Shown: one piece after another, positions 1 to 64,000 of the stretch
Layout: every line of letters starts with the position of its first letter
Position numbering within the stretch: the stretch's first letter is position 1
Origin: Candidatus Uhrbacteria bacterium
GTDB taxonomy: Bacteria; Patescibacteriota; Patescibacteriia; UBA9934; UBA10169
Length of the DNA stretch: 64,000 bases
Direction: 5' to 3'
Assembly (NCBI GenBank): GCA_016187485.1
Contig: JACPJO010000005.1
Location: forward strand, 226,385-290,384
Made by a program: the position numbers and the translations under genes
Notes under the pieces: model-generated
Seen by the model: the letters and a program-made list of their open reading frames with translations, nothing else
Database searches by the model: none
Told to the model about the DNA's origin: nothing

Positions 1-814
1 TCGTCCAAAGCCTCCTGGAACGTACGTTTGAAAATGATAATGCCCGAAAGACGCACGCGTGTCGTTTCTTCAACAACATCTCGTGTATCCACGCGAAGCA
101 GCGTAAAGCGCCGACGGTCTTCGATCATCGGACTCACGCGCTCGATCTCAAGCGACTGCGCCGCAGATCGCCACTCTTCAGCAACGTCCTCCATATCCCA
201 CGTACCAAGATACCCATTGAGGACACTGGAGGAATCTTCGCTGTATTGAAGCACAACTTGATCAAATGGGACTCCTTCGGACAGGGCACGCGCAGCTTCT
301 TCTATCCGTTCACGGCGCGCGGACTGAAATGCTCGGCTCGACGCCACCCGTGTCTCGAGCATTCGCGCTTCCACATAAGGCCGCACAACGAGCCGCTTAA
401 ACGTCTCTGGCTCCCAATGAAAAACCTCTCGTATCTCTTCGGGGAGAGCGACACCTTCTGACGTAGATTGTAGGCGCAGATACGTGCTTTCCACCTCTGC
501 GTCGGAAACTACGACCCCCTCGCGTCTAAGCCAACGACGCACGACTCGCGTACGCACAATGGACTGAAACGCTTGGACATTCGCTTCGTGAGGGTCGAGT
601 TCGCTTCCGCGCCAGAGCGCCTGCGCCTGCAGACCGCCTGCAAGCGCAAGAACTTCCTTCATGGAGAAAAAAGACCCACCAACTCTTCCGGCGGGAAGAG
701 GAAGAATCTGCACAAATGGCTGCGTGACAGACGATCCAAGCGGCAACACAAAAAGGACAGCAAGCCAGAGAAGTCCCGCGACTAGCGCGGCCGTGCGTAG
801 ACGAATCGGCGTAT
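1..814 (-). CDS. PpiC/parvulin-type peptidyl-prolyl isomerase, membrane anchored (partial; 3' end lies outside the window)
   Basis: Uninterrupted minus-strand frame from ATG (rc of 812-814) to the window edge, translating MNTPIRLRTAALVAGLLWLAVLFV... with one N-terminal TM helix and a parvulin-like C-terminal segment (VLNGYLGTWDMEDVAEEW...SPMIEDRRRFTLLRV). Absent from the ORF track because no in-window stop. Its start overlaps the stop of the upstream ftsB-like gene (ATGA). Confidence 0.55.
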
Positions 815-1273
815 TCATAGCCCGGCACGCTCTAAGCGTTTAAGACGATCGAACGACTCTGTATTAAAAAAGTACCAGTACCAGCGCGAGAAGTTTGATT
901 CCGGTAAAGCCGCCTCTGGTATCTCGCGCGCGTCCACCGCACCGATAGTCTCGGCCGTGGCTTCCTGCGATCCCTCTTCGTTAAGGATAAATACACGCTC
1001 GCCGGGTTTCACAAGACCAAGCCGCAAACGCGCTTCGCGCTCCAAAAACGTCTCCGATTCCAGTTGCGCATTTATGCGTGCAATCTCCACATTGCGGGCT
1101 TCCAATGCACGGCTCTGTTCTTCCAGCTCCGCAATCGTTTTTTGCACTTGATTGTTGCGCCACACTTCTCGCCCAAACGAGAGAGCAAGAAATAAAAAAA
1201 GCGCAAGGTTGATCGCCAAGACCACCCGTTGTCGCAAAAGATGGCGCGCGGAAACTAACATCGGCCGACTCAT
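815..1273 (-). CDS. FtsB/DivIC-like septum formation initiator
   Basis: 152 aa with an N-terminal TM helix, a coiled coil (AELEEQSRALEARNVEIARINAQLE) and the LGLVKPGERVF motif typical of the DivIC/FtsB family. Confidence 0.6.
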   Translation of the reverse strand: MSRPMLVSARHLLRQRVVLAINLALFLFLALSFGREVWRNNQVQKTIAELEEQSRALEARNVEIARINAQLESETFLEREARLRLGLVKPGERVFILNEEGSQEATAETIGAVDAREIPEAALPESNFSRWYWYFFNTESFDRLKRLERAGL

Positions 1274-1764
1274 AGACGGGAAACGGACGGACGTTCAGCA
1301 AGAAGAAAAAGAATTTTTTCTTGAATGGCCCGTACGCGCGGCAGCATTCCCGAAACAGTGCGAGCACCGCCTTCCGTTTCTACGCGTATTTTACCATACC
1401 CAAACAAAGCGGAGAGGCCTCGCTGTCGCGCCTGTACGCTTTTCAAACGCGCAAGCGGCATCTCTTCTACATCTTTGGAGAATACTCCTCGTTGGTGCAT
1501 CCACACAACACGCAGAGACGTTACAACAAACCGTGTGCGGGAAAAACGGCGCCAGGAAGAAAAGAGAAACATCAACCCCGAGACGAGCAGGACGACGAAG
1601 AGAAACACCCCAACGGTTCCTTCACGCAGAAGCAGAGCGATGAAAAACAATGGGGCAAGCGTCCATGCGCCGCCGATAACAAATCGCGGAATCCACAAAA
1701 GGAGAGGCGCACGGACATCCAATTCCAGGGTCTCTCCGGGCGTGAGAAGGAGGAAAGTTTTCAT
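1270..1764 (-). CDS. membrane protein with bacterial PH (bPH_2/YdbT-like) domain
   Basis: 164 aa, two N-terminal TM helices followed by a PH-like segment; the 4-nt overlap with the neighbouring genes suggests operon context. Confidence 0.45.
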   Translation of the reverse strand: MKTFLLLTPGETLELDVRAPLLLWIPRFVIGGAWTLAPLFFIALLLREGTVGVFLFVVLLVSGLMFLFSSWRRFSRTRFVVTSLRVVWMHQRGVFSKDVEEMPLARLKSVQARQRGLSALFGYGKIRVETEGGARTVSGMLPRVRAIQEKILFLLAERPSVSRL

Positions 1765-3002
1765 AGCATTTTGCGAAGAGCCTCACGGATAACGACACGG
1801 TCGTCCCACGGGATCCTTTTCCCGCCGGCAACAACGATAGCCTGTTCGCTTGCTTTTCCCGTCACCAAGACGAGATCGCGCGGTTGTGCAAGTGAGAGAG
1901 CGCGCGCGATAGCCTCACCGCGGTCCAAAATTTTGAGCACCTCCGCCCGTTTCCCCTCTGGCGCAGAGTCAGCTCCGGCAGCAACGTCGTTAATGATCTG
2001 TTCCGGGTCTTCATCGTATGGATCTTCATTTGTCACAATCATCACTTGCGCACGTTGCGCAATGAAAGCACCCACCACGGGACGCTTATCGCGATCACGT
2101 CCGCCGCCCGCCGCGCCGGTAACGTGAATGATGCGATTGTGTGGAATCGTCGTAACAGCTTCGTAGAGTTTGGCGAGCGCGCGCGGCTCGAAGGCGTAAT
2201 CCACAATAACCATGAACGACTGACCTTCATCAATCTGCTCAAGCCGCCCCGGAATACACGTGACCGACTCAATCGCACGTGTGACCTTCGCGCGATCAAA
2301 CCCGAGAACCTCGGCCACCGCGCGGGCAAGTTTTGCATTTATCTGCATGTGAGCGCCGGGAATACGGAGGGCAAGATCGGTCTCCGCACTTGGCCGCACG
2401 ACAACGAGACGATCCACAGGAAAAATCGCGGCTTGCTTTGCTCCATTGTCTTCCCCATTCACCACAATCGCTTTTTCGATACGCTTCCCCGTAATGATCT
2501 TGTGCGGGCACGCACCAAGTTTTTTGAATAGCTTCATTTTTTCCGCACGATAGTTTTCGAAACTTCCGTGAGATTCAATATGCTCTGGATACAAGTTCGT
2601 AAAAACGCAGACATCGTAGTGCACGCCCGCATGTCGGTATTGCTTGATACCTTCCGATGTCGTCTCGATAATCGCGTGTGTGCAATCGGCACTCGCCATC
2701 CCGCGAAGAAGTTTTTGGAGCTGGAACCGGCCAACCATAGTCATTTTTTTGTCATTGAGCCGTTCCTGCTCACCCACCTTGAAAAGAATCGTCGAAGCCA
2801 TACCCACACGTGCGCCGCACGCTTCAAGTGCACGCGCCAAAAGGTAGCACGTCGTCGACTTCCCACTCGTGCCAGTTACGCCGATCACGACCATGCGCTC
2901 CGACGGGCGGCCATAAAGAATCGCCGAAAGAATCGCGAGGACATAATGATACGCACCGATCGCAAATGCCGGCGCCAGCTTGCGCAAAAAACCCTTTATC
3001 AT
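1761..3002 (-). CDS. murE: Mur ligase, UDP-MurNAc-L-Ala-D-Glu:diamino-acid ligase (MurE)
   Basis: P-loop VIGVTGTSGKSTT, Mur ligase middle and C-terminal domains, full-length similarity to MurE; located in the dcw context. Confidence 0.8.
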   Translation of the reverse strand: MIKGFLRKLAPAFAIGAYHYVLAILSAILYGRPSERMVVIGVTGTSGKSTTCYLLARALEACGARVGMASTILFKVGEQERLNDKKMTMVGRFQLQKLLRGMASADCTHAIIETTSEGIKQYRHAGVHYDVCVFTNLYPEHIESHGSFENYRAEKMKLFKKLGACPHKIITGKRIEKAIVVNGEDNGAKQAAIFPVDRLVVVRPSAETDLALRIPGAHMQINAKLARAVAEVLGFDRAKVTRAIESVTCIPGRLEQIDEGQSFMVIVDYAFEPRALAKLYEAVTTIPHNRIIHVTGAAGGGRDRDKRPVVGAFIAQRAQVMIVTNEDPYDEDPEQIINDVAAGADSAPEGKRAEVLKILDRGEAIARALSLAQPRDLVLVTGKASEQAIVVAGGKRIPWDDRVVIREALRKML

Positions 3003-3130
3003 GGAGGTATTCTAGCGTCTTTTGCTAAGCTCCTCAAGCGCCTGCTTCTTTGATCCATTCGCAGAGACACTTGCCCAAACCGCCCGGCAATTCTCGTAAA
3101 AAGACCACTAGCGTTACCTAGACATTTTTT

Positions 3131-3139
3131 TGATATAAT
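3131..3139 (+). promoter_or_regulatory. extended -10 element (TGaTATAAT) ending 9 nt before the ATG of the M23 peptidase gene; transcript is probably leaderless or near-leaderless
   Basis: tgatataat at 3131-3139, ATG at 3149, no Shine-Dalgarno in between. Confidence 0.4.
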
Positions 3140-3148
3140 CCATCCGCT

Positions 3149-3673
3149 ATGTTCTTGGAATTCTTCAGAAGACACAAAAAGTTCTCCTACCCGCTCGACA
3201 TCTCTGACGCACAAACAGGGGAAATGCTTAAGGGATGCGTGCCGAAGGATCAACTGTACAAGACTGGTCCTTTTTACTGTGATCTCAGTCCTAGTTCACA
3301 CAACGGGCCATACCAACGAGCTATCGATTTCATCGTGAAAGACGGGTCCATCGTATACGCCTCAAGAAGCGGACGAGTTGTCGATATGGTAGAAGCACAC
3401 AGCACGTACGGCCCCGGACCAGCATTCGCGGATAAGCTCAACTACATTACGATCGACCACGGTGATTGCCTTAGTCAGTATGGACACCTCCAAAAAGGTT
3501 CCCCGAGCATGTACGGGATACGTGCAGGAAAACAGGTTATGCGAGGCCAAGTAATCGGTATTGTCGGTAAGACTGGTTGGGTAGACTATGGCGAACAAGG
3601 AGATCATCTTCATTTTATGGTTTTTGTAGAAGACAAAAAAGGGTTTCACAGTATTTCTGTTGATTTCATATAA
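3149..3673 (+). CDS. M23 family metallopeptidase (LytM-like)
   Basis: M23 motifs IDHGDCLSQYGHL and GWVDYGEQGDHLHFMVF. Confidence 0.75.
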   Translation: MFLEFFRRHKKFSYPLDISDAQTGEMLKGCVPKDQLYKTGPFYCDLSPSSHNGPYQRAIDFIVKDGSIVYASRSGRVVDMVEAHSTYGPGPAFADKLNYITIDHGDCLSQYGHLQKGSPSMYGIRAGKQVMRGQVIGIVGKTGWVDYGEQGDHLHFMVFVEDKKGFHSISVDFI

Positions 3674-3678
3674 AATCT

Positions 3679-4881
3679 ATGAATACTCCTTCTCCATTTA
3701 TAGGAAAAACGGTCGGCGTTTTTTTTGGAGGAAAAAGTCCGGAACATGACGTTTCTATTATCACTGGGCTTTTGGTTTTAGATGAATTGGCAAAACTTGG
3801 AATCTTAAGTGAGCCGATTTACATAGGAACAGATGGCGCGTGGTGTATGGGTCAGCTGTTACGAGAAAGAAGCTTTCTCCAAGGTATCCATTCTCACGAT
3901 TTATACCCTCTTCAAAGGTGGTCGTTGGATACCCGCCACCGCACACCACGGCTTATTTTGACACGAAGGCCATCTTTTCTCTCACGCCGAGAGCAAAAGA
4001 TCATTGACATTGCCTTCCCCGTGTTCCACGGGGCATACGGTGAGGATGGTTGCTTCCAGGGACTTTGCGAAACTCTAGGCGTGCCCTACGTGGGTTGCGG
4101 CGTTGAGGGAAGCGCCATCGCAATGAATAAGATTCTTACAAAACAGTTTTTTCAGCAGCACGGGGTACAAACCACGCCCTTCGTCGGTTTCTCCGAAGCG
4201 GACTGGAAGTCAGACGCAAACTCCATCAAACGAAGGATCAATGAGACACTGACTTTCCCGGTTTTTGTGAAGCCATCGCATGCGGGCTCGTCTATTGGCA
4301 TTTCACGAGTAAAAAAACTTGAGGCTATAGAGGAGGCAATAGAGGCATCCTTTGAATTTGATACTCATTGCGTTATTGAAAGCGGTATTTCTCCGGTTCG
4401 CGACTTGACATGTTGTGTAAGAGAGTGTGCGAGTAGCTCTCCCAAAGCGTCGCTCGTTCAAGACTCCAGTTTTGGAAAAAGTGAGTTTTTTACGTACAAA
4501 GAGAAATACTTGCAAAGCGACGGCACTCATCTGGACGGAGCAGGAGAAAGTTTCACTATTCCCGCAGAGATACCTGTGGCAACCTCTAAAAATATCCAGG
4601 AGACTTCCGTTGCGATATTTAAAGAGCTCGGCCTCTCGGGAATTTCGCGAGTTGACTTCTTGTATAACCCAGAGACGTCCCAGCTCTATGCAAACGAGAT
4701 CAACCCGATGCCAGGAACACTCTACGAGCATCTGTGGAAGAAGAGTGGTGTCGAACCGAAAGAACTTATTTTAGATTTACTCGATGTTGCGATTCGTAAA
4801 CACACGGAAACCATTAAGAAGAACAAATACTTCCATTCACCGCTCTTATCAGATATGCAAGGACAAAAACTTTCTAAGTAG
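3679..4881 (+). CDS. ddl: D-alanine--D-alanine ligase
   Basis: N-terminal VGVFFGGKSPEHDVSIITG and ATP-grasp motifs (FVKPSHAGSSIGISRV, EINPMPG); Ddl-like over the full length, with one variable insertion. Confidence 0.85.
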   Translation: MNTPSPFIGKTVGVFFGGKSPEHDVSIITGLLVLDELAKLGILSEPIYIGTDGAWCMGQLLRERSFLQGIHSHDLYPLQRWSLDTRHRTPRLILTRRPSFLSRREQKIIDIAFPVFHGAYGEDGCFQGLCETLGVPYVGCGVEGSAIAMNKILTKQFFQQHGVQTTPFVGFSEADWKSDANSIKRRINETLTFPVFVKPSHAGSSIGISRVKKLEAIEEAIEASFEFDTHCVIESGISPVRDLTCCVRECASSSPKASLVQDSSFGKSEFFTYKEKYLQSDGTHLDGAGESFTIPAEIPVATSKNIQETSVAIFKELGLSGISRVDFLYNPETSQLYANEINPMPGTLYEHLWKKSGVEPKELILDLLDVAIRKHTETIKKNKYFHSPLLSDMQGQKLSK

Positions 4882-4898
4882 CCAAGTGAGCTTCCTAA

Positions 4899-4920
4899 CA
4901 AACATTCAATTGAATGTTTG
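4899..4920. repeat. perfect 22-bp palindrome caaacattcaattgaatgtttg, followed by a strong Shine-Dalgarno sequence and an ATG-GAG-TAA mini-ORF
   Basis: Read directly from the sequence; sits between the convergent ddl and Nudix genes. Confidence 0.5.
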
Positions 4921-4946
4921 GGGAGAGGTTAAAATGGAGTAAAACA

Positions 4947-5003
4947 AAGTTAACTATTCGCTTATTCGCACGAATTAGAGAAGGATGGACGTTTTTTCGA
5001 GAG
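4947..5003 (-). repeat. junction/leader repeat copy 1 (orphan, no downstream gene); overlaps the last codons and stop of the Nudix gene
   Basis: gttaactattcgcttattcgcacgaattagag...ttttttcgagag aligns with the copies at 7575-7633 and 9352-9414. Confidence 0.7.
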
Positions 5004-5508
5004 CCGCTAGCGCCAGAAGCCCTGTTGTCGTATCAGTAAGATCCCCCGTAGCAAGGTGATTGCGAAATTCGTCGACCGGCATGAGAATCACATCGATCTT
5101 TTCGTCTTCATCTGTATGAGGTTCTGTTACTTTCCGGCAATGGGTCGCAAGAAAATGATATCGTCGACAAGTTGAGTATGCACAATCCCATGTTGAACCC
5201 ACGAGGACGAGATCTCCTTCGTAACCTGTCTCTTCTAAAAGCTCACGACGCATGGCTTGGAGAGGCTCTTCCCCCACATTCATACCACCGCCAGGAAGTT
5301 CGCGTAAAATACTCCCGGGTCCTGGACGAAATTGCGCGGCGAGAACAGCGTGTCCATCTTCCGTAATAGGAAGACTACAGACCGTATTGCCCTCCAGTTT
5401 TACATCAATGTCTATCTCACGATCATCATCACACCGATACGTCCGCCGTTCGATTTTCCGATACCCATCATAAACAAGTTTCTTCGATACGAGTTCCCAT
5501 GGTTTCAT
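4975..5508 (-). CDS. Nudix hydrolase
   Basis: Nudix box GGGMNVGEEPLQAMRRELLEETGYEG. Start placed at the internal Met (MKPWELV) because the track's longer ORF (to 5631) runs through tRNA-Ala. Confidence 0.7.
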   Translation of the reverse strand: MKPWELVSKKLVYDGYRKIERRTYRCDDDREIDIDVKLEGNTVCSLPITEDGHAVLAAQFRPGPGSILRELPGGGMNVGEEPLQAMRRELLEETGYEGDLVLVGSTWDCAYSTCRRYHFLATHCRKVTEPHTDEDEKIDVILMPVDEFRNHLATGDLTDTTTGLLALAALEKTSILL

Positions 5509-5601
5509 AGCCGCTCTAGGATACACCCATTCGTGCACAAACCAAACCCCGCCCTTCGCGAAGGGCGGGGTTGGCGGTCTCGGGCGAAATCTTTCGATCT
5601 C

Positions 5602-5678
5602 TGGTGGACCTGACCGGGGTCGAACCGGCAACTCTAGGTGGCAACCATAGCGAGGTTACCGATTACCTCTACAGGCCC
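5602..5678 (-). tRNA. tRNA-Ala (anticodon UGC; G3:U70 and A73 identity elements; non-canonical anticodon-loop context)
   Basis: Minus-strand reading GGGCCTGTAGAGGTAATCGGTAACCTCGCTATGGTTGCCACCTAGAGTTGCCGGTTCGACCCCGGTCAGGTCCACCA: 7-bp acceptor stem with G3:U70, T-loop TTCGACC, encoded CCA. Confidence 0.75.
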
Positions 5679-5788
5679 GTACCCGAGGTAAAAATAAATA
5701 CAACTCTACTCATGAAGAGGGAGAGTTGTATCTTGCCACCTAGTTGAGCCCTTTGGGCTTCACCCAAAGACCTCGCTACGGTATCCCT

Positions 5789-5817
5789 ATTTCACCATAC
5801 TTTTTCTCTTCTGTCAA
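5789..5817 (-). promoter_or_regulatory. putative sigma70 promoter for tRNA-Ala (TTGACA-N17-TGAAAT, with TGg upstream of the -10)
   Basis: Minus-strand ttgacagaagagaaaaagtatggtgaaat about 100 nt upstream of the mature tRNA 5' end; same architecture as the promoter at 30310-30338. Confidence 0.4.
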
Positions 5818-5834
5818 CCGATTCTGGGGAAAAG

Positions 5835-7574
5835 TCATCCGTTTTTCTCGAGATACGCCAGATAACAATCACGACACAGAATACGTCGGTTTGGGTACCT
5901 ACGGCAAACAGTTACAAGAAGCGGCTTGCTACATTTTGTACACACGCGATTCTCAAACTGCGCGATTTGCGCTGACCACGACATCTGCTGCATACGTGGA
6001 ATAAAGTGCTCGCCGGGTGGAGCAATCCTCCATTTTCGGTAGTGCTCAACTTCCGGCTTCAAGAAGGAGAACGCACGCTTTGCCTGCTCGTCATAGATCG
6101 GAACGCCAATCCATGCGTCCGTGAGATCATCAATATTGTCGGGAATGTCCGCTAATTGGCGCGTCTTAGACATATCGTATCGATCGACACCCGTTGCACC
6201 CGCGTCTGTCGGAAGAAATTGGTTACCTCCAAGGATGCGTAGATCTTCTTCTGTGGAGCCTGCATACAACACCGAGCCAGACTCGGGAATGTACGAGGAG
6301 GAAAATGTCGTTGGGAAAATAGATCCGTATGTACCCTCGTCCATCATCGCGCACTCCATTGCGTCCACCGTCTTCCAGTACTCCTCTTCCGTGTACGGTT
6401 TGTTCAGAATGTGAAACTCCTTGTGCGCCAGACCGACGCATCCAAAACAGTTTCGACAATCGCGGCAGACCATGCAGTATTCGCTGTCCTCGCAACGCAC
6501 GGAACGATAACAAAACTTGAGACGATTCGAATCTGGACACGTTTCCACGCTGTAACTCTCATTCGTATTCACAGCTCCCCACGCATACGCGTTGCCTTGC
6601 GAAGCGCCGTATAACCATGCAGAGCGAAAATTATCCACGGCCGTGTCTTCCGAATCAAAGCAGAAATGACATCGTGTCGCGTTGTGGAGATAGTCTCCCG
6701 TTGCATCTGTCCCGCCGACGTTAAAGTTTTCGGGCCAAAAGGCGTGTGTAAGCAGCAGTTCGTCGAATCGCTTTGACCATTCATCAACAATCGAGCGCTT
6801 TCCAAGATCGATCGCCGCTATACGAGCTCGATACTCTCCTTCGGAAAGCTGTTCATTCATGAATAAAAACTTTCGATTCCGTTTGTTCGTGGCGCCAAAA
6901 CAGTGTTCGCAATTTCGGCAGTCAAAGAGAAAGGCTGACTCGAGACAGTCCTGTGATTCGCGCGCGTACCGACAACGATACATGCGATGAGAATGTGAAA
7001 TGTGGTGTGATTCTTTCACGCCAGAGGAAAGGTACACGACCGAGGAATCTTCCGTGTCCATGGCACCGACACCGAAAAACGTGCGTTTGCTCTGACATGC
7101 AAAAACAAAATAACTGTTCTGATCTCCAAAGGAGAGGAGTGCCAGTGAGTTTTCTGGCGGTACGATGTTTGCGGTTGCAAAAAACGGTACGCGGAGTTCG
7201 AGCGCACGCAGTTGTTCGAAAAATGGTTTCGAGAGGTCAAGCGTTTCATGGGTATTCGAAAAATCCTGCTCATACCATTCGGCATCGGGCAGCACGCGGA
7301 TGCCGGAGGCTGGGTGATGAAAGGAGAGGATAGGTTCCCCCGTTCGCGCATGTTTGTTCCACCAAAATTGAAAACCGATATCAAAATACCCTGCCCATTT
7401 CCATCGCGTATTCGGCGACAACTCCGACGGCGGGACATTAAACTTCTTGTACCACCCGATTTCCTCCTCGGTCATCATCCATTTCTCGCCCGTCAAAGCA
7501 CACACCCGCTCACCGAGTTTTGCGGCGTCGAGGACGGCTTTTACCTTCAAATCGTAGTTGGGAGTTTTACTCAT
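5835..7574 (-). CDS. Cys-rich protein of unknown function, paralog B (579 aa)
   Basis: Long ORF with repeated C-x2-C-x2-C-FG modules (DCRNCEHCFGATNKRN..., CMVCRDCRNCFGCVGL) and a C-terminal CxxC...CxxC zinc-ribbon-like end. About 50% aa identity to the upstream paralog, with nearly identical N- and C-termini. No recognisable enzyme motif. Confidence 0.6.
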   Translation of the reverse strand: MSKTPNYDLKVKAVLDAAKLGERVCALTGEKWMMTEEEIGWYKKFNVPPSELSPNTRWKWAGYFDIGFQFWWNKHARTGEPILSFHHPASGIRVLPDAEWYEQDFSNTHETLDLSKPFFEQLRALELRVPFFATANIVPPENSLALLSFGDQNSYFVFACQSKRTFFGVGAMDTEDSSVVYLSSGVKESHHISHSHRMYRCRYARESQDCLESAFLFDCRNCEHCFGATNKRNRKFLFMNEQLSEGEYRARIAAIDLGKRSIVDEWSKRFDELLLTHAFWPENFNVGGTDATGDYLHNATRCHFCFDSEDTAVDNFRSAWLYGASQGNAYAWGAVNTNESYSVETCPDSNRLKFCYRSVRCEDSEYCMVCRDCRNCFGCVGLAHKEFHILNKPYTEEEYWKTVDAMECAMMDEGTYGSIFPTTFSSSYIPESGSVLYAGSTEEDLRILGGNQFLPTDAGATGVDRYDMSKTRQLADIPDNIDDLTDAWIGVPIYDEQAKRAFSFLKPEVEHYRKWRIAPPGEHFIPRMQQMSWSAQIAQFENRVCTKCSKPLLVTVCRRYPNRRILCRDCYLAYLEKNG

Positions 7575-7633
7575 AATGTAACTATTCTCTTATTCTCACG
7601 AATTAGCCGAGTTAGCTGTTCTTTTCGAGATAC
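7575..7633 (-). repeat. junction/leader repeat copy 2: covers the stop region of paralog A and the 5' leader of paralog B
   Basis: gtaactattctcttattctcacgaattag...ttcttttcgagatac; contains the imperfect palindrome ctaattcgtgagaatag, which ends 4 nt before the start codon. Confidence 0.7.
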
Positions 7634-9351
7634 TCCAGATAGCACGGCCTGCAATAGATCGTTCTCTTCCGGTACGTCTGGTTAATTGTTACAAGCAGGG
7701 CCTTCGCGCACTTGCCACACGTCGTTTCTTTCCATACCTCGGAGTTTGCTTCCCTCCAGAAAGAGTAGACGCGGTCAATGAAATGACTCGTGGGAGGCGC
7801 AAGACGGTGCTTGCGGTAGAAATCAAGCTCGGGTTTGAGGTAGGAAAAACGTCGTTTGATGTTCGCGTCGTAGATCGGAACACCAAGCCAGTCCTCATCC
7901 TTCATGTCGTCAATGCAATCCGGAACGTCGTTTGTGCTACGTAACTTGCTCTCGTCAATCTCTCCAACAGCACCACCTGACTCCGGCTCAAAATCCAAAG
8001 GATGAAAGTCCTCGTTCCTTGCTGCCGTTTCCGGATACTGCACAACACCACCGTCCGGCCAGTAACCGACGAAAAAGCTCGCGGGAAAAAACATCCCATA
8101 CTCCCCTCGCTCAAGCATCGCCACTTTCACTTCGTCAAGTTTGGCGTAGTACTCCTCTTCCGTGTACTGCTTGTTGAAAAGGCAAAATCGTTTTCGCTGA
8201 AGTCCGAAGCATCCAAAACAATCTTCACAGTTGTAACAGTAGTAACAATACTCGACGCTCTGGCAATCCTGAATAGAGTACGAAAACGCACACTTCGCGC
8301 AGCGTGGGGCGATATTGCAAAGATAGATCTCACTCGCACTCATCGGTGCGCCAGAGAACGCACAGGCAGAACACTCCCCGTACGGATAGGAGACGTGATA
8401 GAGGTCTCGATACGGACCGTTCATGCCAGCAAAGACGAACTTGCAGTCCACGGCGTTAACCATGTACTCACCGATGACATCGGTACATTTTTCATTAAAG
8501 TTCTCTGGCCATACTGTATTCCTTTCCATGAGATCAAGGAATCGCGCCTTGTATTTCTCGAGTTCCGACCGTCGAGAGAGATCAACTTCCGCAAGGCGTT
8601 TTTCGTACTCGCTTTTTGAGAGTTGCTCATTGAACCAGAGGTACTGTTTATTGCGCTTGTTCGTTGCTCCAAAACATTTTTGGCAGTTGCGGCAGTCAAA
8701 AAGAAAGAGTGAATCGATGCAATCAAAACAGATGTGCGCAAACTTACAGTTGTGCATGCGGTGAGACTGCAAGATACGAAACGAGGAACTTATATTACTC
8801 CCGGCCGATGACTCGGCTGAATCTTCGAGCATGTAGGTATCGGTACTGTAAAAACTGTTCTTCGACTTGCACGCGCAGACGAAGTAACTGTTCACGTCAC
8901 CGATGGAGGAGATCGTAATGGAGTTGTGCGGCTGTTCGATGTTGCGCGAGGCAGGATAAGGGATTTTCAGCTGAAGCTCGCGCATCTGTTCAAAGAAGGA
9001 ACGCTCGAGATGGATAACGTCCTGAACAATGTGTGAAAAGTCTTCCCCAAACCATTCCTCGTCAGGAAGCGTCTGCAAACCGGTGGACGGATGGACCGTC
9101 GAGACAAACCGCTTCCCTGTCTTTGGGTGCGTGCGATACCAAAATTGATACATCTCAAAATACCCTACGACTTCTTTCATCCTCGTTTCCGGCGACCACG
9201 GATGCGGTGGCACATTGAACTTCTTGTACCACCCAATTTCCTCCTCCGTCATCTCCCATTTCTCCCCCGTCAACGCACAAACTCGCTCGCCTGGTTGTAC
9301 AGTATCGAGAATCGCTTTTACTTTGGCATCGTAGTTGGGAGTTTTGCTCAC
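7612..9351 (-). CDS. Cys-rich protein of unknown function, paralog A (579 aa, GTG start)
   Basis: Same architecture as paralog B (DCRNCQKCFGATNKRN..., CYYCYNCEDCFGCFGL, C-terminal CGKCAK...CRPCY). The first ~40 codons and the 5' leader are about 85% identical at DNA level to paralog B. Confidence 0.6.
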   Translation of the reverse strand: MSKTPNYDAKVKAILDTVQPGERVCALTGEKWEMTEEEIGWYKKFNVPPHPWSPETRMKEVVGYFEMYQFWYRTHPKTGKRFVSTVHPSTGLQTLPDEEWFGEDFSHIVQDVIHLERSFFEQMRELQLKIPYPASRNIEQPHNSITISSIGDVNSYFVCACKSKNSFYSTDTYMLEDSAESSAGSNISSSFRILQSHRMHNCKFAHICFDCIDSLFLFDCRNCQKCFGATNKRNKQYLWFNEQLSKSEYEKRLAEVDLSRRSELEKYKARFLDLMERNTVWPENFNEKCTDVIGEYMVNAVDCKFVFAGMNGPYRDLYHVSYPYGECSACAFSGAPMSASEIYLCNIAPRCAKCAFSYSIQDCQSVEYCYYCYNCEDCFGCFGLQRKRFCLFNKQYTEEEYYAKLDEVKVAMLERGEYGMFFPASFFVGYWPDGGVVQYPETAARNEDFHPLDFEPESGGAVGEIDESKLRSTNDVPDCIDDMKDEDWLGVPIYDANIKRRFSYLKPELDFYRKHRLAPPTSHFIDRVYSFWREANSEVWKETTCGKCAKALLVTINQTYRKRTIYCRPCYLEYLEKNS

Positions 9352-9414
9352 AAAGTAACTATTCGCCTATTCGCGCGAATTAGAGAAGACGGTTAGCCGT
9401 TCTGTTCGAGATAC
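9352..9414 (-). repeat. junction/leader repeat copy 3 (contains the perfect palindrome attcgcgcgaat)
   Basis: gtaactattcgcctattcgcgcgaattagag...ttctgttcgagatac immediately upstream of the paralog A start. Confidence 0.7.
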
Positions 9415-9461
9415 GCGAGATAGAAAGTATGAAACAGAATACGCCTATCTTGGCTTACGCA
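9393..9461 (-). pseudogene. relic C-terminal fragment of a third Cys-rich paralog
   Basis: Minus-strand frame gives (TGA stop) CVSQDRRILFHTFYLAYLEQNG*; compare the paralog B end CRRYPNRRILCRDCYLAYLEKNG*. No upstream body is present. Confidence 0.55.
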
Positions 9462-9483
9462 TCAATTTCTGGAGAAAAGTCTC

Positions 9484-10917
9484 TCATTTTAGTTCCCTCG
9501 CCGCTTTGGCAAATGCCTCGCCGAGTTGTTTAGCAGCTGACGTATCGCTGTAGCCCAACGCCGGAGAGAAAATGACAGCATCGGCACTTGTGGCCGCCTG
9601 ACTCGCCGTCACAACGGCATCTGGCATATTTTCTGCACGCAGTATTTTGACCTCCTCAGTTTTTCCCATCACATGCTCAAACGCATCGCTCCCCGCTCCC
9701 GGCAACAAGACAACACTCTTACACACCAGCTTGCACACCTTTGCGAGCTCGTCGAGGTTCCCTTCCTTTACGTCTCCACCGGAAATCAAATGAATCGAAC
9801 GCCCGCGTTCGCCAAATCGGCGCAGAACATTTGTCGTCGCTTCGGCCGAGGACCCAAGCGCATCGTTCACATAGATCACCCCCGACACATCAGTGACAAT
9901 CTCTTGGCGATCATCTTCAGAAGAAAACGCTTTCACAACTTCCGCGCAAGATGCATTCTCCACGCTGTAAAGTTTTGCAACCGCAATCGCCGCAAGCACA
10001 TTACGCACATTATCGTCGCCTTCGAGATGAATGTTAGAGACAGGCATGATGATGTCATTCAAAGAGGTGACGTTCCCATCCTTCACACACACCCCCTCCT
10101 TCCCTTCCAGCAGTAAGAGCGAAAACCAAACGACGCGTCCTGGTGCTTTCTCTGCTAATCCTCTTACTTGATCTTGATCAGCATTCAACACGGCAATGCC
10201 ATCCTTTCCCCCTTTTGCAAACACCCCAACCTTTGATGCCGCATACGCCTCCATCGACGCATAGCGATGTAAGTGATCGGCATACATGTTGGTCAACACC
10301 CCGACCTCTGGCCCACGATCAAGATGATCGAGACTCTCAAGCAACCAGGACGACAACTCAAGCACAATCGGCGCGGGTTCTTTCCATGCAAGAATCTCGT
10401 CCAAATATTCAAGTGGCGACACGCGCATGTTTCCCGCCACAATCGTTTGAGGATTCTTCTTTTTTAGAAGTTCGCCGATCAATGCCGTCGTGGTCGTCTT
10501 GCCACGCGCCCCGGTAACACCGATCACCGGATACGGACAAAACTGAAAAAATAAACTCACATCTGATTCCACCGGCACCCTATGCGCATACGCCATCTTC
10601 ACCCACGGCGAATCATGCGGCACATCGGGATTCGTGATGACAAGCGCCACATCCGTGAAATCCTCTTCACGATGTTCGCCCAGCACAAAAATCGGGTGGT
10701 ACAACTCCCGGTCGGGAAGTGTTTGGCGATATTCTTCAAACCACCGTGTAACTTCATCCACCGATTCACGAAGCTCCTCGTTCGTTCGATGATCGGTAAT
10801 CACCACTTGCGCGCCATGACGGATGAGCCACTTTGTTGCGCCTACGCCGCTTCCGCGTTTTAAGCGACCAAGCCCCATGACCGTCACAACAGCATCTTGA
10901 ATATTGGAGACCTCCAT
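9484..10917 (-). CDS. murD: UDP-N-acetylmuramoylalanine--D-glutamate ligase (MurD)
   Basis: Start placed at MEVSNIQDAVVTVMGLGRLKRGSGVGATKWL (MurD N-terminal Rossmann-like domain); Mur ligase P-loop GVTGARGKTTTTALIG. The track's N-terminal extension overlaps the upstream GT2 gene. Confidence 0.75.
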   Translation of the reverse strand: MEVSNIQDAVVTVMGLGRLKRGSGVGATKWLIRHGAQVVITDHRTNEELRESVDEVTRWFEEYRQTLPDRELYHPIFVLGEHREEDFTDVALVITNPDVPHDSPWVKMAYAHRVPVESDVSLFFQFCPYPVIGVTGARGKTTTTALIGELLKKKNPQTIVAGNMRVSPLEYLDEILAWKEPAPIVLELSSWLLESLDHLDRGPEVGVLTNMYADHLHRYASMEAYAASKVGVFAKGGKDGIAVLNADQDQVRGLAEKAPGRVVWFSLLLLEGKEGVCVKDGNVTSLNDIIMPVSNIHLEGDDNVRNVLAAIAVAKLYSVENASCAEVVKAFSSEDDRQEIVTDVSGVIYVNDALGSSAEATTNVLRRFGERGRSIHLISGGDVKEGNLDELAKVCKLVCKSVVLLPGAGSDAFEHVMGKTEEVKILRAENMPDAVVTASQAATSADAVIFSPALGYSDTSAAKQLGEAFAKAARELK

Positions 10918-10931
10918 AAAACAGAAGCATT

Positions 10932-11576
10932 TTACCTCTTGTGCCAAGAAGATGCCACCAACGCTCCGGCCACTTGGCCCCACATGCGCACATACTGCCA
11001 TAGTCCGCGCCGCCACCCGACCTTCGCCACTTTTGTCCGGATACGCACACCCGTAAGGAGAATCGCTTGTATTCTCCCTCCTTTTTCCCGACATAATGCG
11101 TTGAGAGCAATCTCCACACGATACCCCGAGAGCTGTCCAGACGGGCACGAGAGGAAAAGGGTGCGCGACAGACATCGTTCCCCGCTCACAAGGGGGAGAA
11201 GACGCATAAGCGCAACCAGCAAGGCTCCGCGATCCCGGAGCCCCACACTCATCACGGCTTGCCCTCGCTCCACGGGCTCAAAAAGTTTTTGCACGTGTTC
11301 ATGGGTGATACCGTAGATATCCGCATCCAAAAACATGACAAATGCCGTGTGCGCTGCCTCGACCCCCACACACATGGCGTGTCCCTTTCCTCCGCGGGCC
11401 AAAAGCTCAATCACGCGGGCGCCAGCCATATGAGCCCTTTGCACTGTCCTGTCCGTTGAACCATCCGAGACAACTAAAACTTCCTCCACAAGCGGAGCAT
11501 TCTTTACTGCCGCCGCAACATCCCCAACGGTAGCTTCTTCATTGTAGGCAGGAATGACGATGGTGAGAGATTTCAT
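10932..11576 (-). CDS. family 2 glycosyltransferase
   Basis: MKSLTIVIPAYNEEATVGDV...VVSDGSTDRT...FLDADI: the GT-A fold DxD region. Confidence 0.7.
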   Translation of the reverse strand: MKSLTIVIPAYNEEATVGDVAAAVKNAPLVEEVLVVSDGSTDRTVQRAHMAGARVIELLARGGKGHAMCVGVEAAHTAFVMFLDADIYGITHEHVQKLFEPVERGQAVMSVGLRDRGALLVALMRLLPLVSGERCLSRTLFLSCPSGQLSGYRVEIALNALCREKGGRIQAILLTGVRIRTKVAKVGWRRGLWQYVRMWGQVAGALVASSWHKR

Positions 11577-14197
11577 ACAGCGAGCGGTTTGGTAAGCGGG
11601 CGACGAAAAACCCGCATACCCCACTTATAGCACTCCACAAGAGCAAGCTCCGCAATAATAATCCCGCCGATCCACGCAAGGTGTACGGGCACTGGCAGAA
11701 CAAAACCAAACACGGGGAAAAACACCGGCAGAAAAGCAACGGCCGTCAGTGCAACACCGATAAGAAAAGAGAGATTGAGCAAGCGATTCGTGAAGAAACC
11801 ATCTTGCCATAACGTTGTGCGCGAACGCCGCAAAGGAAATGCTAAAGCGAGCGTTTGAAGTGAGACGAGCACAAAAATGACGGAACGTGCAGACGAAACT
11901 TCTGTTCCAAACGAGAGAAGAATAGCGTAAAGGATAAAAGGGATCGCAGAGAGAACAAGACCGAGACCAAAGACAAGCCCACGCATCTGCACATCGACAA
12001 TAGGCGTGCGACGGGGGCGCGGGGACTCCTCCATTACCCTTGCTTCTGCCGGATCAATCGTGAGCGCCAACGCAGGCGCAGAATCCGTGAGAAGGTTGAT
12101 ATAGAGAATGGGGGCTGCCAGCAACGGAGCAGGTAGCTTTGTAAAAATAGAAAGGATCACAAGGATCATTTCCGTCCAACTTGTAAGCAGGAGGAAGCTT
12201 ACAATCTTGCGGATATTTTCAAACATCGTCCTTCCCTCCTCGATCGCGGCAACAATCGTCTCCAAGTTGTTGTCGAGCAACACCATGTCTGCCGCTTCCT
12301 TTGCCACCTGCGAACCCGTGCCGAGCGCCACCCCCACATCCGCAGCCGCAAGTGCCGGCGCATCATTGACGCCATCGCCCGTCATGGCTACGACGCCGCC
12401 GTTGGTCTGCCACGCCCGCACAATACGCACCTTATGTTCCGGCAGAACACGCGCAAACACATCCACAGAAATGATGTGTTCCGCCAGCTCACGATCCGTC
12501 ATGCGGTCAACCTCTGTGCCAACAAGCACGCGCGGAACAGCGGCAAGGCGAATTTCTTTCGCTATTGTCTCGGCAGTTTCAGGATGGTCGCCCGTAATCA
12601 TTACCGTGCGTACACCGGCGGCACGCGCCCGTGCAATAGTGTCCGCCGCGGTTGCCCGCACCGGGTCGTGAAGCGCTATCCAACCGACAAACACACATTG
12701 ATCAAGCGTGAGAGAATCCAAACTTTTTTCCCCGTCGGCGGGCATAAAAGCAATGCCAAGCACGCGCAGCCCACGCCGTGTTTGTTCCCCGGCTTTGTGG
12801 AGAAATTGCTCACGCTGCTCGGGCGAAAGCATCTCCACTCCCCCTACTCCCAATGTACGCGAACACATACCAAGCACATGCTCTACCGCCCCTTTCACCA
12901 GCACTTCGTGAGAACCTTCCATATTTTCTGTAAGTACCACCATGTACTTGCGCGCAGAATCGAAGGGGATCTCATCTGCCCGATGATGCCGTTGCCGAAG
13001 ATCATCCACTTTGTATCCAAGATCTTTTCCTAGAAGTAACAGCGCCGTCTCGGTAGGCGATCCAAGTTCGGGAGACGTCGCGTCATTGCAGATCATGCCG
13101 ACTTCGATCATCTTGCGGCGCGCATGAGACATGCCGGCCTGGGAAAGCGCCGAGACTTCCGCGGGACCTTCCTGTGTCATGAGTACGGATGCGCGCATCT
13201 TTGCCTCGGTGATCGTTCCTGTCTTGTCGGCACAAATCACGCTCACGCTCCCGAGAGTCTCGGTGGCAATAAGCCGTCGGACAAGAGCCTTGCGCCCCAG
13301 CATGCGACGCATGCCCACGGCCAGAACAACGGTCACGGCCACAAGAAGCCCCTCGGGAATTGCGGCGACCGCGAGCGCTACGGCGAGAAAAAACATGTCC
13401 GACACTGTCGTGCCACTCGCCCATCCCACAAAAAAGATGAGAACAGAAAGGGATAAGAAAAGCACAGACAGAAACCGCCCGAGCTGACGCAGTTCTCTTT
13501 GAAGCGGCGTCTCTGGTTCCCGAGCTTCTCCCACCATTTTTGCAATCCGGCCGATCTCGGTATCCTTGCCCGTCGCCGTCACCACCACTTCGGCGCGACC
13601 CGCCACAATCAGAGTGCCCGCGTAGAGCATATTTGTCCGTTCAGCAAGCGGCGTCTCAAGAGAAAGCGCCCCTGTCGCCTTTGCTACCGGAAGGGACTCT
13701 CCGGTAAGCGGCGCTTCGTCCGCTTCCAAATGCTCCGCGCGCAACAGCCGCGCATCCGCCGGTACGCGATCTCCAAGCCCGAGCAATACAACATCACCGG
13801 GAACAACCTGCATCGTCTCGATTTCCTGTGCTTCACCAGCACGCCGCACGCGACACGTTTGCACGAAAAAGTTCTGTAACTCTTCAAGCGCATGGTTGGC
13901 TTTGTACTCCTGCAAGAATCCAACAGTGACATTAACCAGAGCAGCGCCAACGATAAAAAAGGCATCGACCAGATCTCCCACAAACACGCTTGCCACCGCC
14001 GCAAGAAGGAGGATTCCCATGAGAGGGCTCTTCGTCTGGCGGAGAAGAATAGTGACCGACCCTGCAGGTTTCTTGCGGGGCAAAGTGTTGAGTCCGTGTG
14101 TATGCAGACGCTCGGTGGCTTCGTCTGCGGAAAGGCCAGTTGCGCGCCCACGAAGACGTTCGAGCACATGCATTTCGGATGTCGTATGAAACAACAT
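11573..14197 (-). CDS. P-type cation-transporting ATPase (type II, Ca2+/Mg2+-like)
   Basis: DKTGTIT phosphorylation motif, MITGDHPETA, GDGVNDAPAL, N-terminal cation-ATPase domain, about 10 TM helices. Confidence 0.85.
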   Translation of the reverse strand: MLFHTTSEMHVLERLRGRATGLSADEATERLHTHGLNTLPRKKPAGSVTILLRQTKSPLMGILLLAAVASVFVGDLVDAFFIVGAALVNVTVGFLQEYKANHALEELQNFFVQTCRVRRAGEAQEIETMQVVPGDVVLLGLGDRVPADARLLRAEHLEADEAPLTGESLPVAKATGALSLETPLAERTNMLYAGTLIVAGRAEVVVTATGKDTEIGRIAKMVGEAREPETPLQRELRQLGRFLSVLFLSLSVLIFFVGWASGTTVSDMFFLAVALAVAAIPEGLLVAVTVVLAVGMRRMLGRKALVRRLIATETLGSVSVICADKTGTITEAKMRASVLMTQEGPAEVSALSQAGMSHARRKMIEVGMICNDATSPELGSPTETALLLLGKDLGYKVDDLRQRHHRADEIPFDSARKYMVVLTENMEGSHEVLVKGAVEHVLGMCSRTLGVGGVEMLSPEQREQFLHKAGEQTRRGLRVLGIAFMPADGEKSLDSLTLDQCVFVGWIALHDPVRATAADTIARARAAGVRTVMITGDHPETAETIAKEIRLAAVPRVLVGTEVDRMTDRELAEHIISVDVFARVLPEHKVRIVRAWQTNGGVVAMTGDGVNDAPALAAADVGVALGTGSQVAKEAADMVLLDNNLETIVAAIEEGRTMFENIRKIVSFLLLTSWTEMILVILSIFTKLPAPLLAAPILYINLLTDSAPALALTIDPAEARVMEESPRPRRTPIVDVQMRGLVFGLGLVLSAIPFILYAILLSFGTEVSSARSVIFVLVSLQTLALAFPLRRSRTTLWQDGFFTNRLLNLSFLIGVALTAVAFLPVFFPVFGFVLPVPVHLAWIGGIIIAELALVECYKWGMRVFRRPLTKPLAV

Positions 14198-14202
14198 ACA
14201 CC

Positions 14203-15330
14203 TCAGTGACGCACCGTGCGGTACACCTCCTCTGTCTCTTTCACAATATTTTCCCAGTGAAAATACGCGCGGACCGTCGCACGAGAACGCGCACGCGCTG
14301 ACTCAAGTTCGTGCGGGTGGCGCAACAGATGGAGAAGCTTGTCTTTCAAATCATCCACGTTTTTATTCGCAAAAGAAAATCCCGCATGGTGCATAGCTTC
14401 AAGATTCTCCGGAATATCACTCACAAGAACAGGAAGCCCGTAACTCATGGCCTCAAGCACCACAAGCGGGAGCCCCTCTGCGGAGGAAGGGTGCACGTAA
14501 AGAGCTGCGTGCGCAAAAAGTTCTGCAAGCGATTCCCCTTCTTGAAAGCCTAAAAAATGAATTTGACTATCTCCGCCGGCGCGAAATTTAAGATCGTGCA
14601 TGTACGCGTCGGTAAAACTCGGAGCCCCCACAAATACGAGGTCTGGGAGCGCATGTCCCTCCTGTTTCAGTGCGCGATAAGCATCAATAAGAACGTGTAT
14701 GCCCTTGTGCGGCACCATCCGACCCACTTGCAGAAGATAATGGCGCGGACGAAGGCCGAAGCGCGTGACCCACGCGTCACTCGTCACCGTACGTTCAACA
14801 GCTCCGTTTGGAATATAAATGACTTCGCGCCCAAAACGTTCCCGGCAAAAGACTTGAATCGTATGACTCACGGCAATACACGCATGGGGAAATCTTACCG
14901 CAGCCCACTCGCCAAAATACAAATACCAACGTGCGAAAAAACTCCATTTGGCATGAAAACGATCTTGGGAGTGAAACGTCACGATAATTTTTGTGTGATG
15001 TAAAAAAATCCGTGGAATCCAGGCAAGCGTCGCCGGACCTACGCCGTGGTAGTGGATAATGTCGTAGGATCCAAAGAGTGCGTGCGCGGTCGCCAAAAAG
15101 GAATGAACAATAGCTTCAAGATTTTTTCGATAAAGCGTGGGAAGATACACCATATACACACCCTCCACGCGTGTCCCCTTCTGCTCCATGTATCGCCGAC
15201 GCGCATAGACAAATACGTCATGTTTCCCTCCACGCGCAAGCCGCGTCGCCACCGCCTCCACATGCGTTTCAATGCCTCCGCCGCGCGCGCCAGTCTGGAT
15301 CCCTTTTTGTCCAATCATCGCAATGCGCAT
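14203..15330 (-). CDS. family 4 glycosyltransferase
   Basis: GT-B fold; C-terminal EGLPLVVLEAMSYGLPVLVSDIPE motif. Confidence 0.75.
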   Translation of the reverse strand: MRIAMIGQKGIQTGARGGGIETHVEAVATRLARGGKHDVFVYARRRYMEQKGTRVEGVYMVYLPTLYRKNLEAIVHSFLATAHALFGSYDIIHYHGVGPATLAWIPRIFLHHTKIIVTFHSQDRFHAKWSFFARWYLYFGEWAAVRFPHACIAVSHTIQVFCRERFGREVIYIPNGAVERTVTSDAWVTRFGLRPRHYLLQVGRMVPHKGIHVLIDAYRALKQEGHALPDLVFVGAPSFTDAYMHDLKFRAGGDSQIHFLGFQEGESLAELFAHAALYVHPSSAEGLPLVVLEAMSYGLPVLVSDIPENLEAMHHAGFSFANKNVDDLKDKLLHLLRHPHELESARARSRATVRAYFHWENIVKETEEVYRTVRH

Positions 15331-15351
15331 AATACGGCATTGTAGCGTGGG

Positions 15352-15391
15352 TTAAAAAAAAAGAACACCCCGCACACGCGGGGGTTCTTTT
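15352..15391 (-). terminator. Rho-independent terminator (GC stem ccccgc/gcgggg with a T-run on the minus strand; bidirectional in appearance)
   Basis: Minus-strand reading aagaacccccgcgtgtgcggggtgttcttttttttt. Confidence 0.55.
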
Positions 15392-15518
15392 ACTCTTCGT
15401 CTGCATCGTCTGCCGTATCATCCGCGGAGTCTTCACCCTCATCGGCGTCGAGATCCACTTCCTTCTCGTCGCTTTCGGTGGACTCCATGTCGTCGTTTGG
15501 CATGATGTCGTCGTCCAT
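15390..15518 (-). CDS. possible 42-aa highly acidic small protein (or the body of a small RNA)
   Basis: MDDDIMPNDDMESTESDEKEVDLDADEGEDSADDTADDADEE*, lying between its own TTGCCT-N16-TATAAT promoter and a strong terminator; below the ORF-track length cutoff. Confidence 0.25.
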   Translation of the reverse strand: MDDDIMPNDDMESTESDEKEVDLDADEGEDSADDTADDADEE

Positions 15519-15552
15519 AGGGGCGGCCAACCTTATGAATTAGATGGAGCGT

Positions 15553-15580
15553 ATTATACTAAGCATAGAACGGAAGGCAA
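15553..15580 (-). promoter_or_regulatory. sigma70-like promoter (TTGCCT-N16-TATAAT) driving the small acidic ORF / sRNA unit
   Basis: Minus-strand ttgccttccgttctatgcttagtataat. Confidence 0.45.
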
Positions 15581-15625
15581 GTATCTTGTCAAGAGATAGA
15601 AAAATTGGTACGCTCTGACCCGTAT

Positions 15626-15700
15626 GCGCCGGTAGCTCAGTGGTAGAGCAGGAGCCTTTTAAGCTCAAGGTCGAGGGTCCGATCCCCTCCCGGCGCACCA
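15626..15700 (+). tRNA. tRNA-Lys (anticodon UUU)
   Basis: GCGCCGGTAGCTCAGTGGTAGAGCAGGAGCCTTTTAAGCTCAAGGTCGAGGGTCCGATCCCCTCCCGGCGCACCA: canonical cloverleaf, anticodon loop CTTTTAA, encoded CCA. Confidence 0.85.
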
Positions 15701-16756
15701 TGATTGAAGGTCCTGGGCAATACGGCGCGCGACACCGATAACAGGAAAAAGCGAACGGATATTTTTTTCAAATTCTTGCCGTCGATTCAGAGCCTCGTGA
15801 ATCTTTGGGAGCAATGATGTCGGGGACGGATCCCGCAGAACAAGAGCCGCCCCGGCTTTTTCTGCAATGTGCGCATTTTTTTCTTGCGCGCCACGGAGAG
15901 GGACAAGCACCGCCGCTTTCCCGCCGGCCACCACATCAGCAAGCGCACCCATGCCCGCACGCGTCACCACCACATCGGCCAGCGCCATCGCGTGACTATA
16001 CGTTTCTTGCAGTTCCTCATGAACTACGTAGCCGTCCGGTTGCACACGCCCGATAAAAATATGCTTCCCCTTTCCCGTCAGGTGGATGACATTGTACGCC
16101 TGCGTTAACGTCATCGCCGCAGCTTCAAAACAATGATTCAAAGAGGATGACCCTAACCCTCCACCAAGAACCAGAATCGTTGGACGATGTTCCGTAAGAG
16201 AAGGGAACGCCGCACGCGCTGTTTCGCGCGATGGCAGATGTGTGCGGTCCGCGCTTATCGCCATCCCCACTACTCGTACATCTGCACCAAACTGCCGTCG
16301 TGTCCCTTCCCACACACCATAGAATCTATCGGCAATCGGAGCAATCAAACGATTGGCAAGCCCGGGTTTTACATCAAGCTGGTAGGCCATAACCCGCGCG
16401 CGACACCCTTTTCCCGCCCAGACGAGCGGCACGCTTACGTAGCTGCCAGCCGAGAGAATCCACGCGGGGCGAAGACGCTGGACAAGTCGCCACGATAACC
16501 ACAAAGACCTCACCGTGCGGGGAAGGATAAGAAGCCACGAAAGACTCGGGTAGCGTGTGAGCTTCGGCGCAGAAAGCGCGTAAAACGGTATGCCGGCCGC
16601 GCGCACAAACCGCTCCTCCGGCCCCTCATGCGTCCCCGCCCAGACAAATTCCACGGATGCATCAAGAGCGCGCCACGCTTCCGCAATGGCAAGAAGCGGT
16701 GTCACGGAACCGAGCGTCCCTCCGCCTGTTAAAAGAATAATTTTACCTTCTTGCAT
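15665..16756 (-). CDS. murG: undecaprenyldiphospho-muramoylpentapeptide beta-N-acetylglucosaminyltransferase (MurG)
   Basis: Start placed at MQEGKIILLTGGGTLGSVTPLLAIAEAW (MurG N-terminal G-loop); GT28 C-terminal domain. The last ~12 codons overlap tRNA-Lys on the opposite strand. Confidence 0.8.
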   Translation of the reverse strand: MQEGKIILLTGGGTLGSVTPLLAIAEAWRALDASVEFVWAGTHEGPEERFVRAAGIPFYALSAPKLTRYPSLSWLLILPRTVRSLWLSWRLVQRLRPAWILSAGSYVSVPLVWAGKGCRARVMAYQLDVKPGLANRLIAPIADRFYGVWEGTRRQFGADVRVVGMAISADRTHLPSRETARAAFPSLTEHRPTILVLGGGLGSSSLNHCFEAAAMTLTQAYNVIHLTGKGKHIFIGRVQPDGYVVHEELQETYSHAMALADVVVTRAGMGALADVVAGGKAAVLVPLRGAQEKNAHIAEKAGAALVLRDPSPTSLLPKIHEALNRRQEFEKNIRSLFPVIGVARRIAQDLQSWCAGRGSDPRP

Positions 16757-17852
16757 AGCGTGAAACATTAAGGACAACGCCGATTGCGCCCATCGTAATG
16801 GCAAGTGATGTGCCACCGTAACTCACAAGGGGGAGCGTCACACCCGTGATAGGCAGAAGGCTCATCATCGCGCCAATGTTCACGAACGCCTGGAGAACAA
16901 GCCACGAGACAATCCCTACCACAACGTAGCGGCCGAAGCGGTCTGGCGCGCCGGCAGCAATACGTAAGCCTCGCAGAAACAGTGCGACAAAAAGAAGGAT
17001 GAGAGGAACGGTGAAAAGAAACCCAAGCTCTTCGGCAATAACCGCAAAGATCGAATCCCCAACCACTTCCGGCAGATATTGGAATTTTTGAATGGAGTGA
17101 CCAAACCCTCGCCCGATCCACCCGCCCGTTCCAATAGCAAGAAGTGCCTGATTCACATGATACCCGATCCCAAGTGGATCACGGAGTGGGTCTAGAAAAG
17201 CAACAAAGCGGGCCAGACGATACGGCGCAACCAGCACAAGAATCCCTACAATGAAAGCACCGGCACACGCCAGAATCCCCACGTGCGAGAGGCGCGCGCC
17301 CGCCGCAAAGAATACCGCAAGCGCCATCGCGGCGAGAATGACCATCGTCCCCACGTCTGGCTGGAGGGCCATGAGAAACAAGATGATGCCGAGCACTGTC
17401 GCAAACGGCAAAAGCCCCGATGAAAGGTCTTGTACATTTGATGTGTCACGCCGCTCAAGCCACGCTGCCAAATAAAACAAGAACGTCAACTTCACAATCT
17501 CTGCCGGTTGAAGAGAAAACAACCCGCCAAATTGAATCCATGATTGCGAGGTGCCAAACTCCGCGCGCAATCCGGGAATAAAAACGAGCACCAGCAGAAC
17601 GATGCTCACGAGAAGAAGCTCCCACGCCCATGTGCGCCACCACTGATACGGAAGGCGTGAAAGGACAATCATGATGGCAAGTCCCGGGAGAAATCCGAAG
17701 ATCAGCTGATGTTTCAAAAAGTAATACGTATCTCCAAACTGCGCGTATCCTGTCGGCCCGCCCGCGGAGGCCAACATGAGAAGACCAAGCACCAATAACG
17801 CGACGGCAACAAGGAGAAACGGAACGTCCATGCCATGTGCGCTCCCCCGCAT
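16743..17852 (-). CDS. ftsW: SEDS-family peptidoglycan glycosyltransferase FtsW/RodA
   Basis: Ten-TM SEDS protein with C-terminal PITGVTLPLVSYGGTSL; dcw context. Start is uncertain (Met15 or Met22 of the track ORF). Confidence 0.75.
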   Translation of the reverse strand: MRGSAHGMDVPFLLVAVALLVLGLLMLASAGGPTGYAQFGDTYYFLKHQLIFGFLPGLAIMIVLSRLPYQWWRTWAWELLLVSIVLLVLVFIPGLRAEFGTSQSWIQFGGLFSLQPAEIVKLTFLFYLAAWLERRDTSNVQDLSSGLLPFATVLGIILFLMALQPDVGTMVILAAMALAVFFAAGARLSHVGILACAGAFIVGILVLVAPYRLARFVAFLDPLRDPLGIGYHVNQALLAIGTGGWIGRGFGHSIQKFQYLPEVVGDSIFAVIAEELGFLFTVPLILLFVALFLRGLRIAAGAPDRFGRYVVVGIVSWLVLQAFVNIGAMMSLLPITGVTLPLVSYGGTSLAITMGAIGVVLNVSRYARR

Positions 17853-17853
17853 A

Positions 17854-18915
17854 TTATGGCCGCAAGAGAACATCGAGCACCGCCAACGCCACACCCATCC
17901 CCGCCGCCACCATCGAAATTACCCATGCGCGCATGACAATCTTTGGCTCGGGCCACCCAACCGCCTCTAAGTGATGATGAAGCGGCGAAGAAAGAAAAAG
18001 TTTTTTCTTACGGATCCTTTTGGAGAACATCTGAAGGATACTCGAAAGCGATTCGATCACAAAAATAATACCGATAAGCGGCAGGAGAAGTGGCTGGTTT
18101 GTGAGCATGGCGATAACGCCAAGCGTAATGCCAAGCGACATAGACCCGGTGTCCCCCATGAAAAAACGTGCGGGATGAATATTGAACCACAGAAACGCCA
18201 AGAGCCCGCCGACCACGGCCGCACAGAGCGCGGCCAAAAATTCTCGGCCTTGCAGCAAGGCAATCGCCCCATAGGCACCAAACGAGGTGAGAAGGGCGCC
18301 GCCGGCCAGTCCATCAAGCCCGTCGGTTTGGTTCACAGAAAACGCCGTGGCTACAAGAATAAACGCGAACACGGGTATATACCACGGCCCAAGCGCCCAA
18401 TCTCCTACAAAGGGAATGTGCAAAGTGTCCCAATCCAACTTTGCATAGAACCACCAGGCGCCGACCAGAGCAATGGCAGTGAAAATAAGCAGACGATGGC
18501 GCGCGCGGAGGCCGCCGCCGTGTTTCCCGATACCCCGCGCATTCAAATAATCGTCCAGAAGTCCTACAACCGCCGAAGCAACAAGGGCCCCCAGCGGGAG
18601 CCACGTCTGCGATCGCACAAAAAAATTCAAGCGGTCCCAAAGGGCATTGGGAAACACGTCGGCGCCAGAAAGAAACGCAATGCCAAGAGAAAGTATCAGC
18701 ACCGGAATCCAGACGACAACGCCTCCCATTGTGGGAGTCCCCGCTTTCTTGGCATGAAGTGCGTGCATGATCGGCGCCTCTTTGGCGTCCCGAATGGTCT
18801 TCCCCATACGATAACGGTAAAGGATGTGCGTGACCACGGGTGTGATTGCCATCGAAACGCCGAAGGTCAAAACACTCACAAAGAGCACCCGCACCATAGC
18901 AAATGCTTGGACCAT
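17854..18915 (-). CDS. mraY: phospho-N-acetylmuramoyl-pentapeptide transferase (MraY)
   Basis: MraY-like polytopic protein. Start placed at MVQAFAMVRVLF so that it does not overlap the upstream gene. Confidence 0.8.
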   Translation of the reverse strand: MVQAFAMVRVLFVSVLTFGVSMAITPVVTHILYRYRMGKTIRDAKEAPIMHALHAKKAGTPTMGGVVVWIPVLILSLGIAFLSGADVFPNALWDRLNFFVRSQTWLPLGALVASAVVGLLDDYLNARGIGKHGGGLRARHRLLIFTAIALVGAWWFYAKLDWDTLHIPFVGDWALGPWYIPVFAFILVATAFSVNQTDGLDGLAGGALLTSFGAYGAIALLQGREFLAALCAAVVGGLLAFLWFNIHPARFFMGDTGSMSLGITLGVIAMLTNQPLLLPLIGIIFVIESLSSILQMFSKRIRKKKLFLSSPLHHHLEAVGWPEPKIVMRAWVISMVAAGMGVALAVLDVLLRP

Positions 18916-18916
18916 A

Positions 18917-19318
18917 TTAACTGTTGAGGAGAAGAAGAAAGACGACCGCGACCGCAAGGCCCACGTGCACAAGCCCGAGCCCCCACAAAAAGGCGCCGAT
19001 CATAACACGTGAACCGTATGCTTCAAAACGCGGCAAAAGCGCGCCATGAAGAGCCGTGGCCGCAAGTCCAATAATCGGGATACTCAATCCAAGCCACCAC
19101 GGCCCGTAACGATCAATACCGGTGAACACATTATAATGGAGAGGGATAAAAACCTCGCTCTCGCCTCTTGGATACAGGCGCCACAGAAGCAGCATTGCAC
19201 TCACAAGTGGAAGAACGATGCCAAGAAGAAAGGGCGAGCGTGTCGGCCATTTCGCGTGCGAGAAGAACGCACCGCGAGCGCGCCAAAAAAGAAAAAACTG
19301 TTCACGCCGTTGTCTCAT
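18917..19318 (-). CDS. hypothetical small membrane protein
   Basis: 133 aa with 3-4 predicted TM helices; no recognisable motif. Confidence 0.35.
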   Translation of the reverse strand: MRQRREQFFLFWRARGAFFSHAKWPTRSPFLLGIVLPLVSAMLLLWRLYPRGESEVFIPLHYNVFTGIDRYGPWWLGLSIPIIGLAATALHGALLPRFEAYGSRVMIGAFLWGLGLVHVGLAVAVVFLLLLNS

Positions 19319-19550
19319 AGGTATCGTCCACGGCCTCTACACTGCGTACAGCGGGAAGAGAGTCACAGAGCAGAGATTCAATTCCCATCTTAAGCGTTAA
19401 AGAGGAGAGCGGACACCCCTTGCAGGCGCCGTGAAATCGGATAAACACCGTGCCAGACTTTGCATCGAAAGACACAAACTCAAGACTCCCGCCATGCCGC
19501 GCAAGGGCGGGTTTTGCTTCCTCAAGAAGAGCTTGGATTTCCGCTTCCAT
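19302..19550 (-). CDS. NifU/Nfu-like Fe-S cluster scaffold domain protein
   Basis: MEAEIQALLEE...IRFHGACKGCPLSSLTLKMGIE matches the Nfu C-terminal domain signature GACxGC. Start placed at the internal Met. Confidence 0.6.
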   Translation of the reverse strand: MEAEIQALLEEAKPALARHGGSLEFVSFDAKSGTVFIRFHGACKGCPLSSLTLKMGIESLLCDSLPAVRSVEAVDDTYETTA

Positions 19551-19608
19551 GCGAGAGCTATGGTAGCAAAAACGAGGCTCTCCGTCGAACCTCGTTCTTT
19601 CATTTGTC

Positions 19609-19902
19609 TTAAGCGGCCACGGGTTGAAAGGGCTCAATGTGGACGTAGGTGCGGCGTTTCAGAGCTCCCGAATGTGTGGCCGATCGCTTTTGATTGAAAC
19701 GGACGATGCCCGTGATTGCTGCGTAGAGCGTGTCGTCTCCCCCGCGACGTACAAAACGTCCCGGGTGAACCGTCGTACCGCGTTGACGGACCAAAATAGC
19801 GCCGGCGTGTGCTTTTGCACCGTCAGAAAGTTTTACGCCAAGCCGTTTAGATTGGGACTCCCGGCCGTTTTGTGTAGAACCAGCCGCTTTTTTATGGGCC
19901 AT
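19609..19902 (-). CDS. rpmA: 50S ribosomal protein L27
   Basis: [24 protein letters not shown]...VRQRGT is the canonical bL27 N-terminus. Confidence 0.85.
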
Positions 19903-19988
19903 ACAAATTTGAGAGGGTAAAAAGGATGGTGAGAAAGGTACCGGATAAGGGAATTTTTGTCAAAGCCAACTGGCTGCCTTGAGCACCT

Positions 19989-20543
19989 TTATCGCGGAAC
20001 CGGTCTTACGGTTTTCAACATCTCCATGACTTCTTCTTTGGATACAACGGGATTTGACATCCATGGAGCATCATAATTCTCTGGGGGCGGCTCTGTGCTT
20101 TCAACACCAAGAAAGACAAAATAATCGTGCGCGCTCTCCGCATCGTCTTTCACATCCATCGCCACACCAAACCAACATCCCCCACATGCGCCAGTATAAA
20201 ACGTGGCGTTTTGTGTTGTTGCAATAGGTGTCTGCCCTCTATAGATCGATATGTCTTCTGGGGCAATCTGCATAACAAGTTTCGTCTGATATGGTTTCTC
20301 CGCGACAAGAATCTTTGTTGTTGATATCGTCTTCCCTGGTTTTCGTTCAAAAGACTCGACCTTCCACCCAGTAGGAAGAGTAAGCAGCACGTTTCCATCG
20401 CCAAAGGTTTCCCCGGTCAAAACAGAGGCGCTCGATGACGAAGAGACGCCGGAGTTTATCGGCACCTGCGTTTTTTGTGCGCATCCTGCCCCCAACAAAA
20501 GGAGTGGGACAAGGATCCAAAAAGTTCTATTCATAGAGAACAT
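19989..20543 (-). CDS. hypothetical lipoprotein
   Basis: Signal peptide with a lipobox (LLLGAGCAQ); no other recognisable motifs. Confidence 0.45.
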   Translation of the reverse strand: MFSMNRTFWILVPLLLLGAGCAQKTQVPINSGVSSSSSASVLTGETFGDGNVLLTLPTGWKVESFERKPGKTISTTKILVAEKPYQTKLVMQIAPEDISIYRGQTPIATTQNATFYTGACGGCWFGVAMDVKDDAESAHDYFVFLGVESTEPPPENYDAPWMSNPVVSKEEVMEMLKTVRPVPR

Positions 20544-20561
20544 GGTTGGGCCACAAAGCGC

Positions 20562-20888
20562 TTACGGCGTAATCTGCGGAAACACTTGAATGGCGCGCAC
20601 AGCATCAATCTCGTCCTTTGGGAGAACCTTGAATTTTTCAAGACCTTCCAAGAGGCGCCTAAAGCGATTATCTTCCTTACGCTGACGAGCCACAATGGAA
20701 CCCTCAAGATCAGCCAACTTATCATCCATGTGATCTAGAATGCGATGCTCCATAACACGAAGATCTTCCTTTGTCGCGAAGGACTTCGCATCATCTTTCG
20801 TAACAAAAGACTTCGCATCTTCCTTTGTAACCATATTCTCCTGAAGAAACTCCAGAAGCTCATTTGTTGTAATATCGCGATCCGTCAT
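20562..20888 (-). CDS. hypothetical protein with an in-frame 7-aa tandem repeat (KEDAKSFV/TKDDAKSFA)
   Basis: 108-aa ORF; a 21-23 bp direct DNA repeat at 20764-20831. Confidence 0.35.
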   Translation of the reverse strand: MTDRDITTNELLEFLQENMVTKEDAKSFVTKDDAKSFATKEDLRVMEHRILDHMDDKLADLEGSIVARQRKEDNRFRRLLEGLEKFKVLPKDEIDAVRAIQVFPQITP

Positions 20889-20913
20889 ATATCCACAGTC
20901 TACTCTCCTAAAT

Positions 20914-22539
20914 TTACTTCTTCAACGCCGCTTTGATAAACTCTCGAAATAACGGATGCGGATGCAGAGGGCGGGAGAGAAATTCGGGATGAAACTGCAC
21001 GCCCACAAACCACGGGTGTTTTTTAAGCTCAATGATCTCTACAAGTCCTGACTCCGGATTCACCCCCGATATCACCAGTCCTTTACGCTCCATGTCTGCG
21101 CGATAGTCGTTGTTGAATTCGTAACGGTGGCGATGACGCTCGGAGATATGCGACTTTTTATACGCCCGGAACGTTTTCGATCCGCGCGCGACATCACACG
21201 CATAAGCCCCAAGTCGCATGGTCCCGCCATAACGATTCTTGCGGACATTTTCTTCCTGTTTGGGATTGATGTGAATAATAGGGTCTGGTGTTTTCGGATC
21301 CACCTCAACCGTATGCGCCCTTTTCTTTCCGAGTACGTGCCGCGCAAACTCCACGCACGCCAACTGCATGCCGTAACACAAACCAAAATAGGGAATCTTC
21401 TGCTCACGCGCATAACGAATCGCCGCGATAACCCCCTCAATCCCCCGCGTGCCAAATCCTCCCGGCACCAATACTCCGCCAAAATTCCTCAATTCGGCCA
21501 CTTTGCGCGTTCCGTCTTCGAACTCCTCCGAATTAATCCATGTGAGCTCCGCACGGATACCATTTGCCCACGCGGCATGCTTCAGTGCCTGGATCACAGA
21601 AATATACGAATCCGAAAGTGTGTAATCCCCCGTGTTGAAATATTTTCCCACCACGGCAATCCGCACAGCGCGTTTTGCGTGCAGAGAAACATGTACCATT
21701 TTTTTCCAGGCATTCATGTTTGCGCGCCGCGGAGGAAGACCAAGCTTACGCAGTATATGCGCGCCCATCCCCTGCTCCTCAAGACGCAGAGGGATCTCAT
21801 AAATGCTCGGCACGTCAGGAGCAGAAATCACATCATCGGGTTTCACGTTGCATAAGATGGAGAGCTTCTCGCGGCGCGGCCGATCCATGTCCTGCTCTCC
21901 ACGGCACACAATAAAATCCGGGTGAATTCCTGCCGAGTTGAGTGAGCGTGTAGCGTATTGGGTCGGCTTCGTTTTCATTTCGCCCAGATGTCGAGGTACA
22001 GGCAGATAACTCACCAGAACAAAGAGTACATCATCTGGTTGCTCCAGGTGCAGCATGCGTGCAGCCTCCAAAAAAAGAATGTTCTGGTACTCCCCCACCG
22101 TGCCACCAACTTCTACAATCGTCACGTCCGCTTGGTTCATTTTTGCCGCACGTTTGATGCGGTCAATCACCTCAAGAGGGATATGCGGAACGACTTCCAC
22201 ACACTTCCCGTGATACCCAAGGTTGCGCTCGCGCTCGATCACCGACAGATACACGCGCCCCGTTGTCATGTAATTCGTCGAAAGAAGGTCGGTGTCTAAA
22301 AACCGTTCATAGTTCCCCATATCCTGATCCGTCTCATCCCCATCGTTCGTCACAAATACTTCTCCATGTTCGACAGGATTCATGGTGCCGGCATCCACAT
22401 TCACATACGGATCAATCTTGATGGCGGTGACGCGATACCCCCGCGCTTGCATAATGCGTCCGATAGACGCCGTCGTCACTCCCTTGCCCACGCCAGACAT
22501 GACCCCGCCAATAACGAAAATAAATTTATGGTGCTTCAT
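20914..22539 (-). CDS. pyrG: CTP synthase
   Basis: N-terminal MKHHKFIFVIGGVMSGVGKGV synthetase domain plus a C-terminal glutamine amidotransferase domain (GLCYGMQ, Cys-His). Confidence 0.9.
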   Translation of the reverse strand: MKHHKFIFVIGGVMSGVGKGVTTASIGRIMQARGYRVTAIKIDPYVNVDAGTMNPVEHGEVFVTNDGDETDQDMGNYERFLDTDLLSTNYMTTGRVYLSVIERERNLGYHGKCVEVVPHIPLEVIDRIKRAAKMNQADVTIVEVGGTVGEYQNILFLEAARMLHLEQPDDVLFVLVSYLPVPRHLGEMKTKPTQYATRSLNSAGIHPDFIVCRGEQDMDRPRREKLSILCNVKPDDVISAPDVPSIYEIPLRLEEQGMGAHILRKLGLPPRRANMNAWKKMVHVSLHAKRAVRIAVVGKYFNTGDYTLSDSYISVIQALKHAAWANGIRAELTWINSEEFEDGTRKVAELRNFGGVLVPGGFGTRGIEGVIAAIRYAREQKIPYFGLCYGMQLACVEFARHVLGKKRAHTVEVDPKTPDPIIHINPKQEENVRKNRYGGTMRLGAYACDVARGSKTFRAYKKSHISERHRHRYEFNNDYRADMERKGLVISGVNPESGLVEIIELKKHPWFVGVQFHPEFLSRPLHPHPLFREFIKAALKK

Positions 22540-22548
22540 AAAGACAAA

Positions 22549-22998
22549 TCAGCCGGTCGGGGCTGATTCGATAGTAAGACGGATGTTGGCTTCAAAGCCG
22601 CCATCAAAATTGATGAGAACCGGATACTCTCCCGTACTCTTGATCGGCCGCATCTCCACTTGCTCGGGCGACACGGCATATCCCTCTTTGCGAAGAGCCT
22701 TTGCGACATCTTTTTCATGCACTGCTCCGTAGAGAGCGCCCTCTGGGGTAGCTTTAAACGCCAACGTCATCTCGAGTCCATCCAGTTTCGCCGCCAATGC
22801 ACGGGATCCTTTTTCTGTATTCTTTTTTTCCCGCACGCGCGCGGCTGCCTGTGCTTTCATTTTAGCAAGCGCCGCCGGAGATGCTTCTACCGCGATATGC
22901 TCCGGGAACAAAAAGTTAAGCGCGTAGCCGGGCGCAACGTTCACCACGTCACCCACATGGCCTAACCCCTTATGTTCTTTTTGCAGAATCACCTTCAT
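22549..22998 (-). CDS. rplI: 50S ribosomal protein L9
   Basis: MKVILQKEHKGLGHVGDVVNVAPGYALNFLFP is the bL9 N-terminal domain. Confidence 0.85.
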   Translation of the reverse strand: MKVILQKEHKGLGHVGDVVNVAPGYALNFLFPEHIAVEASPAALAKMKAQAAARVREKKNTEKGSRALAAKLDGLEMTLAFKATPEGALYGAVHEKDVAKALRKEGYAVSPEQVEMRPIKSTGEYPVLINFDGGFEANIRLTIESAPTG

Positions 22999-23009
22999 AA
23001 ACGATGGGA

Positions 23010-23738
23010 TTATAGCACAGCCTCACTTCCTTTCCATTCTGCATATAGTTTGCCCGCAGCCGCAACGGCAAATGGAGGCACGAGAATATGTACGCCCGGA
23101 ATAAGGAGGAGGAGCACGAGAGGAAGTGCGAAAGCGGCCACGGATACCGGGTGAGTAAGAAGCAGACGAACACGCGCGGGAAATCGCTCTCCTTGCAAGG
23201 TGAACGCCTCGCCGAAAAACTCAAAAGCAAGCAAGAGGGCGCCGAGCAGAATCACTCCAATGGCATAGATGAGAGAACCGATCCCGGGCAAAACATTGAT
23301 GAGGAGAAGAAGCGTGTGGCCCAAGAGAAACAGAAGAATAAGCTGGATGGTGTAGACGATACCGCGTTGTATCTCCTGCCAAGCGGACACTTCCTTTGTT
23401 ATCATCCCTGCCTCGTGCAAAACAGCACGGGCAATGTCCCCATACCACGGAGCACCGATAATAAGCGTTGTGGCGCTAAAGAAAAGAATACCCATTATAA
23501 GGATAACGAGTCCTAACAGAATCCCTGCGCCAATCGCAAGAGCACTCGTGAGCGTCCCGGCAGGAATAAGAAAGGCAAACAACGCCATCCCTCCCCATAC
23601 CCCCAGACCAACAAAGAGAATAAGGAGAACCGCGTTTATAAGCGCCGGTACCCACAACAGACGACGGCGATCCGCCGAATCCATCACGAACCGCCAGCTC
23701 CAGGCAAACGCCCTAAGACTTTTCTGCACCTCCTTCAT
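23010..23738 (-). CDS. hypothetical polytopic membrane protein
   Basis: About 240 aa with 6 or more TM helices; start uncertain; overlaps the Nudix gene start region. Confidence 0.4.
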   Translation of the reverse strand: MKEVQKSLRAFAWSWRFVMDSADRRRLLWVPALINAVLLILFVGLGVWGGMALFAFLIPAGTLTSALAIGAGILLGLVILIMGILFFSATTLIIGAPWYGDIARAVLHEAGMITKEVSAWQEIQRGIVYTIQLILLFLLGHTLLLLINVLPGIGSLIYAIGVILLGALLLAFEFFGEAFTLQGERFPARVRLLLTHPVSVAAFALPLVLLLLIPGVHILVPPFAVAAAGKLYAEWKGSEAVL

Positions 23739-24267
23739 AGGGACGAAGATGATAGCGGCGTTCAATGGTGCGAATCGCCTGCCGGACAATGTCTTCCATA
23801 TTTTCGTAGCTCGACCGTTTCAGGACGTCGTACATAGGCACCCACAGCCCGCGTTTGATCTGCTCACCGTGTCCGCCGAGACGCCGTTCAATGCGAATGT
23901 TGGCATGGCGATCCGTCTCGAACAAATAGTAATGGATGAACTTGTGAATCAGATACCCCTTGTAAACGAATCGATCACGGAACCAGATGTCGTTCGTTCC
24001 AAGACGCCGAAGCAACCGCAGATTGCGCACGCCCATCTCTTCATAAATTTCGCGCGCGGCGCATTCCACCAACCGTTCTCCTCGACGCACATGTCCCTTC
24101 GGGAACGCGAGCTTGCCATAAGAATCCACGATCATCGCAAACACCACGCCACGTTGCGTGCGCTTAAACACGATACCGCCCGCCGCAACTTCACGGCGCA
24201 TCTTGGGCGCAGGTTTCGCCGCGGGTTCCTGTTCGTGGAGTTCAGTTTCTACCGGCAAGGTTTGCAT
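23713..24267 (-). CDS. Nudix hydrolase
   Basis: GHVRRGERLVECAAREIYEEMGV Nudix box. Confidence 0.7.
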   Translation of the reverse strand: MQTLPVETELHEQEPAAKPAPKMRREVAAGGIVFKRTQRGVVFAMIVDSYGKLAFPKGHVRRGERLVECAAREIYEEMGVRNLRLLRRLGTNDIWFRDRFVYKGYLIHKFIHYYLFETDRHANIRIERRLGGHGEQIKRGLWVPMYDVLKRSSYENMEDIVRQAIRTIERRYHLRPYEGGAEKS

Positions 24268-25489
24268 ACGTTCCTAAAATGATTTCCCCCGCCGCTTCCA
24301 TCTGCGGGTCTTCCCCTGCTGCCGCATCTTCTGCCGTAAACGCTACAGAAATATCCGGTGTAATCCCCACTTCGTGAATGGAATGGCCATTTGGCGTAAG
24401 CCATTCCGCCACGGTTAGCTTCACAGATGAATCATCCGGCAGTGTTTGGTAGTCCTGCACAGAGCCTTTGCCAAAGGTCTGTTCTCCCACAATCGTTGCC
24501 AGACCATAATCCTGAAGAGCCCCGGCAAAAATTTCCGACGCACTCGCCGAGCCGCCATTGACCAGCACCACGGTCTTCATCTCGGCAAGACGCGCCTGCC
24601 CCGACGCGCGGATAGGCGTGTCCACACCCCGTACGCGCTCGATCACCGCCGGTCGACCGGCAACCCACTCGCCGGTAATACGCACGACTTCATCAAGCAG
24701 ACCGCCGGGGTTGTTGCGGACATCCACCACGATCCCCCTTACATCCTTCGTGAGAATGTCTTGCACCGCCTCCTCAAAGAGAGAGAACACCTCTTCGTTA
24801 AAGAATACGATAGTGATGCGCGCCACGTTATCTTCTCCCACTTCCCACTTCACACTTTTTATGCGAATGGTGCCGCGCGTAATCGTGCTCTCAAATGCTT
24901 CGCCACGCCCATCGCGCGCAAAAAGAATTGTCACAGCTGTCCCTCCCGGACCGCGGATTTTTCGCACAGCGTCTTCCACCGTCATACCAGACGTATCCTC
25001 TCCATCGATAGCAAAAATCTTGTCGCCTGCCAGCACACCGGCTCGGGATGCGGGAGTTTCAGGAAGCGGTGCGATCACTTGAAGCTGCTCATCGCGAATG
25101 CCAATTTCCATCCCCACTCCCTCGAAACTTCCATTCAGCTCTTCTTGAAATGCTTCTGTATCTTCGGGGTTAAAGAATGTGGAGTACGGATCTCCGGCCC
25201 CCGCCACAAGTCCACGAAGGGCGCCATAAAATAATTCCTTGTCGGACACCGGCTGGCGATAGTAATTGTCCTTGATGTAGTTCCACACATCCCAGAAGAG
25301 ACCGAAATCGACATCCTCGGAAAAGGAGGGGCTGGCAAAGTTGCCGATCCCAAGAACACGCCCTTCCCCCTCTGGCACACGCGCGCGGCCGCTTGTCTCA
25401 CGCCCCACAAAAAACCCCGTGGCAAATCCGACAATAATCAGCACGGCAAAAAAGAGGCCCAAGACTGATCGGGAAAATGTTCGCTTCAT
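24242..25489 (-). CDS. S41 family carboxyl-terminal processing protease (Ctp/Prc-like) with PDZ domain
   Basis: TM anchor, PDZ region, and the S41 motif GGSASASEIFAGALQDYGLATIVGEQTFGKGSVQ. Start placed at MKRTFSRSVLGLFF. Confidence 0.75.
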   Translation of the reverse strand: MKRTFSRSVLGLFFAVLIIVGFATGFFVGRETSGRARVPEGEGRVLGIGNFASPSFSEDVDFGLFWDVWNYIKDNYYRQPVSDKELFYGALRGLVAGAGDPYSTFFNPEDTEAFQEELNGSFEGVGMEIGIRDEQLQVIAPLPETPASRAGVLAGDKIFAIDGEDTSGMTVEDAVRKIRGPGGTAVTILFARDGRGEAFESTITRGTIRIKSVKWEVGEDNVARITIVFFNEEVFSLFEEAVQDILTKDVRGIVVDVRNNPGGLLDEVVRITGEWVAGRPAVIERVRGVDTPIRASGQARLAEMKTVVLVNGGSASASEIFAGALQDYGLATIVGEQTFGKGSVQDYQTLPDDSSVKLTVAEWLTPNGHSIHEVGITPDISVAFTAEDAAAGEDPQMEAAGEIILGTYANLAGRN

Positions 25490-25583
25490 AATCTCCCCCA
25501 GTGTACCGGAGGCCTTGACCCTGGTCAAAGGAATTGGTAGAGTCGCTGGTCTGCAGGAGTCTTTCTGCAGAAAGGAGCGCACG

Positions 25584-26951
25584 ATGAGCCTCCCGGAATC
25601 TTGGACCTCTGAAAAACCGATTCTCGTATACCTCGACTTGGCAAACATGCGCCATGGGCAGGGTCTCGACCCGAGCCTCCTCACCCAGCGCATGCGATTC
25701 GTTCACATGGTGGCACGGCGGCACGGACGTATCCGGCGCATGGTGCTCTTTATGGACGTCGTGGCATTCGAGCCAATCTTGGAGCCGGTTGCCGAAGAAG
25801 CTGCGCGGCTCGGATTCATCATCCAGCACTGCCCACCCTTCGTGGGCAGGACACGCAAAGAGAGTGTGGATCGGCACATCCTCTGTGAACTCCAGATGCT
25901 TCTGGGAGAGGGCATTCGTCCGCACCAGGTGATTCTGGGTTCGGGAGACGGCGACTTTGCCGATGCCGCCACGTACCTTCGCAACAATGGCCACTTCGTG
26001 ATGGTTTTCCATGTGGGGCACGCCGCGCGAGTTCTCCTCGAGGCGGCAGATGCTTCCTACTCGCTGCGTCACCCCGCACAAGCAGGCGCGGCCGCGCGGC
26101 ACGCTGCCTTGCACCGTTTTGTGCAAGAGCACCTCGAGGACCTGCGCCTGCGCATACAGGGGTTTGGAAAGACACGTCACCTTACCCCCGCGGAGTATCG
26201 CCTGCTGCGCGCACTCATCATCGCCATCAACTACCACGTGTCGCAGCCTTCGGCACTCACGGACACGGATCTGGCGGTAGCTCTGCATCGGATTTCGAGG
26301 ACGGCGTACCTCGAGACCATCGAGATACCCTTCTTCGACCTGACAGTCTCAAACATCGGGTTCATAAACAGAATCTGGACAAGGAAAACTCCAGACCACA
26401 TCGCCCTTCTTAGAGTGGAACACCCTCTCGTCCAGTTCATCCTGGAAAAGTGGCGGCCAATCGAGGAGGCAATTCTGCAGGAAAGCCCTTCCCCTGTGGA
26501 AGAAACCGGTGAGACGCCTGGAACAGAGGATCCGGCAGATGCAGAAGGGCCTGTCATGGGCGCCGAGACATCCGGAGCGGATTCCACAGAGCCGGCGACC
26601 GATACGACAATGTCGGAAACCGCAGAGACGGCACCCGACACCACAGAGGCAGAGCTGGGACTTCCACAAGAAGTGATCCCGCTCCGCCTTCCAAGTCCGG
26701 TGCCTCTCCACAACGGCGCGCTCGCCACATGGGCGCTCGATCAGCTCAAGGAACGCCTCGCCCAAGCACGTCCTGGCGACCGGACGCGCCAGCCAGCGTC
26801 AGTCGTAAGCTGGCTCATGGGCCAAAGTCCTCCTCCCTCTCCATCCCGCGAGGACATCCGCGTGGCGTTGGAAGATCTGGTAGCACAAGGCGACTTGACC
26901 CGACGGGGTTCGGGAAGTCGCACGTACTTTTTCCTGCGCTGGGAATCATAG
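25584..26951 (+). CDS. NYN (LabA-like) domain protein with an acidic low-complexity linker and C-terminal HTH-like segments
   Basis: ILVYLDLANMRHGQG...VLFMDV...ILGSGDGDF resembles NYN/LabA; it is followed by an ETGETPGTEDPADAEGP... acidic tract. Start placed at MSLPESW. Confidence 0.45.
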   Translation: MSLPESWTSEKPILVYLDLANMRHGQGLDPSLLTQRMRFVHMVARRHGRIRRMVLFMDVVAFEPILEPVAEEAARLGFIIQHCPPFVGRTRKESVDRHILCELQMLLGEGIRPHQVILGSGDGDFADAATYLRNNGHFVMVFHVGHAARVLLEAADASYSLRHPAQAGAAARHAALHRFVQEHLEDLRLRIQGFGKTRHLTPAEYRLLRALIIAINYHVSQPSALTDTDLAVALHRISRTAYLETIEIPFFDLTVSNIGFINRIWTRKTPDHIALLRVEHPLVQFILEKWRPIEEAILQESPSPVEETGETPGTEDPADAEGPVMGAETSGADSTEPATDTTMSETAETAPDTTEAELGLPQEVIPLRLPSPVPLHNGALATWALDQLKERLAQARPGDRTRQPASVVSWLMGQSPPPSPSREDIRVALEDLVAQGDLTRRGSGSRTYFFLRWES

Positions 26952-27011
26952 ACCAGCGCTTCTCCCAAGCCCGGGTTTCCGGGCTTTTCAAATTGCCGTT
27001 TTTCTGCAACA

Positions 27012-28355
27012 ATGCCGCCCATTATGGAGAAGCACGCACGCAGTATTCTTTTCTGGAGCTTCTTCTTTGTTTTTCTCCTCATCGCTCCGCTGGTGATTCT
27101 TTATACATCAGGTTACCGCTATAACCCTGCCACGAAACGCTTGGCGCAAACCGGGGGAATCTCTGTCACTTCCATCCCGCGCGGAGCCGCGCTTACACTG
27201 AACGGCAAACGCACAAAGTATCTCTCTCCAGCGCTTCTACGATTCGTCCCCCCAGGAGCCGCAACTCTGCGGATTTCCAAAGAGGAATTTTTGCCTCTCG
27301 ATATGCGCTTCCCCGTTGTGCGCAGACAGACCGCACTGCTTGAAGACATTGTCCTATGGCGCAGAAGCGTGCCGACGCCGCTTGAGCAAGACCCCACTCT
27401 TCTTACCCCCAATCACCGAGGAACAACATATGCCCTCGCCGTCACAAGCGGAAACTGGACCGAAGTATGGATGGTAGATTTTCGCGATCCCAAGAAACGT
27501 CTCTTGATCACCCGTCTGCCCTCACTCGCAACAGGTCGCCTTATCATTGAATGGTCGCCAGACGACGAGTGGATTCTGCTTGTGCCGAAGGACAGGCCCG
27601 CAGATTCTCTCTTTGTGCGATTCGACGGGACACAGCCCGCACGCACAGCAGAAACCATTTCAAAAGCTCTAACCTCCCCGCTTTCTTCCATCACCTGGAT
27701 AGAAGGAGATCCCCACCGACTTCTGGCCACGACAAAAAATGGAAGCCTTCTGTGGGAACCAGGAAGAGCAGCGGAAAATATTCCCGTTGAAGCCGTGCTC
27801 GCAAAACGGGGTGAGCGCATCTACACGCTGGCCACGGACAAAAATAGAACAGTTGTCATGGAAGGATACGGACTGGAAGGGATGCCCCTCGCAAGCCTTC
27901 CGCCCTCTTCTTATCGTTTTGCGGAAAGTCCAGAAACATATCTGACGCTCTCTGATAAAACATCGCTTGTGGTTCTCTCTCTTGCATCAAAGGAAAACTC
28001 GCTCGTTCTTAAAACCGACGCCACCATGTTTGCATGGAGTCCAGACAAGAAAAGTATTGCGTATAGTAATGGGTACACAACCGCCCTTCTGCATCTGCCG
28101 TCTGGAAAGACAACAATCCTTTCGCACACAAGCGACCCCTCAACCGCACTCGCGTGGCACCCGAAAGGCACAGCGCTCGTGATAGCAGAAGCAAAAGAAC
28201 TTGTCGCGTATGACCTCTCCGTGGGTCGTGCAGTAACGCCTCTCACGGCTGCACGCGGTGTATCAACAATTATCTTTGAAAAAGACGGGGAAGCGTTTTG
28301 GTTTTTGGGGAACGTGAATGAGGCCAACGGGCTTTACCAAATACGCGTGCGCTAA
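27012..28355 (+). CDS. membrane-anchored PEGA-domain protein with a TolB-like beta-propeller region
   Basis: N-terminal TM helix; PEGA-like GGISVTSIPRGAALTLNGK; later repeats consistent with a WD40/TolB-type propeller (SPDKKSIAYSNG..). Confidence 0.5.
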   Translation: MPPIMEKHARSILFWSFFFVFLLIAPLVILYTSGYRYNPATKRLAQTGGISVTSIPRGAALTLNGKRTKYLSPALLRFVPPGAATLRISKEEFLPLDMRFPVVRRQTALLEDIVLWRRSVPTPLEQDPTLLTPNHRGTTYALAVTSGNWTEVWMVDFRDPKKRLLITRLPSLATGRLIIEWSPDDEWILLVPKDRPADSLFVRFDGTQPARTAETISKALTSPLSSITWIEGDPHRLLATTKNGSLLWEPGRAAENIPVEAVLAKRGERIYTLATDKNRTVVMEGYGLEGMPLASLPPSSYRFAESPETYLTLSDKTSLVVLSLASKENSLVLKTDATMFAWSPDKKSIAYSNGYTTALLHLPSGKTTILSHTSDPSTALAWHPKGTALVIAEAKELVAYDLSVGRAVTPLTAARGVSTIIFEKDGEAFWFLGNVNEANGLYQIRVR

Positions 28356-29440
28356 AGTTCCACTTTTGAATTTTCGCCAATAACCATGCGATGTCCCGAA
28401 TGCGGGAGAGAGTCCCCCTTTGCCGTCACTTCGGTGTTGCGTCCGAGAATCGAATCCACAATACGCTCTGGCGAAGTGATCTTCGCGCCTTCAAGCACAA
28501 TCGAGTGTTCAATTTCGCCCCCGTCGATGACGACGTCATTTCCGATGGCGGTGTAGGGACCGAGATACGCGTTCTGAACGGCAACGCGTTCGCCAATCGT
28601 CACCGGACCTCGAATCACGACGTCGGAGCTGATATGAGCGGCGGCCTCGATACGCACGGGGCCCTGAATCGTCGCACCAACCTCAACCGTCGCTCCCGCA
28701 TCGATCGTCCAAAACGCGCTTGGTTTGTCGTTCATGATGAGCTGGTTCCCCTCAAGAAAGTCACGCGGCATGCCCGTGTCCTTCCACCACCCCGTGATTT
28801 CTTCCGCACCGACCTTGTAGCCATTTTGTAAAAACCACGTGTGGATATCGCTGATCTCGTACTCGCCGCGATCACTCGGTTGGATATTTTTGAACGCCTC
28901 AAAAAAACTTTTGTCGTAGAGGTAAATGCCCGTAACCGCCATCTCGCTCGGCGGCACTTTGGGTTTTTCGTGAACGCGCACGAGATTGCCTTCCGCATCG
29001 AACTCCGCTACGCCGAGGTGCGTGGGATTCGGGACGTGTGAGAGAGCTAAGAGACAGTGAAGCGCTTCGCGCTCAAATCGTTCCACAAATCGTTTGAGGC
29101 TACCCAGAATAATATTGTCGCCCAAGTAGAACACGAACGGCTCCTCGCCGATCCAATGTTGTGCGTTATTGACGGCATGCGCGATGCCCTTCGGTCCACC
29201 TTGCTGTTCAAGGTACGTGATCGAAACACCCCAGCGCGAACCGTCGCCAACCGCGCGCTCCATTTCCGCATCGCCCGGATTAATGTTGATAGCGATCTCT
29301 TTAATACCCGCTTCAGAAATTTTCTCGATAGCATTAAAAATTAGCGGGCGGTTGGCCAACGGAATCAAATGTTTGTTCATGGTCCACGTGATCGGGCGAA
29401 ATCGCGTGGCGTGCCCGCCAGCGGCAATGAGAGCTTTCAT
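28352..29440 (-). CDS. rmlA: sugar-1-phosphate nucleotidyltransferase (RmlA-like, long form with C-terminal left-handed beta-helix)
   Basis: MKALIAAGGHATRFRPITWTMNKHLIPLANRPLI G-loop plus C-terminal hexapeptide repeats; adjacent to rmlD, rmlC and rmlB. Confidence 0.6.
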   Translation of the reverse strand: MKALIAAGGHATRFRPITWTMNKHLIPLANRPLIFNAIEKISEAGIKEIAININPGDAEMERAVGDGSRWGVSITYLEQQGGPKGIAHAVNNAQHWIGEEPFVFYLGDNIILGSLKRFVERFEREALHCLLALSHVPNPTHLGVAEFDAEGNLVRVHEKPKVPPSEMAVTGIYLYDKSFFEAFKNIQPSDRGEYEISDIHTWFLQNGYKVGAEEITGWWKDTGMPRDFLEGNQLIMNDKPSAFWTIDAGATVEVGATIQGPVRIEAAAHISSDVVIRGPVTIGERVAVQNAYLGPYTAIGNDVVIDGGEIEHSIVLEGAKITSPERIVDSILGRNTEVTAKGDSLPHSGHRMVIGENSKVEL

Positions 29441-30264
29441 AAGAGATATTCATTCAATGCCTCTTGCCACAAACGTTGGAGTGGAAGTTTGATGCTCACA
29501 AGAGATGCGTCGTGTGGACGAGAAGCGGCTCGAGGAAACATCTTGCCAGAGACGGGCGAAATGTCAATCACCATATCCTTAAGACGAAAGATCTCTTTGG
29601 CAAACTCGTACCAACTGCACTTGCCGCTGTTGGCGGCATGGTAGAGGCCGGGAGGATATTTTTCGACGATCTCTCGCGTGGCACGTGCAAGGTCTAGCGC
29701 GTACGTCGGACTCGCAATTTCGTCATCCACGAGGTTAAGGTGATCTTTTTTTGAAGCGAGATCGAGCATCAAATCCACAAAACTTTTCTTGCCGCCTTCG
29801 CTCACGGCAGGCTTGCCAAAGAGTCGCGCAAGCCGAATGACATAGGCGCGTGCGCCTGACGCAAGCACGGCCTGTTCACCCTTGAGCTTGCTCGCACCGT
29901 AGACGGAGATCGGATGCGGCTCGTCCTCTTCCGAGTAGGATCCCTTCTCTCCATCGAAGACAAAATCCGTCCCGTAGTGCACAAACGTTGTATTAAGCTC
30001 TCGCGCAATCCGTGCAAGGTTCCCCGGCGCTTCGGCGTTGAGTTTATACGCGAGTTCCTTTCCTTCCTCCTCGGCACGATCGACATCGTTGTAAGCCACG
30101 GCATTCACGATCAAATCAGGAGCTAAGCTCCTGATTTTTTCTTCACTAACCGGAGTTAAAACATCGCACTCCTCCCGATCCCAAGCCGTAAGCTCGTGAT
30201 CGGCAAACGCCTTCACCAGTTCCTGCCCCAGCATCCCCTTCGCGCCGAGAATAAGTGTTTTCAT
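29437..30264 (-). CDS. rmlD: dTDP-4-dehydrorhamnose reductase
   Basis: MKTLILGAKGMLGQEL...YGASK: RmlD-type SDR. Confidence 0.8.
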   Translation of the reverse strand: MKTLILGAKGMLGQELVKAFADHELTAWDREECDVLTPVSEEKIRSLAPDLIVNAVAYNDVDRAEEEGKELAYKLNAEAPGNLARIARELNTTFVHYGTDFVFDGEKGSYSEEDEPHPISVYGASKLKGEQAVLASGARAYVIRLARLFGKPAVSEGGKKSFVDLMLDLASKKDHLNLVDDEIASPTYALDLARATREIVEKYPPGLYHAANSGKCSWYEFAKEIFRLKDMVIDISPVSGKMFPRAASRPHDASLVSIKLPLQRLWQEALNEYLL

Positions 30265-30309
30265 AACGCGCGTATCATAACGAACTGACTACTTTTCCAC
30301 AAACCACCA

Positions 30310-30338
30310 TTGACTTTTTGAGAAAAGTGTGATGAAAT
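30310..30338 (+). promoter_or_regulatory. putative sigma70 promoter (TTGACT-N16/17-TGAAAT, with TGa upstream of the -10) for the structured leader + tRNA unit
   Basis: ttgactttttgagaaaagtgtgatgaaat; the same arrangement as the tRNA-Ala promoter at 5789-5817. Confidence 0.4.
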
Positions 30339-30425
30339 ACTTCCGTCGATGAGGCGAAAGCCTACCTCGAGTGTCATACAAACTCCCCCTCAAAGGGAGT
30401 TTGTATTTGTTATCCAAGGACGTAC

Positions 30426-30501
30426 GGGACGGTGGAGGTAGTGGTAGCCTCATCGAATTTGACACTCGAGGGCACGGGTTCGATCCCCGTCCGTTCCACC
30501 A
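30426..30501 (+). tRNA. tRNA with alanine identity elements (G3:U70, A73) but apparent anticodon UGA; assignment uncertain
   Basis: GGGACGGTGGAGGTAGTGGTAGCCTCATCGAATTTGACACTCGAGGGCACGGGTTCGATCCCCGTCCGTTCCACCA: 7-bp acceptor stem with G3:U70, D arm GAGG/CCTC, anticodon arm TCGAA-TTTGACA-CTCGA, 4-nt variable loop, T arm ACGGG-TTCGATC-CCCGT, encoded CCA. Confidence 0.6.
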
Positions 30502-30525
30502 AACGTACAACCTTGGACTAGAGCG

Positions 30526-30557
30526 CCCCGCGTCCTCATGACGCGGGGTTGCTGTTT
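30526..30557 (+). terminator. Rho-independent terminator (ccccgcg-tcctcatga-cgcgggg followed by ttgctgttt)
   Basis: Hairpin plus U-rich tract 25 nt after the tRNA 3' end. Confidence 0.55.
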
Positions 30558-31110
30558 AAGAAAGATTGTTCAGAAATAGATGCTTGCGGTCGCGGTCAGA
30601 GATGATCGCTTCAGAAAGTGGGACCGGCCAGGGGATAGCAAGTGTTGGATCGGCGAGGTTGACGGCGGTTGCTGTTTTGTACGCCTCCTCGCTCCAGTGT
30701 TTGTTGACACTGTAGAGATAATACACCTCGTCGGTGAGACATTGGTACGAGTTTCCCACACCTTGTGGCACAAAGACGGCTTTGTTGTTGTCGAGTTCAA
30801 GCGTTACGACACGACCGAAAGCCTCGCCTTTGCGCAAGTCCACATACGCCACGAACACACGACCCGTCACCACAGAAACGTATTTGTCCCACGGTTCCGC
30901 ATGAATCCCTCGCGTGACGCCCTTCTTGTTGTACGCAAGCGAGTTCTGCACGACATGGAAACTCTCCGGCATTCCCGCCGCCACGAGCTTTTCTTTTTGA
31001 TACTTTTCCTGAAACCATCCACGCTCGTCTCCGACGGACGTTACGTCAAACACAATGAGTCCAGAAATCTCGGTCGTATGGCCCGTGACTTGGGTAGTTG
31101 GTACGCTCAT
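30556..31110 (-). CDS. rmlC: dTDP-4-dehydrorhamnose 3,5-epimerase
   Basis: Cupin-fold RmlC motifs (GDERGWFQE, RGIHAEPWDKYVSVVTGRVF). Confidence 0.85.
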   Translation of the reverse strand: MSVPTTQVTGHTTEISGLIVFDVTSVGDERGWFQEKYQKEKLVAAGMPESFHVVQNSLAYNKKGVTRGIHAEPWDKYVSVVTGRVFVAYVDLRKGEAFGRVVTLELDNNKAVFVPQGVGNSYQCLTDEVYYLYSVNKHWSEEAYKTATAVNLADPTLAIPWPVPLSEAIISDRDRKHLFLNNLS

Positions 31111-32123
31111 ACCATGTGCCCTTTCGAGGCGTAGTTCTGTTTATAATATTCCAGGTAAGCACCCGATTTGAGCGGCTTCCACCACGCCTCATGCTCCCGA
31201 TACCACGCAATGGTTTTCTTCAACCCCTCTTCGAAATCCACCCGTGGCCTCCAACCAAGCTCTTGCGTAAGCCTTGTGTGATCCACGGCGTAACGCCAAT
31301 CGTGTCCCGGACGGTCTTTCACTCGTTCAATCATCTCCTCGCCGACTCCCATGAGCGCGAGGATCTTCTGTGTGAGCTCGATATTTGAAATGCGGTAATC
31401 CGTTCCGATGTTGTACACCGAGCCAGACGCCGCTTTTTCTATAATCATTTCAATCGCCGAACAGTGATCTTCTGTGAAAATCCATTCGCGTACATTACTG
31501 CCGTCGCCGTAGAGTGGCACTTTTTTGCCCTCAATAAGATTGGTGATAAAAAGTGGAATCACCTTTTCGGGATACTGGTTGGGACCATAGAAATTACAGG
31601 AGTGTGTGACAACCACTGGCGTGCCATACGTTTTGAAATAGGCGCTGCACAAATGATCCGCTCCCGCTTTTGCCGCCGAGTATGGCGAGCTTGGATCAAA
31701 GCGCGTTTCTTCCGTAAACAATCCGTCCACCGTCGAGCCGTACACTTCGTCTGTAGAGACTTGCACCATCTTTTTAATGCCGAACTTTTTTGTGGATTCA
31801 AGCAAATTGTACGTCCCAATAATCTCTGTGTACAAAAAAGCGGTTGGATCGAGAATCGATCGGTCCACATGGGTCTCGGCCGCGTAGTTCAAAATGACAT
31901 CCACACCCCCTCCAACAACCTCATCCACAATCTTTTGGTCGGCAATGTCTCCTTTTACAAAATGATAGCGCGTATTCCCATCAAGATCTCGAAGATTTTC
32001 CAGGTTACCGCAATAGGTAAGTTTATCAAGTACAACCACTTCGACGTTTTCCTGGCGACCCAACAGGTAATGCACCATGTTGGAGCCCATAAACCCTGCT
32101 CCGCCAGTAATGAGAACCTTCAT
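31107..32123 (-). CDS. rmlB: dTDP-glucose 4,6-dehydratase
   Basis: MKVLITGGAGFMGSNMVHYLL...YSAAKAGADHL (YxxxK); start placed at the internal Met. Confidence 0.85.
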   Translation of the reverse strand: MKVLITGGAGFMGSNMVHYLLGRQENVEVVVLDKLTYCGNLENLRDLDGNTRYHFVKGDIADQKIVDEVVGGGVDVILNYAAETHVDRSILDPTAFLYTEIIGTYNLLESTKKFGIKKMVQVSTDEVYGSTVDGLFTEETRFDPSSPYSAAKAGADHLCSAYFKTYGTPVVVTHSCNFYGPNQYPEKVIPLFITNLIEGKKVPLYGDGSNVREWIFTEDHCSAIEMIIEKAASGSVYNIGTDYRISNIELTQKILALMGVGEEMIERVKDRPGHDWRYAVDHTRLTQELGWRPRVDFEEGLKKTIAWYREHEAWWKPLKSGAYLEYYKQNYASKGHMV

Positions 32124-32163
32124 AAATCGGTACCAGGTACAAAATATGGATGACTCCCGCACC

Positions 32164-32712
32164 CTACCTCTTTTTAATCAATTTGAGAACATGCGGACGT
32201 GCGAGAGCCCACGCAGCGATAGTCAGACTGTCTTTCACGCGATTCGTTGTGATCGCACGATCCGCCTCCAGAACCGTGAGCCAGCATAAGCTGATCTGCT
32301 CCGTTTCGGTAAAGGTAGCTTCTTCTTGTGTCAATCCTGTCGCAAGAAAAACCTGCGCTTTCTCATCCGAAAGACCGTTGTTGGAGTAAAAATCTCTGAT
32401 TTTTTTGAGATGTCGCGCGGTAAGACCCGTCTCCTCCTTAAGCTCCGCCGCCGCTGTCTGACGAAACGTATCCGCTGGCTTCACTCCACCTCCCGGAAGC
32501 TCCAGACCGACCTTTTGAAAGAGATAACGATAATTGTTAATCCATGCGACCCTTCCCTCTGCATCTACCGCAACAATAAAAGCAACCCCGGGCGTATGCA
32601 TGTAATGAAACCGACCCTTCTTCCCGCTCGGCAACTCAAATCGATCGAGCCGATATTCCCACCATGGATTTTTCTTCACGACCTTCGTCGAAAGTGTTTT
32701 CCATTTTTTCAT
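32164..32712 (-). CDS. Nudix hydrolase (ADP-ribose pyrophosphatase-like)
   Basis: GGGVKPADTFRQTAAAELKEETGL Nudix box. Confidence 0.7.
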   Translation of the reverse strand: MKKWKTLSTKVVKKNPWWEYRLDRFELPSGKKGRFHYMHTPGVAFIVAVDAEGRVAWINNYRYLFQKVGLELPGGGVKPADTFRQTAAAELKEETGLTARHLKKIRDFYSNNGLSDEKAQVFLATGLTQEEATFTETEQISLCWLTVLEADRAITTNRVKDSLTIAAWALARPHVLKLIKKR

Positions 32713-33110
32713 AACGCGGCACGGATGTTCTCGGCAAGAGTTGGCAAGTCAGGTTTGGGATCCATCTGTCCCCACAGCGCCTTTCCGTCACCTGCCTTGC
32801 GCGGAAGGATATGGAAATGCGTGTGCATCACCATTTGACCCGATACTTTGCCTGTATTGCACGTGAGATTAAATCCTTCCGCCCCAACGGCCTTCAAAAT
32901 TCCCGGAGTAATCTTTTGTACCGCCGCAACCGCAGCTTCCGCTTCGTGCGGTTCAAGACCAAGCATGTTTTCGGAGTGCTTTTTGGGAACGACAAGCGTG
33001 TGTCCGAGAACGCTTGGAAAAATATCGAGGAATACAACGACATGATCGTCCTCGTAGAGTTTGTGCGAGGGCAACTCGCCCGCAATAATTTGGCAAAAAA
33101 TACAAGGCAT
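32709..33110 (-). CDS. HIT family protein (histidine triad nucleotide hydrolase)
   Basis: MPCIFCQIIAGELPSHKLYEDDHVVVFLDIFP...HTHFHILPR histidine triad. Confidence 0.8.
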   Translation of the reverse strand: MPCIFCQIIAGELPSHKLYEDDHVVVFLDIFPSVLGHTLVVPKKHSENMLGLEPHEAEAAVAAVQKITPGILKAVGAEGFNLTCNTGKVSGQMVMHTHFHILPRKAGDGKALWGQMDPKPDLPTLAENIRAAL

Positions 33111-33114
33111 ATAT

Positions 33115-33450
33115 TTAGGAGTTTGAAACGAGGAGAACCCGATAAGCAATGTAGGGGATGAGGGCGCTTAGGAAGGTGAAGAGAATCCGATACTCCTCAA
33201 GCGGACGGCCGAGGTTCCATGTGACGATCGTGGCCCCAAATCCGAAAAGAACGACGATGCCACGCTCGACTCCTGCATGCCGCTCGATAGGAATACCCTT
33301 TGCCGCGAGGACAATGTAGAGGGCGAGGCCGATCAACAAAAGCCAGTGCGCCGAGAGATAGTTGGATACAAGGCCCGGAAATGTCACGTCTAAAAAAACA
33401 AGCAAGAAATACATGGCGATGGAGAGCAGAAACGCAAAGCGGATATACAT
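33115..33450 (-). CDS. hypothetical small membrane protein
   Basis: Start placed at MYIRFAFLLSIAMYFLLVF; 3-4 TM helices. The longer track ORF upstream is Arg/Trp/Cys-rich junk. Confidence 0.3.
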   Translation of the reverse strand: MYIRFAFLLSIAMYFLLVFLDVTFPGLVSNYLSAHWLLLIGLALYIVLAAKGIPIERHAGVERGIVVLFGFGATIVTWNLGRPLEEYRILFTFLSALIPYIAYRVLLVSNS

Positions 33451-33451
33451 A

Positions 33452-34915
33452 TCAAGGGCGCACAGCCTGCCATATGCGGCGCAAAGCCGTCGCAAGAGTG
33501 AGGGGGGTGCGCGATAAGGTCGCCTTGTAACTATGCACGTCAAGCGACCCCTGTGTATCGTAAATCCCAGGAAGCGAAAGCGCAAATTTCCACGCTCCGC
33601 GCATCTTCGCCAGCATCTGCGCATCAAATGTCGCTTGTGCCAACACAAGCCCGTCCCTTTCTTCCGGCGGTGTGTAGGTCGCCACGACGTAATTAATCCC
33701 GCGTGCATCAAGATGTGTATCCCATTCCAGACGGAGAGGTTCCGGATTGAAGAAAGATTCTGCGGAGAGAGCGAAATGCCCGGCGCCGCGAAGAAGGATG
33801 TCCCCCTTTGGAATGTCTGCCACCACCACGTTTGCCTCGCGCACGCGCACGCGCGCCTGCACAAACGGTTCCTCCACCGCCACAAGCATGCGCCCAAAGG
33901 TCACTTCCTGCACGCCCTCCGCATGTTGCGTTTCCAGACTCACATTTTTTGCGTCTGTCCACACGCGTGTTGCGCGCACACCCTCACGATACCCCACTTC
34001 ATCACCAAGAAAAATCTGATGCAAAAACACAAGCTTTTGTTGCGGCGTCGTGATACGACGGATAAAGATGTCTCGATTGGCTTTCCAGATAATTTTGTAC
34101 ACGCCATCGGGCACCTGTGCGCGCACGGATACCTCGCGAAGTGCACTCCCCTCTCCTCCGCTTCCCACATTCCCATCATCCCCGATAGCCTTAGCGGCCA
34201 CAAGCTCGTTTGATTGGTTGAACACAAGAAGTTCAATCGGGTCTTCCCCCTGCGTTCGGTTCATGTCGGTATAAGCAACAGTAAACCGAAGCTCCTCGCC
34301 AGAGATGTAGGTGAGCGCCTCGTGCGCTCCGCGAAGCGAGACAGAAAATGTCTGTGGTACAGACATGGGACGGTATCCCGATAATCGGAACGGGCGATCG
34401 AACCGATAATGATACGTCGCAATCTCTGAAAGCGGCGGCGGATTCACTAAAAAGTCCGCAAGGGAAGCGTAAACCCCCGTTCGATCGTAGAGGACGACAT
34501 CTCCCTCACGGCGCTCCGTCCAATCAAGTGCGTCAAGCAGTTTGTTTTCCAGAGGCTTCAGGGTGTACGCGTCGCTTTCTGGATTTACCAACCCGCCGAT
34601 TTCCACCACGGGAAGTTCCGTGGGTTTATAGGCCACTTGCACCTTCACCGTCTCAAAATCGGTTGGCGGAGCAAGCGTGATATACACGGGATCCCCAACA
34701 ACTGACTGGAACGACCGGCCGTCCTCGTCCACATATACCTCTTCGGTACGTTCGTCAGGCAACGGGCGACTCCAGAATGGTGACGACTTCCCCGTTTCTC
34801 TTTGGATAGTAAGCGTGCCCGTGGGAACAAGTTCACGAGAAAGAAGAAAACCGACAAGCCCCACAGCGGCCGCAAGAAGAACGCCTTGATAGAGACGATA
34901 GACAACCGTCTTCAT
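33452..34915 (-). CDS. hypothetical membrane-anchored / exported protein
   Basis: About 487 aa, one N-terminal TM helix, a large beta-rich extracytoplasmic domain, no recognisable catalytic motif. Confidence 0.4.
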   Translation of the reverse strand: MKTVVYRLYQGVLLAAAVGLVGFLLSRELVPTGTLTIQRETGKSSPFWSRPLPDERTEEVYVDEDGRSFQSVVGDPVYITLAPPTDFETVKVQVAYKPTELPVVEIGGLVNPESDAYTLKPLENKLLDALDWTERREGDVVLYDRTGVYASLADFLVNPPPLSEIATYHYRFDRPFRLSGYRPMSVPQTFSVSLRGAHEALTYISGEELRFTVAYTDMNRTQGEDPIELLVFNQSNELVAAKAIGDDGNVGSGGEGSALREVSVRAQVPDGVYKIIWKANRDIFIRRITTPQQKLVFLHQIFLGDEVGYREGVRATRVWTDAKNVSLETQHAEGVQEVTFGRMLVAVEEPFVQARVRVREANVVVADIPKGDILLRGAGHFALSAESFFNPEPLRLEWDTHLDARGINYVVATYTPPEERDGLVLAQATFDAQMLAKMRGAWKFALSLPGIYDTQGSLDVHSYKATLSRTPLTLATALRRIWQAVRP

Positions 34916-36531
34916 AGCGACGCAAATTGATACAGCGTTTGATCTCCCATTGTCCAACGTTCCTCTGCTCGCAGACCACGAGGAGAAAGCAGTGTGCCGT
35001 TCAAGTACAAGAGGTCGTCTGCGGGAAGAGTGAGACCGAAGTAATACAGAGGTACGTCGCGCGTAACAAGAAGAGGGAGGACATCCAGAGTCGCCTCTCT
35101 GCGCAACGGCGTCACGACGCGGCGACGTGGAAAAAGAACTTTGTCCGCGCGGTCAACCACAATCACACTGTCCGCTTCCGTACGCGAGATAATTTCTGCG
35201 CGCACCTCTACGTTCTCCAAAAGTATGCGGCGCGTAGCTAATAGTCCATCGTCGGGGTGAAAGTAGACGATACGAATGGAGAAAAAAACAACAAGGAGAA
35301 TAAGTGCGGATGCCAGCATCCCGCGGCCGGTAGCATGGCGAACACGCGCCAGAAAACTATCCAGGGCAAGCGCGGCGGGGATCGTCATAGCAAACGAGAG
35401 CGGGAGCCAGTACCGTACATAGGAATTTGCCAGCGTCTCTGCTGTGGGGTCCGGCGTATCGGAAATATTCCACGAGCCGTAGAAGAGCACAAGATAGGTC
35501 CCGGCAAGAAGAGAGGCAAGCCCTATGGCACGCCCAGAGCGGGTAGCAAAAAGAGCGGGAAGACCGAGCAGAGCGAGAAGGGCAATCCACCACATCCGTT
35601 CAAATTGATACGTCGCAACCTTCCCGAGAGCCGCCTTCGGAGCGATCCCAAAGGGAAAAAGAACGCGTGTATCCTCGCTCTGAACAGACAACAGGCTACG
35701 AGAAACTGATAACGAGGAACTGGCAACGTTCGTTGCGTATCCCGTTCGGAGGGGCGAGCCAAAGGCAATCGTGTTCCAGAGAAAAAACGGGGCGGCGAAA
35801 AGAAGCACGCTCACAAAAAGCAGACTAATCTGTTTCCAAGAGAGGGCTCGGGGGAAAAAGAAAAGGAGGACGGCACCAACACCGGCAATCCATATCCCCT
35901 CGGAAGTGCGGAAAAAAAGGGCTGTGCCAAGAGCAGCCCCAGCAAAAAAGAGGTCTCGCCAGCATGGAGAGGGCCACGAAGAAACAACCCTCACAGAGCG
36001 GCGCGTTAATGGACGCTCCAAGAGAAAATAAAGTCCGATGATAAGGAGCGAGACGAACGGCACGCTTGGCATGAATAGGCGTGCGCTATAAAACAAGAAG
36101 CCTGGTAAAAGAAGAGCGATCCACCCTGCAAGCGTCCCCACGCGTTCCGACACAAACACACGGGCAACAATGCGACGCCACGCACAGAGCGCAAGCACAG
36201 CAAGAGCGGGCGTGATCCAGCCTACCATAGCAAACGGCAAAAGAGCGCCAAGAATGCCATACCACACGGGAAGCCCCATAAATCCTACCGGCAAAAGGCG
36301 GTCGCCCAAAGAGCGCATGCTTCGCGGCCCCAAAACTCCACCGACCGACGGATTTAGGAACTCTCGCTCCCAAAAGACACCCTCGTCGCGAAATCGCTCG
36401 ATCACGGTGGCAAAGGCGCGTTCATCCGGCGAGTTGTACATGTCCGGCACGCCCACCGACAAAATAAGGCTTGCAAAAAAGAAGAGAACGAGAGCCACAC
36501 GCCATACCCATCGCTCTTTACAGACCATAGG
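34912..36531 (-). CDS. GT-C fold membrane glycosyltransferase (PMT/ArnT-like, GT39/GT83-type)
   Basis: Eleven or more TM helices; an N-terminal loop with a DE-type motif (PDMYNSPDERAF); the architecture of ArnT/PMT-family transferases. Confidence 0.5.
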   Translation of the reverse strand, partial: PMVCKERWVWRVALVLFFFASLILSVGVPDMYNSPDERAFATVIERFRDEGVFWEREFLNPSVGGVLGPRSMRSLGDRLLPVGFMGLPVWYGILGALLPFAMVGWITPALAVLALCAWRRIVARVFVSERVGTLAGWIALLLPGFLFYSARLFMPSVPFVSLLIIGLYFLLERPLTRRSVRVVSSWPSPCWRDLFFAGAALGTALFFRTSEGIWIAGVGAVLLFFFPRALSWKQISLLFVSVLLFAAPFFLWNTIAFGSPLRTGYATNVASSSLSVSRSLLSVQSEDTRVLFPFGIAPKAALGKVATYQFERMWWIALLALLGLPALFATRSGRAIGLASLLAGTYLVLFYGSWNISDTPDPTAETLANSYVRYWLPLSFAMTIPAALALDSFLARVRHATGRGMLASALILLVVFFSIRIVYFHPDDGLLATRRILLENVEVRAEIISRTEADSVIVVDRADKVLFPRRRVVTPLRREATLDVLPLLVTRDVPLYYFGLTLPADDLLYLNGTLLSPRGLRAEERWTMGDQTLYQFASL

Positions 36532-37093
36532 TAAACAAACTGATGATCCCAAAAACAATCGCGAGCGATAACGTCCCCACCGAAACCGGAATAAACAAAT
36601 CCACCCCAAGCCACACGGCTACCAAAAGCGACATTACGCCGACCACTTGTAGAAACATCTTAATCTTCCCCCACACGTTTGCCGTCACCGCAATCCCCTG
36701 TCGCTTGCGGATAAGACCGCCCATGACAATGGTAAGCTCCACAAAAATGATGAGGAGGCCAAACAATATGTTAATATGTTGCATGACAATGAGCAGCACG
36801 ACCGAGCTGATAAGAAGTTTGTCGGCCACGGGGTCATAAAATGTGCCCCACGCCGTTATCTGCCTTCGGGTGCGGGCCAGTGTGCCGTCAAGAGCATCCG
36901 TGAAGGCCGCAAACAAAAAGAGCGGCACGCCGACACGATAACTTTCTTCCGCTAAGAGCCACAGCACAAGCGGCGTCAAGGTCATGCGTAGAACGGTAAG
37001 GTGGTTCGGCCGGAGCCACAAGGGAAAAAGGTCTGTGAGCACGCGTAAGAGGTGGTCGAACGGATAGAGCTTAAGCGGATCGCGGTCCTTCAT
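36518..37093 (-). CDS. CDP-alcohol phosphatidyltransferase family protein
   Basis: DALDGTLARTRRQITAWGTFYDPVADK matches the D-x2-DG-x2-AR...G-x3-D-x3-D signature. Confidence 0.7.
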   Translation of the reverse strand: MKDRDPLKLYPFDHLLRVLTDLFPLWLRPNHLTVLRMTLTPLVLWLLAEESYRVGVPLFLFAAFTDALDGTLARTRRQITAWGTFYDPVADKLLISSVVLLIVMQHINILFGLLIIFVELTIVMGGLIRKRQGIAVTANVWGKIKMFLQVVGVMSLLVAVWLGVDLFIPVSVGTLSLAIVFGIISLFTYGL

Positions 37094-37106
37094 AAGAAGC
37101 ACAGTT

Positions 37107-39215
37107 TTGGGATACAATAGCCTGCATATGCTCGCACGAGCGCCGATCAACTATACCATCGCCAGCTTCTTCTATCTAGCGGTATTCGTGGCAAACCGAT
37201 TTGTTTTCGCATCTCCCCTCATCGGTGTCATTCTCCTCGGCCTCTTCTTTGCTCTCTTTGGCCGACAGCTTGGCGCGTGGTGTGTGCGGAATCTCTCCGT
37301 GTGGTGGCAAACCGCGATCGGGAGCGTGTTGCTTCTGAGCGCACTCATGGTTGCCGGTACAACGCTCTACTACGTCGCCTTTCTTCCAGAAGAACTGTGG
37401 GTTGTGCTCGTCCTTCTTACACCTGTGGCGGTCTGGCTTCTTCATCCACATTACCCCGCCTCTTTGAGTGAATTTTGGAAGAGCCGCCCGCATGCCGTTG
37501 CCCGCCCCCTTCTTCTCTCCGTCGCCGCGGGAATCGCGTTTCTCGTCGGACTCTTTCTGCTTGTGGGAAATGTTGAAATTCTCGACGCCGTGCGGTCCCC
37601 ATGGGAGCGTGTCCCCCTCGTTGTTTTTTGGCTTTTCGGTCTCCTTGCACTCATCCTCTCTACTCTTTGTTTCTACGGACGGAGCCGCGCGCTCACCTTC
37701 CCCCTCGTTGTCACGTCTCTTTTTTTGGTCCTCGCGGTCGCCATTCTCGTTTATCCCCTCGGATTTGGATTCGACAGCTTCCTTCACCGTGCCACGGAAT
37801 CCCACATCGCACAGTTCGGTTCTATTGATCCAAAACCTCTGTACTACATCGGGCAATATGTGCTCGTCTTATTCACCAGTTCGGCTTTTTCTCTTTCCCT
37901 TCCCCTTGTTGATCGGCTTCTCGTTCCCGTCCTTGCCGCTCTGCTCATCCCCGCCGCGTGGTATTTCGCAAGCGGTACGCTCGGAAAAAATAAACGGGGG
38001 AGCTTCTTTTCCCTCATTGGTGTTTTTCTTCTCCCGCTCTCTGGATGGATTGTCACGACCCCGCAGGGACTAGCAAATCTTTGGACGCTCCTCCTCATCC
38101 TTCTCTCTCTTCCCTATCTCTCCACCCGCGAAGGGCTGGGCCTCCGCCCTCTTGCCCTCCTCACAGCCGCCGCACTCGCCATCCATCCGCTCGCCGGCAT
38201 TCCCGCCCTTCTCTACCTTGCCCTCGTCATCGCGCATGTGCACAGCTCTAAAAAAGTCCTTTGGCTTGTCGCGCTCGGAGGAAGCGTGAGTTTGCCCATC
38301 ATCTTTGCTATCAACTCGGCCATCTCCGGCCTTCCCATGCGGTTTGACCTCTCCGCTGTCTCTCCTCTCTCCTGGCTCGACTCCATGCGTCTCAATTTAG
38401 TCTTCCAAAGCGGCTACGACATTTTGCTTGACGTTGTCTATCTCTTTTCTGCTAACCACCTCCTTCTTTTCCTTCTCATCGGTGGCTGGATGCTCTGGAG
38501 CTTGCGACATGCGATGCCGGCTTCTCTTCGTCTCCCCGCCATCATGGCCGGCGTCATGCTCATCAACTATCTATTCTTATCGAGTGCCGTCGAGTTCAGT
38601 TTCTTGATTGATTACGAACGGTCCAACTACGCCAACCGCCTTCTGGTTCTTGTGTTCTTTTTCTTGGCGCCCTACCTCCTTTTATTTTTGTCGCGCACGT
38701 GGGAACGTGTAGCGAATGGCCCTGTGGTGAGTCGTGCCTTCCTCTGCATCATCGTTGCATCCCTCCTCACGAGCCAGTTCTACCTCACCTACCCACGCCG
38801 TGATAACTACGAGACGAGCCACGGGTTCAACACAAGTGTGGCAGATGTTGCCGCTGTGGAATACATTCACGAGAACGCGCCGACGGACTACCTTGTGCTC
38901 TCCAACCAGCAGGTAGCCGCAGCCGCTGTGGAGCGCTACGGGTTCCTGCGATATTACGATGACGCCTTTTACTACCCTATTCCCACCGGCGGCGAAATGT
39001 ACCAGAAGTTTCTTGCTATGAACGAACGGCCGACACGCGAGATTATGCTCGAAGCCATGCAGAAAGCCAGCGTGTACACGGCGTATTATGTCGTAGACAA
39101 TTATTGGTGGGAGGCGCCGCGGATTATTGAGACCGCAAAAACTAACGCGGACGAATGGATCGCCCTTCGTGAGGGGGCAGTGCACGTGTTTCGTTACAAT
39201 CGGCTAGATCGTTGA
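37107..39215 (+). CDS. large polytopic membrane protein with a C-terminal extracytoplasmic domain (possible GT-C-like glycosyltransferase)
   Basis: 702 aa, about 13 or more TM helices, then a roughly 180-aa soluble C-terminal domain; no clean family motif recognised. Confidence 0.4.
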   Translation: MGYNSLHMLARAPINYTIASFFYLAVFVANRFVFASPLIGVILLGLFFALFGRQLGAWCVRNLSVWWQTAIGSVLLLSALMVAGTTLYYVAFLPEELWVVLVLLTPVAVWLLHPHYPASLSEFWKSRPHAVARPLLLSVAAGIAFLVGLFLLVGNVEILDAVRSPWERVPLVVFWLFGLLALILSTLCFYGRSRALTFPLVVTSLFLVLAVAILVYPLGFGFDSFLHRATESHIAQFGSIDPKPLYYIGQYVLVLFTSSAFSLSLPLVDRLLVPVLAALLIPAAWYFASGTLGKNKRGSFFSLIGVFLLPLSGWIVTTPQGLANLWTLLLILLSLPYLSTREGLGLRPLALLTAAALAIHPLAGIPALLYLALVIAHVHSSKKVLWLVALGGSVSLPIIFAINSAISGLPMRFDLSAVSPLSWLDSMRLNLVFQSGYDILLDVVYLFSANHLLLFLLIGGWMLWSLRHAMPASLRLPAIMAGVMLINYLFLSSAVEFSFLIDYERSNYANRLLVLVFFFLAPYLLLFLSRTWERVANGPVVSRAFLCIIVASLLTSQFYLTYPRRDNYETSHGFNTSVADVAAVEYIHENAPTDYLVLSNQQVAAAAVERYGFLRYYDDAFYYPIPTGGEMYQKFLAMNERPTREIMLEAMQKASVYTAYYVVDNYWWEAPRIIETAKTNADEWIALREGAVHVFRYNRLDR

Positions 39216-40379
39216 AAGAAGATGAAGAAAACGTTCTCGATAAAGATCCGCGCTGAATCGTTCCGCGCGCGTTTTGATTTCTTCTCTCGCGTTGGGTCGC
39301 GTAAGAACCACGTTGATCTTCTGCGCGAGTTCTTCCGCGTTTCCCGGCGTCACCAGTTCACCATCTCCCACTTCTAACAACTCCGGGATACCCCCAATGC
39401 GCGAAGCAACCACCGGCGTGCCCACCGATAAGGATTCCAAAATTACGTTGGGGGTATTTTCATAACACAAAGACGGGACGACAACCACGCGCGCGTGCTG
39501 CATGCGCGCGTGTACTTTTGCAGGCGAGAGCCGGCCCAACACTTCCACCGACGCGCAGCTTCCCACAAACGCCGCAACTTCCTTGACGAGCGATCCGTCT
39601 CCGGCAACGGCCAATCGCGCGCCTTGCACATGTGGCCATGCCTCAAGCAGTGTACGGAGTCCCTTGTGAGGCTCAAGCTGGCTTACACACAACACGACCG
39701 GTTCTTTTGTCTCCCCTCCAGATTCATCGGCCACAAGCGTCGGATCCCACGACACGGGATTTTGCACAACGGCTGTCTGGCTATCCGGGAAAAATCCTGC
39801 CGCGCGGTGCTCATCCAAAAGATAGCGCGAGGGTGACACGACAAGGGCGGGATTGCCAATCAAGGAACGCGTCGTCGCCATATAGCGGCCCTGAAAAAAA
39901 CTCTCGGTCTGCCAATGATGTTCCGCCCCCCATATCTTGAGCCCGCTTGGCACAAGAAGTTGAAGATCGTGGAGGACGTGCACGTGCGGGATGCCGCTTG
40001 ACTGAATTGCGCGGAACGCTTGAAGACCAAATCCCTTCATGTTATGCGTCACAATGAGATCCGGCTGCTCCGTCTTGATAGCAGAAACGACAAGGGCCGC
40101 GGGAAACCTTCCAAACGTGTCGCGCGCGTGCCACAGCATGCGTTTCCAAAACGGCTGCCCGGCATCGTGTAGCGTGTGATACAGATTGCGCGGCCGGAAA
40201 CGCCGAACCGTGAGCCCCGACTCCATACGTGTCTCGGGCATCGCGCCGGACGGAGTGGTGGAAAGAACCACGACTTCGTGGCCGGCACGTGCTAAAAGCT
40301 TGGCCTGCAGCTCGGCGATACGCTCCGCGCCGCCGCGCACGAAGGGCGGAAAAAGATTGGAGAGAAGAAGAATCTTCAC
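39204..40379 (-). CDS. family 4 glycosyltransferase
   Basis: GT-B fold; C-terminal ENTPNVILESLSVGTPVVASRIGGIPE. Confidence 0.75.
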   Translation of the reverse strand: MKILLLSNLFPPFVRGGAERIAELQAKLLARAGHEVVVLSTTPSGAMPETRMESGLTVRRFRPRNLYHTLHDAGQPFWKRMLWHARDTFGRFPAALVVSAIKTEQPDLIVTHNMKGFGLQAFRAIQSSGIPHVHVLHDLQLLVPSGLKIWGAEHHWQTESFFQGRYMATTRSLIGNPALVVSPSRYLLDEHRAAGFFPDSQTAVVQNPVSWDPTLVADESGGETKEPVVLCVSQLEPHKGLRTLLEAWPHVQGARLAVAGDGSLVKEVAAFVGSCASVEVLGRLSPAKVHARMQHARVVVVPSLCYENTPNVILESLSVGTPVVASRIGGIPELLEVGDGELVTPGNAEELAQKINVVLTRPNAREEIKTRAERFSADLYRERFLHLLSTI

Positions 40380-41515
40380 ACGGATTTCACAAGGCCGCGG
40401 TACACACTTGCAAGCCGTTCAATGATAGGCGGCCAGGCATACTCAATCTCGGCACGGCGGCGCGCCTGTTCCCCCATGCGCTCCGCAATCGTCGGGTTTG
40501 TCACAAAGGTGCGGAGCGCACCGGCCAACGATGTTGCATCGCGCGGCGCGGCTCGCAGTCCCGTCTGTCCATCAAGCACGACCGTGCGCACACCGGGCAG
40601 ATCGCTCACGACGGAGGGGATGCCGCTTGCCGCCGCCTCAAGCGTCACCATGCCAAACGCCTCCGAACGGTCGGTCGAAGGCAGAACATGCACCGTTGCG
40701 GCGCGGTAATAATCGGGAAGATCTTTGTGCGCCACTTTGCCGGCAAAATGCACGCGCTTGGCCACGGCGCTTATTTGCGTCATGGCTTCATAACTTGCGC
40801 GCGCATTTCCCTCGCCCACAATGAGCGCGTGCCAGCCCACATCGGCCATCTTCTCAAGCGCATCCAGAAGAACGGCGACACCTTTGAAGTAATGCGCATC
40901 GTCAAGGCCACCCACAAACAAAATCACCGGCTCCGTGTCGGGGATATTATGGCGCGCACGAATAGAGGGGGCGCGTCCGGGCGAAAACCGTTCAAGGTCT
41001 ACGCCAAAGGGAATCTCCTCCACGCGCATATCGTCCAAAATAAGCCGGATGTCGGATGACTCGGCGTAGTCCATCGAGCTCACCAGAATCCTGTCCGCAC
41101 GACGCATGATGGACGGCATGAGCGCGCGGCGGTGCGCCGCAAATACAAGCCGCTTCGCGCCATGCGCCACAACGTCCATGTGGTATGTCACGACAAGCGG
41201 AATTTTTTTGTTGGTCAGCTCCTCAAACGCCACGACCTCCGCTCCTCCAAAAAACGGGTAATGCAAGTGGATCAGATCATACTGCGACAAGACACTGCGC
41301 AGACGTGGAATAAATGCGGCATTTCCCCACTCCACCAGCGGTGCCATGCGGTGCACATACGGAGGATCCTCCGTATAGTGATTCGTCCTGTATGCAGGCG
41401 TGGTCACATGCACATCCATCCCCGCATCGCGGAGCCGACTCGTGTATTCTTGCGCAATGGCTCCGATTCCTCCCGCATACGGAGGATACACGGGGGTCAC
41501 CTGTACTATTTTCAT
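40376..41515 (-). CDS. family 4 glycosyltransferase
   Basis: MKIVQVTPVYPPYAGGIG...EAFGMVTLEAAASGIPSVVSDLPG. Confidence 0.75.
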   Translation of the reverse strand: MKIVQVTPVYPPYAGGIGAIAQEYTSRLRDAGMDVHVTTPAYRTNHYTEDPPYVHRMAPLVEWGNAAFIPRLRSVLSQYDLIHLHYPFFGGAEVVAFEELTNKKIPLVVTYHMDVVAHGAKRLVFAAHRRALMPSIMRRADRILVSSMDYAESSDIRLILDDMRVEEIPFGVDLERFSPGRAPSIRARHNIPDTEPVILFVGGLDDAHYFKGVAVLLDALEKMADVGWHALIVGEGNARASYEAMTQISAVAKRVHFAGKVAHKDLPDYYRAATVHVLPSTDRSEAFGMVTLEAAASGIPSVVSDLPGVRTVVLDGQTGLRAAPRDATSLAGALRTFVTNPTIAERMGEQARRRAEIEYAWPPIIERLASVYRGLVKSV

Positions 41516-42588
41516 AGACATCTCTTTGCAATAATCCAATAGAGAGCGAGGGAGGGATTTAAAAGCGCGCGTACAAAAAACCGATCAACCTCTTGATGCT
41601 TGATGCGCCCAACAAACAGCGCACAAACTTCGCGGTCACTTTGCATACGCAGTTGCCCTATCATTTTGCGCGTTTTCCGTATATAGCGCCAGCAGCACGG
41701 GTCTACCATCCACAACCAACTGCGCACTTTTTGCCCTCCCCAGCCGCCAGAGAGCGCGCCTGCGAACACAACTGCCTCCATAAAAAGAAGGGCCGGAGCA
41801 AGAAGAAGGAGGCTCCGCCACGACAAATGGGAAATATGCGTGAGCAGGCGGTTGCGCTCCATCCAGTACATTTTTTTCGTACTGCGGCGAAATTCGTAAT
41901 CATGAAAAACTTCCGCCGAAGGGGCAAGGATACTCTCCCACCCTGCAAGTCGCAGTCGCCACCCCATTTCCAAATCTTCGTGGTACATCCAAAAAAACTC
42001 TTCCAGTAGTCCAACATCACGAAGGGCTTTTGCGCGATAGAGCACTCCCGCACCGCTTGCGTACCCGATCCTCTCTCCCTCTCTGTAGGCATATGACGTG
42101 CGGAACTCTCCAAGATTACGTGTGATGCCAAACCCAAGATAGTGTATATCGTTGCCGCTTGTGTTGATACGTGTCGGATCATTCCACAGAAGAATCATTG
42201 GCTGCACGGCACCGGCTTGTGGATGCACCTCTGCCACACGAACAGCTTCGCTGATTGTTGTAGGAGCGAGTTTCGCGTCGTTGTTGAGGAGAAACACATA
42301 GTCATAGCCGTGATCAAGCGCCCAGCGGATGCCTTGATTATTCCCTTTTGCAAAGCCAACGTTTTCGTCATTCTCCACAAAGATGACTTCGGGAAGATTA
42401 CGACCGGAACGCGGCACGATATGCTCACGCACATATCGCGCGGAAGGGCCGTGACACGAATTGTCTACAATCACCCACGCCACGTGGTCACGCGGGTATA
42501 CCGTCTCCGTCAAAGACAAAGCCGCCTCGTTGAGGTAACGAGGCTCGTCGTAATAGGTAAGCGAGATGACGGCGACACGCTTAGTCAT
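41512..42588 (-). CDS. family 2 glycosyltransferase (rhamnosyltransferase-like)
   Basis: GT-A fold with VAVISLTYYDE...VFLLNNDAKL...DxD-like region. Confidence 0.65.
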   Translation of the reverse strand: MTKRVAVISLTYYDEPRYLNEAALSLTETVYPRDHVAWVIVDNSCHGPSARYVREHIVPRSGRNLPEVIFVENDENVGFAKGNNQGIRWALDHGYDYVFLLNNDAKLAPTTISEAVRVAEVHPQAGAVQPMILLWNDPTRINTSGNDIHYLGFGITRNLGEFRTSYAYREGERIGYASGAGVLYRAKALRDVGLLEEFFWMYHEDLEMGWRLRLAGWESILAPSAEVFHDYEFRRSTKKMYWMERNRLLTHISHLSWRSLLLLAPALLFMEAVVFAGALSGGWGGQKVRSWLWMVDPCCWRYIRKTRKMIGQLRMQSDREVCALFVGRIKHQEVDRFFVRALLNPSLALYWIIAKRCL

Positions 42589-42913
42589 GAGGATCTTCCT
42601 TAAGAGCAATGGAGCGCACAAGCTGGCTCATGTCCTGTTCCACGCGCTCCAGTTTCACAAAGAGACGAAAGACCAGATAAAAGAGCGCGGCAAGCGAGAC
42701 ATAAATGACGAGATCTGCACCGCGGCCTACTCCAAGCCGATTGGCAAACCACTGGGTTGTCTGCGGCAAAAGCGCCACAAGTCCGACCGCAAGCCAAAAC
42801 AACACCCACCCCGCGGCCCGCACAAGGGAAAGCTGGCCTCGCCGCACTTGGCCGAGCGCGCGCACGATGGCAAACAGACAGAACAAGAGAATAGCAACTT
42901 GAATACCGAGCAT
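42581..42913 (-). CDS. small membrane protein (DUF2304-like, commonly next to GT2 genes)
   Basis: 110 aa, 3 TM helices, hydrophilic C-terminal tail; position immediately downstream of a GT2 gene. Confidence 0.35.
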   Translation of the reverse strand: MLGIQVAILLFCLFAIVRALGQVRRGQLSLVRAAGWVLFWLAVGLVALLPQTTQWFANRLGVGRGADLVIYVSLAALFYLVFRLFVKLERVEQDMSQLVRSIALKEDPHD

Positions 42914-42915
42914 AA

Positions 42916-43581
42916 CTACATCAGTTTACGCAAGAGAAGTTTCCCTGCCGTAGAGAGTCCCACAAAAAAGCTCTGGCCCTTTGACAGAGAGTAGTCTGTG
43001 TACTTCACCGAACAAGGAATTTCACAGAAAGAAATATTTTTATCGCGGATTTCCTTAATGAACTCAGACGAGACTTCCATGCGATTGCTCCGAAGCGTCA
43101 GACGCGAGGCGCCCGCCCGTGTGAACGCGCGGAAACCGCTTTGCGAATCCGTGACCCACAGACCGAAGAGTGCCCACGTCACGGCATTGCCAATCCAATT
43201 ATACAAACGGCGATACGCCGGCATACCAGATTTCTGGAGCAGCCGCGAGCCGATAACCGCATCTACATGCTTCTCTTCGATTGCGCGGATAAAATGCGGG
43301 ATCTCGGAGGGATCGTGCTGGCCATCGGCGTCAAGCGTGATAAGTATGTCTGCACCGCGCTTGAGCGCTGCAGAAATCCCTGTGGCAAGGGTCGCCCCAA
43401 GTCCGCGGTTCATTATGTGCGCGTACACGCAAGCCCCTGCTTCTTTTGCCCGTTTGGCCGTTTCATCTTTCGATCCATCGTCAATCACCACAACTTCGGA
43501 AACAAAAGGAAGAGCGGCTCTCACCACCGATCCTACCATCGACGCCTCATTGTACGCGGGAATAACCGCAATAATTTTCAC
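42916..43581 (-). CDS. family 2 glycosyltransferase (polyprenyl-phosphate sugar synthase / DPM1-like)
   Basis: MKIIAVIPAYNEASMVGSVV...VIDDGSKDET...LDADGQHDP. Confidence 0.75.
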   Translation of the reverse strand: MKIIAVIPAYNEASMVGSVVRAALPFVSEVVVIDDGSKDETAKRAKEAGACVYAHIMNRGLGATLATGISAALKRGADILITLDADGQHDPSEIPHFIRAIEEKHVDAVIGSRLLQKSGMPAYRRLYNWIGNAVTWALFGLWVTDSQSGFRAFTRAGASRLTLRSNRMEVSSEFIKEIRDKNISFCEIPCSVKYTDYSLSKGQSFFVGLSTAGKLLLRKLM

Positions 43582-44582
43582 ATGGCAGCAAGAACAATTT
43601 TGTTGGCTTGGATGTACTCAACCGTTTTACGCAAACCATCTTCAAGCCGCATGAGCGGGATCCAGCCGAGCTCTTTCGCTTTGTGGATGTCCGGCAGCAC
43701 AAGCTCGCTCAAAAACGGTAGGGGTGGCTGCTCGACAATCTCCGAAGCCGATCCTAACATGTCCTTAATTTTTTGAGCAACATCCGACAGAAGAAGATCT
43801 TGGTCGGACCCAATGTTAATGGGGCCTTCCACTTTTGCCGCCCGCATAAGTCGGATAAGACCGTCCACCACATCCTCCACATACACAAGCGACGTACGGA
43901 ACTGTCGGCCGCCGAAAATCTCCAGCGGCTTGCTCTCGATGGCGTTCAGAATGAAGTCGGGAATCAAATGCCCGTCAAAGAGCGGCATGCGCGGACCATA
44001 CGTGCGGAAGATACGTGCAATGCGCGCATCAATGCCGTGCACCTGCCGATACGTTTCAAACATCGTTTCGGAAAATCGCCGTCCTTCGTCGTAGCACGCG
44101 CGGGGGGAAAGGTGGTCCACAATGCCTTTCGCCTCTTCAGGCAAAAACTCTGCCGTGTTGTCTTCCCTTTTGCCGTAGACGACGGAACTTGAGGCAAGTA
44201 AGATTTTTGCGCGATACTTCACGGCCATTTCCAGCGCATAGTAATTTCCAAGCGAGCTTGAGAGAAGTGTTTGGATCTTAAATTGGTCAAACTGTTTAAT
44301 GGAAGTGGGGCACGCCAAGTGGTAAATTTCCTGAATGCCGTCGTAGGGGATCCGAAACGCGGAAAGTTCGCGGAAACGCTCCAGATCAAACGGTTCGTTT
44401 ACGTCCAACCGCAAGAACTGAAAGTTCGGATGCTGAAGGAGAGGCTCAATGTTGCGCACATGGCTCGTGGCAAAATTATCCACGCATACCACTCGCATCC
44501 CCTGCCGCAAAAGCTCCTCGCACAAAAAGGAGCCGATAAATCCCGCCCCGCCCGTCACTACCGCTGTATGCATTTGACTCAT
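43578..44582 (-). CDS. NAD-dependent epimerase/dehydratase (UDP-glucuronate decarboxylase / UXS-like)
   Basis: VVTGGAGFIGSFLCEELLRQGMRVVCVDNF plus YxxxK; extended SDR. Confidence 0.75.
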   Translation of the reverse strand: MSQMHTAVVTGGAGFIGSFLCEELLRQGMRVVCVDNFATSHVRNIEPLLQHPNFQFLRLDVNEPFDLERFRELSAFRIPYDGIQEIYHLACPTSIKQFDQFKIQTLLSSSLGNYYALEMAVKYRAKILLASSSVVYGKREDNTAEFLPEEAKGIVDHLSPRACYDEGRRFSETMFETYRQVHGIDARIARIFRTYGPRMPLFDGHLIPDFILNAIESKPLEIFGGRQFRTSLVYVEDVVDGLIRLMRAAKVEGPINIGSDQDLLLSDVAQKIKDMLGSASEIVEQPPLPFLSELVLPDIHKAKELGWIPLMRLEDGLRKTVEYIQANKIVLAAM

Positions 44583-44597
44583 ATAGGCCCTAGTATA

Positions 44598-46601
44598 TCA
44601 GAATGTCCACGCACCTACGGTAACCCCCGTCCCGCTCACCTCGTTGGTCTTCCATCTTTCTTCGCTGTCCCCCTTATACATCACAAGCTCACGCGCCTGA
44701 TCGTCCGTCATTAAAAGGTCGTCCGTGCCGTTCCCGTCAATATCTCCCACCCCAACTTGTACAAGTTTAGCCACATCCACAAAGCGCGGTTTGCGCGTCC
44801 ACAAAAGCGTGCCTTGATAGGTAAAGGCCCGTGCCTCCATCACGCCGTCACGGCTTCCGACAACAATATCTTTCCGCCCGTTCCCGTCCACGTCGCCAAG
44901 CGCCAGCGTGACGCCTTTTGCATCCGTAGCATTAAAGACTTCGATGCGATTGAGTTCCGTGCCGTCTCCACGCAAGATAATCGCCTGGTTAAGCCCATTG
45001 GCCGACGTAAGCACGATTTCGTCACCGAGTTTCCCGTCCACATCCCCTACCGCCACATGCGCACCGCGAAGCGCGGGGTCCATCGGCAGGCGTTTCACCA
45101 GCTCACCCGTAAGCGAATAAATTTCCACTTGGCTTGCCGTAGGCTCAAAAGCGCTCACGACGAATTCCATCTGCCCGTCACCGCCGATATCGCCAACCGC
45201 AACGTCAAACCCGGAGCGGAAACCGGCAAACGCTTGAAACTGCCCGCGGAGCGCTCCATTCATCTCAAACCATCGTACATGCGCCGTTCCCTCGCTTGCC
45301 GGAACGACCACGATTTCCGCTTCTCCATCTTGGTCAATATCAGCAACAGTCACCGTCACGCCGCCCGTAAATGACTCATCATACACAAGGTAGCTCCCAA
45401 GATGCTCGCGTTCCGCATTGAAAACATTCACTTCGGGTCGCGCGCCGGGGCCTGCGGCAAAAACTACTGGCGAACGCGTGAGACCTCGCACGACAGGCGG
45501 CGCAAAGTGCGGAGCGATCTCAAATGCGCGAGCAATGTTCAGACGTCCTGCCCCCACTTTTGCCGCGTGAGGAGTTCCGGCCGTGCGCAGGGGATCCACA
45601 GAAAGTTGCAGTACAATTTTCACTTCTTCCGGCGTGAGCGAAGGAAAACGGGAGAGGAGAAGCGCAACGGCTCCCGTTACAACCGGCGCCGCTGTAGACG
45701 TGCCTTGCCAGTTGCCTCGATAATAGTCACGGAAAAATTGGTTAAGATCGTTTTGATAAATAGGGCCGAACATCTCAAGCCCCGGGGCGGCAATGTCCGT
45801 ACAGCGTTTGCCGTAATTCGAGAAATCCGCTTTCTCGTCAGTGCGCGTGGACGCCGCCACCCCGATGACCCAATCCTCGCCGGTGGAGCCAAAAAGACAC
45901 GCAGGGTAAATAGGATGGACATCGAGATCGGCTTTGCCGTTGCGCCCATCGTTCCCCACTGCTGCCACCACCACCACGCCATGATCGTACGCGCGCTTGA
46001 TCGTCTGTGAAAACGTATTGTCAATCCGGTCACCAGTGAAACTTAAATTGATTACCTCGGCACCGTTGGCCACCGCATAATTTACTGCGGCAATCGCCGC
46101 GTCTTCAGTTCCGGAACCGAGCGCATTCAAGATACGAAGCGGCATAATCTTCACCTGCCAGCTTATCCCCGTCACCCCCTCGGAATTGTCGCCCACTGCT
46201 CCGATAATGCCGGCCACAAGCGTTCCGTGATTGATCGCTGCCGGATCGAACGGTATCTGATCTGTTGGCGACGGGTTGTTGTCGTTTTCCACAAAATCCC
46301 ATCCGTCCACATCGTCTACGTAGCCGTTCAGATCGTTGTCTATACGGTCTCCGGGGATCTCGCGCGTGTTCTTCCAAAGATTCTCTGCAAAATCAGGATG
46401 GTTTAGATCTACGCCTGTATCAATCACCGCCACCACCACTTCACGGCTGCCCGTTGTCGTGTCCCACGCCGCTAGCGCTTGCACTTTCGGGAGAAACCAT
46501 TGGTTGCCAAAAAAGAAATCGTTGGGCGTGCGCGCCAAAACAGAGAACGGAACAAAAAAGACGGCAAGACCTACGACCAGTGCACGTTTCATCCTCCACA
46601 T
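44598..46601 (-). CDS. secreted subtilisin-like serine protease (S8) with C-terminal FG-GAP/VCBS repeats
   Basis: Signal peptide; catalytic triad motifs VAVIDTGVD, HGTLVAGIIGA, GTSTAAPVVTGAVALL; four or more FG-GAP repeats (VGDIGGDGQMEFVV, LGDVDGNGRKDIVV...). Confidence 0.75.
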   Translation of the reverse strand: MWRMKRALVVGLAVFFVPFSVLARTPNDFFFGNQWFLPKVQALAAWDTTTGSREVVVAVIDTGVDLNHPDFAENLWKNTREIPGDRIDNDLNGYVDDVDGWDFVENDNNPSPTDQIPFDPAAINHGTLVAGIIGAVGDNSEGVTGISWQVKIMPLRILNALGSGTEDAAIAAVNYAVANGAEVINLSFTGDRIDNTFSQTIKRAYDHGVVVVAAVGNDGRNGKADLDVHPIYPACLFGSTGEDWVIGVAASTRTDEKADFSNYGKRCTDIAAPGLEMFGPIYQNDLNQFFRDYYRGNWQGTSTAAPVVTGAVALLLSRFPSLTPEEVKIVLQLSVDPLRTAGTPHAAKVGAGRLNIARAFEIAPHFAPPVVRGLTRSPVVFAAGPGARPEVNVFNAEREHLGSYLVYDESFTGGVTVTVADIDQDGEAEIVVVPASEGTAHVRWFEMNGALRGQFQAFAGFRSGFDVAVGDIGGDGQMEFVVSAFEPTASQVEIYSLTGELVKRLPMDPALRGAHVAVGDVDGKLGDEIVLTSANGLNQAIILRGDGTELNRIEVFNATDAKGVTLALGDVDGNGRKDIVVGSRDGVMEARAFTYQGTLLWTRKPRFVDVAKLVQVGVGDIDGNGTDDLLMTDDQARELVMYKGDSEERWKTNEVSGTGVTVGAWTF

Positions 46602-46604
46602 ACT

Positions 46605-47300
46605 CTACGGCGTCGCCTCTTGGCGCTTTTCAATAGAAAGTTGGCGCATTTCCTCAATTAACTCATCGTAGTCCGTCGTACTACTTATCTGCTTGGCTAC
46701 TTCATAATGCGACTGCGCCCGCACATAATCCCCCCCCTCGCGATACCAGTGTCCGAGACGAACCACAAGCGAGAGGTCCTGCCCAAATTGCTCGACTGCC
46801 AGTTCAAGAATTTTTCCTACGCGGTCTTTGTGTTCTGGAATGGATTCGTTGATCAAGTCCACAAGACGGGTAACGGTAACAATCTGCGCGCTCTCCTCAA
46901 GCGCCTGCAACCACCGCGCCTCGGCGCCTGAAACGTCACCCATGTCCGCAAGCGTCTGTCCCAAGTTTTCCAGTGCCGCCGCGTCCTTAGGATTAATCGC
47001 AAGAATGGCATTGTATTCCTGCTTCGCCAATCCAAGTTCCCCCGTCTGGTAGTAGAGGTTCCCAAGCCGCAAAAGTTTCACTATATCCGGTTTTTCATCG
47101 GCCGCGATGGAGGCTTTAAGAGTCGCGATGCGCACATCGTATTCCGCCCGCATCTCTGGCGTAAGTCCTTTGTCAATGTAGGTTTTAAACTTCTCATCAG
47201 AACGGTTCGCAAGCTCAGGCCGGACAATGAAGATAAGGAGAAGAGCAACCCCTACAGCGGCAACCGCCGCTACAACGCCATGATAATGCCTGGTGGCCAT
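46605..47300 (-). CDS. TPR-repeat protein (membrane anchored)
   Basis: TM helix followed by three or more TPR-like repeats (LGNLYYQTGELGLAKQEYNAILAINPKDAAALENLG...). Start placed at the internal Met. Confidence 0.55.
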   Translation of the reverse strand: MATRHYHGVVAAVAAVGVALLLIFIVRPELANRSDEKFKTYIDKGLTPEMRAEYDVRIATLKASIAADEKPDIVKLLRLGNLYYQTGELGLAKQEYNAILAINPKDAAALENLGQTLADMGDVSGAEARWLQALEESAQIVTVTRLVDLINESIPEHKDRVGKILELAVEQFGQDLSLVVRLGHWYREGGDYVRAQSHYEVAKQISSTTDYDELIEEMRQLSIEKRQEATP

Positions 47301-47389
47301 AATGCCGATAGTATACGCAAGAAAGTAACGGATAGCAAAACCAAACTCCCCGGTCTCCCGGGGAGTTATGGTTCTTACTAAGCGAGTGC

Positions 47390-50300
47390 TTAGAAGATGA
47401 GCGATCCACCGGTGATGGGCAGGTTCTTCACCATGTCGCCATCGATACCGTTCGTGCCGCCCTGGTCGTTGGCGCCTGCTCCGATAGAGCCAGCGTCCAT
47501 ATCGCCAGAAGTGGCATTGGAATCGTTCCACACAATCGCATCGAAATCTGTCGTGAGGGCCGCATCGAGCGCAACCTCATCTGGGATGTCAATGCGCAGC
47601 GAGTCGTCGTTTACGGCGCTCGGAGAGTTCGTGTCCTGTACATCAAGTTTCAAGATGTACGTTGCGGTTGTTCCCGCCGCAATGTTCTCTTCTCCGACCG
47701 TTGTAGAACCGTCGAAGTTGATGTTGATGTAAGTCAAGTCTTCCCCGTTGCCGCAAGACGCACCTGCGCTATCCAAGAGACTTACGTCGGAGTCTTCCGC
47801 AAGGTCTGTCGCCAGATCTTCGGAATCATAGAGGTAGACGTCGCCCGCCTCCATGCTGGCCCCGCCGCTTGTACACTCGTTCCACACTCCGCTGCTTGCC
47901 GCCGTGGAGCTCATCTTGAAGGTGAGTTCTTCCACGTTGACGTCGCCACGAGAGTCGGCCGCAATGTTGAAGCGGAGCACTTCGATGATACCGGCAATGG
48001 CCGCGCCGGACGGAGAGCCGCTTGCGAGGCTGATCGTCGGTTTGGTCTTGCGGATTTCATGATCGTAAGCCGCGATGATTCCAGCGCCAGAGCCTGTAAA
48101 CGAGGCATCTACATCGCTGTCATCAATCGTTGTGCCAGATCCAGAACCGACGGCACGGAATTCGCCTTCCGTCGTGTCTTGGTTGGACATGTCAAGGTTG
48201 ACCAAGTCGCCAGACGCGCTGTTCGAGGAACTGACCTCGCCTGTGTTGATCTTCACTGTGAGCACGGCGTTGTCATCCTTCGGCACATAGAAGTCAAGGC
48301 CGTTGAACGTGTACGTGCTCGACGTAAGGAACCCAGAGGCCACCTTAGCTTCACCAGCCTGGTTGGCGTAATGGAGTTCCACGCTCGCCACTGCCGTATC
48401 GGAACCGCTCGTATTGTCAATCGTCAAGCGATCAACAACGAAGGCTTCGTTACTTGAGGTAAAGCGGAACTTCGAAGCGCTGAGACCCGTGCTGTTGCTA
48501 AGAAGGATCGTCGAGTTCGGACTTCCGCCGTCGCGAGCGATCGTGAGCGAACCAGCATTGGCAACCGTCTGGAAGATGGTCTGCGTCGTGTTGGCCGTAG
48601 AGCCATTGACCGCATTACCATCCTTGTCCACCGCCGTGATGTCTCCTGCCGCATCAACCTCGGCCGTGAGCGAGTCGTTCGTTGAACTTGTCGGCGTCAC
48701 GTTTGCCAAGTTACAGCGGAGCACCATCTTAAGCGACTGGCTCGCCGGCACCGTCCAGCTGAATCCGCTGAAGGTGATGTCGGAACCTGTGCCGCTCGTG
48801 AAGGCCGCTGGAGACTCTGGGCCGTCAATCAAGGCGCCTGTGGCTGCATCGTAAACAGAGCAGCTGTTTACGGTATTGCGCACGTTGACGTCCTTGTTGT
48901 CGTTCGTTGTGTGTTCCGCATCGTCATCTCCATACATCTTGAATGTCGTGGAGCTAACGGTGATAGAGGAAGCTGTTCCAGCCGAGAAGCTGAAGCCGAC
49001 CACATCAACGTTGCTTGTGCCCTTCACGTACGTGGAGGACGCAGGCGTGCTGGCCACCGTTACGGTGAGGCTGGCAAGACGAACCGTAAGCATGTTGCCT
49101 GTAAGGTCCGAGCCAGGAATGATGTCCGTTCCAACCGTAAGCGAGTCATTGTTGGTATCGCGGGCGGTTGTTTCAGAGACATCGAGCGTGGCGCGGATGG
49201 CGTCATTGGCAGAGATATCCGTGAACGTGGCGTTGTCCTGGACATCCACTTTGAGCTGGACCACCAGGGACTCACCGGCATTCATCGTAAAGTCATCCGT
49301 CAGGTTAACCGCAGCAACAGTGTCAGACGTAACCGTCATGTCATACGGACCGCTGATCGTGGCGCCTGTGGTCTTACTGACCAAGCGGGCGTTCTGATAG
49401 TTGTGCGTGGTAGAAGCCGTGCCGCAAGCACCCGTGCAGAAGTCTGCCGTTCCAGAGCCACCATCAAGGTCGAACTGGAGGTTGCGGATTTCCACAAGGT
49501 TCTGTGCCGTGAACGTTCCTTCCCAGATCACGACGCCATTCTGGTTCTCCCCAATGTCACCGGTCGAAGGACCGTTGAAAGCAAAAGTGAGTTGACCAGC
49601 CTGGATTTGCGAACAGTCGTAGCCAGCAGCATCAGTTGTACAGGTTGTAAACGCCGTGCCGAAGTTGTTCGTCACGCGCACACCGAACCCGTACTTAAGA
49701 CCGATGGCATAGACGTCCGTTGTTTCCTCAACGCGGACGCGAAGTCCGTCGCTGTTTTCCCCACCAACCTTTGCGTACACTTCGAATTCACGGTTATTGC
49801 CTTGCGCAACTTCGTAAGGCGTCGTGAGTTCAAAGAGAACGTAGTTCCCAGACTGGGCACCCGTGGCAAGCACGGAGTTGTTCTGGCGGAGTTCGTATTG
49901 CGAGTGATCCTTAGCCTCGTCTACTTCCAAGCGCAAGCGGTAAAGCTTGAACCCTTCTGTGGAGTTGGCTGTCAGGCGGAAGTTCGCAATTTTGGCGATC
50001 TCACCAACCTTGGGGTTGGAGATTGTTCCTGTGTCATCAACCGTCACAAGACCGACGTCTGTTGCAGACGTTGTCATGACGTTGCTTGCAACCGGGAACG
50101 AACCAGACACCGTGGCATTGGACGCAACTGCGGCCGCCGAAGCGATCTGGAATTGGATGGTATTACCACCATTGATACCGTTGGTCATGTCACCCACCAC
50201 CGTAATGGTACGGGTCTGACCGGCAGAGACTTTGAGCGACATACCACCGAAGATGGCCGTACGCGTCGTCGAGTTAATCGAGCGAGCGTTGGTCAGACGG

Positions 50301-51232
50301 TTGTTGCCCTCAAAGAGGTAGAGGGAGCTCAAGTCCGATGTCACTCCAAGTCCCGCCATCGTCACGGTGAGAGACGTAACCGTCGCATCGCCGCTGGCTG
50401 CGGAAAGATTGAAGCTCATGAAGCGAACCTGCGAAGCACCGTCCGCGATGGTAGCGGCGGCAGGCGTGTCAGACGACAAGCTTACCGAGAGACCACCAGC
50501 GGCTGGTGTCGAAGAACTCGCGATTTGTGCCGGATTCGAGAGAGCATTCTCTGCACCCGTCACTTCAGCTCCTGCGGGAACGGAGGCAAGCACATCGGAG
50601 CTCGGCGTGAGGAAGAAGCGATCCTGAATGCCATTGGCAGATTGACCCGCCGCTGACACCAAGCGCTTCTGGCCACCCCAAACCACATACTTGCTGGCAC
50701 CAGAGGACACATACATACCGTCATACGCTGCGGCGCTCATCAACGAGGAGCCGACAGAGTAATCAACAAAGAAGACTTCTGGAACGTCGTCAATAAACGT
50801 GTTCCATGCAGCACCGGCAAGACCCATAGCCACGGCCTCGGTTTCAATCCAGCGGATTGCTCCGTTTGGCGTAACGGCGTAGGTCTTGGGGTCGCTTTGA
50901 ATTTTCACCCAGCGTGAGCCCGGGCGATAGACAACATTGCCGGCAAGCGGGATCGCTGCCAGTTCGCTGTCAGAGAGCATTACAACTCCAGCAAAGCTCG
51001 TGTACCAAGAGTTGAATGTCTTCACGTTCGGGAAGGTGTAGCGCTGTCCATCGGCTGCATAATAGTAGACCGTGGAAAGAGAACCCTTTACCAATGAGCC
51101 GGGAGCAGCCGCGCTGGCCGTTTGCGGAACCGCAAAGGCAGCGATGCCCACCGTCCAAAGGATCGTGGCCGCCACGACAATCATCGTGAGCGCCTTCTTC
51201 CCAAAACGAAGGGAATTATCCATACGTAACAT
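47390..51232 (-). CDS. giant (1280 aa) secreted cell-surface protein, beta-rich with low-complexity Thr/Ser/Ala/Asp repeats (putative S-layer/adhesin-like)
   Basis: Signal peptide (TMIVVAATILWTVGIAAFAVPQTASA); N-terminal globular domain followed by about 1000 aa of T/S/A/G/D/N-rich beta-strand repeats; no enzymatic motifs. Confidence 0.55.
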   Translation of the reverse strand: MLRMDNSLRFGKKALTMIVVAATILWTVGIAAFAVPQTASAAAPGSLVKGSLSTVYYYAADGQRYTFPNVKTFNSWYTSFAGVVMLSDSELAAIPLAGNVVYRPGSRWVKIQSDPKTYAVTPNGAIRWIETEAVAMGLAGAAWNTFIDDVPEVFFVDYSVGSSLMSAAAYDGMYVSSGASKYVVWGGQKRLVSAAGQSANGIQDRFFLTPSSDVLASVPAGAEVTGAENALSNPAQIASSSTPAAGGLSVSLSSDTPAAATIADGASQVRFMSFNLSAASGDATVTSLTVTMAGLGVTSDLSSLYLFEGNNRLTNARSINSTTRTAIFGGMSLKVSAGQTRTITVVGDMTNGINGGNTIQFQIASAAAVASNATVSGSFPVASNVMTTSATDVGLVTVDDTGTISNPKVGEIAKIANFRLTANSTEGFKLYRLRLEVDEAKDHSQYELRQNNSVLATGAQSGNYVLFELTTPYEVAQGNNREFEVYAKVGGENSDGLRVRVEETTDVYAIGLKYGFGVRVTNNFGTAFTTCTTDAAGYDCSQIQAGQLTFAFNGPSTGDIGENQNGVVIWEGTFTAQNLVEIRNLQFDLDGGSGTADFCTGACGTASTTHNYQNARLVSKTTGATISGPYDMTVTSDTVAAVNLTDDFTMNAGESLVVQLKVDVQDNATFTDISANDAIRATLDVSETTARDTNNDSLTVGTDIIPGSDLTGNMLTVRLASLTVTVASTPASSTYVKGTSNVDVVGFSFSAGTASSITVSSTTFKMYGDDDAEHTTNDNKDVNVRNTVNSCSVYDAATGALIDGPESPAAFTSGTGSDITFSGFSWTVPASQSLKMVLRCNLANVTPTSSTNDSLTAEVDAAGDITAVDKDGNAVNGSTANTTQTIFQTVANAGSLTIARDGGSPNSTILLSNSTGLSASKFRFTSSNEAFVVDRLTIDNTSGSDTAVASVELHYANQAGEAKVASGFLTSSTYTFNGLDFYVPKDDNAVLTVKINTGEVSSSNSASGDLVNLDMSNQDTTEGEFRAVGSGSGTTIDDSDVDASFTGSGAGIIAAYDHEIRKTKPTISLASGSPSGAAIAGIIEVLRFNIAADSRGDVNVEELTFKMSSTAASSGVWNECTSGGASMEAGDVYLYDSEDLATDLAEDSDVSLLDSAGASCGNGEDLTYININFDGSTTVGEENIAAGTTATYILKLDVQDTNSPSAVNDDSLRIDIPDEVALDAALTTDFDAIVWNDSNATSGDMDAGSIGAGANDQGGTNGIDGDMVKNLPITGGSLIF

Positions 51233-51404
51233 TTGTGTATTAGAGACTTTTAGGTCGGAGTGTCCTGCGCCCGCCTTTTACGGGTCGACCTTTTATGCAG
51301 AGACACAGAGTTAACAAGAGGCCCTTGGCCGTTTGAACCGTTGGTTCAACAGACCTTCTCGCTCGTGAACGCTTGGCGCACACAAGCGGGAAGGGACGTC
51401 GAAA

Positions 51405-52505
51405 TTACTCGGCTGGGGGAAGCGGGAGGGGTTCTTCTTTCGGTTGTAGACTGATCTGAATTTCCAGCTGAACCAACAGGTCGTCCACGACGAGCATCGT
51501 GGTCTGCAGACGAGAAAGAGTCTCGAATGCCGACCGGAATCCACCCGCGACCAATTGATTCGTTGCTTTATCCAAATCCGGCTGTACGGAAACAAGCTGT
51601 GCACGGATTTTCGACACGAGTGCACGCGCGGAGGCCGCCAGTTCGCCATCCATTTGCCCACGATCCAACACCGCTTGAATTGTGCTCAACCGTGCTTTCA
51701 CTATCGCCACGCGCGCCTGCAAATCGTTCAGGTTGTTGCGGAAGACATTCTGCAGGTCGTCTTTACTCTCCCCCCCGGGAACCGTTTCTTGTTTCTCCAC
51801 CAGCGTCTCGACTGCCCGTTGTCCCACAGAAACGACATCTTGCTGGGCACCACGGACGTTTTCCAATACTTGTTCATCGGCACGCACGTCGCTTGCCGGT
51901 GCCACATCTTTGCGGATGGTCGCCGCATACGCATTCGTCTTCTCGCCCACAAGTTCAACAAGAGCCGCCGCTTCAGACGGATTGCTCTCTTTCACCGATG
52001 CCAAGTGGGAATTTACGGAGGCCATTTCTTTGCGGAATTGATCTACCGCGCTTTGCACGCGCACCTGTTTGCCCGAGCGTGTGGACGACTGGACATTCTT
52101 GATTTCCGCCAAACGACGGCCGGCAAATTCGAGCTGAAGCTTTGTGCGTTGTTCGACTGACGTTGTGAGGGTAAGGTGAACTTTTTCGGCAGCCATCTTA
52201 ATAGGATAAAGCGTGTCGCCGGGAACAGATTCGGACGAGGCATTAACCGCCACGACCCAGCCGCCAAGTGTGAGAACAATGGAAGAAACACCCACCGCCA
52301 GAGGGCGTGCGACAGACTCAGCAACAAAGCTCAATACAAACTGCCACACATGTTGCCCGCCATAAACAGGGCGCGCCACATCTTCAGCACCAAGAGAACG
52401 CAAAAGCGCCAAGCGGCCCCCCTCAAGCTTGGCGTCAGTCGTCGCACCAAACTCCTCGCGCGAGCGAAGAGAGCGGAGATTTATTTTGAAAAATTGAGAG
52501 TTCAT
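51405..52505 (-). CDS. putative membrane-anchored anti-sigma factor / coiled-coil protein
   Basis: Cytoplasmic N-terminus, a single TM helix (VWQFVLSFVAESVARPLAVGVSSIVLTLGGWVVAV), long extracytoplasmic coiled-coil region; 4-nt overlap with the upstream ECF sigma factor gene. Confidence 0.45.
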   Translation of the reverse strand: MNSQFFKINLRSLRSREEFGATTDAKLEGGRLALLRSLGAEDVARPVYGGQHVWQFVLSFVAESVARPLAVGVSSIVLTLGGWVVAVNASSESVPGDTLYPIKMAAEKVHLTLTTSVEQRTKLQLEFAGRRLAEIKNVQSSTRSGKQVRVQSAVDQFRKEMASVNSHLASVKESNPSEAAALVELVGEKTNAYAATIRKDVAPASDVRADEQVLENVRGAQQDVVSVGQRAVETLVEKQETVPGGESKDDLQNVFRNNLNDLQARVAIVKARLSTIQAVLDRGQMDGELAASARALVSKIRAQLVSVQPDLDKATNQLVAGGFRSAFETLSRLQTTMLVVDDLLVQLEIQISLQPKEEPLPLPPAE

Positions 52506-53047
52506 GGGTTTGACAGACGCTCCTCCAGCGTCCGGAGCGCGCGGTGTGTGAGCACGCGCACGTTGTTTTCTGTCTTCTGTAGATGATCGGCAACCTCGCT
52601 TACGGACAACCCGTCGAAGTAGCGGAGAAGAACAACGGCTTGCTGATCTTCTGGCAGGTCTTTCAACGCCCGCCGGACCACTTCCGCATCGGCAAGGTTC
52701 TCAATGTGTTTTGCCTCTACACCGGCATCGCTTGAAAATAACTCCCCCTCAAGATCTGCACTCACCGTCTCCTTTCGACCGCGTGAGCGATAAAAGTCTG
52801 AAATGCGGTTTCGCGCCACCGAGAACAGGAGTCCGCTGATACTATCCACCGGCGTAGCCGTCAGATAGTCCCAAACCTTGAGAAAGACGTCCGAGAGGAC
52901 ATCATCCGCATCGGACGGAGCCGGCAGGCGGAAGGTAAGGTATCTGCGCAGACGAGGCGCAAACTCCATGTAAAGCTCGCCATAGGCTTGCTTATCGCGG
53001 AACCGCAATATGCGGAAGAGCAGGAATTTTTCGCGCAAAGTCTGCAT
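52502..53047 (-). CDS. ECF-type RNA polymerase sigma-70 factor
   Basis: Region 2 (DVLSDVFLKVWDYL) and region 4 HTH (LPEDQQAVVLLRYFDGLSVSEVADHLQKTENNVRVLTHRALRTL). Confidence 0.8.
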   Translation of the reverse strand: MQTLREKFLLFRILRFRDKQAYGELYMEFAPRLRRYLTFRLPAPSDADDVLSDVFLKVWDYLTATPVDSISGLLFSVARNRISDFYRSRGRKETVSADLEGELFSSDAGVEAKHIENLADAEVVRRALKDLPEDQQAVVLLRYFDGLSVSEVADHLQKTENNVRVLTHRALRTLEERLSNP

Positions 53048-53136
53048 GTAGGATGACGCGCTTTTCGGCCCATGTGTTACATGGTGGCTAAAAATAGCAG
53101 AAAAGCTTTAAAAAATCAATATTTCAAACCCGGACC

Positions 53137-53166
53137 TTGACATTTACATCCTTTTTTGGCTACACT
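53137..53166 (+). promoter_or_regulatory. sigma70-like promoter (TTGACA-N18-TACACT) for the HTH gene
   Basis: ttgacatttacatccttttttggctacact. Confidence 0.35.
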
Positions 53167-53183
53167 AGCGTACACAAATCACC

Positions 53184-53228
53184 GTCTCTTAGTGATCACT
53201 TAGTTGTCACTAAGAGACAACTAAGTGA
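53184..53228 (+). promoter_or_regulatory. nested inverted-repeat operator array (A-B-A'-B': gtctcttagtga / tcacttagttg / tcactaagagac / caactaagtga)
   Basis: Four T(T/A)AGTGA-type half sites in alternating orientation, including the 10-bp palindrome agtgatcact; ends 10 nt before the ATG of the HTH gene. Confidence 0.5.
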
Positions 53229-53237
53229 GATTACCCT

Positions 53238-53537
53238 ATGCCAATCAATGCCATCATTCGCCTGTCTGTTTCCGAGGCTGCTCGCCTATTTGGGGTAAGC
53301 CAACGAACCATCCGACGGGCTCTGGCTGCAGGCGAGATTACCTATGTAGTCGTTCAGGGACGGTACAAAATTAATTTCGAGTCGCTTTTGAAGTGGAGCC
53401 AGACGACCACAACGGCGAAAAATAAGCTGGAACAGAAGGGTATTGGCCAATACGTCGGGCAATGGAAGATCAAGAACAAACTGTTTTCGCCAAACCCCAA
53501 GGCCTTAGAAAACGAGGAGAAAACAACGAACATGTGA
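53238..53537 (+). CDS. excisionase-family (HTH_17/MerR-like) DNA-binding protein
   Basis: LSVSEAARLFGVSQRTIRRALAAGEITYVVVQGRYKINFESLLKW matches the excisionase-family HTH. Confidence 0.65.
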   Translation: MPINAIIRLSVSEAARLFGVSQRTIRRALAAGEITYVVVQGRYKINFESLLKWSQTTTTAKNKLEQKGIGQYVGQWKIKNKLFSPNPKALENEEKTTNM

Positions 53538-55537
53538 AACGGCTCATCCTCGCCACCCTCTTCCTCGCGCTCCCAACCCTTTTTGTCCACGCCGCGGTAC
53601 AAACCGACCCGGACAAATACGTACGCACGGCAAATTACTTTCTACTCTCGGGCCGCGCGCTCGAAACCCCCGAAGCGAAGGCTACCCTTCCCAAGTTCGA
53701 CCTTCTCATTTTACCGGTAGAAGCGCAGGTCTACAATGCGGCATTTTTTGCGCACGCTCGGCAAATGAATCCCGACATCATTATTTTGGCATACGTCGTC
53801 TCGACAAGCTGGAATAACTTGTACTGGAATGACACACTGCACACGCGCATGCGGCAAGGGATTGCAGATGCATGGTGGCTCACAGACGGAAACGGAAACC
53901 GCACATCAAACTGGCCTGGGCTCACGCTCCTTAATCTCCACAGTGGGTGGACGGACTACTTGGCAAATTTTACCGCCACGCAGATTCTTGCTACAGGGTT
54001 GTGGGACGGTGTGATGTATGACGATGTGGGGGAGGGCATCAGCTCGATTGGGTCAGCTGATGTGAATATGGACGGACGTGCCGACGAGGCAGGGAGCGCC
54101 GATGCTCTGTGGCGCGCGGGGTATGTGCGCCTTGCCGCACGAACGCGCGAATTGGCAGGACCAGGCAAACTCATCCTTACCAACGGTTCTTCACGAACGG
54201 AACTCGCTCCGTATGTGAATGGGCGCATGTTCGAATCGTTCCCGACACCGTGGGAAGGCGATTGGGCGACGGTGACGCGCAAATATGTTGCCGAGGAGAG
54301 TCGTGTGAAGTCGCCGGTTACAAATATTGTCAATGGCGGCACAGATAACACGGGACGGCAGAATGATTATGCAGACATGCGTTACGGGCTTACGACCACC
54401 TTGCTCGGCGGCGGATATTTTGGCTATGACTTCGGCACGACACGCCACAATGATTTGTGGTATTACGACGAATACGACGCGTGGCTGGGCGCGCCAAGCG
54501 AGGGGCGACGCGATCGCATGACGCCGGGCAACACCACTATTAAGCCGAGCGTGTGGGAACGTCGGTTCGAGCGCGGTACCGTAATTGTGAACTCCACGAC
54601 CGAGCGCAAACGCGTTCGGCTGAATGGTGAGTATGAACACTTGCGCGGAACCCAGGATTCCACGGTCAACAGCGGACGCATCGTCTCAAGCGTAGACGTG
54701 AATGCGAAAGACGGGGTGATTCTGCTGCGCACTATCGAAGAAATCATGGACGCCGTATATCAAAATGGATCCTTTGCCCGCGTTTTTCGCGCAGACGGAA
54801 GTGTGAAGCGCAACGGGTTCTTCCCGTTCGATGATCGCGCAAGCGGCGGGGAGCGCGTCATGCGTGTGAATCTTGACAGCGATACCGGCCGCGAGTGGAT
54901 TGTCGCAGGAAATTCGCGCGTAGATCTGTACGACGAAAACGGCAGCAAATATAAAAGCTTCTTCCCCTATACCGAGGCCTACAAACTCGGCGTGAATATT
55001 GCTGTGGGAGATTTGGAAAACGATGGGAGCATGGAAATTGTCACGGGCACTGAGCGGGGCGGCGGCCCACAGATCCGCATCTTTAATAAAGATGGGAACT
55101 TGATCCACCCCGGATTTTTCGCCTACGACAAAGCATTCCGCGGCGGAGTGAACGTGGCTATCGGTGATTTAAACGGGGATGCGATTTCGGAAGTGATTGC
55201 GGGGGCAGGCGTCGGCGGCGGCCCGCATGTGCGCGTCTTTAACAAGGACGGCAAGGTTATCAACCCCGGATTTTTCGCCTACGATCCCGCCTTTCGCGGC
55301 GGCGTCAACGTTGCGTCTGCCGATGTTACGGGAGATGGGATAGATGATATTATTACAGGGCCGGGGAAAGGTGGCGGGCCAGAGGTGCGCGTGTTTGATC
55401 GAAACGGAAAACGTTCGGCCGCCTTCTTTGCCTTCGACAAAAATTCACGTGCGGGCGTAGAGGTCTCCGCCACGGATCTTGATCATGACGGCACCGCAGA
55501 AATTCTTGGATTCAGTGACGAGCCTTTTGCCCCCTAG
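53534..55537 (+). CDS. secreted glycoside-hydrolase-like (TIM-barrel GHL/GH114-type) protein with C-terminal FG-GAP repeats
   Basis: GTG start overlapping the upstream stop (ATGTGA); signal peptide KRLILATLFLALPTLFVHA; GHL-like N-terminal domain; four FG-GAP repeats (VGDLENDGSMEIVTG, IGDLNGDAISEVIAG, ADVTGDGIDDIITG, TDLDHDGTAEILG). Confidence 0.5.
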   Translation: MKRLILATLFLALPTLFVHAAVQTDPDKYVRTANYFLLSGRALETPEAKATLPKFDLLILPVEAQVYNAAFFAHARQMNPDIIILAYVVSTSWNNLYWNDTLHTRMRQGIADAWWLTDGNGNRTSNWPGLTLLNLHSGWTDYLANFTATQILATGLWDGVMYDDVGEGISSIGSADVNMDGRADEAGSADALWRAGYVRLAARTRELAGPGKLILTNGSSRTELAPYVNGRMFESFPTPWEGDWATVTRKYVAEESRVKSPVTNIVNGGTDNTGRQNDYADMRYGLTTTLLGGGYFGYDFGTTRHNDLWYYDEYDAWLGAPSEGRRDRMTPGNTTIKPSVWERRFERGTVIVNSTTERKRVRLNGEYEHLRGTQDSTVNSGRIVSSVDVNAKDGVILLRTIEEIMDAVYQNGSFARVFRADGSVKRNGFFPFDDRASGGERVMRVNLDSDTGREWIVAGNSRVDLYDENGSKYKSFFPYTEAYKLGVNIAVGDLENDGSMEIVTGTERGGGPQIRIFNKDGNLIHPGFFAYDKAFRGGVNVAIGDLNGDAISEVIAGAGVGGGPHVRVFNKDGKVINPGFFAYDPAFRGGVNVASADVTGDGIDDIITGPGKGGGPEVRVFDRNGKRSAAFFAFDKNSRAGVEVSATDLDHDGTAEILGFSDEPFAP

Positions 55538-55541
55538 ACCT

Positions 55542-57395
55542 ATGCCAGAACAGAACATAAAACAAAAAACTCTTGGACTTGCGCGTCACCCGGGCTCATG
55601 GATCACCGCGCCTCTGCATCGCCGCTATCACCGCCACTATCACGGAAAGCACACGTACCCAAAGATCGTCTTTGGCATAGACCTCACCCTGTTTGGCATC
55701 GTGATCGGTACTCTTGCCTCTGCCGCTTTTGTTATTTTTTTTGGTCCGGCGCGCATTATTGACCAAGTAGATTTTACCGCGAGCGTAGCCCCAACAGAGA
55801 TCCGCTCAGGTTCTCCCTCTACCCTCCTCATGGAATGGCAGAACACGTCCAAAGAGGAATTACGCGATGCCAACATTACCTTTCTCTATCCTGATCACTT
55901 CCTGGTACAGAACTTGTACTTCGGGGGTATCGAGACAGACCAACAAACCATCCGTGTGGGAACCATCCCGCCGGGCGGTTCGGGGGCCGTGAAAATCCGC
56001 GGCGTGATGTTTGGAGATGTTGGCGGACAGCAATCGTTCACGACTACACTTTCTGGCCGTTACGGGAAATGGAACCGGCGAGTGCAAAAGTCCGTGACGC
56101 ACGATTTTGTTCCCGGCGCATCGGCTCTTGCTATTTCTGACACACTCCCCGATACCCTTGTATCCGGACAAGACGTGGAGGGTGTCATCATGGTAGCAAA
56201 CACGAGCACGATAGATTTCGGCGCCATCGCTATTCGTTCACGCCGGACAGATTTTGGATTTGTGGCGCACGATGGGGATGTGCGCACACGACAAGAAGAC
56301 GGTACCGTTACATGGATCATTCCCTCCCTCAAAGCGGCGTCGACACGCACTCTTCGTGTCCTGGGTCGCGCCCCAAATCGTACAGAGGAGTCCGTGGAGC
56401 AATGGGGATTCGAAGCCGCCTTCACGTTTGAGAACTCCACGTATGCGCAAGGAAAAACCGTGCACGATTTCCGTCTGATCCCCTCTCCGCTCTCTGCTAA
56501 CCTCGAGGCAGATCATACCTTTTTGAATCCGGGAACGGACTTCTCCGCACACGTGACCTTCAAAAATATCGGCGAGGAGACGCTCGAGAATATCGTGTAT
56601 ATTCTCGAGGCTCGTTCCCCTTTCTTCGCGGCGCGCGACGGAGAGGGCACGGTATACGACCGGGCCAAGAACCGTTGGCGCGTTGAAGCCGATCTCCCGC
56701 GCACGCTTGAGCCTGGAGAGGAAGTCTCCGCTCGCGTGCGTCTGCCCGTTCGGCTCTCCATTCCCGCATCATCGGTACAAACACACGAACGATTAACAGG
56801 CACCGTGCAATCAGGCGCCTCGTTCGCCCTGCGTTCGTCGGGAATTTCTATAGAAGTCCGATCACGCGAGCTTGTCCTTCCTATCACCTCACCCATAGCA
56901 CTCTCCTCATTTGGTCGTTATGCCACAGCGCAAGGTGACCAGCTAGGTCGCGGCCCGCTTCCGCCAAGCGTGGGGGAGGAAACACGTTATTGGGTGTTTT
57001 GGAACATTGCCGGCACCACAAACCCCATCAAGAATATTGTGGTGGAAGGAACGCTCCCGCCGTACGCGCGTTTCACCGGCAAGCAGACAATTTCCGCCGG
57101 GGCACGTGTAGCAAAGGAGGGAGAGTATGTGCGCTGGAAAATTCCAGAACTTGCCCCAAATTTTGCGCCAGGAAGCCCCCGTGCCGGCGCGGCATTCGAG
57201 ATCGGAGTGACGCCAAACGAGGCGCACCTCGGCCGTCCGCTGTCTGTCCTCGATGAAATCACTCTTACTGGCATTGATGCTGTCACGGGAGAAATTGTGC
57301 GCGCTTTCGGCGCCCGCGTAACAACAAACCTGCCTGATGACCCCATGGCGCGCGGGCTTGGCAATGTTATCGCAACCCCCGAGGTTATTTTCTAG
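55542..57395 (+). CDS. hypothetical membrane-anchored beta-rich protein (DUF11-like repeats?)
   Basis: N-terminal TM helix (IVFGIDLTLFGIVIGTLASAAFVIFF) then about 540 aa extracytoplasmic beta-rich region; start placed at MPEQNIK. Confidence 0.4.
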   Translation: MPEQNIKQKTLGLARHPGSWITAPLHRRYHRHYHGKHTYPKIVFGIDLTLFGIVIGTLASAAFVIFFGPARIIDQVDFTASVAPTEIRSGSPSTLLMEWQNTSKEELRDANITFLYPDHFLVQNLYFGGIETDQQTIRVGTIPPGGSGAVKIRGVMFGDVGGQQSFTTTLSGRYGKWNRRVQKSVTHDFVPGASALAISDTLPDTLVSGQDVEGVIMVANTSTIDFGAIAIRSRRTDFGFVAHDGDVRTRQEDGTVTWIIPSLKAASTRTLRVLGRAPNRTEESVEQWGFEAAFTFENSTYAQGKTVHDFRLIPSPLSANLEADHTFLNPGTDFSAHVTFKNIGEETLENIVYILEARSPFFAARDGEGTVYDRAKNRWRVEADLPRTLEPGEEVSARVRLPVRLSIPASSVQTHERLTGTVQSGASFALRSSGISIEVRSRELVLPITSPIALSSFGRYATAQGDQLGRGPLPPSVGEETRYWVFWNIAGTTNPIKNIVVEGTLPPYARFTGKQTISAGARVAKEGEYVRWKIPELAPNFAPGSPRAGAAFEIGVTPNEAHLGRPLSVLDEITLTGIDAVTGEIVRAFGARVTTNLPDDPMARGLGNVIATPEVIF

Positions 57396-58266
57396 CTTTC
57401 CCGTAAACGGGGTCAGGTCTTGAATTTTGAATTTTAGCTAATTCGATAATTTTACTCACCGTGGAGTAATGAAGGTCAAGATACTTTGCAATATCCGTTT
57501 GAGTGTATCTTGCTCGAAAATAGGCCAAAACGATGCCCTTATTGCGATCCGTCTTGTCCCCTATTCTGTAAAAGATCTCCTTAAGGGAAGGGCGACCAAT
57601 CATACGCTCTTCCACCGGGATCTCAATGAGGTCATCCACGTCATGAATGGACTCACGCAACGCGTGTTTAAATTGCAGGTATCCGAGAGGACCATCGGTG
57701 AGTCCAGCATCATCCAAAAACATGCCATCGCTGATAAACTTTTTGTAAAGAATCTGCGCCTGTCGCCTTTTTGTACTGAACTGGGAGAGGAGCCAATTCA
57801 CCGAGAGGCACGGAGGGATAGACACGAGACCAGAGGTTGCCCCATAACTGCTCCACCGCCATTGCTGCGGATACTTCACGACTCGAGCGCGTACGGGGTT
57901 AAGGACAATATATCTTGCCACTTCTAAAAGGTAGGGCTCTTTTTCGATTACGAAAGCTTTATAACGCCCTTCAAATACATGTCCATTTCGTCCGTGAGCC
58001 TTGTTGAAGTGTTGAGAGTAAACACCGTTGAGCTGTTTCATTCCACGCGCAAGGTTTGCTTCACCCGTCTCGACAAGAAGATGGTAGTGATTATCTAACA
58101 GACAATAGGCATGGCAAGACCACTTATAAGACGACACGGTGTCTGCCAGTACACGAAGAAAATCTTTTCTATCTCTTGAACCCAGAAAAATTGGAAGTCG
58201 TGAGTTGCCTCGAGAGATGACGTGGTAAAGCGCTCCCGGATACTCAATCCGAAGTGGACGAGCCAT
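57385..58266 (-). CDS. IS200-like / REP-associated tyrosine transposase (Y1 HUH) with C-terminal DnaA-type HTH
   Basis: HUH motif CHAYCLLDNHYHLLVE and the catalytic Tyr region (WRWSSY) in the N-terminal Y1_Tnp domain; C-terminal GIVLAYFRARYTQTDIAKYLDLHYSTVSKI resembles the DnaA domain IV HTH. Confidence 0.75.
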   Translation of the reverse strand: MARPLRIEYPGALYHVISRGNSRLPIFLGSRDRKDFLRVLADTVSSYKWSCHAYCLLDNHYHLLVETGEANLARGMKQLNGVYSQHFNKAHGRNGHVFEGRYKAFVIEKEPYLLEVARYIVLNPVRARVVKYPQQWRWSSYGATSGLVSIPPCLSVNWLLSQFSTKRRQAQILYKKFISDGMFLDDAGLTDGPLGYLQFKHALRESIHDVDDLIEIPVEERMIGRPSLKEIFYRIGDKTDRNKGIVLAYFRARYTQTDIAKYLDLHYSTVSKIIELAKIQNSRPDPVYGKARK

Positions 58267-58308
58267 AAAGTTGAAAATTCAAAATTCAAGACCTGACCCC
58301 GTTTTGGG
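57400..58308. mobile_element. REPtron-like element: transposase gene bounded by 35-bp inverted repeats (cccgtaaacggggtcaggtcttgaattttgaatttt), each carrying a small hairpin
   Basis: Left IR 57400-57435 and right IR 58274-58308 are reverse complements (31 of 35 nt perfect); the left IR lies within the transposase 3' coding end. Confidence 0.65.
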
Positions 58309-59461
58309 TTTTTTTGAAAATTTCGAGAAGACGGTCTATGTGTTTTTCTGGAGAGAAAACCATCTCTGCACGCAGGCGTGCCGCGCGGCCATATGTTTCG
58401 GCGGACAGAGGATCTTGCAAAAGAATCTCGATGGTCTTCTTCCACGCATCCACATTTCCGGCAGAAACCACACGTCCAGAAACCCCATCTTCTACGACCT
58501 CCGGTAATCCTCCCTGATCGCTCACAAGAACGGCTTTTCCGTGCGCCATTGCTTCAAGAGCTGTAAGGCCAAAGACCTCCGGCCAGAGTGAGGGAACGAT
58601 TACCACAGATGCCGCGAGGTACCACGCCGCCAGTTCTTCCCGCAGAAGCCACCCGGTGACCTCGCAATTTTTTGACGCTGTTCCTTTTATAAAGGGGAGC
58701 AACGGTCCATCGCCAGCAATCACAAACTTTACATCTGGCATGGCACGTGCAAGTTCCACGACAAACCGCGTCCCCTTCTCCTCTACGAGTCGAGAGACGA
58801 ACAACACAGAGCCGTCCCCACGCGACGAGATGGGGACGTTTTTTGTTTCCACAAAATGCGGGAGGTGTACGAGCTTTGTCGGAGCAAACCCAGCTTCGCG
58901 CATCTGCTCAAGAACAAACCGGGACGGGCAAACAAACGTGGCAATACCGCGATCATACAGGCGAAGAAAACGATGCGTATGAAACACGGTCGCCTGTGCC
59001 AGATGCGCAGCAAAAGAGTTTTTGTGAAAGCGCTCATGCGGTGCGCGCCATTGCATGTAATTTGGAGAAAGCATGTGGTAATCATGCACCGTCATCACCG
59101 CAGGAACATGGGCGTCACGAAGCGCGTCCAACACGGACGGAGAGAGCTGCGTGTAAATATTGTGGACATGCGCCACCTCTGCGTGGAACTCGTCCGCAAG
59201 GCGCTTCACGCCGTCACGCGCTTTCCAATTGTAAAGCATGCGACCGAAGGCACGCGCGCCCTCACCGGTGAATTGCGCAGCGTGTGTATCCATCGGCGGA
59301 GCAAAATACTTTGCCCACGGACTTGGCAGGTTATGAGGATCTTGCATCGCAAATGGAGCAACAGCATGCCCGCGCTCTGCAAGAAGCCGGTTTACTTCTA
59401 ACTGATAGCGCGAGGCGCCATCACGATCCCAATAATACTTATGTATGCTGAGGATGTTCAT
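58286..59461 (-). CDS. family 4 glycosyltransferase
   Basis: GT-B fold with EVFGLTALEAMAHGKAVLVSDQGGLPEVV; the last 7 codons and the TGA stop lie inside the right inverted repeat of the transposase element. Confidence 0.75.
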   Translation of the reverse strand: MNILSIHKYYWDRDGASRYQLEVNRLLAERGHAVAPFAMQDPHNLPSPWAKYFAPPMDTHAAQFTGEGARAFGRMLYNWKARDGVKRLADEFHAEVAHVHNIYTQLSPSVLDALRDAHVPAVMTVHDYHMLSPNYMQWRAPHERFHKNSFAAHLAQATVFHTHRFLRLYDRGIATFVCPSRFVLEQMREAGFAPTKLVHLPHFVETKNVPISSRGDGSVLFVSRLVEEKGTRFVVELARAMPDVKFVIAGDGPLLPFIKGTASKNCEVTGWLLREELAAWYLAASVVIVPSLWPEVFGLTALEAMAHGKAVLVSDQGGLPEVVEDGVSGRVVSAGNVDAWKKTIEILLQDPLSAETYGRAARLRAEMVFSPEKHIDRLLEIFKKTQNGVRS

Positions 59462-60939
59462 AAGACACCTTCTTTTCTTCCAAGAACTGTCACAAACCCC
59501 CCATAAAGCCAGAAGTGATATGCCAGAGTTCGGGTTTCAAGAAAGCTCGCCAAGAATGCATGGATGCTCATAGCGACAATGATCCCCATAAACCCGAGCG
59601 CCATGGCACGCGCAAATGGATCGTGCGCACCACGCCACGTACGCGCCGCCAGCGCGCCGAGCGCTGCAAACATCCAGAGATAAAAGATGAGGCCTAAGGT
59701 TCCCGTTTCGCCCCACAAGGATAGCCAGTTGTTATCAATATAGCCTTCCGTTCCACCGACGCCAAACGGGAGTCCAAGCATATCATAGACACGCGTGTTT
59801 CGAAGCGCGAGCACAGCTCCGCCGCCAAACTGCCCGGGGCCGTGGCCGAAAAGCGGCGCTGCCGGGACGACATGCAGCGGCGTATTCACGATCCAAAACA
59901 AGCGGCCGAGTCCGTAATATTCCCCTTGCCAACGCGAGAGAGAAAACGCTTCAAAAAACCGCTCCGCAACTCCCTGCCGCGGCACATCGATAAGACGGCT
60001 AACGACGACTCCAGAAAAAAGTACATACGCGCTTGTGAAAAGAAGAAAAGTGACAAGCGCCACGCGCACGCGCATATCACGCTTGAGGAGAAAACCGATG
60101 AGGAGAAACCCTAAGACAAATCCAAACCAGCCGCTGCGAGAATACGTAAGAACAAGCGCCGGAAGGCCGAGAAGAAAGAGTGCGCGTAATTCAAACCGAT
60201 GGACGAGATGCCGCATTTCATAGAGGATCCCCGCGCCAAGAAGAAGCGCAAACGAAAGAAAGGTCGCAAGACGATCATAGCGGCCAAGAGTGGCAAATAC
60301 GCGCGACCCGGGATCCCAAAACCGGAATGCGTTGGGTGCAAGTGTGAGTTCCCCAAAAAATCTCCCTTCCGAAGGAAAGAGCAGCGTATCGAGCCGCTCG
60401 CCAACAATGGCTTGGAGAATACCGAGTCCGGCTTCCGCAAGAGCAAGCGCCAAGAGAGCTATGGTGAGGCGTTTCATGAACGTGCGCGAGGGGTGAAGGT
60501 AAACTGCGGCAAAATAGACAATGGGAAAACGGAGGATCTGGCGTGCGCCAAGAAGAGCCGTCTCGGGCGGAAGAAGATTAATGACGATAGACGCAAGCAT
60601 CGTGACCAGAAAAAGGGCGAACGGGAGATCAAGCGGAGTACATGTCCGGCGAGAAGATGCAAGAACAGAAACAATGGCAACGCCCGCGACACCGTAGAGC
60701 AAGACTTCAGGAAAAAACCTGGCGTAGACAAAGAGGTGGTCGGGGACAAATTTGAGAACAAACGGCTCAAGAGGAAAATAGAGCGCAAGACCAGCAAGAA
60801 TCCACAGAGGTCGCAAAAGGGCAACACCAAAACACAAGATGCCGATGAGCACAGCGAGCGCGGTTATGGGGGACAAGAAGACGGCAAGAACAATCGTGAG
60901 AGCCGTAGTAAAAATAATCCACAACGCAGGAGCCTTCAT
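59458..60939 (-). CDS. O-antigen ligase/polymerase-like membrane protein (Wzy_C-type)
   Basis: 493 aa, about 12 TM helices with a large external loop; located in the glycosyltransferase context; 4-nt overlaps with both neighbours. Confidence 0.45.
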   Translation of the reverse strand: MKAPALWIIFTTALTIVLAVFLSPITALAVLIGILCFGVALLRPLWILAGLALYFPLEPFVLKFVPDHLFVYARFFPEVLLYGVAGVAIVSVLASSRRTCTPLDLPFALFLVTMLASIVINLLPPETALLGARQILRFPIVYFAAVYLHPSRTFMKRLTIALLALALAEAGLGILQAIVGERLDTLLFPSEGRFFGELTLAPNAFRFWDPGSRVFATLGRYDRLATFLSFALLLGAGILYEMRHLVHRFELRALFLLGLPALVLTYSRSGWFGFVLGFLLIGFLLKRDMRVRVALVTFLLFTSAYVLFSGVVVSRLIDVPRQGVAERFFEAFSLSRWQGEYYGLGRLFWIVNTPLHVVPAAPLFGHGPGQFGGGAVLALRNTRVYDMLGLPFGVGGTEGYIDNNWLSLWGETGTLGLIFYLWMFAALGALAARTWRGAHDPFARAMALGFMGIIVAMSIHAFLASFLETRTLAYHFWLYGGFVTVLGRKEGVL

Positions 60940-61910
60940 AGCGTTTTTTCAAAAGCAATGTTCAAGTACGGAAAGAGCGCGTTAATCGGCACACGACGGC
61001 TCCACGTAGAAAAGCAGATAGCAAGCACAAAAAACATTATACGCAAGAGAAAAACAAGGAGTGCCACTGGACCGCGCTTACGCTCCCCCAGGCGCTTGAA
61101 GTACGCGCGGTACTCTTCAAGCGGGCGGGTCAAAGCTGGTCGCATGTCCTCTGGGAGCAGTCGCCGAATGCCCCACCACGTGCCGCCGACAATACCGTCG
61201 TAGACAAGTTCGTCGTTGGTCTTTTTCCCAAACTCTTCCGGACGGAGTATCCGTGCTGCCTTGCACGCAAGAGTAAGCGGCATCCAGCTTGTAAACGGCA
61301 GACGCGTGGTGTGTCCGTCGTACGGCCAGAGACGATTGGGGGTTTCCGTAATAATAAGAAGGCCGTGCGGTTTTAAAAATGCACAAAGCTGGTGCAGCAG
61401 ACCGCGTCGATCTTTTGGGTGGATATGCTCCACAACCGCACTCATGGTCACGAGATCAAACGATGCACGAGGAAATGGCAGAGTGCCTACATCATGCTCC
61501 CCCACGATGCCCACACGGTCGGCAAGACCTTCATCCCGCAGCCGAAGCCGCGCCGCTTGGCGGTAGAGCGGCATAAGTTCGACAGACGTGACGGCCGCTC
61601 CTTCACGCGCTAAAAAAATCGCGGAGCTCCCGCACCCGCTTCCAAAATCGAGTACAGACTTCCCCGCTACATCCGTCTGGCGCCGGACAAATCCGAGAAA
61701 CTGCTCCTGCACGTACCCCGGGTCGTCAACGCGGAGAATCTCGTCATAGAGATAGTCTCCCTTTGCCGCAAAGAGCGCGTCAAGAGTCCCCTTGCGGTAG
61801 GGGGTGCGGAACGTCACGCCGTCCGTGTGCCAGCGCCCATCAAAAAAAACACGCCCGTGAAGCGTTGCCTCCCGTTCGTCTCCCAGATCTTTCACAAGAA
61901 GATGAGACAT
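60936..61910 (-). CDS. class I SAM-dependent methyltransferase
   Basis: Motif I VLDFGSGCGSSAIFLAREGA and a post-I acidic residue (VTSVELM). Confidence 0.7.
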   Translation of the reverse strand: MSHLLVKDLGDEREATLHGRVFFDGRWHTDGVTFRTPYRKGTLDALFAAKGDYLYDEILRVDDPGYVQEQFLGFVRRQTDVAGKSVLDFGSGCGSSAIFLAREGAAVTSVELMPLYRQAARLRLRDEGLADRVGIVGEHDVGTLPFPRASFDLVTMSAVVEHIHPKDRRGLLHQLCAFLKPHGLLIITETPNRLWPYDGHTTRLPFTSWMPLTLACKAARILRPEEFGKKTNDELVYDGIVGGTWWGIRRLLPEDMRPALTRPLEEYRAYFKRLGERKRGPVALLVFLLRIMFFVLAICFSTWSRRVPINALFPYLNIAFEKTL

Positions 61911-62069
61911 AAGGGTAGTATAGCAAAAAAGAGATCAACGTAAGGAGGACAACATAGGTACACAACAATTCGAAAACCCCGCGGATATGCGGGGTTGGGT
62001 GAGAGCGAGGCCTAACGCTGGGTCAGGCCCCGCTCCACCAAGAAAGAACACTCTGTACGAGAACCTGCT

Positions 62070-63999
62070 CTACGGAACGAGCGGGTTCGTGTCGTCCGGA
62101 TCGTCGCAGACGTTGGTTCCGTCCGCGTCCTCGTCCACACCGGGGTTCACCGACGGGTCGAGGTCGTCGCAGTCGTCACCGCCCACAGCAGGCGGATCGC
62201 CGACCCAGGGCGAGCACTCGACGTAGAGGTCGCCGTCCTGGTCCTCTTCGAGGTCCTGGTCGGTCACATCGCAGTCGGAGTCCACGCCGTCGCACGCTTC
62301 GGGAGCGCTCGGGAAGACGGTGTCATCCGTGTCGTCGCAGTCGCCCGGCGCCGATCCGTCGCTGCAGACGGGAGTGGCGTCGCAGAACCCGTCGCCGTCG
62401 TCGTCCACAAAGGGGGTGCCTTCGTCCACGTCACCGTCGCAGTCGTCGTCCGCGAAGTTGGGAACCTCGGGATCGCCGGGAGAGATGGCGGGGTTGGCGT
62501 CGTTGCAGTCGCCGGCGCAAGTGGTAAATCCATCGCCGTCGGCGTCGAACCCTTCGTCCACAGACGTGTCGCAGTCGTCATCCACGCCGTTGCACGTCTC
62601 CGTGGCAGCGGGGTTGACGGCCGGGTTGGCGTCGTTGCAATCGCCTGCGCACACGCGCGACCCATCACCGTCGCCGTCAGCTTCGGTGGCGGGAACGGAA
62701 CCCGAGCAGTCGTTGTCGAGTCCGTCGCAGATCTCGGGATTGCCAGGGAACATGGCCGCGGAAGTGTCGGCGCAATCGCCGTTGCATTCCGCCACCCCAT
62801 CGCCGTCGTCGTCCGTTTCGGTTGCGGGCACCGCGCCGTCGCAGTCGTCGTCGGCCCCGTTGCAGGCCTCGGCAGCGGCCGGGTTCACGCTCGGGAGGAC
62901 ATCGTTGCAGTCCCCTTCGCAGACCCGGAAGCCATCGAGGTCGCTGTCGGCCTCACTGCTTGGCACGTTCCCGTTGCAGTCGTTGTCGAGTCCGTCGCAC
63001 GCTTCGGGAGCGCCGGTGAAGACAGTGGCGTCCGAGGCGTTGCAGTCGCCCTCGCACGCGCTCTGTCCGTCCCCGTCGGGATCCAGTTCGTTGGCTGGCA
63101 CACCGCCGGCGCAGTCGTTGTCGAGTCCATCGCAGATCTCGGCGGCACCGGTGAAGATCGTCGGGTTGGCGTCGTCGCAGTCGAATTGGCACTCGAACTG
63201 GCCGTCGCCGTCGGCGTCGTCTTCGGTGCTTGCCACAACGCCATTGCAGTCGTCGTCCACGCCGTTGCACGTCTCCGTAGCAGCGGGGTTGACGGCTGGG
63301 TTGGCGTCGTTGCAGTCACCCTCACAGATCATTGAGCCGTCAGCGTCCGCGTCGGCCTCGTTGGCGGCCGGAGAACCGTTGCAGTCCTCATCGTCCCCGT
63401 TGCAGAGCTCGGAAGCTCCCGGGAGCGTCGCGGGATCGGTGTCGTCGCAATCGCCAGCGCAGACGGAGACGCCGTCGGCATCGGCGTCGGACTCAGTGGC
63501 GGGAAGCCCGCCGTCGCAGTCGTCGTCGTTGCCGTTGCAGAGTTCCGGCGCGCCGGGATAGGTGAGCGGCTCCAGGTTGTCGCAGTCGCCCTCACAGGAG
63601 GTGAAGCCATCCGCGTCGCCGTCGAAACCCTCGTCGATCACGCTGTCACAGTCGTTGTCCTGGTCGTCACAGATCTCCGAGGCCGTCGGGAAGACAGTGG
63701 GTTCCGTGTCGGCGCAGTCGCCTTCACACGTGCTCCAGCCGTCGGCGTCGGCGTCGAATCCTTCGTCCACGAGGGCATCGCATTCGTTGTCCTGCCCGTC
63801 GCAGACTTCGGTGGCGTCGGGGTTCACGAGGGCGTCGCCGTCCTGGCAATCGTCCTCGCAGACCATGAAGTCGTCGCCGTCGTTGTCCACCTCGTCGCTT
63901 GGCAGGCCGTCCACGCAGTCGTCGTCCACGCCGTTGCACGTCTCCGTGGCGGCAGGATTCACGCCTGCGTTGCCGTCGTCGCAGTCTCCGCCCGGCACG
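62070..63999 (-). CDS. secreted Cys/Asp-rich repeat protein with MopE-like putative metal-binding motifs (partial; N-terminus lies beyond the window end)
   Basis: About 13 tandem ~45-aa repeats of DADGDG...C.GDCND..P.VNPAA.E.CNG.DDDC.G; the frame is open to the window edge, so the GTG/Met at 63998 is probably internal. Confidence 0.55.
   Translation of the reverse strand, partial: VPGGDCDDGNAGVNPAATETCNGVDDDCVDGLPSDEVDNDGDDFMVCEDDCQDGDALVNPDATEVCDGQDNECDALVDEGFDADADGWSTCEGDCADTEPTVFPTASEICDDQDNDCDSVIDEGFDGDADGFTSCEGDCDNLEPLTYPGAPELCNGNDDDCDGGLPATESDADADGVSVCAGDCDDTDPATLPGASELCNGDDEDCNGSPAANEADADADGSMICEGDCNDANPAVNPAATETCNGVDDDCNGVVASTEDDADGDGQFECQFDCDDANPTIFTGAAEICDGLDNDCAGGVPANELDPDGDGQSACEGDCNASDATVFTGAPEACDGLDNDCNGNVPSSEADSDLDGFRVCEGDCNDVLPSVNPAAAEACNGADDDCDGAVPATETDDDGDGVAECNGDCADTSAAMFPGNPEICDGLDNDCSGSVPATEADGDGDGSRVCAGDCNDANPAVNPAATETCNGVDDDCDTSVDEGFDADGDGFTTCAGDCNDANPAISPGDPEVPNFADDDCDGDVDEGTPFVDDDGDGFCDATPVCSDGSAPGDCDDTDDTVFPSAPEACDGVDSDCDVTDQDLEEDQDGDLYVECSPWVGDPPAVGGDDCDDLDPSVNPGVDEDADGTNVCDDPDDTNPLVP
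62100..63999. repeat. tandem DNA repeats (period about 135 bp, GC-rich) encoding the MopE-like protein repeats
   Basis: Recurring gtcgtcgcagtcgcc / gccgttgcacgtctccgtggcagcggggttgacggc blocks. Confidence 0.6.
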
Positions 64000-64000
64000 C

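What the first reader, a model, noticed from the sequence alone, without database searches (positions are those of the whole stretch)
30426..30501. tRNA with alanine identity elements (G3:U70, A73) but an apparent UGA (serine UCA-decoding) anticodon
The 76-nt gene folds as a standard cloverleaf with a 4-nt variable loop, so it is not a type II tRNA-Ser/Leu. Its acceptor stem carries the G3:U70 wobble pair and an A73 discriminator, the elements AlaRS uses irrespective of anticodon. The 7-nt anticodon loop reads TTTGACA, placing UGA at positions 34-36. The bona fide tRNA-Ala at 5602-5678 has the same overall architecture, and its loop (GTTGCCA) differs at only two positions, one of which converts UGC to UGA. 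If correct, this is an anticodon-switched tRNA-Ala paralog that would insert Ala at UCA/UCN serine codons. That would be a regulated mistranslation or recoding device, or a suppressor-type tRNA kept under its own promoter and terminator. Caveat: both tRNAs show a pyrimidine at position 37 in my fold, which is atypical, so the loop register needs computational confirmation.
Basis: partly seen in the sequence, partly recalled or inferred. Interest (0 to 1): 0.7.

Follow-up and report, generated by a model that had tools for sequence, protein, structure and literature searches.

The report
Alanine-type tRNA with antisense leader
This gene is one of two copies in the window of a tRNA family from Uhrbacteria that carries the alanine-charging signals but mostly non-alanine anticodons; each copy is transcribed behind a leader complementary to its own anticodon arm, so it looks like a masked or self-regulated alanine carrier and not a simple serine-to-alanine recoder.

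Summary
Window 30426-30501 (+) is a 76-nt cloverleaf with G3:U70, A73, encoded CCA, a 4-nt variable loop and the loop UUUGACA. ARAGORN calls it Ser(UGA).

The "bona fide tRNA-Ala" at 5602-5678 lies on the minus strand and is a second copy of the same odd family. A pattern scan and a covariance model found about 60 homologues, mostly in Candidatus Uhrbacteria genomes. G1-C72, G2-C71, G3:U70 and A73 are invariant in all 51 aligned members. The loop is UUGNCAC, with only N variable and C at position 37, and the anticodon stem is weak.

The codons that either loop register would read (TCA/ACA/CCA; GTY/GAY/GGY) keep their standard meaning in these genomes.

Each gene is its own transcription unit: a near-consensus promoter, then an ~80-nt leader. 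Two leader blocks are complementary to the tRNA's positions 22-31 and 33-46, and they covary with it, including at N. A terminator-like hairpin follows, then a leader-trailer helix ending in a CCA-like tail, then a terminator. Ordinary tRNAs in the same loci lack these features.

Best reading: an AlaRS-chargeable accessory tRNA whose anticodon arm pairs with its own leader, which masks or autoregulates it. The function is unproven. I found no description in Rfam or in the literature searched.

The parts
30310..30338 (+). Promoter of copy 1: TTGACT (30310-30315), 17-bp spacer, TG-n-TGAAAT (30333-30338)
   Evidence: Read. The same geometry (TTGACA-like box, 17 bp, TnnAAT, ending 6-9 nt before the leader) holds in about 50 of 60 family members. 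The consensus scan did not flag it because the -10 hexamer lacks A at position 2.
30345..30354 (+). Leader block A' (GTCGATGAGG), complementary to tRNA positions 22-31 (D-stem 3' strand, N26 and the 5' strand of the anticodon stem)
   Evidence: 92.5% of cells paired across 55 members, covariation score 0.642 against 0.21 in shuffles. The base opposite N26 covaries with it (UA 33, CG 11, UG 7).
30352..30363 (+). Leader hairpin P2 (AGGC-GAAA-GCCT). In the family it reads GAGG..CCUCC, which mirrors the tRNA's D stem
   Evidence: Fold; family leaders listed.
30365..30376 (+). Leader block X (CCTCGAGTGTCA), the exact complement of tRNA positions 35-46, i.e. anticodon loop plus the 3' strand of the stem
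   Evidence: 12-nt perfect match here. A perfect match of at least 9 nt occurs in 43 of 60 members against 0.5% of shuffles; covariation, with the variable loop base paired in 58/58.
30376..30406 (+). Leader hairpin P3 (12 bp, 7-nt loop) followed by a U-rich stretch; terminator-like
   Evidence: Flagged by the terminator scan. Present in the minimum-energy fold. An equivalent hairpin with an A-rich 5' base and a U-rich 3' base is seen in the family leaders.
30413..30419 (+). 5' arm (TCCAAGG) of the leader-trailer helix P4
   Evidence: Folds; family statistics.
30426..30501 (+). tRNA copy 1: G3:U70, A73, CCA, loop UUUGACA (UGA by frame, GAC in the +1 register)
   Evidence: family covariance model score 85.5 bits.
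30511..30521 (+). 3' arm of P4 (CCTTGGA, 30511-30517) plus a degenerate CCA-like tail (ACTA/CTAG)
   Evidence: A helix followed by a CCA-like tail occurs in 40 of 60 family members, 1 of 15 ordinary tRNAs and 6.5% of shuffles.
30525..30559 (+). Intrinsic terminator of copy 1
   Evidence: 10-bp stem, 8 G-C pairs, then TGCTGTTTAA.
5789..5817 (-). Promoter of copy 2: TTGACA (5817-5812), 17-bp spacer, TG-n-TGAAAT (5794-5789)
5771..5780 (-). Leader block A' of copy 2 (CGTAGCGAGG), complementary to tRNA positions 22-31
5733..5743 (-). Leader block X of copy 2 (CTAGGTGGCAA), complementary to tRNA positions 35-45
   Evidence: The minimum-energy fold of the whole unit pairs X with the anticodon arm.
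5698..5731 (-). Leader hairpin P3 of copy 2, followed by a U-rich stretch
5602..5678 (-). tRNA copy 2: G3:U70, A73, CCA, loop GUUGCCA (UGC by frame, GCC in the +1 register)
   Evidence: family model score 82.3 bits.
5575..5687 (-). Leader-trailer helix of copy 2 (CTCGGGT 5687-5681 with GCCCGAG 5585-5579) and the tail ACCG (5578-5575)
5543..5573 (-). Terminator hairpin of copy 2
   Evidence: Hairpin AACCCCGCCCTTCG..GAAGGGCGGGGTTTG shown; folded.

Best explanation
The gene is one of two copies in this window of a lineage-specific family of accessory tRNA-like RNAs. The window comes from a Candidatus Uhrbacteria genome (Patescibacteria).

Shown:
- The RNA keeps a full L-shape cloverleaf: a covarying acceptor stem, T arm and (in members outside the scan pattern) D stem, G18G19, the T loop and an R15:Y48 pair.
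- It carries an invariant alanine acceptor identity (G1-C72, G2-C71, G3:U70, A73, CCA).
- Its anticodon arm is non-canonical: loop UUGNCAC, C37 and a weak stem.
- It does not change the meaning of any codon it could read.
- Each gene is a separate unit made of a strong promoter, an ~80-nt structured leader, the tRNA and a terminator. The leader is complementary to the tRNA's own positions 22-31 and 33-46. That complementarity is better conserved than the tRNA's own anticodon stem.

Inferred:
- AlaRS charges the RNA with alanine, because AlaRS needs only the acceptor helix. It could do so even while the body of the RNA is held by the leader.
- The leader pairs with the D and anticodon arms, either in cis within the precursor or in trans after RNase P cleavage. 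That pairing either masks the anticodon arm or feeds back on read-through of the leader's terminator-like hairpin. The result would be control over how much free, usable alanyl-RNA exists.
- The "UGA anticodon" is therefore primarily one strand of an RNA-RNA duplex, not a dedicated reader of UCA. What the free alanyl-RNA then does is not settled; see the rival explanations.
For: Family and identity. The genome scan gave 49 loci, mostly Uhrbacteria or Patescibacteria MAGs. The alignment of 51 members has G1, G2, G3, U70, C71, C72 and A73 invariant. Acceptor and T stems are 99% paired with compensatory changes, but the anticodon stem is only 77% paired. The family covariance model scores members at 78-97 bits and ordinary tRNAs at 48 bits or less. 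D-stem covariation appears in members outside the search pattern. R15:Y48 covaries. The window protein at 5835-7574 is 100% identical to an NCBI protein named HYW18_03940 from a Candidatus Uhrbacteria bacterium.

Loop. Positions 33-35 and 37-40 are conserved, and only position 36 is free. Only 5 of 51 isolated arms fold as 5 bp with a 7-nt loop.

No recoding.

Leader.
- A perfect complement of at least 9 nt to the arm lies 45-70 nt upstream in 43 of 60 members, against 0.5% of shuffles.
- Ordinary tRNAs in the same loci show 4-9 nt at scattered positions.
- Covariation of X with positions 34-43 includes every rare loop variant, and N is paired in 58/58.
- Covariation of A' with positions 22-31 includes the otherwise unpaired N26.
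- G-U pairs are tolerated, which points to selection at the RNA level.
- Predicted leader+tRNA dimers are on average 10.5 kcal/mol more stable than the separately folded parts, against 2.5 for shuffled leaders.
- The promoter sits at a fixed distance from A'.
- Both window units fold with z-scores of -4.9 and -6.7.
Against: - There are no expression, processing or charging data.
- The leader windows used for the covariation counts were picked by best complementarity, so those percentages are inflated. The shuffle control and the ordinary-tRNA control are the fair tests.
- A' and X lie in the "wrong" order for a single continuous antisense duplex. Both helices at once would need a pseudoknot-like or clamp topology, which was not modelled.
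- The hairpin P3 could be only a structural element or an insulator and not a regulated terminator.
- One distant relative with the leader element (L075) has A3:U70 instead of G3:U70, so alanine identity may not be universal.
- Immediate neighbours are translation and housekeeping genes, as for ordinary tRNAs. That is equally compatible with a role on the ribosome.
Confidence: 0.55

Rival explanations
1. The RNA is alanylated and decodes UCA (other copies decode ACA, CCA or GCA), giving low-level or conditional Ser/Thr/Pro-to-Ala misincorporation. The antisense leader serves as the off-switch that masks the anticodon.
For: The alanine identity is invariant while the frame anticodons are mostly non-Ala. 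U33 is present in 50/51, and position 34 varies U/C as a wobble base would. Natural mistranslating tRNAs with odd anticodon loops that curtail decoding are known (review PMC11415595). The leader complement contains the matching codon followed by A.
Against: TCA, ACA and CCA columns look exactly like their synonymous codons, so any effect must be small. C37 (48/51), a purine at position 32 in 29/51 and a 77%-paired stem are bad for decoding. G35 never varies to give Val, Gly or Glu anticodons, although those substitutions would be equally mild. Several copies with the same anticodon sit in one small genome. N changes between close relatives.
Confidence: 0.17
2. Register-shifted decoder. The functional loop is U32-U33-G34-N35-C36-A37-C38, so copy 1 reads GUC/GUU (Val) and copy 2 reads GGC/GGU (Gly), as Ala or as dual-identity Ala/Val.
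For: UUGNCAC is the ordinary heptaloop of GNC-anticodon tRNAs, for example the ordinary tRNA-Val(GAC) genes in L059 and L111. In this register position 37 is a purine in 51/51 and position 32 is U in 50/51. Many arms fold best as 3-4 bp with a 9-nt loop.
Against: It needs two extra nucleotides on the 5' side of the loop. "U33" would be C in 6 of 51. More distant relatives with solid stems (L102, L098) hold the loop in the unshifted frame. GTY, GAY and GGY codons show no sign of altered meaning.
Confidence: 0.08
3. Codon-independent alanine donor. The alanyl-RNA is used off-message and recognised through its loop. One candidate use is RqcH/NEMF-type alanine tailing of stalled nascent chains; another is an aminoacyl-tRNA transferase acting on the cell envelope.
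For: Alanine identity combined with a loop that is conserved as a motif. G35 is conserved in 49/51. RqcH contacts G35 and unwinds the anticodon stem of tRNA-Ala (PMC8373112), and a weak stem would suit that. Copy 2 sits in a peptidoglycan gene cluster and copy 1 in an rml (rhamnose) cluster.
Against: No Fem-type, aminoacyl-phosphatidylglycerol synthase, cyclodipeptide synthase or NFACT domain was found in the window or among 85 immediate neighbours. G18G19 are retained, unlike the staphylococcal cell-wall tRNA-Gly. Whether Uhrbacteria have RqcH was not tested. Part of the loop's constraint is already accounted for by pairing with the leader.
Confidence: 0.12
4. The tRNA-like part is mainly the partner of the leader. 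The pair would act as an sRNA with its sponge, or as a toxin-antitoxin-like RNA pair, and aminoacylation would be secondary or absent.
For: The leader is released as a stable, structured ~80-nt RNA if RNase P cuts at G1. Leader-only transcripts would be in excess if P3 terminates part of the time. Leader-body complementarity is better conserved than the anticodon stem. tRNA spacers that act as sRNA sponges are known in E. coli (my own knowledge: 3'ETS-leuZ).
Against: The invariant G3:U70/A73/CCA and the intact elbow argue that charging and tRNA-handling proteins matter. The genes are vertically inherited next to housekeeping genes and are not mobile: there are none in 2.9 million viral contigs.
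Confidence: 0.06
5. Decaying tRNA pseudogenes, or a selfish tRNA-derived repeat.
For: Several copies occur per genome. One degenerate copy sits next to an intact one (L030 4864-4939). The genes are flanked by inverted repeats.
Against: There are compensatory changes in four helices of the tRNA and in three leader or trailer helices. Near-consensus promoters and terminators are conserved. Genomic positions are syntenic.
Confidence: 0.02

Closest known systems
tRNA-Ala anticodon variants and G3:U70 mutants that mistranslate (human tRNA-Ala variants; yeast tRNA-Pro G3:U70; the yeast CUG-Ala clade)
   Same: The AlaRS identity in the acceptor stem is joined to a non-alanine anticodon. AlaRS ignores the anticodon (PMC11415595).
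   Different: The known examples are single genes with ordinary anticodon arms and purine 37, and they have no dedicated leader. Here a whole clade keeps several copies with C37, weak stems and a self-complementary leader. No effect on codon meaning is visible.
The tRNA-ProX family of Streptomyces (natural bacterial mistranslators, PMC10404621)
   Same: A bacterial family sharing one amino-acid identity but carrying different anticodons, with atypical anticodon-loop features.
   Different: tRNA-ProX comes with a dedicated ProRS paralogue and is sporadic in distribution. No synthetase paralogue is linked here: the neighbours IleRS, LeuRS and CysRS are ordinary housekeeping genes. The identity here is Ala, and an antisense leader is present.
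T-box riboswitch leaders
   Same: A 5' leader presents a single-stranded stretch complementary to a tRNA anticodon (codon plus a 3' purine) just upstream of a terminator-like hairpin.
   Different: T-boxes control synthetase and amino-acid genes, pair with only 3-4 nt plus the NCCA end, and have a Stem I platform and a T-box bulge. Here the controlled gene is the tRNA itself and complementarity spans about 25 nt in two blocks. Rfam's T-box model does not match, even at E<=10.
tmRNA tRNA-like domain
   Same: An alanine-charged (G3:U70) tRNA-like RNA whose function does not rest on an ordinary anticodon. Alanine is the identity that survives loss of the anticodon arm.
   Different: tmRNA has no anticodon arm and carries an mRNA-like reading frame. 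Here the cloverleaf is complete and no conserved reading frame was seen. A normal tmRNA is present in a related genome (L042).
Non-proteinogenic tRNA-Gly of staphylococci and the pseudo-tRNA "tRNA-Other" of Bacillus cereus
   Same: Extra, atypical tRNA paralogues kept alongside the translational set.
   Different: The staphylococcal tRNAs lose G18G19 and are tied to Fem transferases. Neither holds here.

Membership tests
Bacterial tRNA-Ser (type II) | Long variable arm, the SerRS determinant | tested here: not met
   The variable loop is 4 nt (GGGC). A genuine 87-nt tRNA-Ser(GGA) from a related genome has the long arm (L054).
Bacterial tRNA-Ser (type II) | Anticodon of the UCN/AGY boxes | tested here: inconclusive
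   UGA by the cloverleaf frame, but the loop signature fits a +1 register giving GAC.
AlaRS substrates (tRNA-Ala identity) | G3:U70 wobble pair | tested here: met
   Present in both window copies and in 51/51 aligned homologues, while pairs 4:69 to 7:66 covary.
AlaRS substrates (tRNA-Ala identity) | A73 discriminator with G1-C72 and G2-C71 | tested here: met
   Invariant in 51/51.
AlaRS substrates (tRNA-Ala identity) | Actual alanylation | not testable with these tools
   Needs an in vitro AlaRS assay or charged-tRNA sequencing.
Canonical elongator tRNA (ribosomal decoder) | 7-nt anticodon loop with Y32, U33 and purine 37 on a 5-bp stem | tested here: not met
   C37 in 48/51; a purine at position 32 in 29/51; the 31:39 pair is unpaired in 28/51; stem cells are 77% paired. 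Ordinary tRNAs of the same loci are normal.
Canonical elongator tRNA (ribosomal decoder) | L-shape tertiary signature (U8, A14, R15:Y48, G18G19, T54-Psi55-C56, A58) | tested here: met
   With a 5-bp D stem, A14 and R15 fall into place, and R15:Y48 covaries (A:T 38, G:C 7).
Codon reassignment or suppressor tRNA | The target codon takes a new meaning in the genome's proteins | tested here: not met
   Columns for TCA, ACA, CCA and for GTY, GAY, GGY match their synonymous codons in 36 orthologue groups.
Mistranslating tRNA families (tRNA-ProX type) | Mismatch between amino-acid identity and anticodon | tested here: met
   42 of 51 have a non-Ala anticodon by frame; 48 of 51 in the +1 register.
Mistranslating tRNA families (tRNA-ProX type) | Linked dedicated synthetase paralogue | tested here: not met
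   None among 85 immediate neighbours or in the window.
Mistranslating tRNA families (tRNA-ProX type) | Measured misincorporation | not testable with these tools
   Needs proteomics.
T-box riboswitch | Match to the T-box covariance model (Stem I, specifier loop, T-box bulge) | tested here: not met
   No T-box hit at E<=10 in 30340-30580, and no hit in the whole window at gathering score.
T-box riboswitch | Leader stretch complementary to a tRNA anticodon, placed upstream of a terminator | tested here: met
Cell-wall (Fem-type) non-proteinogenic tRNA | Co-occurrence with a Fem-family transferase, and loss of G18G19 | tested here: not met
   No FemAB domain in the window or among the neighbours. 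G18G19 are invariant. The rest of the genome was not examined.
allo-tRNA (8/4 or 9/3 cloverleaf) | Non-7/5 acceptor and T stems with a long variable arm | tested here: not met
   7-bp acceptor stem, 5-bp T stem and a 4-nt variable loop.

The most novel reading that the evidence does not exclude
Uhrbacteria maintain a previously undescribed RNA system. An alanine-chargeable tRNA-like RNA is synthesised fused to a permuted antisense copy of its own D and anticodon arms. The leader would act as a built-in clamp or sensor that decides when free alanyl-RNA is released. The freed RNA would then act either as a conditional mistranslator or as a codon-independent alanine donor. That would make this a self-masked tRNA, a kind of riboregulation not known for any tRNA gene.
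Probability: 0.35. Interest if true: 0.9.

Novelty: new variant of a known kind. Interest (0 to 1): 0.75.

Why it matters
If the leader really clamps or senses its own tRNA, this would be the first tRNA gene family with a dedicated cis-encoded antisense partner. It would be a natural example of a tRNA switched on and off by RNA pairing. It would also show that a whole bacterial lineage with tiny genomes keeps several alanine-identity tRNAs carrying non-alanine anticodons. That bears on how much identity/anticodon mismatch cells tolerate or exploit, and on why alanine, the identity read only from the acceptor stem, is reused for tRNA-like RNAs such as tmRNA. There is also a practical point: annotation pipelines will call these genes tRNA-Ser, Thr, Pro or Ala from the anticodon, which distorts tRNA inventories and genetic-code inferences for Patescibacteria.

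Tried and rejected
1. Codon reassignment. Orthologue-column tests for TCA, ACA and CCA, and for GTY, GAY and GGY, show standard meanings.
2. Phage or plasmid origin. The region shows no similarity to phage or plasmid records apart from the rfbB gene. No family member occurs in 2.9 million viral contigs.
3. Link to a cell-wall aminoacyl-tRNA transferase. No Fem, aaPGS, CDPS or L/F-transferase domain was found in the window or among 85 immediate neighbours.
4. Link to the two unknown 579-aa Cys-rich proteins next to copy 2. A homologue is also adjacent in L041. However, the family is simply very abundant in Uhrbacteria, and five other loci holding up to 8 tandem paralogues have no family tRNA.
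5. A conserved neighbouring gene. Only loose synteny was found (IleRS in 8 loci; Mur ligase, TypA, RecJ, UvrB, NUDIX).
6. Shifting both strands of the anticodon stem by one to rescue a canonical loop. The pairing fails (read).
7. Known RNA families. Only Rfam's tRNA model matches. Weak sub-threshold hits (permuted tmRNA, FinP, Pistol) are noise.
8. A hidden reading frame in the leader. It is not conserved (inspection).
9. This is an idea only. Literature gave the G35 contact, but I could not test whether Uhrbacteria have RqcH.
10. Literature searches for this family or for a self-complementary tRNA leader found nothing.
Full report
**1. The observation**

ARAGORN reports three tRNAs in the window: Ala(tgc) at 5602-5678 (-), Lys(ttt) at 15626-15700 (+) and Ser(tga) at 30426-30501 (+). 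Rfam's tRNA model matches 30426-30498 at 41.3 bits. The ordinary tRNA-Lys scores 68.8 bits.

Read, the gene is GGGACGG-TG-GAGG-TAGTGGTAG-CCTC-A-TCGAA-TTTGACA-CTCGA-GGGC-ACGGG-TTCGATC-CCCGT-CCGTTCC-A-CCA. That gives G3:U70, A73, an encoded CCA, a 4-nt variable loop, UGA at positions 34-36, C at position 37 and an A31.C39 mismatch.

The comparator at 5602-5678 is on the minus strand. It also has G3:U70 and A73, the same GAGG/CCTC D stem, C37 and a stem mismatch. It scores only 35.1 bits with Rfam's tRNA model. It is a sister copy, not a bona fide tRNA-Ala.

**2. Where the window comes from**

The window protein at 5835-7574 is 100% identical to an NCBI protein named HYW18_03940 from a Candidatus Uhrbacteria bacterium, found on contigs of up to 303 kb. 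Identical genes occur in metagenome runs SRR121134xx.

The surroundings are ordinary chromosome. Copy 1 lies antisense in the gap between rmlC/rmlB and rmlD/NTP-transferase genes. Copy 2 lies in a cell-wall cluster with Mur ligases, Ddl, MurG and MraY. Nothing resembles a phage or a plasmid.

**3. A conserved family**

I built a pattern from what the two copies share in the acceptor stem, D arm and T loop. It contained no anticodon information. Scanning one genome per species gave 49 loci, mostly Candidatus Uhrbacteria or Patescibacteria MAGs. Some MAGs are labelled "uncultured Gammaproteobacteria".

All hits are ~76-nt cloverleaves. In the 51-sequence alignment G1, G2, G3, U70, C71, C72 and A73 are invariant.

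| Helix | Cells paired | Covariation |
|---|---|---|
| Acceptor stem | 98.9% | 4 of 7 pairs show changes on both sides |
| T stem | 98.8% | 4 of 5 pairs show changes on both sides |
| Anticodon stem | 77.3% | 31:39 unpaired in 28/51 |

The D arm is invariant by construction of the pattern, but members outside the pattern show covarying D stems (GGAG/CUCC, GGGG/CCCC, GUGG/CCAC). With a 5-bp D stem, A14 and R15 fall into place and R15:Y48 covaries (A:T 38, G:C 7).

A covariance model of the family scores members at 78-97 bits and ordinary tRNAs of the same loci at 48 bits or less. The window holds exactly two members, at 85.5 and 82.3 bits.

Several copies occur per genome, often with the same "anticodon". 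No member occurs in 2.9 million viral contigs.

**4. The anticodon loop and its register**

Across the family the loop reads N32-U33-U34-G35-N36-C37-A38, followed by C39-C40. Only N36 is free (A 26, U 11, C 9, G 5). C37 is present in 48/51, and position 32 is a purine in 29/51.

By the cloverleaf frame the anticodons are UGA 22, UGU 9, UGC 8, UGG 4, CGA 3, CGU 2, CGC 1, UAA 1 and UAG 1. Only 9 of 51 are Ala anticodons.

UUGNCAC is also exactly the heptaloop of ordinary GNC-anticodon tRNAs, for example the tRNA-Val(GAC) genes in L059 and L111. Read one base further 3', the loop obeys the usual rules: U32 in 50/51, purine 37 in 51/51. But that register needs a 4-bp stem and a 9-nt loop, and "U33" would be C in 6 members. 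Isolated arms fold weakly and heterogeneously; only 5 of 51 give 5 bp with a 7-nt loop.

The anticodon of the window gene is therefore UGA by geometry and possibly GAC by signature. Either way it is non-Ala and atypical. N is only partly conserved among nearest relatives (27/51 share it, against 16.9 +/- 3.7 by chance). It also differs among genes at the same syntenic slot next to IleRS.

**5. No recoding**

I aligned 36 orthologue groups from the fetched loci plus the window. TCA codons sit in columns that are Ser 35% / Ala 13%, the same as TCT, TCC and TCG. ACA behaves like other Thr codons and CCA like other Pro codons. GTY, GAY and GGY also behave like their synonyms. All these codons are used at normal frequency.

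Ordinary tRNAs from the same genomes have normal loops: Thr-CGU, Pro-GGG, Gly-GCC, a type II Ser-GGA, Lys, Arg, Gln and Leu. The family is therefore an extra set, and it is not the main decoder of any codon. I infer that a normal tRNA-Ser(UGA) exists elsewhere in the genome. I could not check this.

**6. The flanks: a self-complementary leader**

The flanks are conserved in the family and not in ordinary tRNAs. The features, in 5'-to-3' order, are as follows.

- **Promoter.** A near-consensus promoter (TTGACA exact in most members, 17-bp spacer, TnnAAT) ends 6-9 nt before the leader in about 50 of 60 genes. In the window these are TTGACT-17-TGAAAT at 30310-30338 and TTGACA-17-TGAAAT at 5817-5789.
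- **Block A'.** The transcript starts with a 10-nt block complementary to tRNA positions 22-31. Across 55 members 92.5% of cells are paired, with a covariation score of 0.642 against 0.21 in shuffles. The base opposite N26, which is unpaired in the cloverleaf, covaries with it (UA 33, CG 11, UG 7).
- **Hairpin P2.** After a small hairpin (GAGG..CCUCC) comes block X.
- **Block X.** It is complementary to tRNA positions 33-46.
  - A perfect match of at least 9 nt lies 45-70 nt upstream in 43 of 60 genes, against 0.5% of shuffled leaders. Ordinary tRNAs show 4-9 nt at scattered positions.
  - Every rare loop variant is matched by a compensating change in the leader. The variable base N is paired in 58/58 (UA 28, GC 11, AU 9, CG 5, GU 4, UG 1).
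  - G-U pairs are tolerated, which argues for selection on RNA pairing and not on DNA repeats.
- **Leader fold.** In the leader alone, the 5' half of A' pairs with the 5' half of X. That leaves the anti-loop stretch GUGN'CAA single-stranded between this hairpin and the next one.
- **Hairpin P3.** This is a long hairpin with an A-rich 5' base and a U-rich 3' base. In copy 1 it spans 30376-30406 and is flagged as terminator-like.
- **Helix P4.** A leader-trailer helix encloses the tRNA and is followed by a CCA-like tail, then a terminator. Helix plus tail occurs in 40 of 60 family genes, 1 of 15 ordinary tRNAs and 6.5% of shuffles. The window copies have the helix with degenerate tails (ACUA, ACCG).

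Predicted leader+tRNA dimers are on average 10.5 kcal/mol more stable than the separately folded parts, against 2.5 for shuffled leaders. For copy 2 the minimum-energy fold of the whole unit pairs X with the anticodon arm. The two window units fold with z-scores of -4.9 and -6.7.

One caution applies. The leader windows used for the covariation counts were chosen by best complementarity, so the fair tests are the shuffle control and the ordinary-tRNA control.

**7. What it most likely is and does**

Shown:
- a clade-specific tRNA-like family with alanine acceptor identity;
- an anticodon arm poorly suited to decoding;
- no change in codon meaning;
- a dedicated transcription unit;
- a leader complementary to about 25 nt of the tRNA's own core, with that complementarity better kept than the tRNA's own anticodon stem.

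Inferred:
- AlaRS charges the RNA, because G3:U70/A73 is sufficient on established knowledge and AlaRS does not need the anticodon or the D arm.
- The leader pairs with the D and anticodon arms, in cis or in trans. It thereby masks the arm or controls read-through of P3, which would be autoregulation.

Pairing with the leader accounts for why each loop and its leader stay matched. It does not explain why the sequence UUG-CAC itself is conserved, so an additional partner may exist. What the free alanyl-RNA does is open. RqcH-type tailing is an untested lead: RqcH contacts G35 and unwinds the anticodon stem of tRNA-Ala (PMC8373112).

Points against the model:
- There are no expression or charging data.
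- A' and X are in permuted order, so both helices at once need a clamp-like topology that I did not model.
- One distant relative with the leader element (L075) has A3:U70.

**8. Comparison with what is known**

The RNA passes the sequence tests for an AlaRS substrate and fails those for tRNA-Ser, for a canonical decoder loop, for a reassigning tRNA, for allo-tRNA, for Fem-type cell-wall tRNAs and for the T-box model (see the membership table).

It works somewhat like three known things:
- identity/anticodon-mismatched tRNAs, such as human tRNA-Ala variants and Streptomyces tRNA-ProX;
- T-box leaders, which place an anticodon-complementary stretch before a terminator;
- tmRNA, an alanine-charged tRNA mimic.

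None of these combines a complete cloverleaf with a cis-encoded antisense leader. Rfam 15 has no matching family, and full-text searches found no description.

**9. Verdict**

The finding is more interesting than proposed, but for a different reason: the "anticodon-switched tRNA-Ala" is a member of a conserved, apparently undescribed family of alanine-identity tRNA-like genes with self-complementary leaders.

Noticed in passing
window 5835-7574 and 7612-9351 (-): Two tandem 579-aa Cys-rich paralogues (46% identical) with no Pfam or PDB match. The family is specific to Uhrbacteria/Patescibacteria, with hundreds of members and arrays of up to 8 tandem copies (L179), often beside TraG/TrwB-like ATPases. 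It is not linked to the tRNA family.
   Followed up: partly
L109 978-1051 and L112 1844-1917: tRNAs from other metagenomes with an alanine-type acceptor stem (G3:U70, A73) and an ordinary D arm, carrying a canonical 5-bp/7-nt arm with a GUC (Asp) anticodon. They may be Asp-to-Ala mismatched tRNAs. They have no antisense leader.
   Followed up: partly
L102 2856-2927, L098 378-449, L133 1518-1588, L082 2388-2459, L115 4216-4287: RNAs of about 72 nt with G3:U70, a normal T arm, a degenerate D arm, a long anticodon-like stem and the same UUGNCA loop motif. ARAGORN did not call a tRNA at any of them. Of the two checked (L102, L098), neither has a leader complement.
   Followed up: partly
L075 303-379 and L076 371-446: Distant family-like genes with different D arms that still carry the upstream antisense element (9 and 13 nt, about 54 nt upstream). 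L075 has A3:U70 instead of G3:U70.
   Followed up: partly
L007 3465-3538 and L010 282-355: Ordinary tRNAs (Gly-CCC, Pro-GGG) of these genomes also have 10-13-bp leader-trailer complementarity, so extended precursor helices may be common in this lineage. They lack the CCA-like tail and the antisense leader.
   Followed up: no
L030 4864-4939; L011 6705-6780: L030 has a degenerate family copy (65.5 bits, C70 instead of U70) about 200 nt upstream of an intact copy. In L011 the tRNA's 3' end appears fused to the trailer's GGGTCCA repeat, which removes CCA and the trailer arm.
   Followed up: no
window 30264-30556: Copy 1 lies antisense inside the 290-nt gap of what looks like one minus-strand rmlB-rmlC-rmlD-rmlA-like operon. 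Both flanking hairpins have U tracts only on the plus strand, so minus-strand transcription may read through the antisense tRNA unit.
   Followed up: no
window 15626-15700 vs 15665-16816: The longest ORF for the MurG-like gene overlaps the 3' end of tRNA-Lys by 36 nt on the opposite strand. The true start codon is probably further in.
   Followed up: no
window 57385-58266 and 62001-64000: An IS200-like Y1 transposase with an HTH domain. The last 2 kb jump to 67% G+C and encode a protein with 13 MopE-like metal-binding repeats.
   Followed up: no
tRNA D arm (window 30433-30451) and leader P2: The D stem reads GGAGGU/ACCUC, the same pairing as a Shine-Dalgarno/anti-Shine-Dalgarno helix, and the leader hairpin repeats GAGG..CCUCC. 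In about 45% of members positions 37-41 (CACCA) copy the 3'-terminal C72-A76. Leader block X (..UGGUG..) could therefore also pair with the uncharged 3' end, as a T-box bulge does.
   Followed up: no

Follow-up and report, generated by a model that had tools for sequence, protein, structure and literature searches.

The locus that we describe here raises the question whether a transposase-like gene enclosed by inverted repeats is a mobile element, a gene retained by its host, or a part of a system of another kind, and what the repeats themselves are for. It lies in a stretch of 64,000 nucleotides from a Candidatus Uhrbacteria genome (hereafter, the window), and a first-pass annotation had described it as a REPtron-like single-gene unit with an IS200-like/RAYT transposase. 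The layout was found as described: a single-gene cassette of 900 bp (57405–58304, arm to arm) carries a perfect 31-nt arm on either side of one open reading frame. The features needed for the discussion are the following.

57385–58266, minus strand: TIRYT gene (TnpA_REP subclass 2.1 / RAYT group 1), 293 aa; from the ORF list
58081–58089, minus strand: HUH motif codons H60-Y61-H62 within NHYH; read from the sequence, invariance, 4er8 alignment
57910–57912, minus strand: codon of the catalytic Tyr119, in RYIVLNP; invariance, 4er8 alignment, class 2 'Y---NP' signature (PMC6006769 Table 1)
57424–57555, minus strand: C-terminal helix-turn-helix (HTH), residues ~238–281, three helices; AF2, Pfam, PDB profile, Foldseek
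57405–57435, plus strand: inverted-repeat arm at the gene 3' end, inside the ORF; repeat search
58274–58304, minus strand: inverted-repeat arm 5' of the gene; repeat search
58286–59461, minus strand: GT4 glycosyltransferase gene, upstream neighbour; ORF list, neighbour annotation
55479–57395, plus strand: DUF11 surface-protein gene, neighbour; ORF list, neighbour annotation

One flank of the element is occupied by genes of GHL15/FG-GAP and DUF11 proteins, and the opposite one by those of the GT4 glycosyltransferase, a Wzy_C protein and a methyltransferase. The DUF11 gene has its stop codon (57393–57395) at a distance of 9 nt from the left arm, on the outer side, and by its last 11 nt it overlaps the end of the TIRYT ORF in antisense. 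On the other side the GT4 ORF takes its last 5 codons (NGVRS) and its TGA stop from the right arm. The GT4 gene is thus upstream of and codirectional with the TIRYT gene and has its 3' end within the right arm, therefore read-through could transcribe the TIRYT gene.

The 293-aa protein is composed of an N-terminal HUH-Y1 nuclease domain, a helical linker with a WxWSSY motif and a C-terminal HTH. Pfam Y1_Tnp matches residues 13–120 (E 1.5e-12), and the AF2 model (pLDDT 86) has as its top Foldseek match 4er8, the E. coli TnpA_REP, with which it shares the catalytic fold (E 1.4e-7, TM 0.73 on the target). In a PDB profile search H60/H62 pair with HMH, and Y119 with the Y of YIYINP, in 4er8; the same three residues are invariant in all 114 homologs aligned, and a single search returned more than 7,991 homologs of the protein. 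Fold and catalytic residues are intact and conserved, and because the HUH and Tyr residues are invariant, catalytic activity is under selection. The annotation as a RAYT-like Y1/HUH enzyme with its catalytic residues present agrees with the Pfam match, the 4er8 alignment and the invariance, and the annotated fusion to a C-terminal HTH agrees with the three-helix HTH of the AF2 models.

The type of this HTH had to be corrected. It had been called DnaA-type, and we dropped the DnaA domain IV identity: Bac_DnaA_C gave no match at E ≤ 1 in Pfam, DnaA was absent at E ≤ 10 from the PDB profile search, and the DnaA DNA-binding domain 3pvp appeared at rank 42, with E about 1, when the isolated HTH domain was submitted to Foldseek. 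Its nearest folds are instead those of sigma-70 region 4 and of the N-terminal HTH of DeoR. Sigma-70 region 4, DeoR and KorA ranked first in the Foldseek comparison, none of them significant, the DeoR N-terminal HTH 7bhy was the best match of the profile search (E 0.01), and the Pfam match to HTH_23 was weak (E 2.6e-4, below the gathering score). The repeat, according to Quentin et al. (PMC6006769), does not resemble a DnaA box.

The two arms are 100% complementary over 31 nt each; of the 35–36 nt near-perfect repeats reported earlier this part stands, and the outer 5 nt hold 2–3 mismatches. The left arm lies within the 3' coding end of the transposase and encodes ..IQNSRPDPV.., as had been noted and as is seen in the ORF translation. 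It contains the conserved 24-nt core GGGGTCAGGTCTTGAATTTTGAAT at 57409–57432, the right-arm core being at 58277–58300 with its inner edge 8 nt before the ATG, and the GGGG ends of both cores face outward. The start of the repeat, GGGGTCAG, is at 57409–57416 and its reverse complement at 58293–58300. The 64-kb window holds 2 copies of the repeat, and in 0 of 100 shuffles were 2 or more matches obtained. We could not retain the view of these repeats as REPs: an arm is no palindrome, a direct reading of the sequence shows neither GTAG nor CGTC in either arm, and the folding of single arms does not surpass that of shuffled sequence (z −0.63 and +0.11), so that REP identity is ruled out. The small cccg/cggg hairpins described at the arms do exist as stems, but they too are no better than shuffled and are not conserved in relatives, where the flanks of the core carry ~0 bits; they are incidental.

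The arms acquire meaning in comparison with other bacteria. Homologs from Patescibacteria, Gammaproteobacteria and other phyla, 45–52% identical, have the same 24-nt block at their flanks. Its core, GGGGTCAGGTCTTGAATYTTGAAT, hardly varies over many phyla, whereas protein identity is only ~50%; core positions hold 1.8–2 bits each, and the conserved block stops sharply at GGGG. Across the family the ORF crosses the 3' arm in three different frames, and in 8 cases out of 13 a TGA inside this arm serves as the stop codon. It is the DNA of the motif that is conserved, and not a coding sequence. It might be supposed that the inverted repeat is incidental, being a terminator pair, a device for mRNA-stabilising 5'/3' pairing, or chance, and indeed a terminator-like hairpin on the plus strand, with a T run after it, overlaps the right arm at its outer edge. 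This is highly improbable. Single arms are without significant structure, Rfam gave no match, and in 8 relatives the pattern TTGAAT-N16-18-TAnnnT-N6-8-ATG puts the transcription start at the ATG, which would leave the upstream arm outside the mRNA. By the shuffles, the homolog flanks across phyla and the information content of the core, the incidental explanation is effectively refuted.

Beyond the gene the motif has a life of its own. The 23-mer occurs in at least 120 genome tiles spanning many phyla, and among the matches listed there are 210 motif copies, 135 of them orphans, 31 gene-associated and 44 at tile edges. Gene-less copies in other genomes are single, tandem, or arranged as head-to-head hairpin doublets. 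Close pairs have their GGGG ends outward in 30 cases and inward in 1. Near-identical doublets of 57 nt stand at 4 unrelated sites within one genome; the 57-nt doublet folds with −31.6 kcal/mol (z −11.8), and head-to-head doublets give 27-bp hairpins. No target-site duplication was found at the ends of the elements compared.

By its sequence the element is assigned to a known class, which has received three names: TIRtron, with its gene TIRYT (Di Nocera, De Gregorio & Rocco 2013, BMC Genomics 14:522, PMC3733652), TnpA_REP subclass 2.1 (Quentin, Siguier, Chandler & Fichant 2018, PMC6006769), and RAYT group 1 (Bertels, Gallie & Rainey 2017, PMC5581495), which equals subclass 2.1. With TIRtrons it shares a RAYT-like Y1 gene between terminal inverted repeats which are not REPs, a repeat start that fits the published main TIR tag GGGGWSAS (8 nt, PMC3733652), a 3' repeat overlapping the gene end, and the occurrence of the repeats also as single copies, dimers and groups in some genomes. 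There is no essential difference, apart from the origin of this copy in a Candidatus Uhrbacteria genome (CPR/Patescibacteria). The TIRtron paper gives the 8-nt tag only, whereas the conserved block here is of 24 nt. What is new is the near-invariance of the core across phyla, the 3' arm read in three frames, and the mostly gene-less copies elsewhere.

The assignment to subclass 2.1 is made on signatures. The published signatures are NH[YF]H, FQ (or W[EQ]), Y[IV]xLNP and a proximal SS (PMC6006769 Table 1), and the window protein has N59-H-Y-H62, F98-E99, Y119-IVLNP and W138-S-S140, with FE in place of the FQ that at least 90% of its relatives have. The C-terminal HTH extension of the subclass is of Bac_DnaA_C, HTH_23 or HTH_28 type (PMC6006769); the protein has a three-helix HTH with the weak HTH_23 match, and the Bac_DnaA_C form was not seen. 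It also shares with the subclass an absence of any REP beside the gene, low copy number and a wide taxonomic range.

Three better-known systems have to be compared. Like the REPtron of the E. coli TnpA_REP (4er8; Corneloup 2021, PMC8266576), the element has a lone gene with its cognate repeat on both sides in inverted orientation, and gene-less repeat copies are dispersed, which for the 24-nt motif was seen in other genomes only. A REP, however, consists of one imperfect palindrome with GTAG in front of it, and the 24-nt motif is non-palindromic and without GTAG; the TIRYT protein is also ~130 aa longer, has the HTH, and does not reach the cut-off of the NCBIfam REP_Tyr_transpos equivalog NF047646 (72.9 bits vs 80). 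With flanks lacking GTAG/CGTC and a hairpin, and with this score, a strict REPtron/RAYT identity was rejected. REPIN-RAYT systems (Bertels & Rainey 2011, PMC3116915) resemble ours in head-to-head doublets with long hairpins, in near-identical doublets at unrelated sites, and in the associated low-copy Y1 gene. They differ in that REPINs consist of two REP palindromes, are lineage-specific and vertically inherited, while the 24-nt motif is common to phyla, and in that movement has been observed for REPINs and not for the 24-nt motif. IS200/IS605 elements (IS608 and ISDra2 TnpA) share the HUH/Y1 fold (Foldseek E about 1e-5) and lack of target-site duplication, and single-strand chemistry would be expected for both. 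Their TnpA, in contrast, is of ~130–150 aa with a Y..Q motif and without HTH; they end in subterminal hairpins, not in inverted repeats, and are multicopy and frequent on plasmids. The Y---NP motif, the inverted-repeat ends and the one copy in the window speak against membership in this group.

Nevertheless, the 900-bp unit might still be an autonomous insertion sequence that transposes as a whole, with the repeats as classical IS ends and a recent copy in the window. Boundaries are sharp, with arms perfect over 31 nt; GC is 45–49% inside the element vs 54–59% in the flanks; relatives have other genes at this junction, namely those of DMRL synthase and an ATP-grasp protein; the gene is patchily distributed across phyla; and the missing target-site duplication fits HUH chemistry. 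The low GC and the different genes at the junction suggest that the element was acquired. An exact empty site was not found in relatives, since the closest homolog of a neighbour gene is only 49% identical. We consider a whole-unit IS unlikely all the same. There is one copy in 64 kb, the upstream neighbours of the identical proteins P0032 and P0070 are unchanged in every sample examined and do not represent many contexts, and the gene is nearly absent from plasmids and phages, with 1 full-length match among 72,556 plasmids and none in phages. It is not the gene that is found dispersed but the motif without it. To our knowledge, the known Y1 enzymes (IS200/IS605) act by cutting single strands, and none of them employs terminal repeats in double-stranded form. 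For subclass 2.1 a mean of ~1.9 gene copies in a genome is reported, and these copies show little identity to one another (PMC6006769). The gene acts as a low-copy chromosomal resident, unlike a proliferating IS.

Such residence might point to a domesticated and immobile gene, serving the host by DNA binding or nicking (in regulation or at replication forks), with the arms only as autoregulatory operators. Its low copy number, chromosomal location and stable position would fit, as would an HTH typical of regulators, and RAYTs in general have been argued to be domesticated (Bertels 2017, PMC5581495). The promoter pattern of the relatives also belongs here, as its −35 box overlaps the upstream arm. 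An operator role leaves unexplained the downstream arm, which is equally conserved, inverted, and placed in the ORF end in three frames; it explains neither the near-identical doublets at unrelated sites nor the 30:1 orientation bias of close pairs, and the invariant HUH and Tyr point to selected catalysis. We therefore regard a purely domesticated role as improbable.

We propose, with a moderate degree of confidence, that the locus works as a TIRtron in which an HUH/Y1 single-strand DNA nuclease-ligase with an HTH is placed between two inverted, presumed recognition blocks of 24 nt. On single-stranded DNA, for example on the lagging-strand template, the inverted arms would pair as a stem, a doublet giving a hairpin and the whole cassette a panhandle; when the whole element is folded as single-stranded DNA, a terminal stem closes it. 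The double-stranded stem, with its two TYTTGAA direct repeats, may be read by the HTH, and the HUH/Tyr centre would nick and rejoin the same strand at the stem base, beside GGGG and CCCC, by analogy with IS608 TnpA and with RAYT on REPINs. In this manner the enzyme could act in trans on motif units that lack the gene, moving or copying them. In relatives the upstream arm would double as the −35 box (TTGAAT) of a leaderless-mRNA promoter, and binding of the enzyme to it would therefore repress its own gene. In the window copy no promoter-like site was found between the right arm and the ATG, the −10 element being missing, and read-through from the glycan operon probably accounts for the transcription of this copy. 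Against the proposal, single and tandem motif copies cannot make such a hairpin, and with 2 motif copies in 64 kb the targets of the enzyme here may be its own flanks alone. The papers on TIRtrons and TnpA_REP that we consulted report no experiment, biochemical or genetic, on a TIRYT.

We may even suggest, as a doubtful possibility, that TIRYT and the 24-nt motif constitute a pan-bacterial REPIN-like system, in which a non-palindromic module would function only when paired with an inverted copy, the HTH reading the double-stranded stem and the HUH centre cutting its base. Its cis sequence has remained near-invariant over many phyla, with CPR bacteria, Acidobacteriota, Bacillota, Actinomycetota and Proteobacteria among them, in contrast to the lineage-specific classical REPs. 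A double-strand reader (HTH) joined to a single-strand nuclease (HUH) suggests a substrate choice unlike that of IS608 and of the E. coli RAYT.

For this window little is at stake, as it adds one more copy to a very large family named in 2013, whose members are already labelled "transposase" or "RayT" in genome annotations. The class is worth attention for its presumed recognition motif, unusually well conserved across phyla, and it can be tested, as Rheinheimera marina, Dokdonella immobilis and a Legionella adelaidensis plasmid carry the motif or the gene. The motif pair may also occasionally bracket other genes, for instance an epimerase gene in L053.

The element in the window is very probably a TIRtron, the name given by Di Nocera et al. 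2013 (PMC3733652) to RAYT-like genes lying between terminal inverted repeats, whose proteins were called TIRYTs, and it is an ordinary, intact member of this already described class. What the first-pass annotation observed is real, and its interpretation is largely correct. The chief remaining interest lies in the 24-nt motif that forms the core of the repeat, near-invariant across phyla, and in the abundant gene-less copies of this motif in other genomes. The features of the locus are the following.

57385..58266, minus strand: TIRYT ORF of 293 aa, the sole long ORF of the region
57405-57435 and 58274-58304: inverted repeat, arms of 31 nt, 100% complementary

The protein had been described as a RAYT-like Y1 transposase with HUH motif and catalytic tyrosine, and the alignment bears this out: H60 and H62 (HUH) and Y119 show no variation among 114 sequences, and the family profile pairs them with the HMH and with the tyrosine of YIYINP in the REP-associated Y1 transposase (TnpA_REP) of E. 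coli, PDB 4er8. Pfam Y1_Tnp matches residues 13-120 (E 1.5e-12), and the NCBIfam model of REP-associated tyrosine transposases gives 72.9 bits, slightly below its cut-off of 80. Single-sequence phmmer with the window protein found no match in the PDB, whereas profile and fold searches did; the closest fold to its AlphaFold model (pLDDT 86) is 4er8 (E 1.4e-7, TM-score 0.73 on the target), followed by the ISDra2, IS608 and IS200 transposases. Homologs number at least 7,991 (7,991 of 8,000 scored candidates at the threshold of E 0.001), measure about 280-290 aa with about 50% identity to the window protein, and come from Patescibacteria, Bipolaricaulota, Nitrospirota, Binatia, Proteobacteria and others; a database entry identical to the window protein carries the name "transposase [Candidatus Uhrbacteria bacterium]".

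Of the DnaA domain IV-like HTH proposed for the C-terminus, the HTH stands and the DnaA assignment does not. Modelled alone, the C-terminal 79 residues form a three-helix HTH (pLDDT 79), whose top fold matches, none of them significant, are sigma-70 region 4, the DeoR/SorC N-terminal HTH and KorA; since these come ahead of the DnaA DNA-binding domain, at rank 42 with E ~1, and Bac_DnaA_C has no Pfam match in the window protein, the HTH is not specifically of DnaA type. HTH_23 scores below the Pfam threshold. The protein lacks the features that define DnaA domain IV, and the idea of a DnaA box is ruled out by Pfam, by the PDB profile search and by the fold search of the HTH, as well as by Quentin et al. 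2018 (PMC6006769).

The latter authors placed 20 of 26 TIRYTs in TnpA_REP subclass 2.1, equated by them with Bertels' RAYT group 1, with the signatures NH[YF]H, FQ, Y[IV]xLNP and an SS motif, a C-terminal Bac_DnaA_C, HTH_23 or HTH_28-like domain, REP absent nearby, and about 1.9 copies per genome (Quentin 2018, PMC6006769). All signatures are present in the window protein, with FE replacing FQ. The window repeat begins GGGGTCAG, to be compared with GGGGWSAS, the common tag of TIRtron repeats, which in some genomes are also found alone, as dimers or in groups (Di Nocera 2013, PMC3733652). It is not the palindromic, GTAG-tagged REP that defines a strict REPtron, and the element does not show the features defining IS200/IS605 elements. 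In the literature searched we found no experiments on any TIRYT.

The inverted repeats reported to bracket the gene are perfect over 31 nt and present in exactly two copies in the window, two or more matches being obtained in 0 of 100 shuffles; a looser search of the window gave one further match with 3 mismatches, at chance level. The arms had been drawn as 35-36 nt, of which the inner 31 nt hold, while only two of the five outer positions added do pair. The small cccg/cggg hairpins ascribed to them are neither significant nor conserved, the secondary structure of single arms being not significant (z -0.63 and +0.11); when the whole element is folded as single-stranded DNA, a terminal stem closes the fold. 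An Rfam E-value search of 57200-58500 returned only a chance-level sRNA match (E 0.1). As was noted at first, the left arm lies within the 3' end of the ORF, coding ..IQNSRPDPV..; the inner edge of the right arm is 8 nt ahead of the TIRYT ATG. The window ORF misses the TGA within the arm, the usual stop of the family, and continues for 15 codons, and its end (57385-57395) lies antisense to the final 11 nt of the DUF11 ORF that converges on it.

The same flanking repeat is found at homolog loci of unrelated organisms, e.g. L001, L002, L041, L082, L095, L116 and L117 (L numbers denote the homolog loci or genome tiles compared). In 212 copies taken together, conservation is confined to the block GGGGTCAGGTCTTGAATYTTGAAT(T), with about 1.8-2 bits at most core positions and about zero on either side. 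The 3' arm is read by ORFs in three frames, ..SRFKT* (stop at the TGA within the arm, 8 of 13 loci), ..KIQDLTPNV* and, in the window, ..IQNSRPDPV.., so that what is conserved is the DNA itself and no mere consequence of coding. A rival explanation, by which the repeat is incidental to the gene, is very unlikely. A more distant homolog on the Legionella adelaidensis plasmid NZ_LR134433.1 (L138:1378-2373, 41.5% identical, annotated 'transposase') is flanked by the diverged repeat GGAGGGTCAGGCCTTGCCTTTTG with the 3' arm again over the ORF end, which would suggest joint divergence of repeat and protein. No paper turned up in a full-text literature search for 14-mers of the motif.

End-to-end complementarity stops at GGGG or at most 5 nt past it, and no target-site duplication was seen at the element ends compared. 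Three of the eight clean pairs stay complementary for 3-5 nt past GGGG, more than by chance, with nucleotides differing per element:

window 57405-57408 / 58301-58304: AAAC
L001:2958-2960: TCC
L053:2747-2751: ATGAT

Dispersion of the repeat, suggested as a check at first reading, proved positive for the family in other genomes, while the window itself has only the two flanking copies. A 23-mer scan, with one genome per species, gave at least 120 tiles, the window's own genome being absent among those listed; represented there are Acidobacteriota, Uhrbacteria, Clostridia/Bacillota, Actinomycetota, Alpha-, Beta- and Gammaproteobacteria, Thermodesulfobacteriota, Elusimicrobia, Omnitrophota, Nitrospirota, Planctomycetia, Methylomirabilota, Poribacteria and others. 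The 210 motif copies listed (at most 4 mismatches) comprise 135 orphans, that is, copies with no adjacent TIRYT gene, 31 adjoining such a gene and 44 at tile edges. Among the close pairs listed, the GGGG ends point outward in 30 and inward in 1, and 32 are tandem. A motif scan of viral contigs gave 0 matches. In bacterium MF1_201704_bin_1079 near-identical 57-nt doublets, two motif copies head-to-head, occupy four unrelated sites:

L035:215-271
L058:433-489
L065:7396-7452
L101:10-66

As single-stranded DNA the doublet forms a 27-bp hairpin (-31.6 kcal/mol, z -11.8), and these units behave like REPINs (paired-REP hairpin units) or MITEs. The L101 copy has one mismatch, the 5-nt loop occurs in either orientation, and the flanks are always T...A. 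In Candidatus Uhrbacteria LJ-3-15m_bin-0684 an outward-GGGG pair (L053:2752-3733) surrounds a 308-aa NAD-dependent epimerase-like ORF (2782..3708, minus strand) with no TIRYT gene between; the pair may carry this ORF as cargo, or may simply be two orphan copies lying in neighbouring intergenic gaps.

One may suppose instead that the element is an autonomous IS, moving whole. Two homologs that each recur as identical proteins on many contigs, P0032 and P0070, have unchanged upstream neighbours, and for P0070 these are RHH-PIN genes wherever upstream sequence is present (10 places listed of 24 contigs), a pattern that gives no hint of spread in the manner of an IS. Among 72,556 plasmids one carries a full-length TIRYT homolog, and phage genomes none. 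By its behaviour the gene is a low-copy chromosomal resident. The window copy looks acquired, as GC is 45-49% within the element versus 54-59% in the flanks, and the nearest syntenic relatives have DMRL synthase and ATP-grasp genes at this junction (GHL15, DUF11 / GT4, Wzy_C) instead. The exact empty site was not found: the adjacent DUF11 protein shares 49% identity with its best homolog, so that synteny can be compared only loosely.

The model that fits the anatomy best, which we put forward tentatively and at slightly short of an even chance, has four steps. The two inverted arms would pair on single-stranded DNA; the HTH would read the double-stranded stem, with its two direct repeats of TYTTGAA; the HUH/Tyr centre would nick and rejoin the same strand at the stem base, beside GGGG and CCCC; and hairpin units would be excised or copied without target duplication, in the manner of IS608 TnpA and of RAYT acting on REPINs. 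Such a model would explain why GGGG ends mostly point outward, why the ends are sharp and target duplication is absent, and why a duplex reader is fused to a single-strand nuclease. Single and tandem motif copies fall outside it, and it does not explain the 3-5 extra outer nucleotides that three of the eight clean pairs share.

The upstream arm has also to be considered in respect of expression. In most relatives it lies 14-30 nt ahead of the ATG, with a promoter-like geometry of TTGAAT (within the arm), 16-18 nt, TAnnnT, 6-8 nt and ATG:

L083:969-1026, L029, L093, L057, L104, L095, L115, L081: promoter-like geometry upstream of TIRYT genes

L083 has TTGAAT-N17-TATAAT-N8-ATG, while L001, L002 and L041 have instead an extended -10, TGATATAAT (TGATATACT in L001). 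In relatives this geometry would imply a leaderless mRNA with its -35 box within the arm, in which case the enzyme, on binding the arm, would repress the gene that encodes it. According to a further rival explanation the gene is domesticated and immobile, with arms that are merely operators. An RNA panhandle is ruled out by the promoter geometry, the upstream arm lying outside the transcript in relatives. The window copy, 8 nt from arm to ATG, has no such TAnnnT hexamer; being downstream of the GT4-Wzy_C-methyltransferase genes and codirectional, it would likeliest be expressed by read-through transcription from them.

The element does sit, as first described, at the junction of a surface-protein block (GHL15/FG-GAP and DUF11) and a glycan locus (GT4, Wzy_C, methyltransferase). 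The final five codons (NGVRS) and TGA stop of the GT4 glycosyltransferase ORF are supplied by the right arm (58286-58303), so the insertion probably replaced or capped the native 3' end of that gene. An 88-aa GIY-YIG nuclease-domain ORF adjoins, convergently, the TIRYT cassette of L001 (3845-4111), and a similar small GIY-YIG ORF lies in L127 (8358-8600), two genes downstream of a DUF11 homolog; this is probably coincidence. The very high plus-strand AT skew of window 59800-61000 (0.37-0.51) coincides with the minus-strand Wzy_C membrane-protein gene and is likely a product of the T-rich codons that hydrophobic residues use, not a separate feature.
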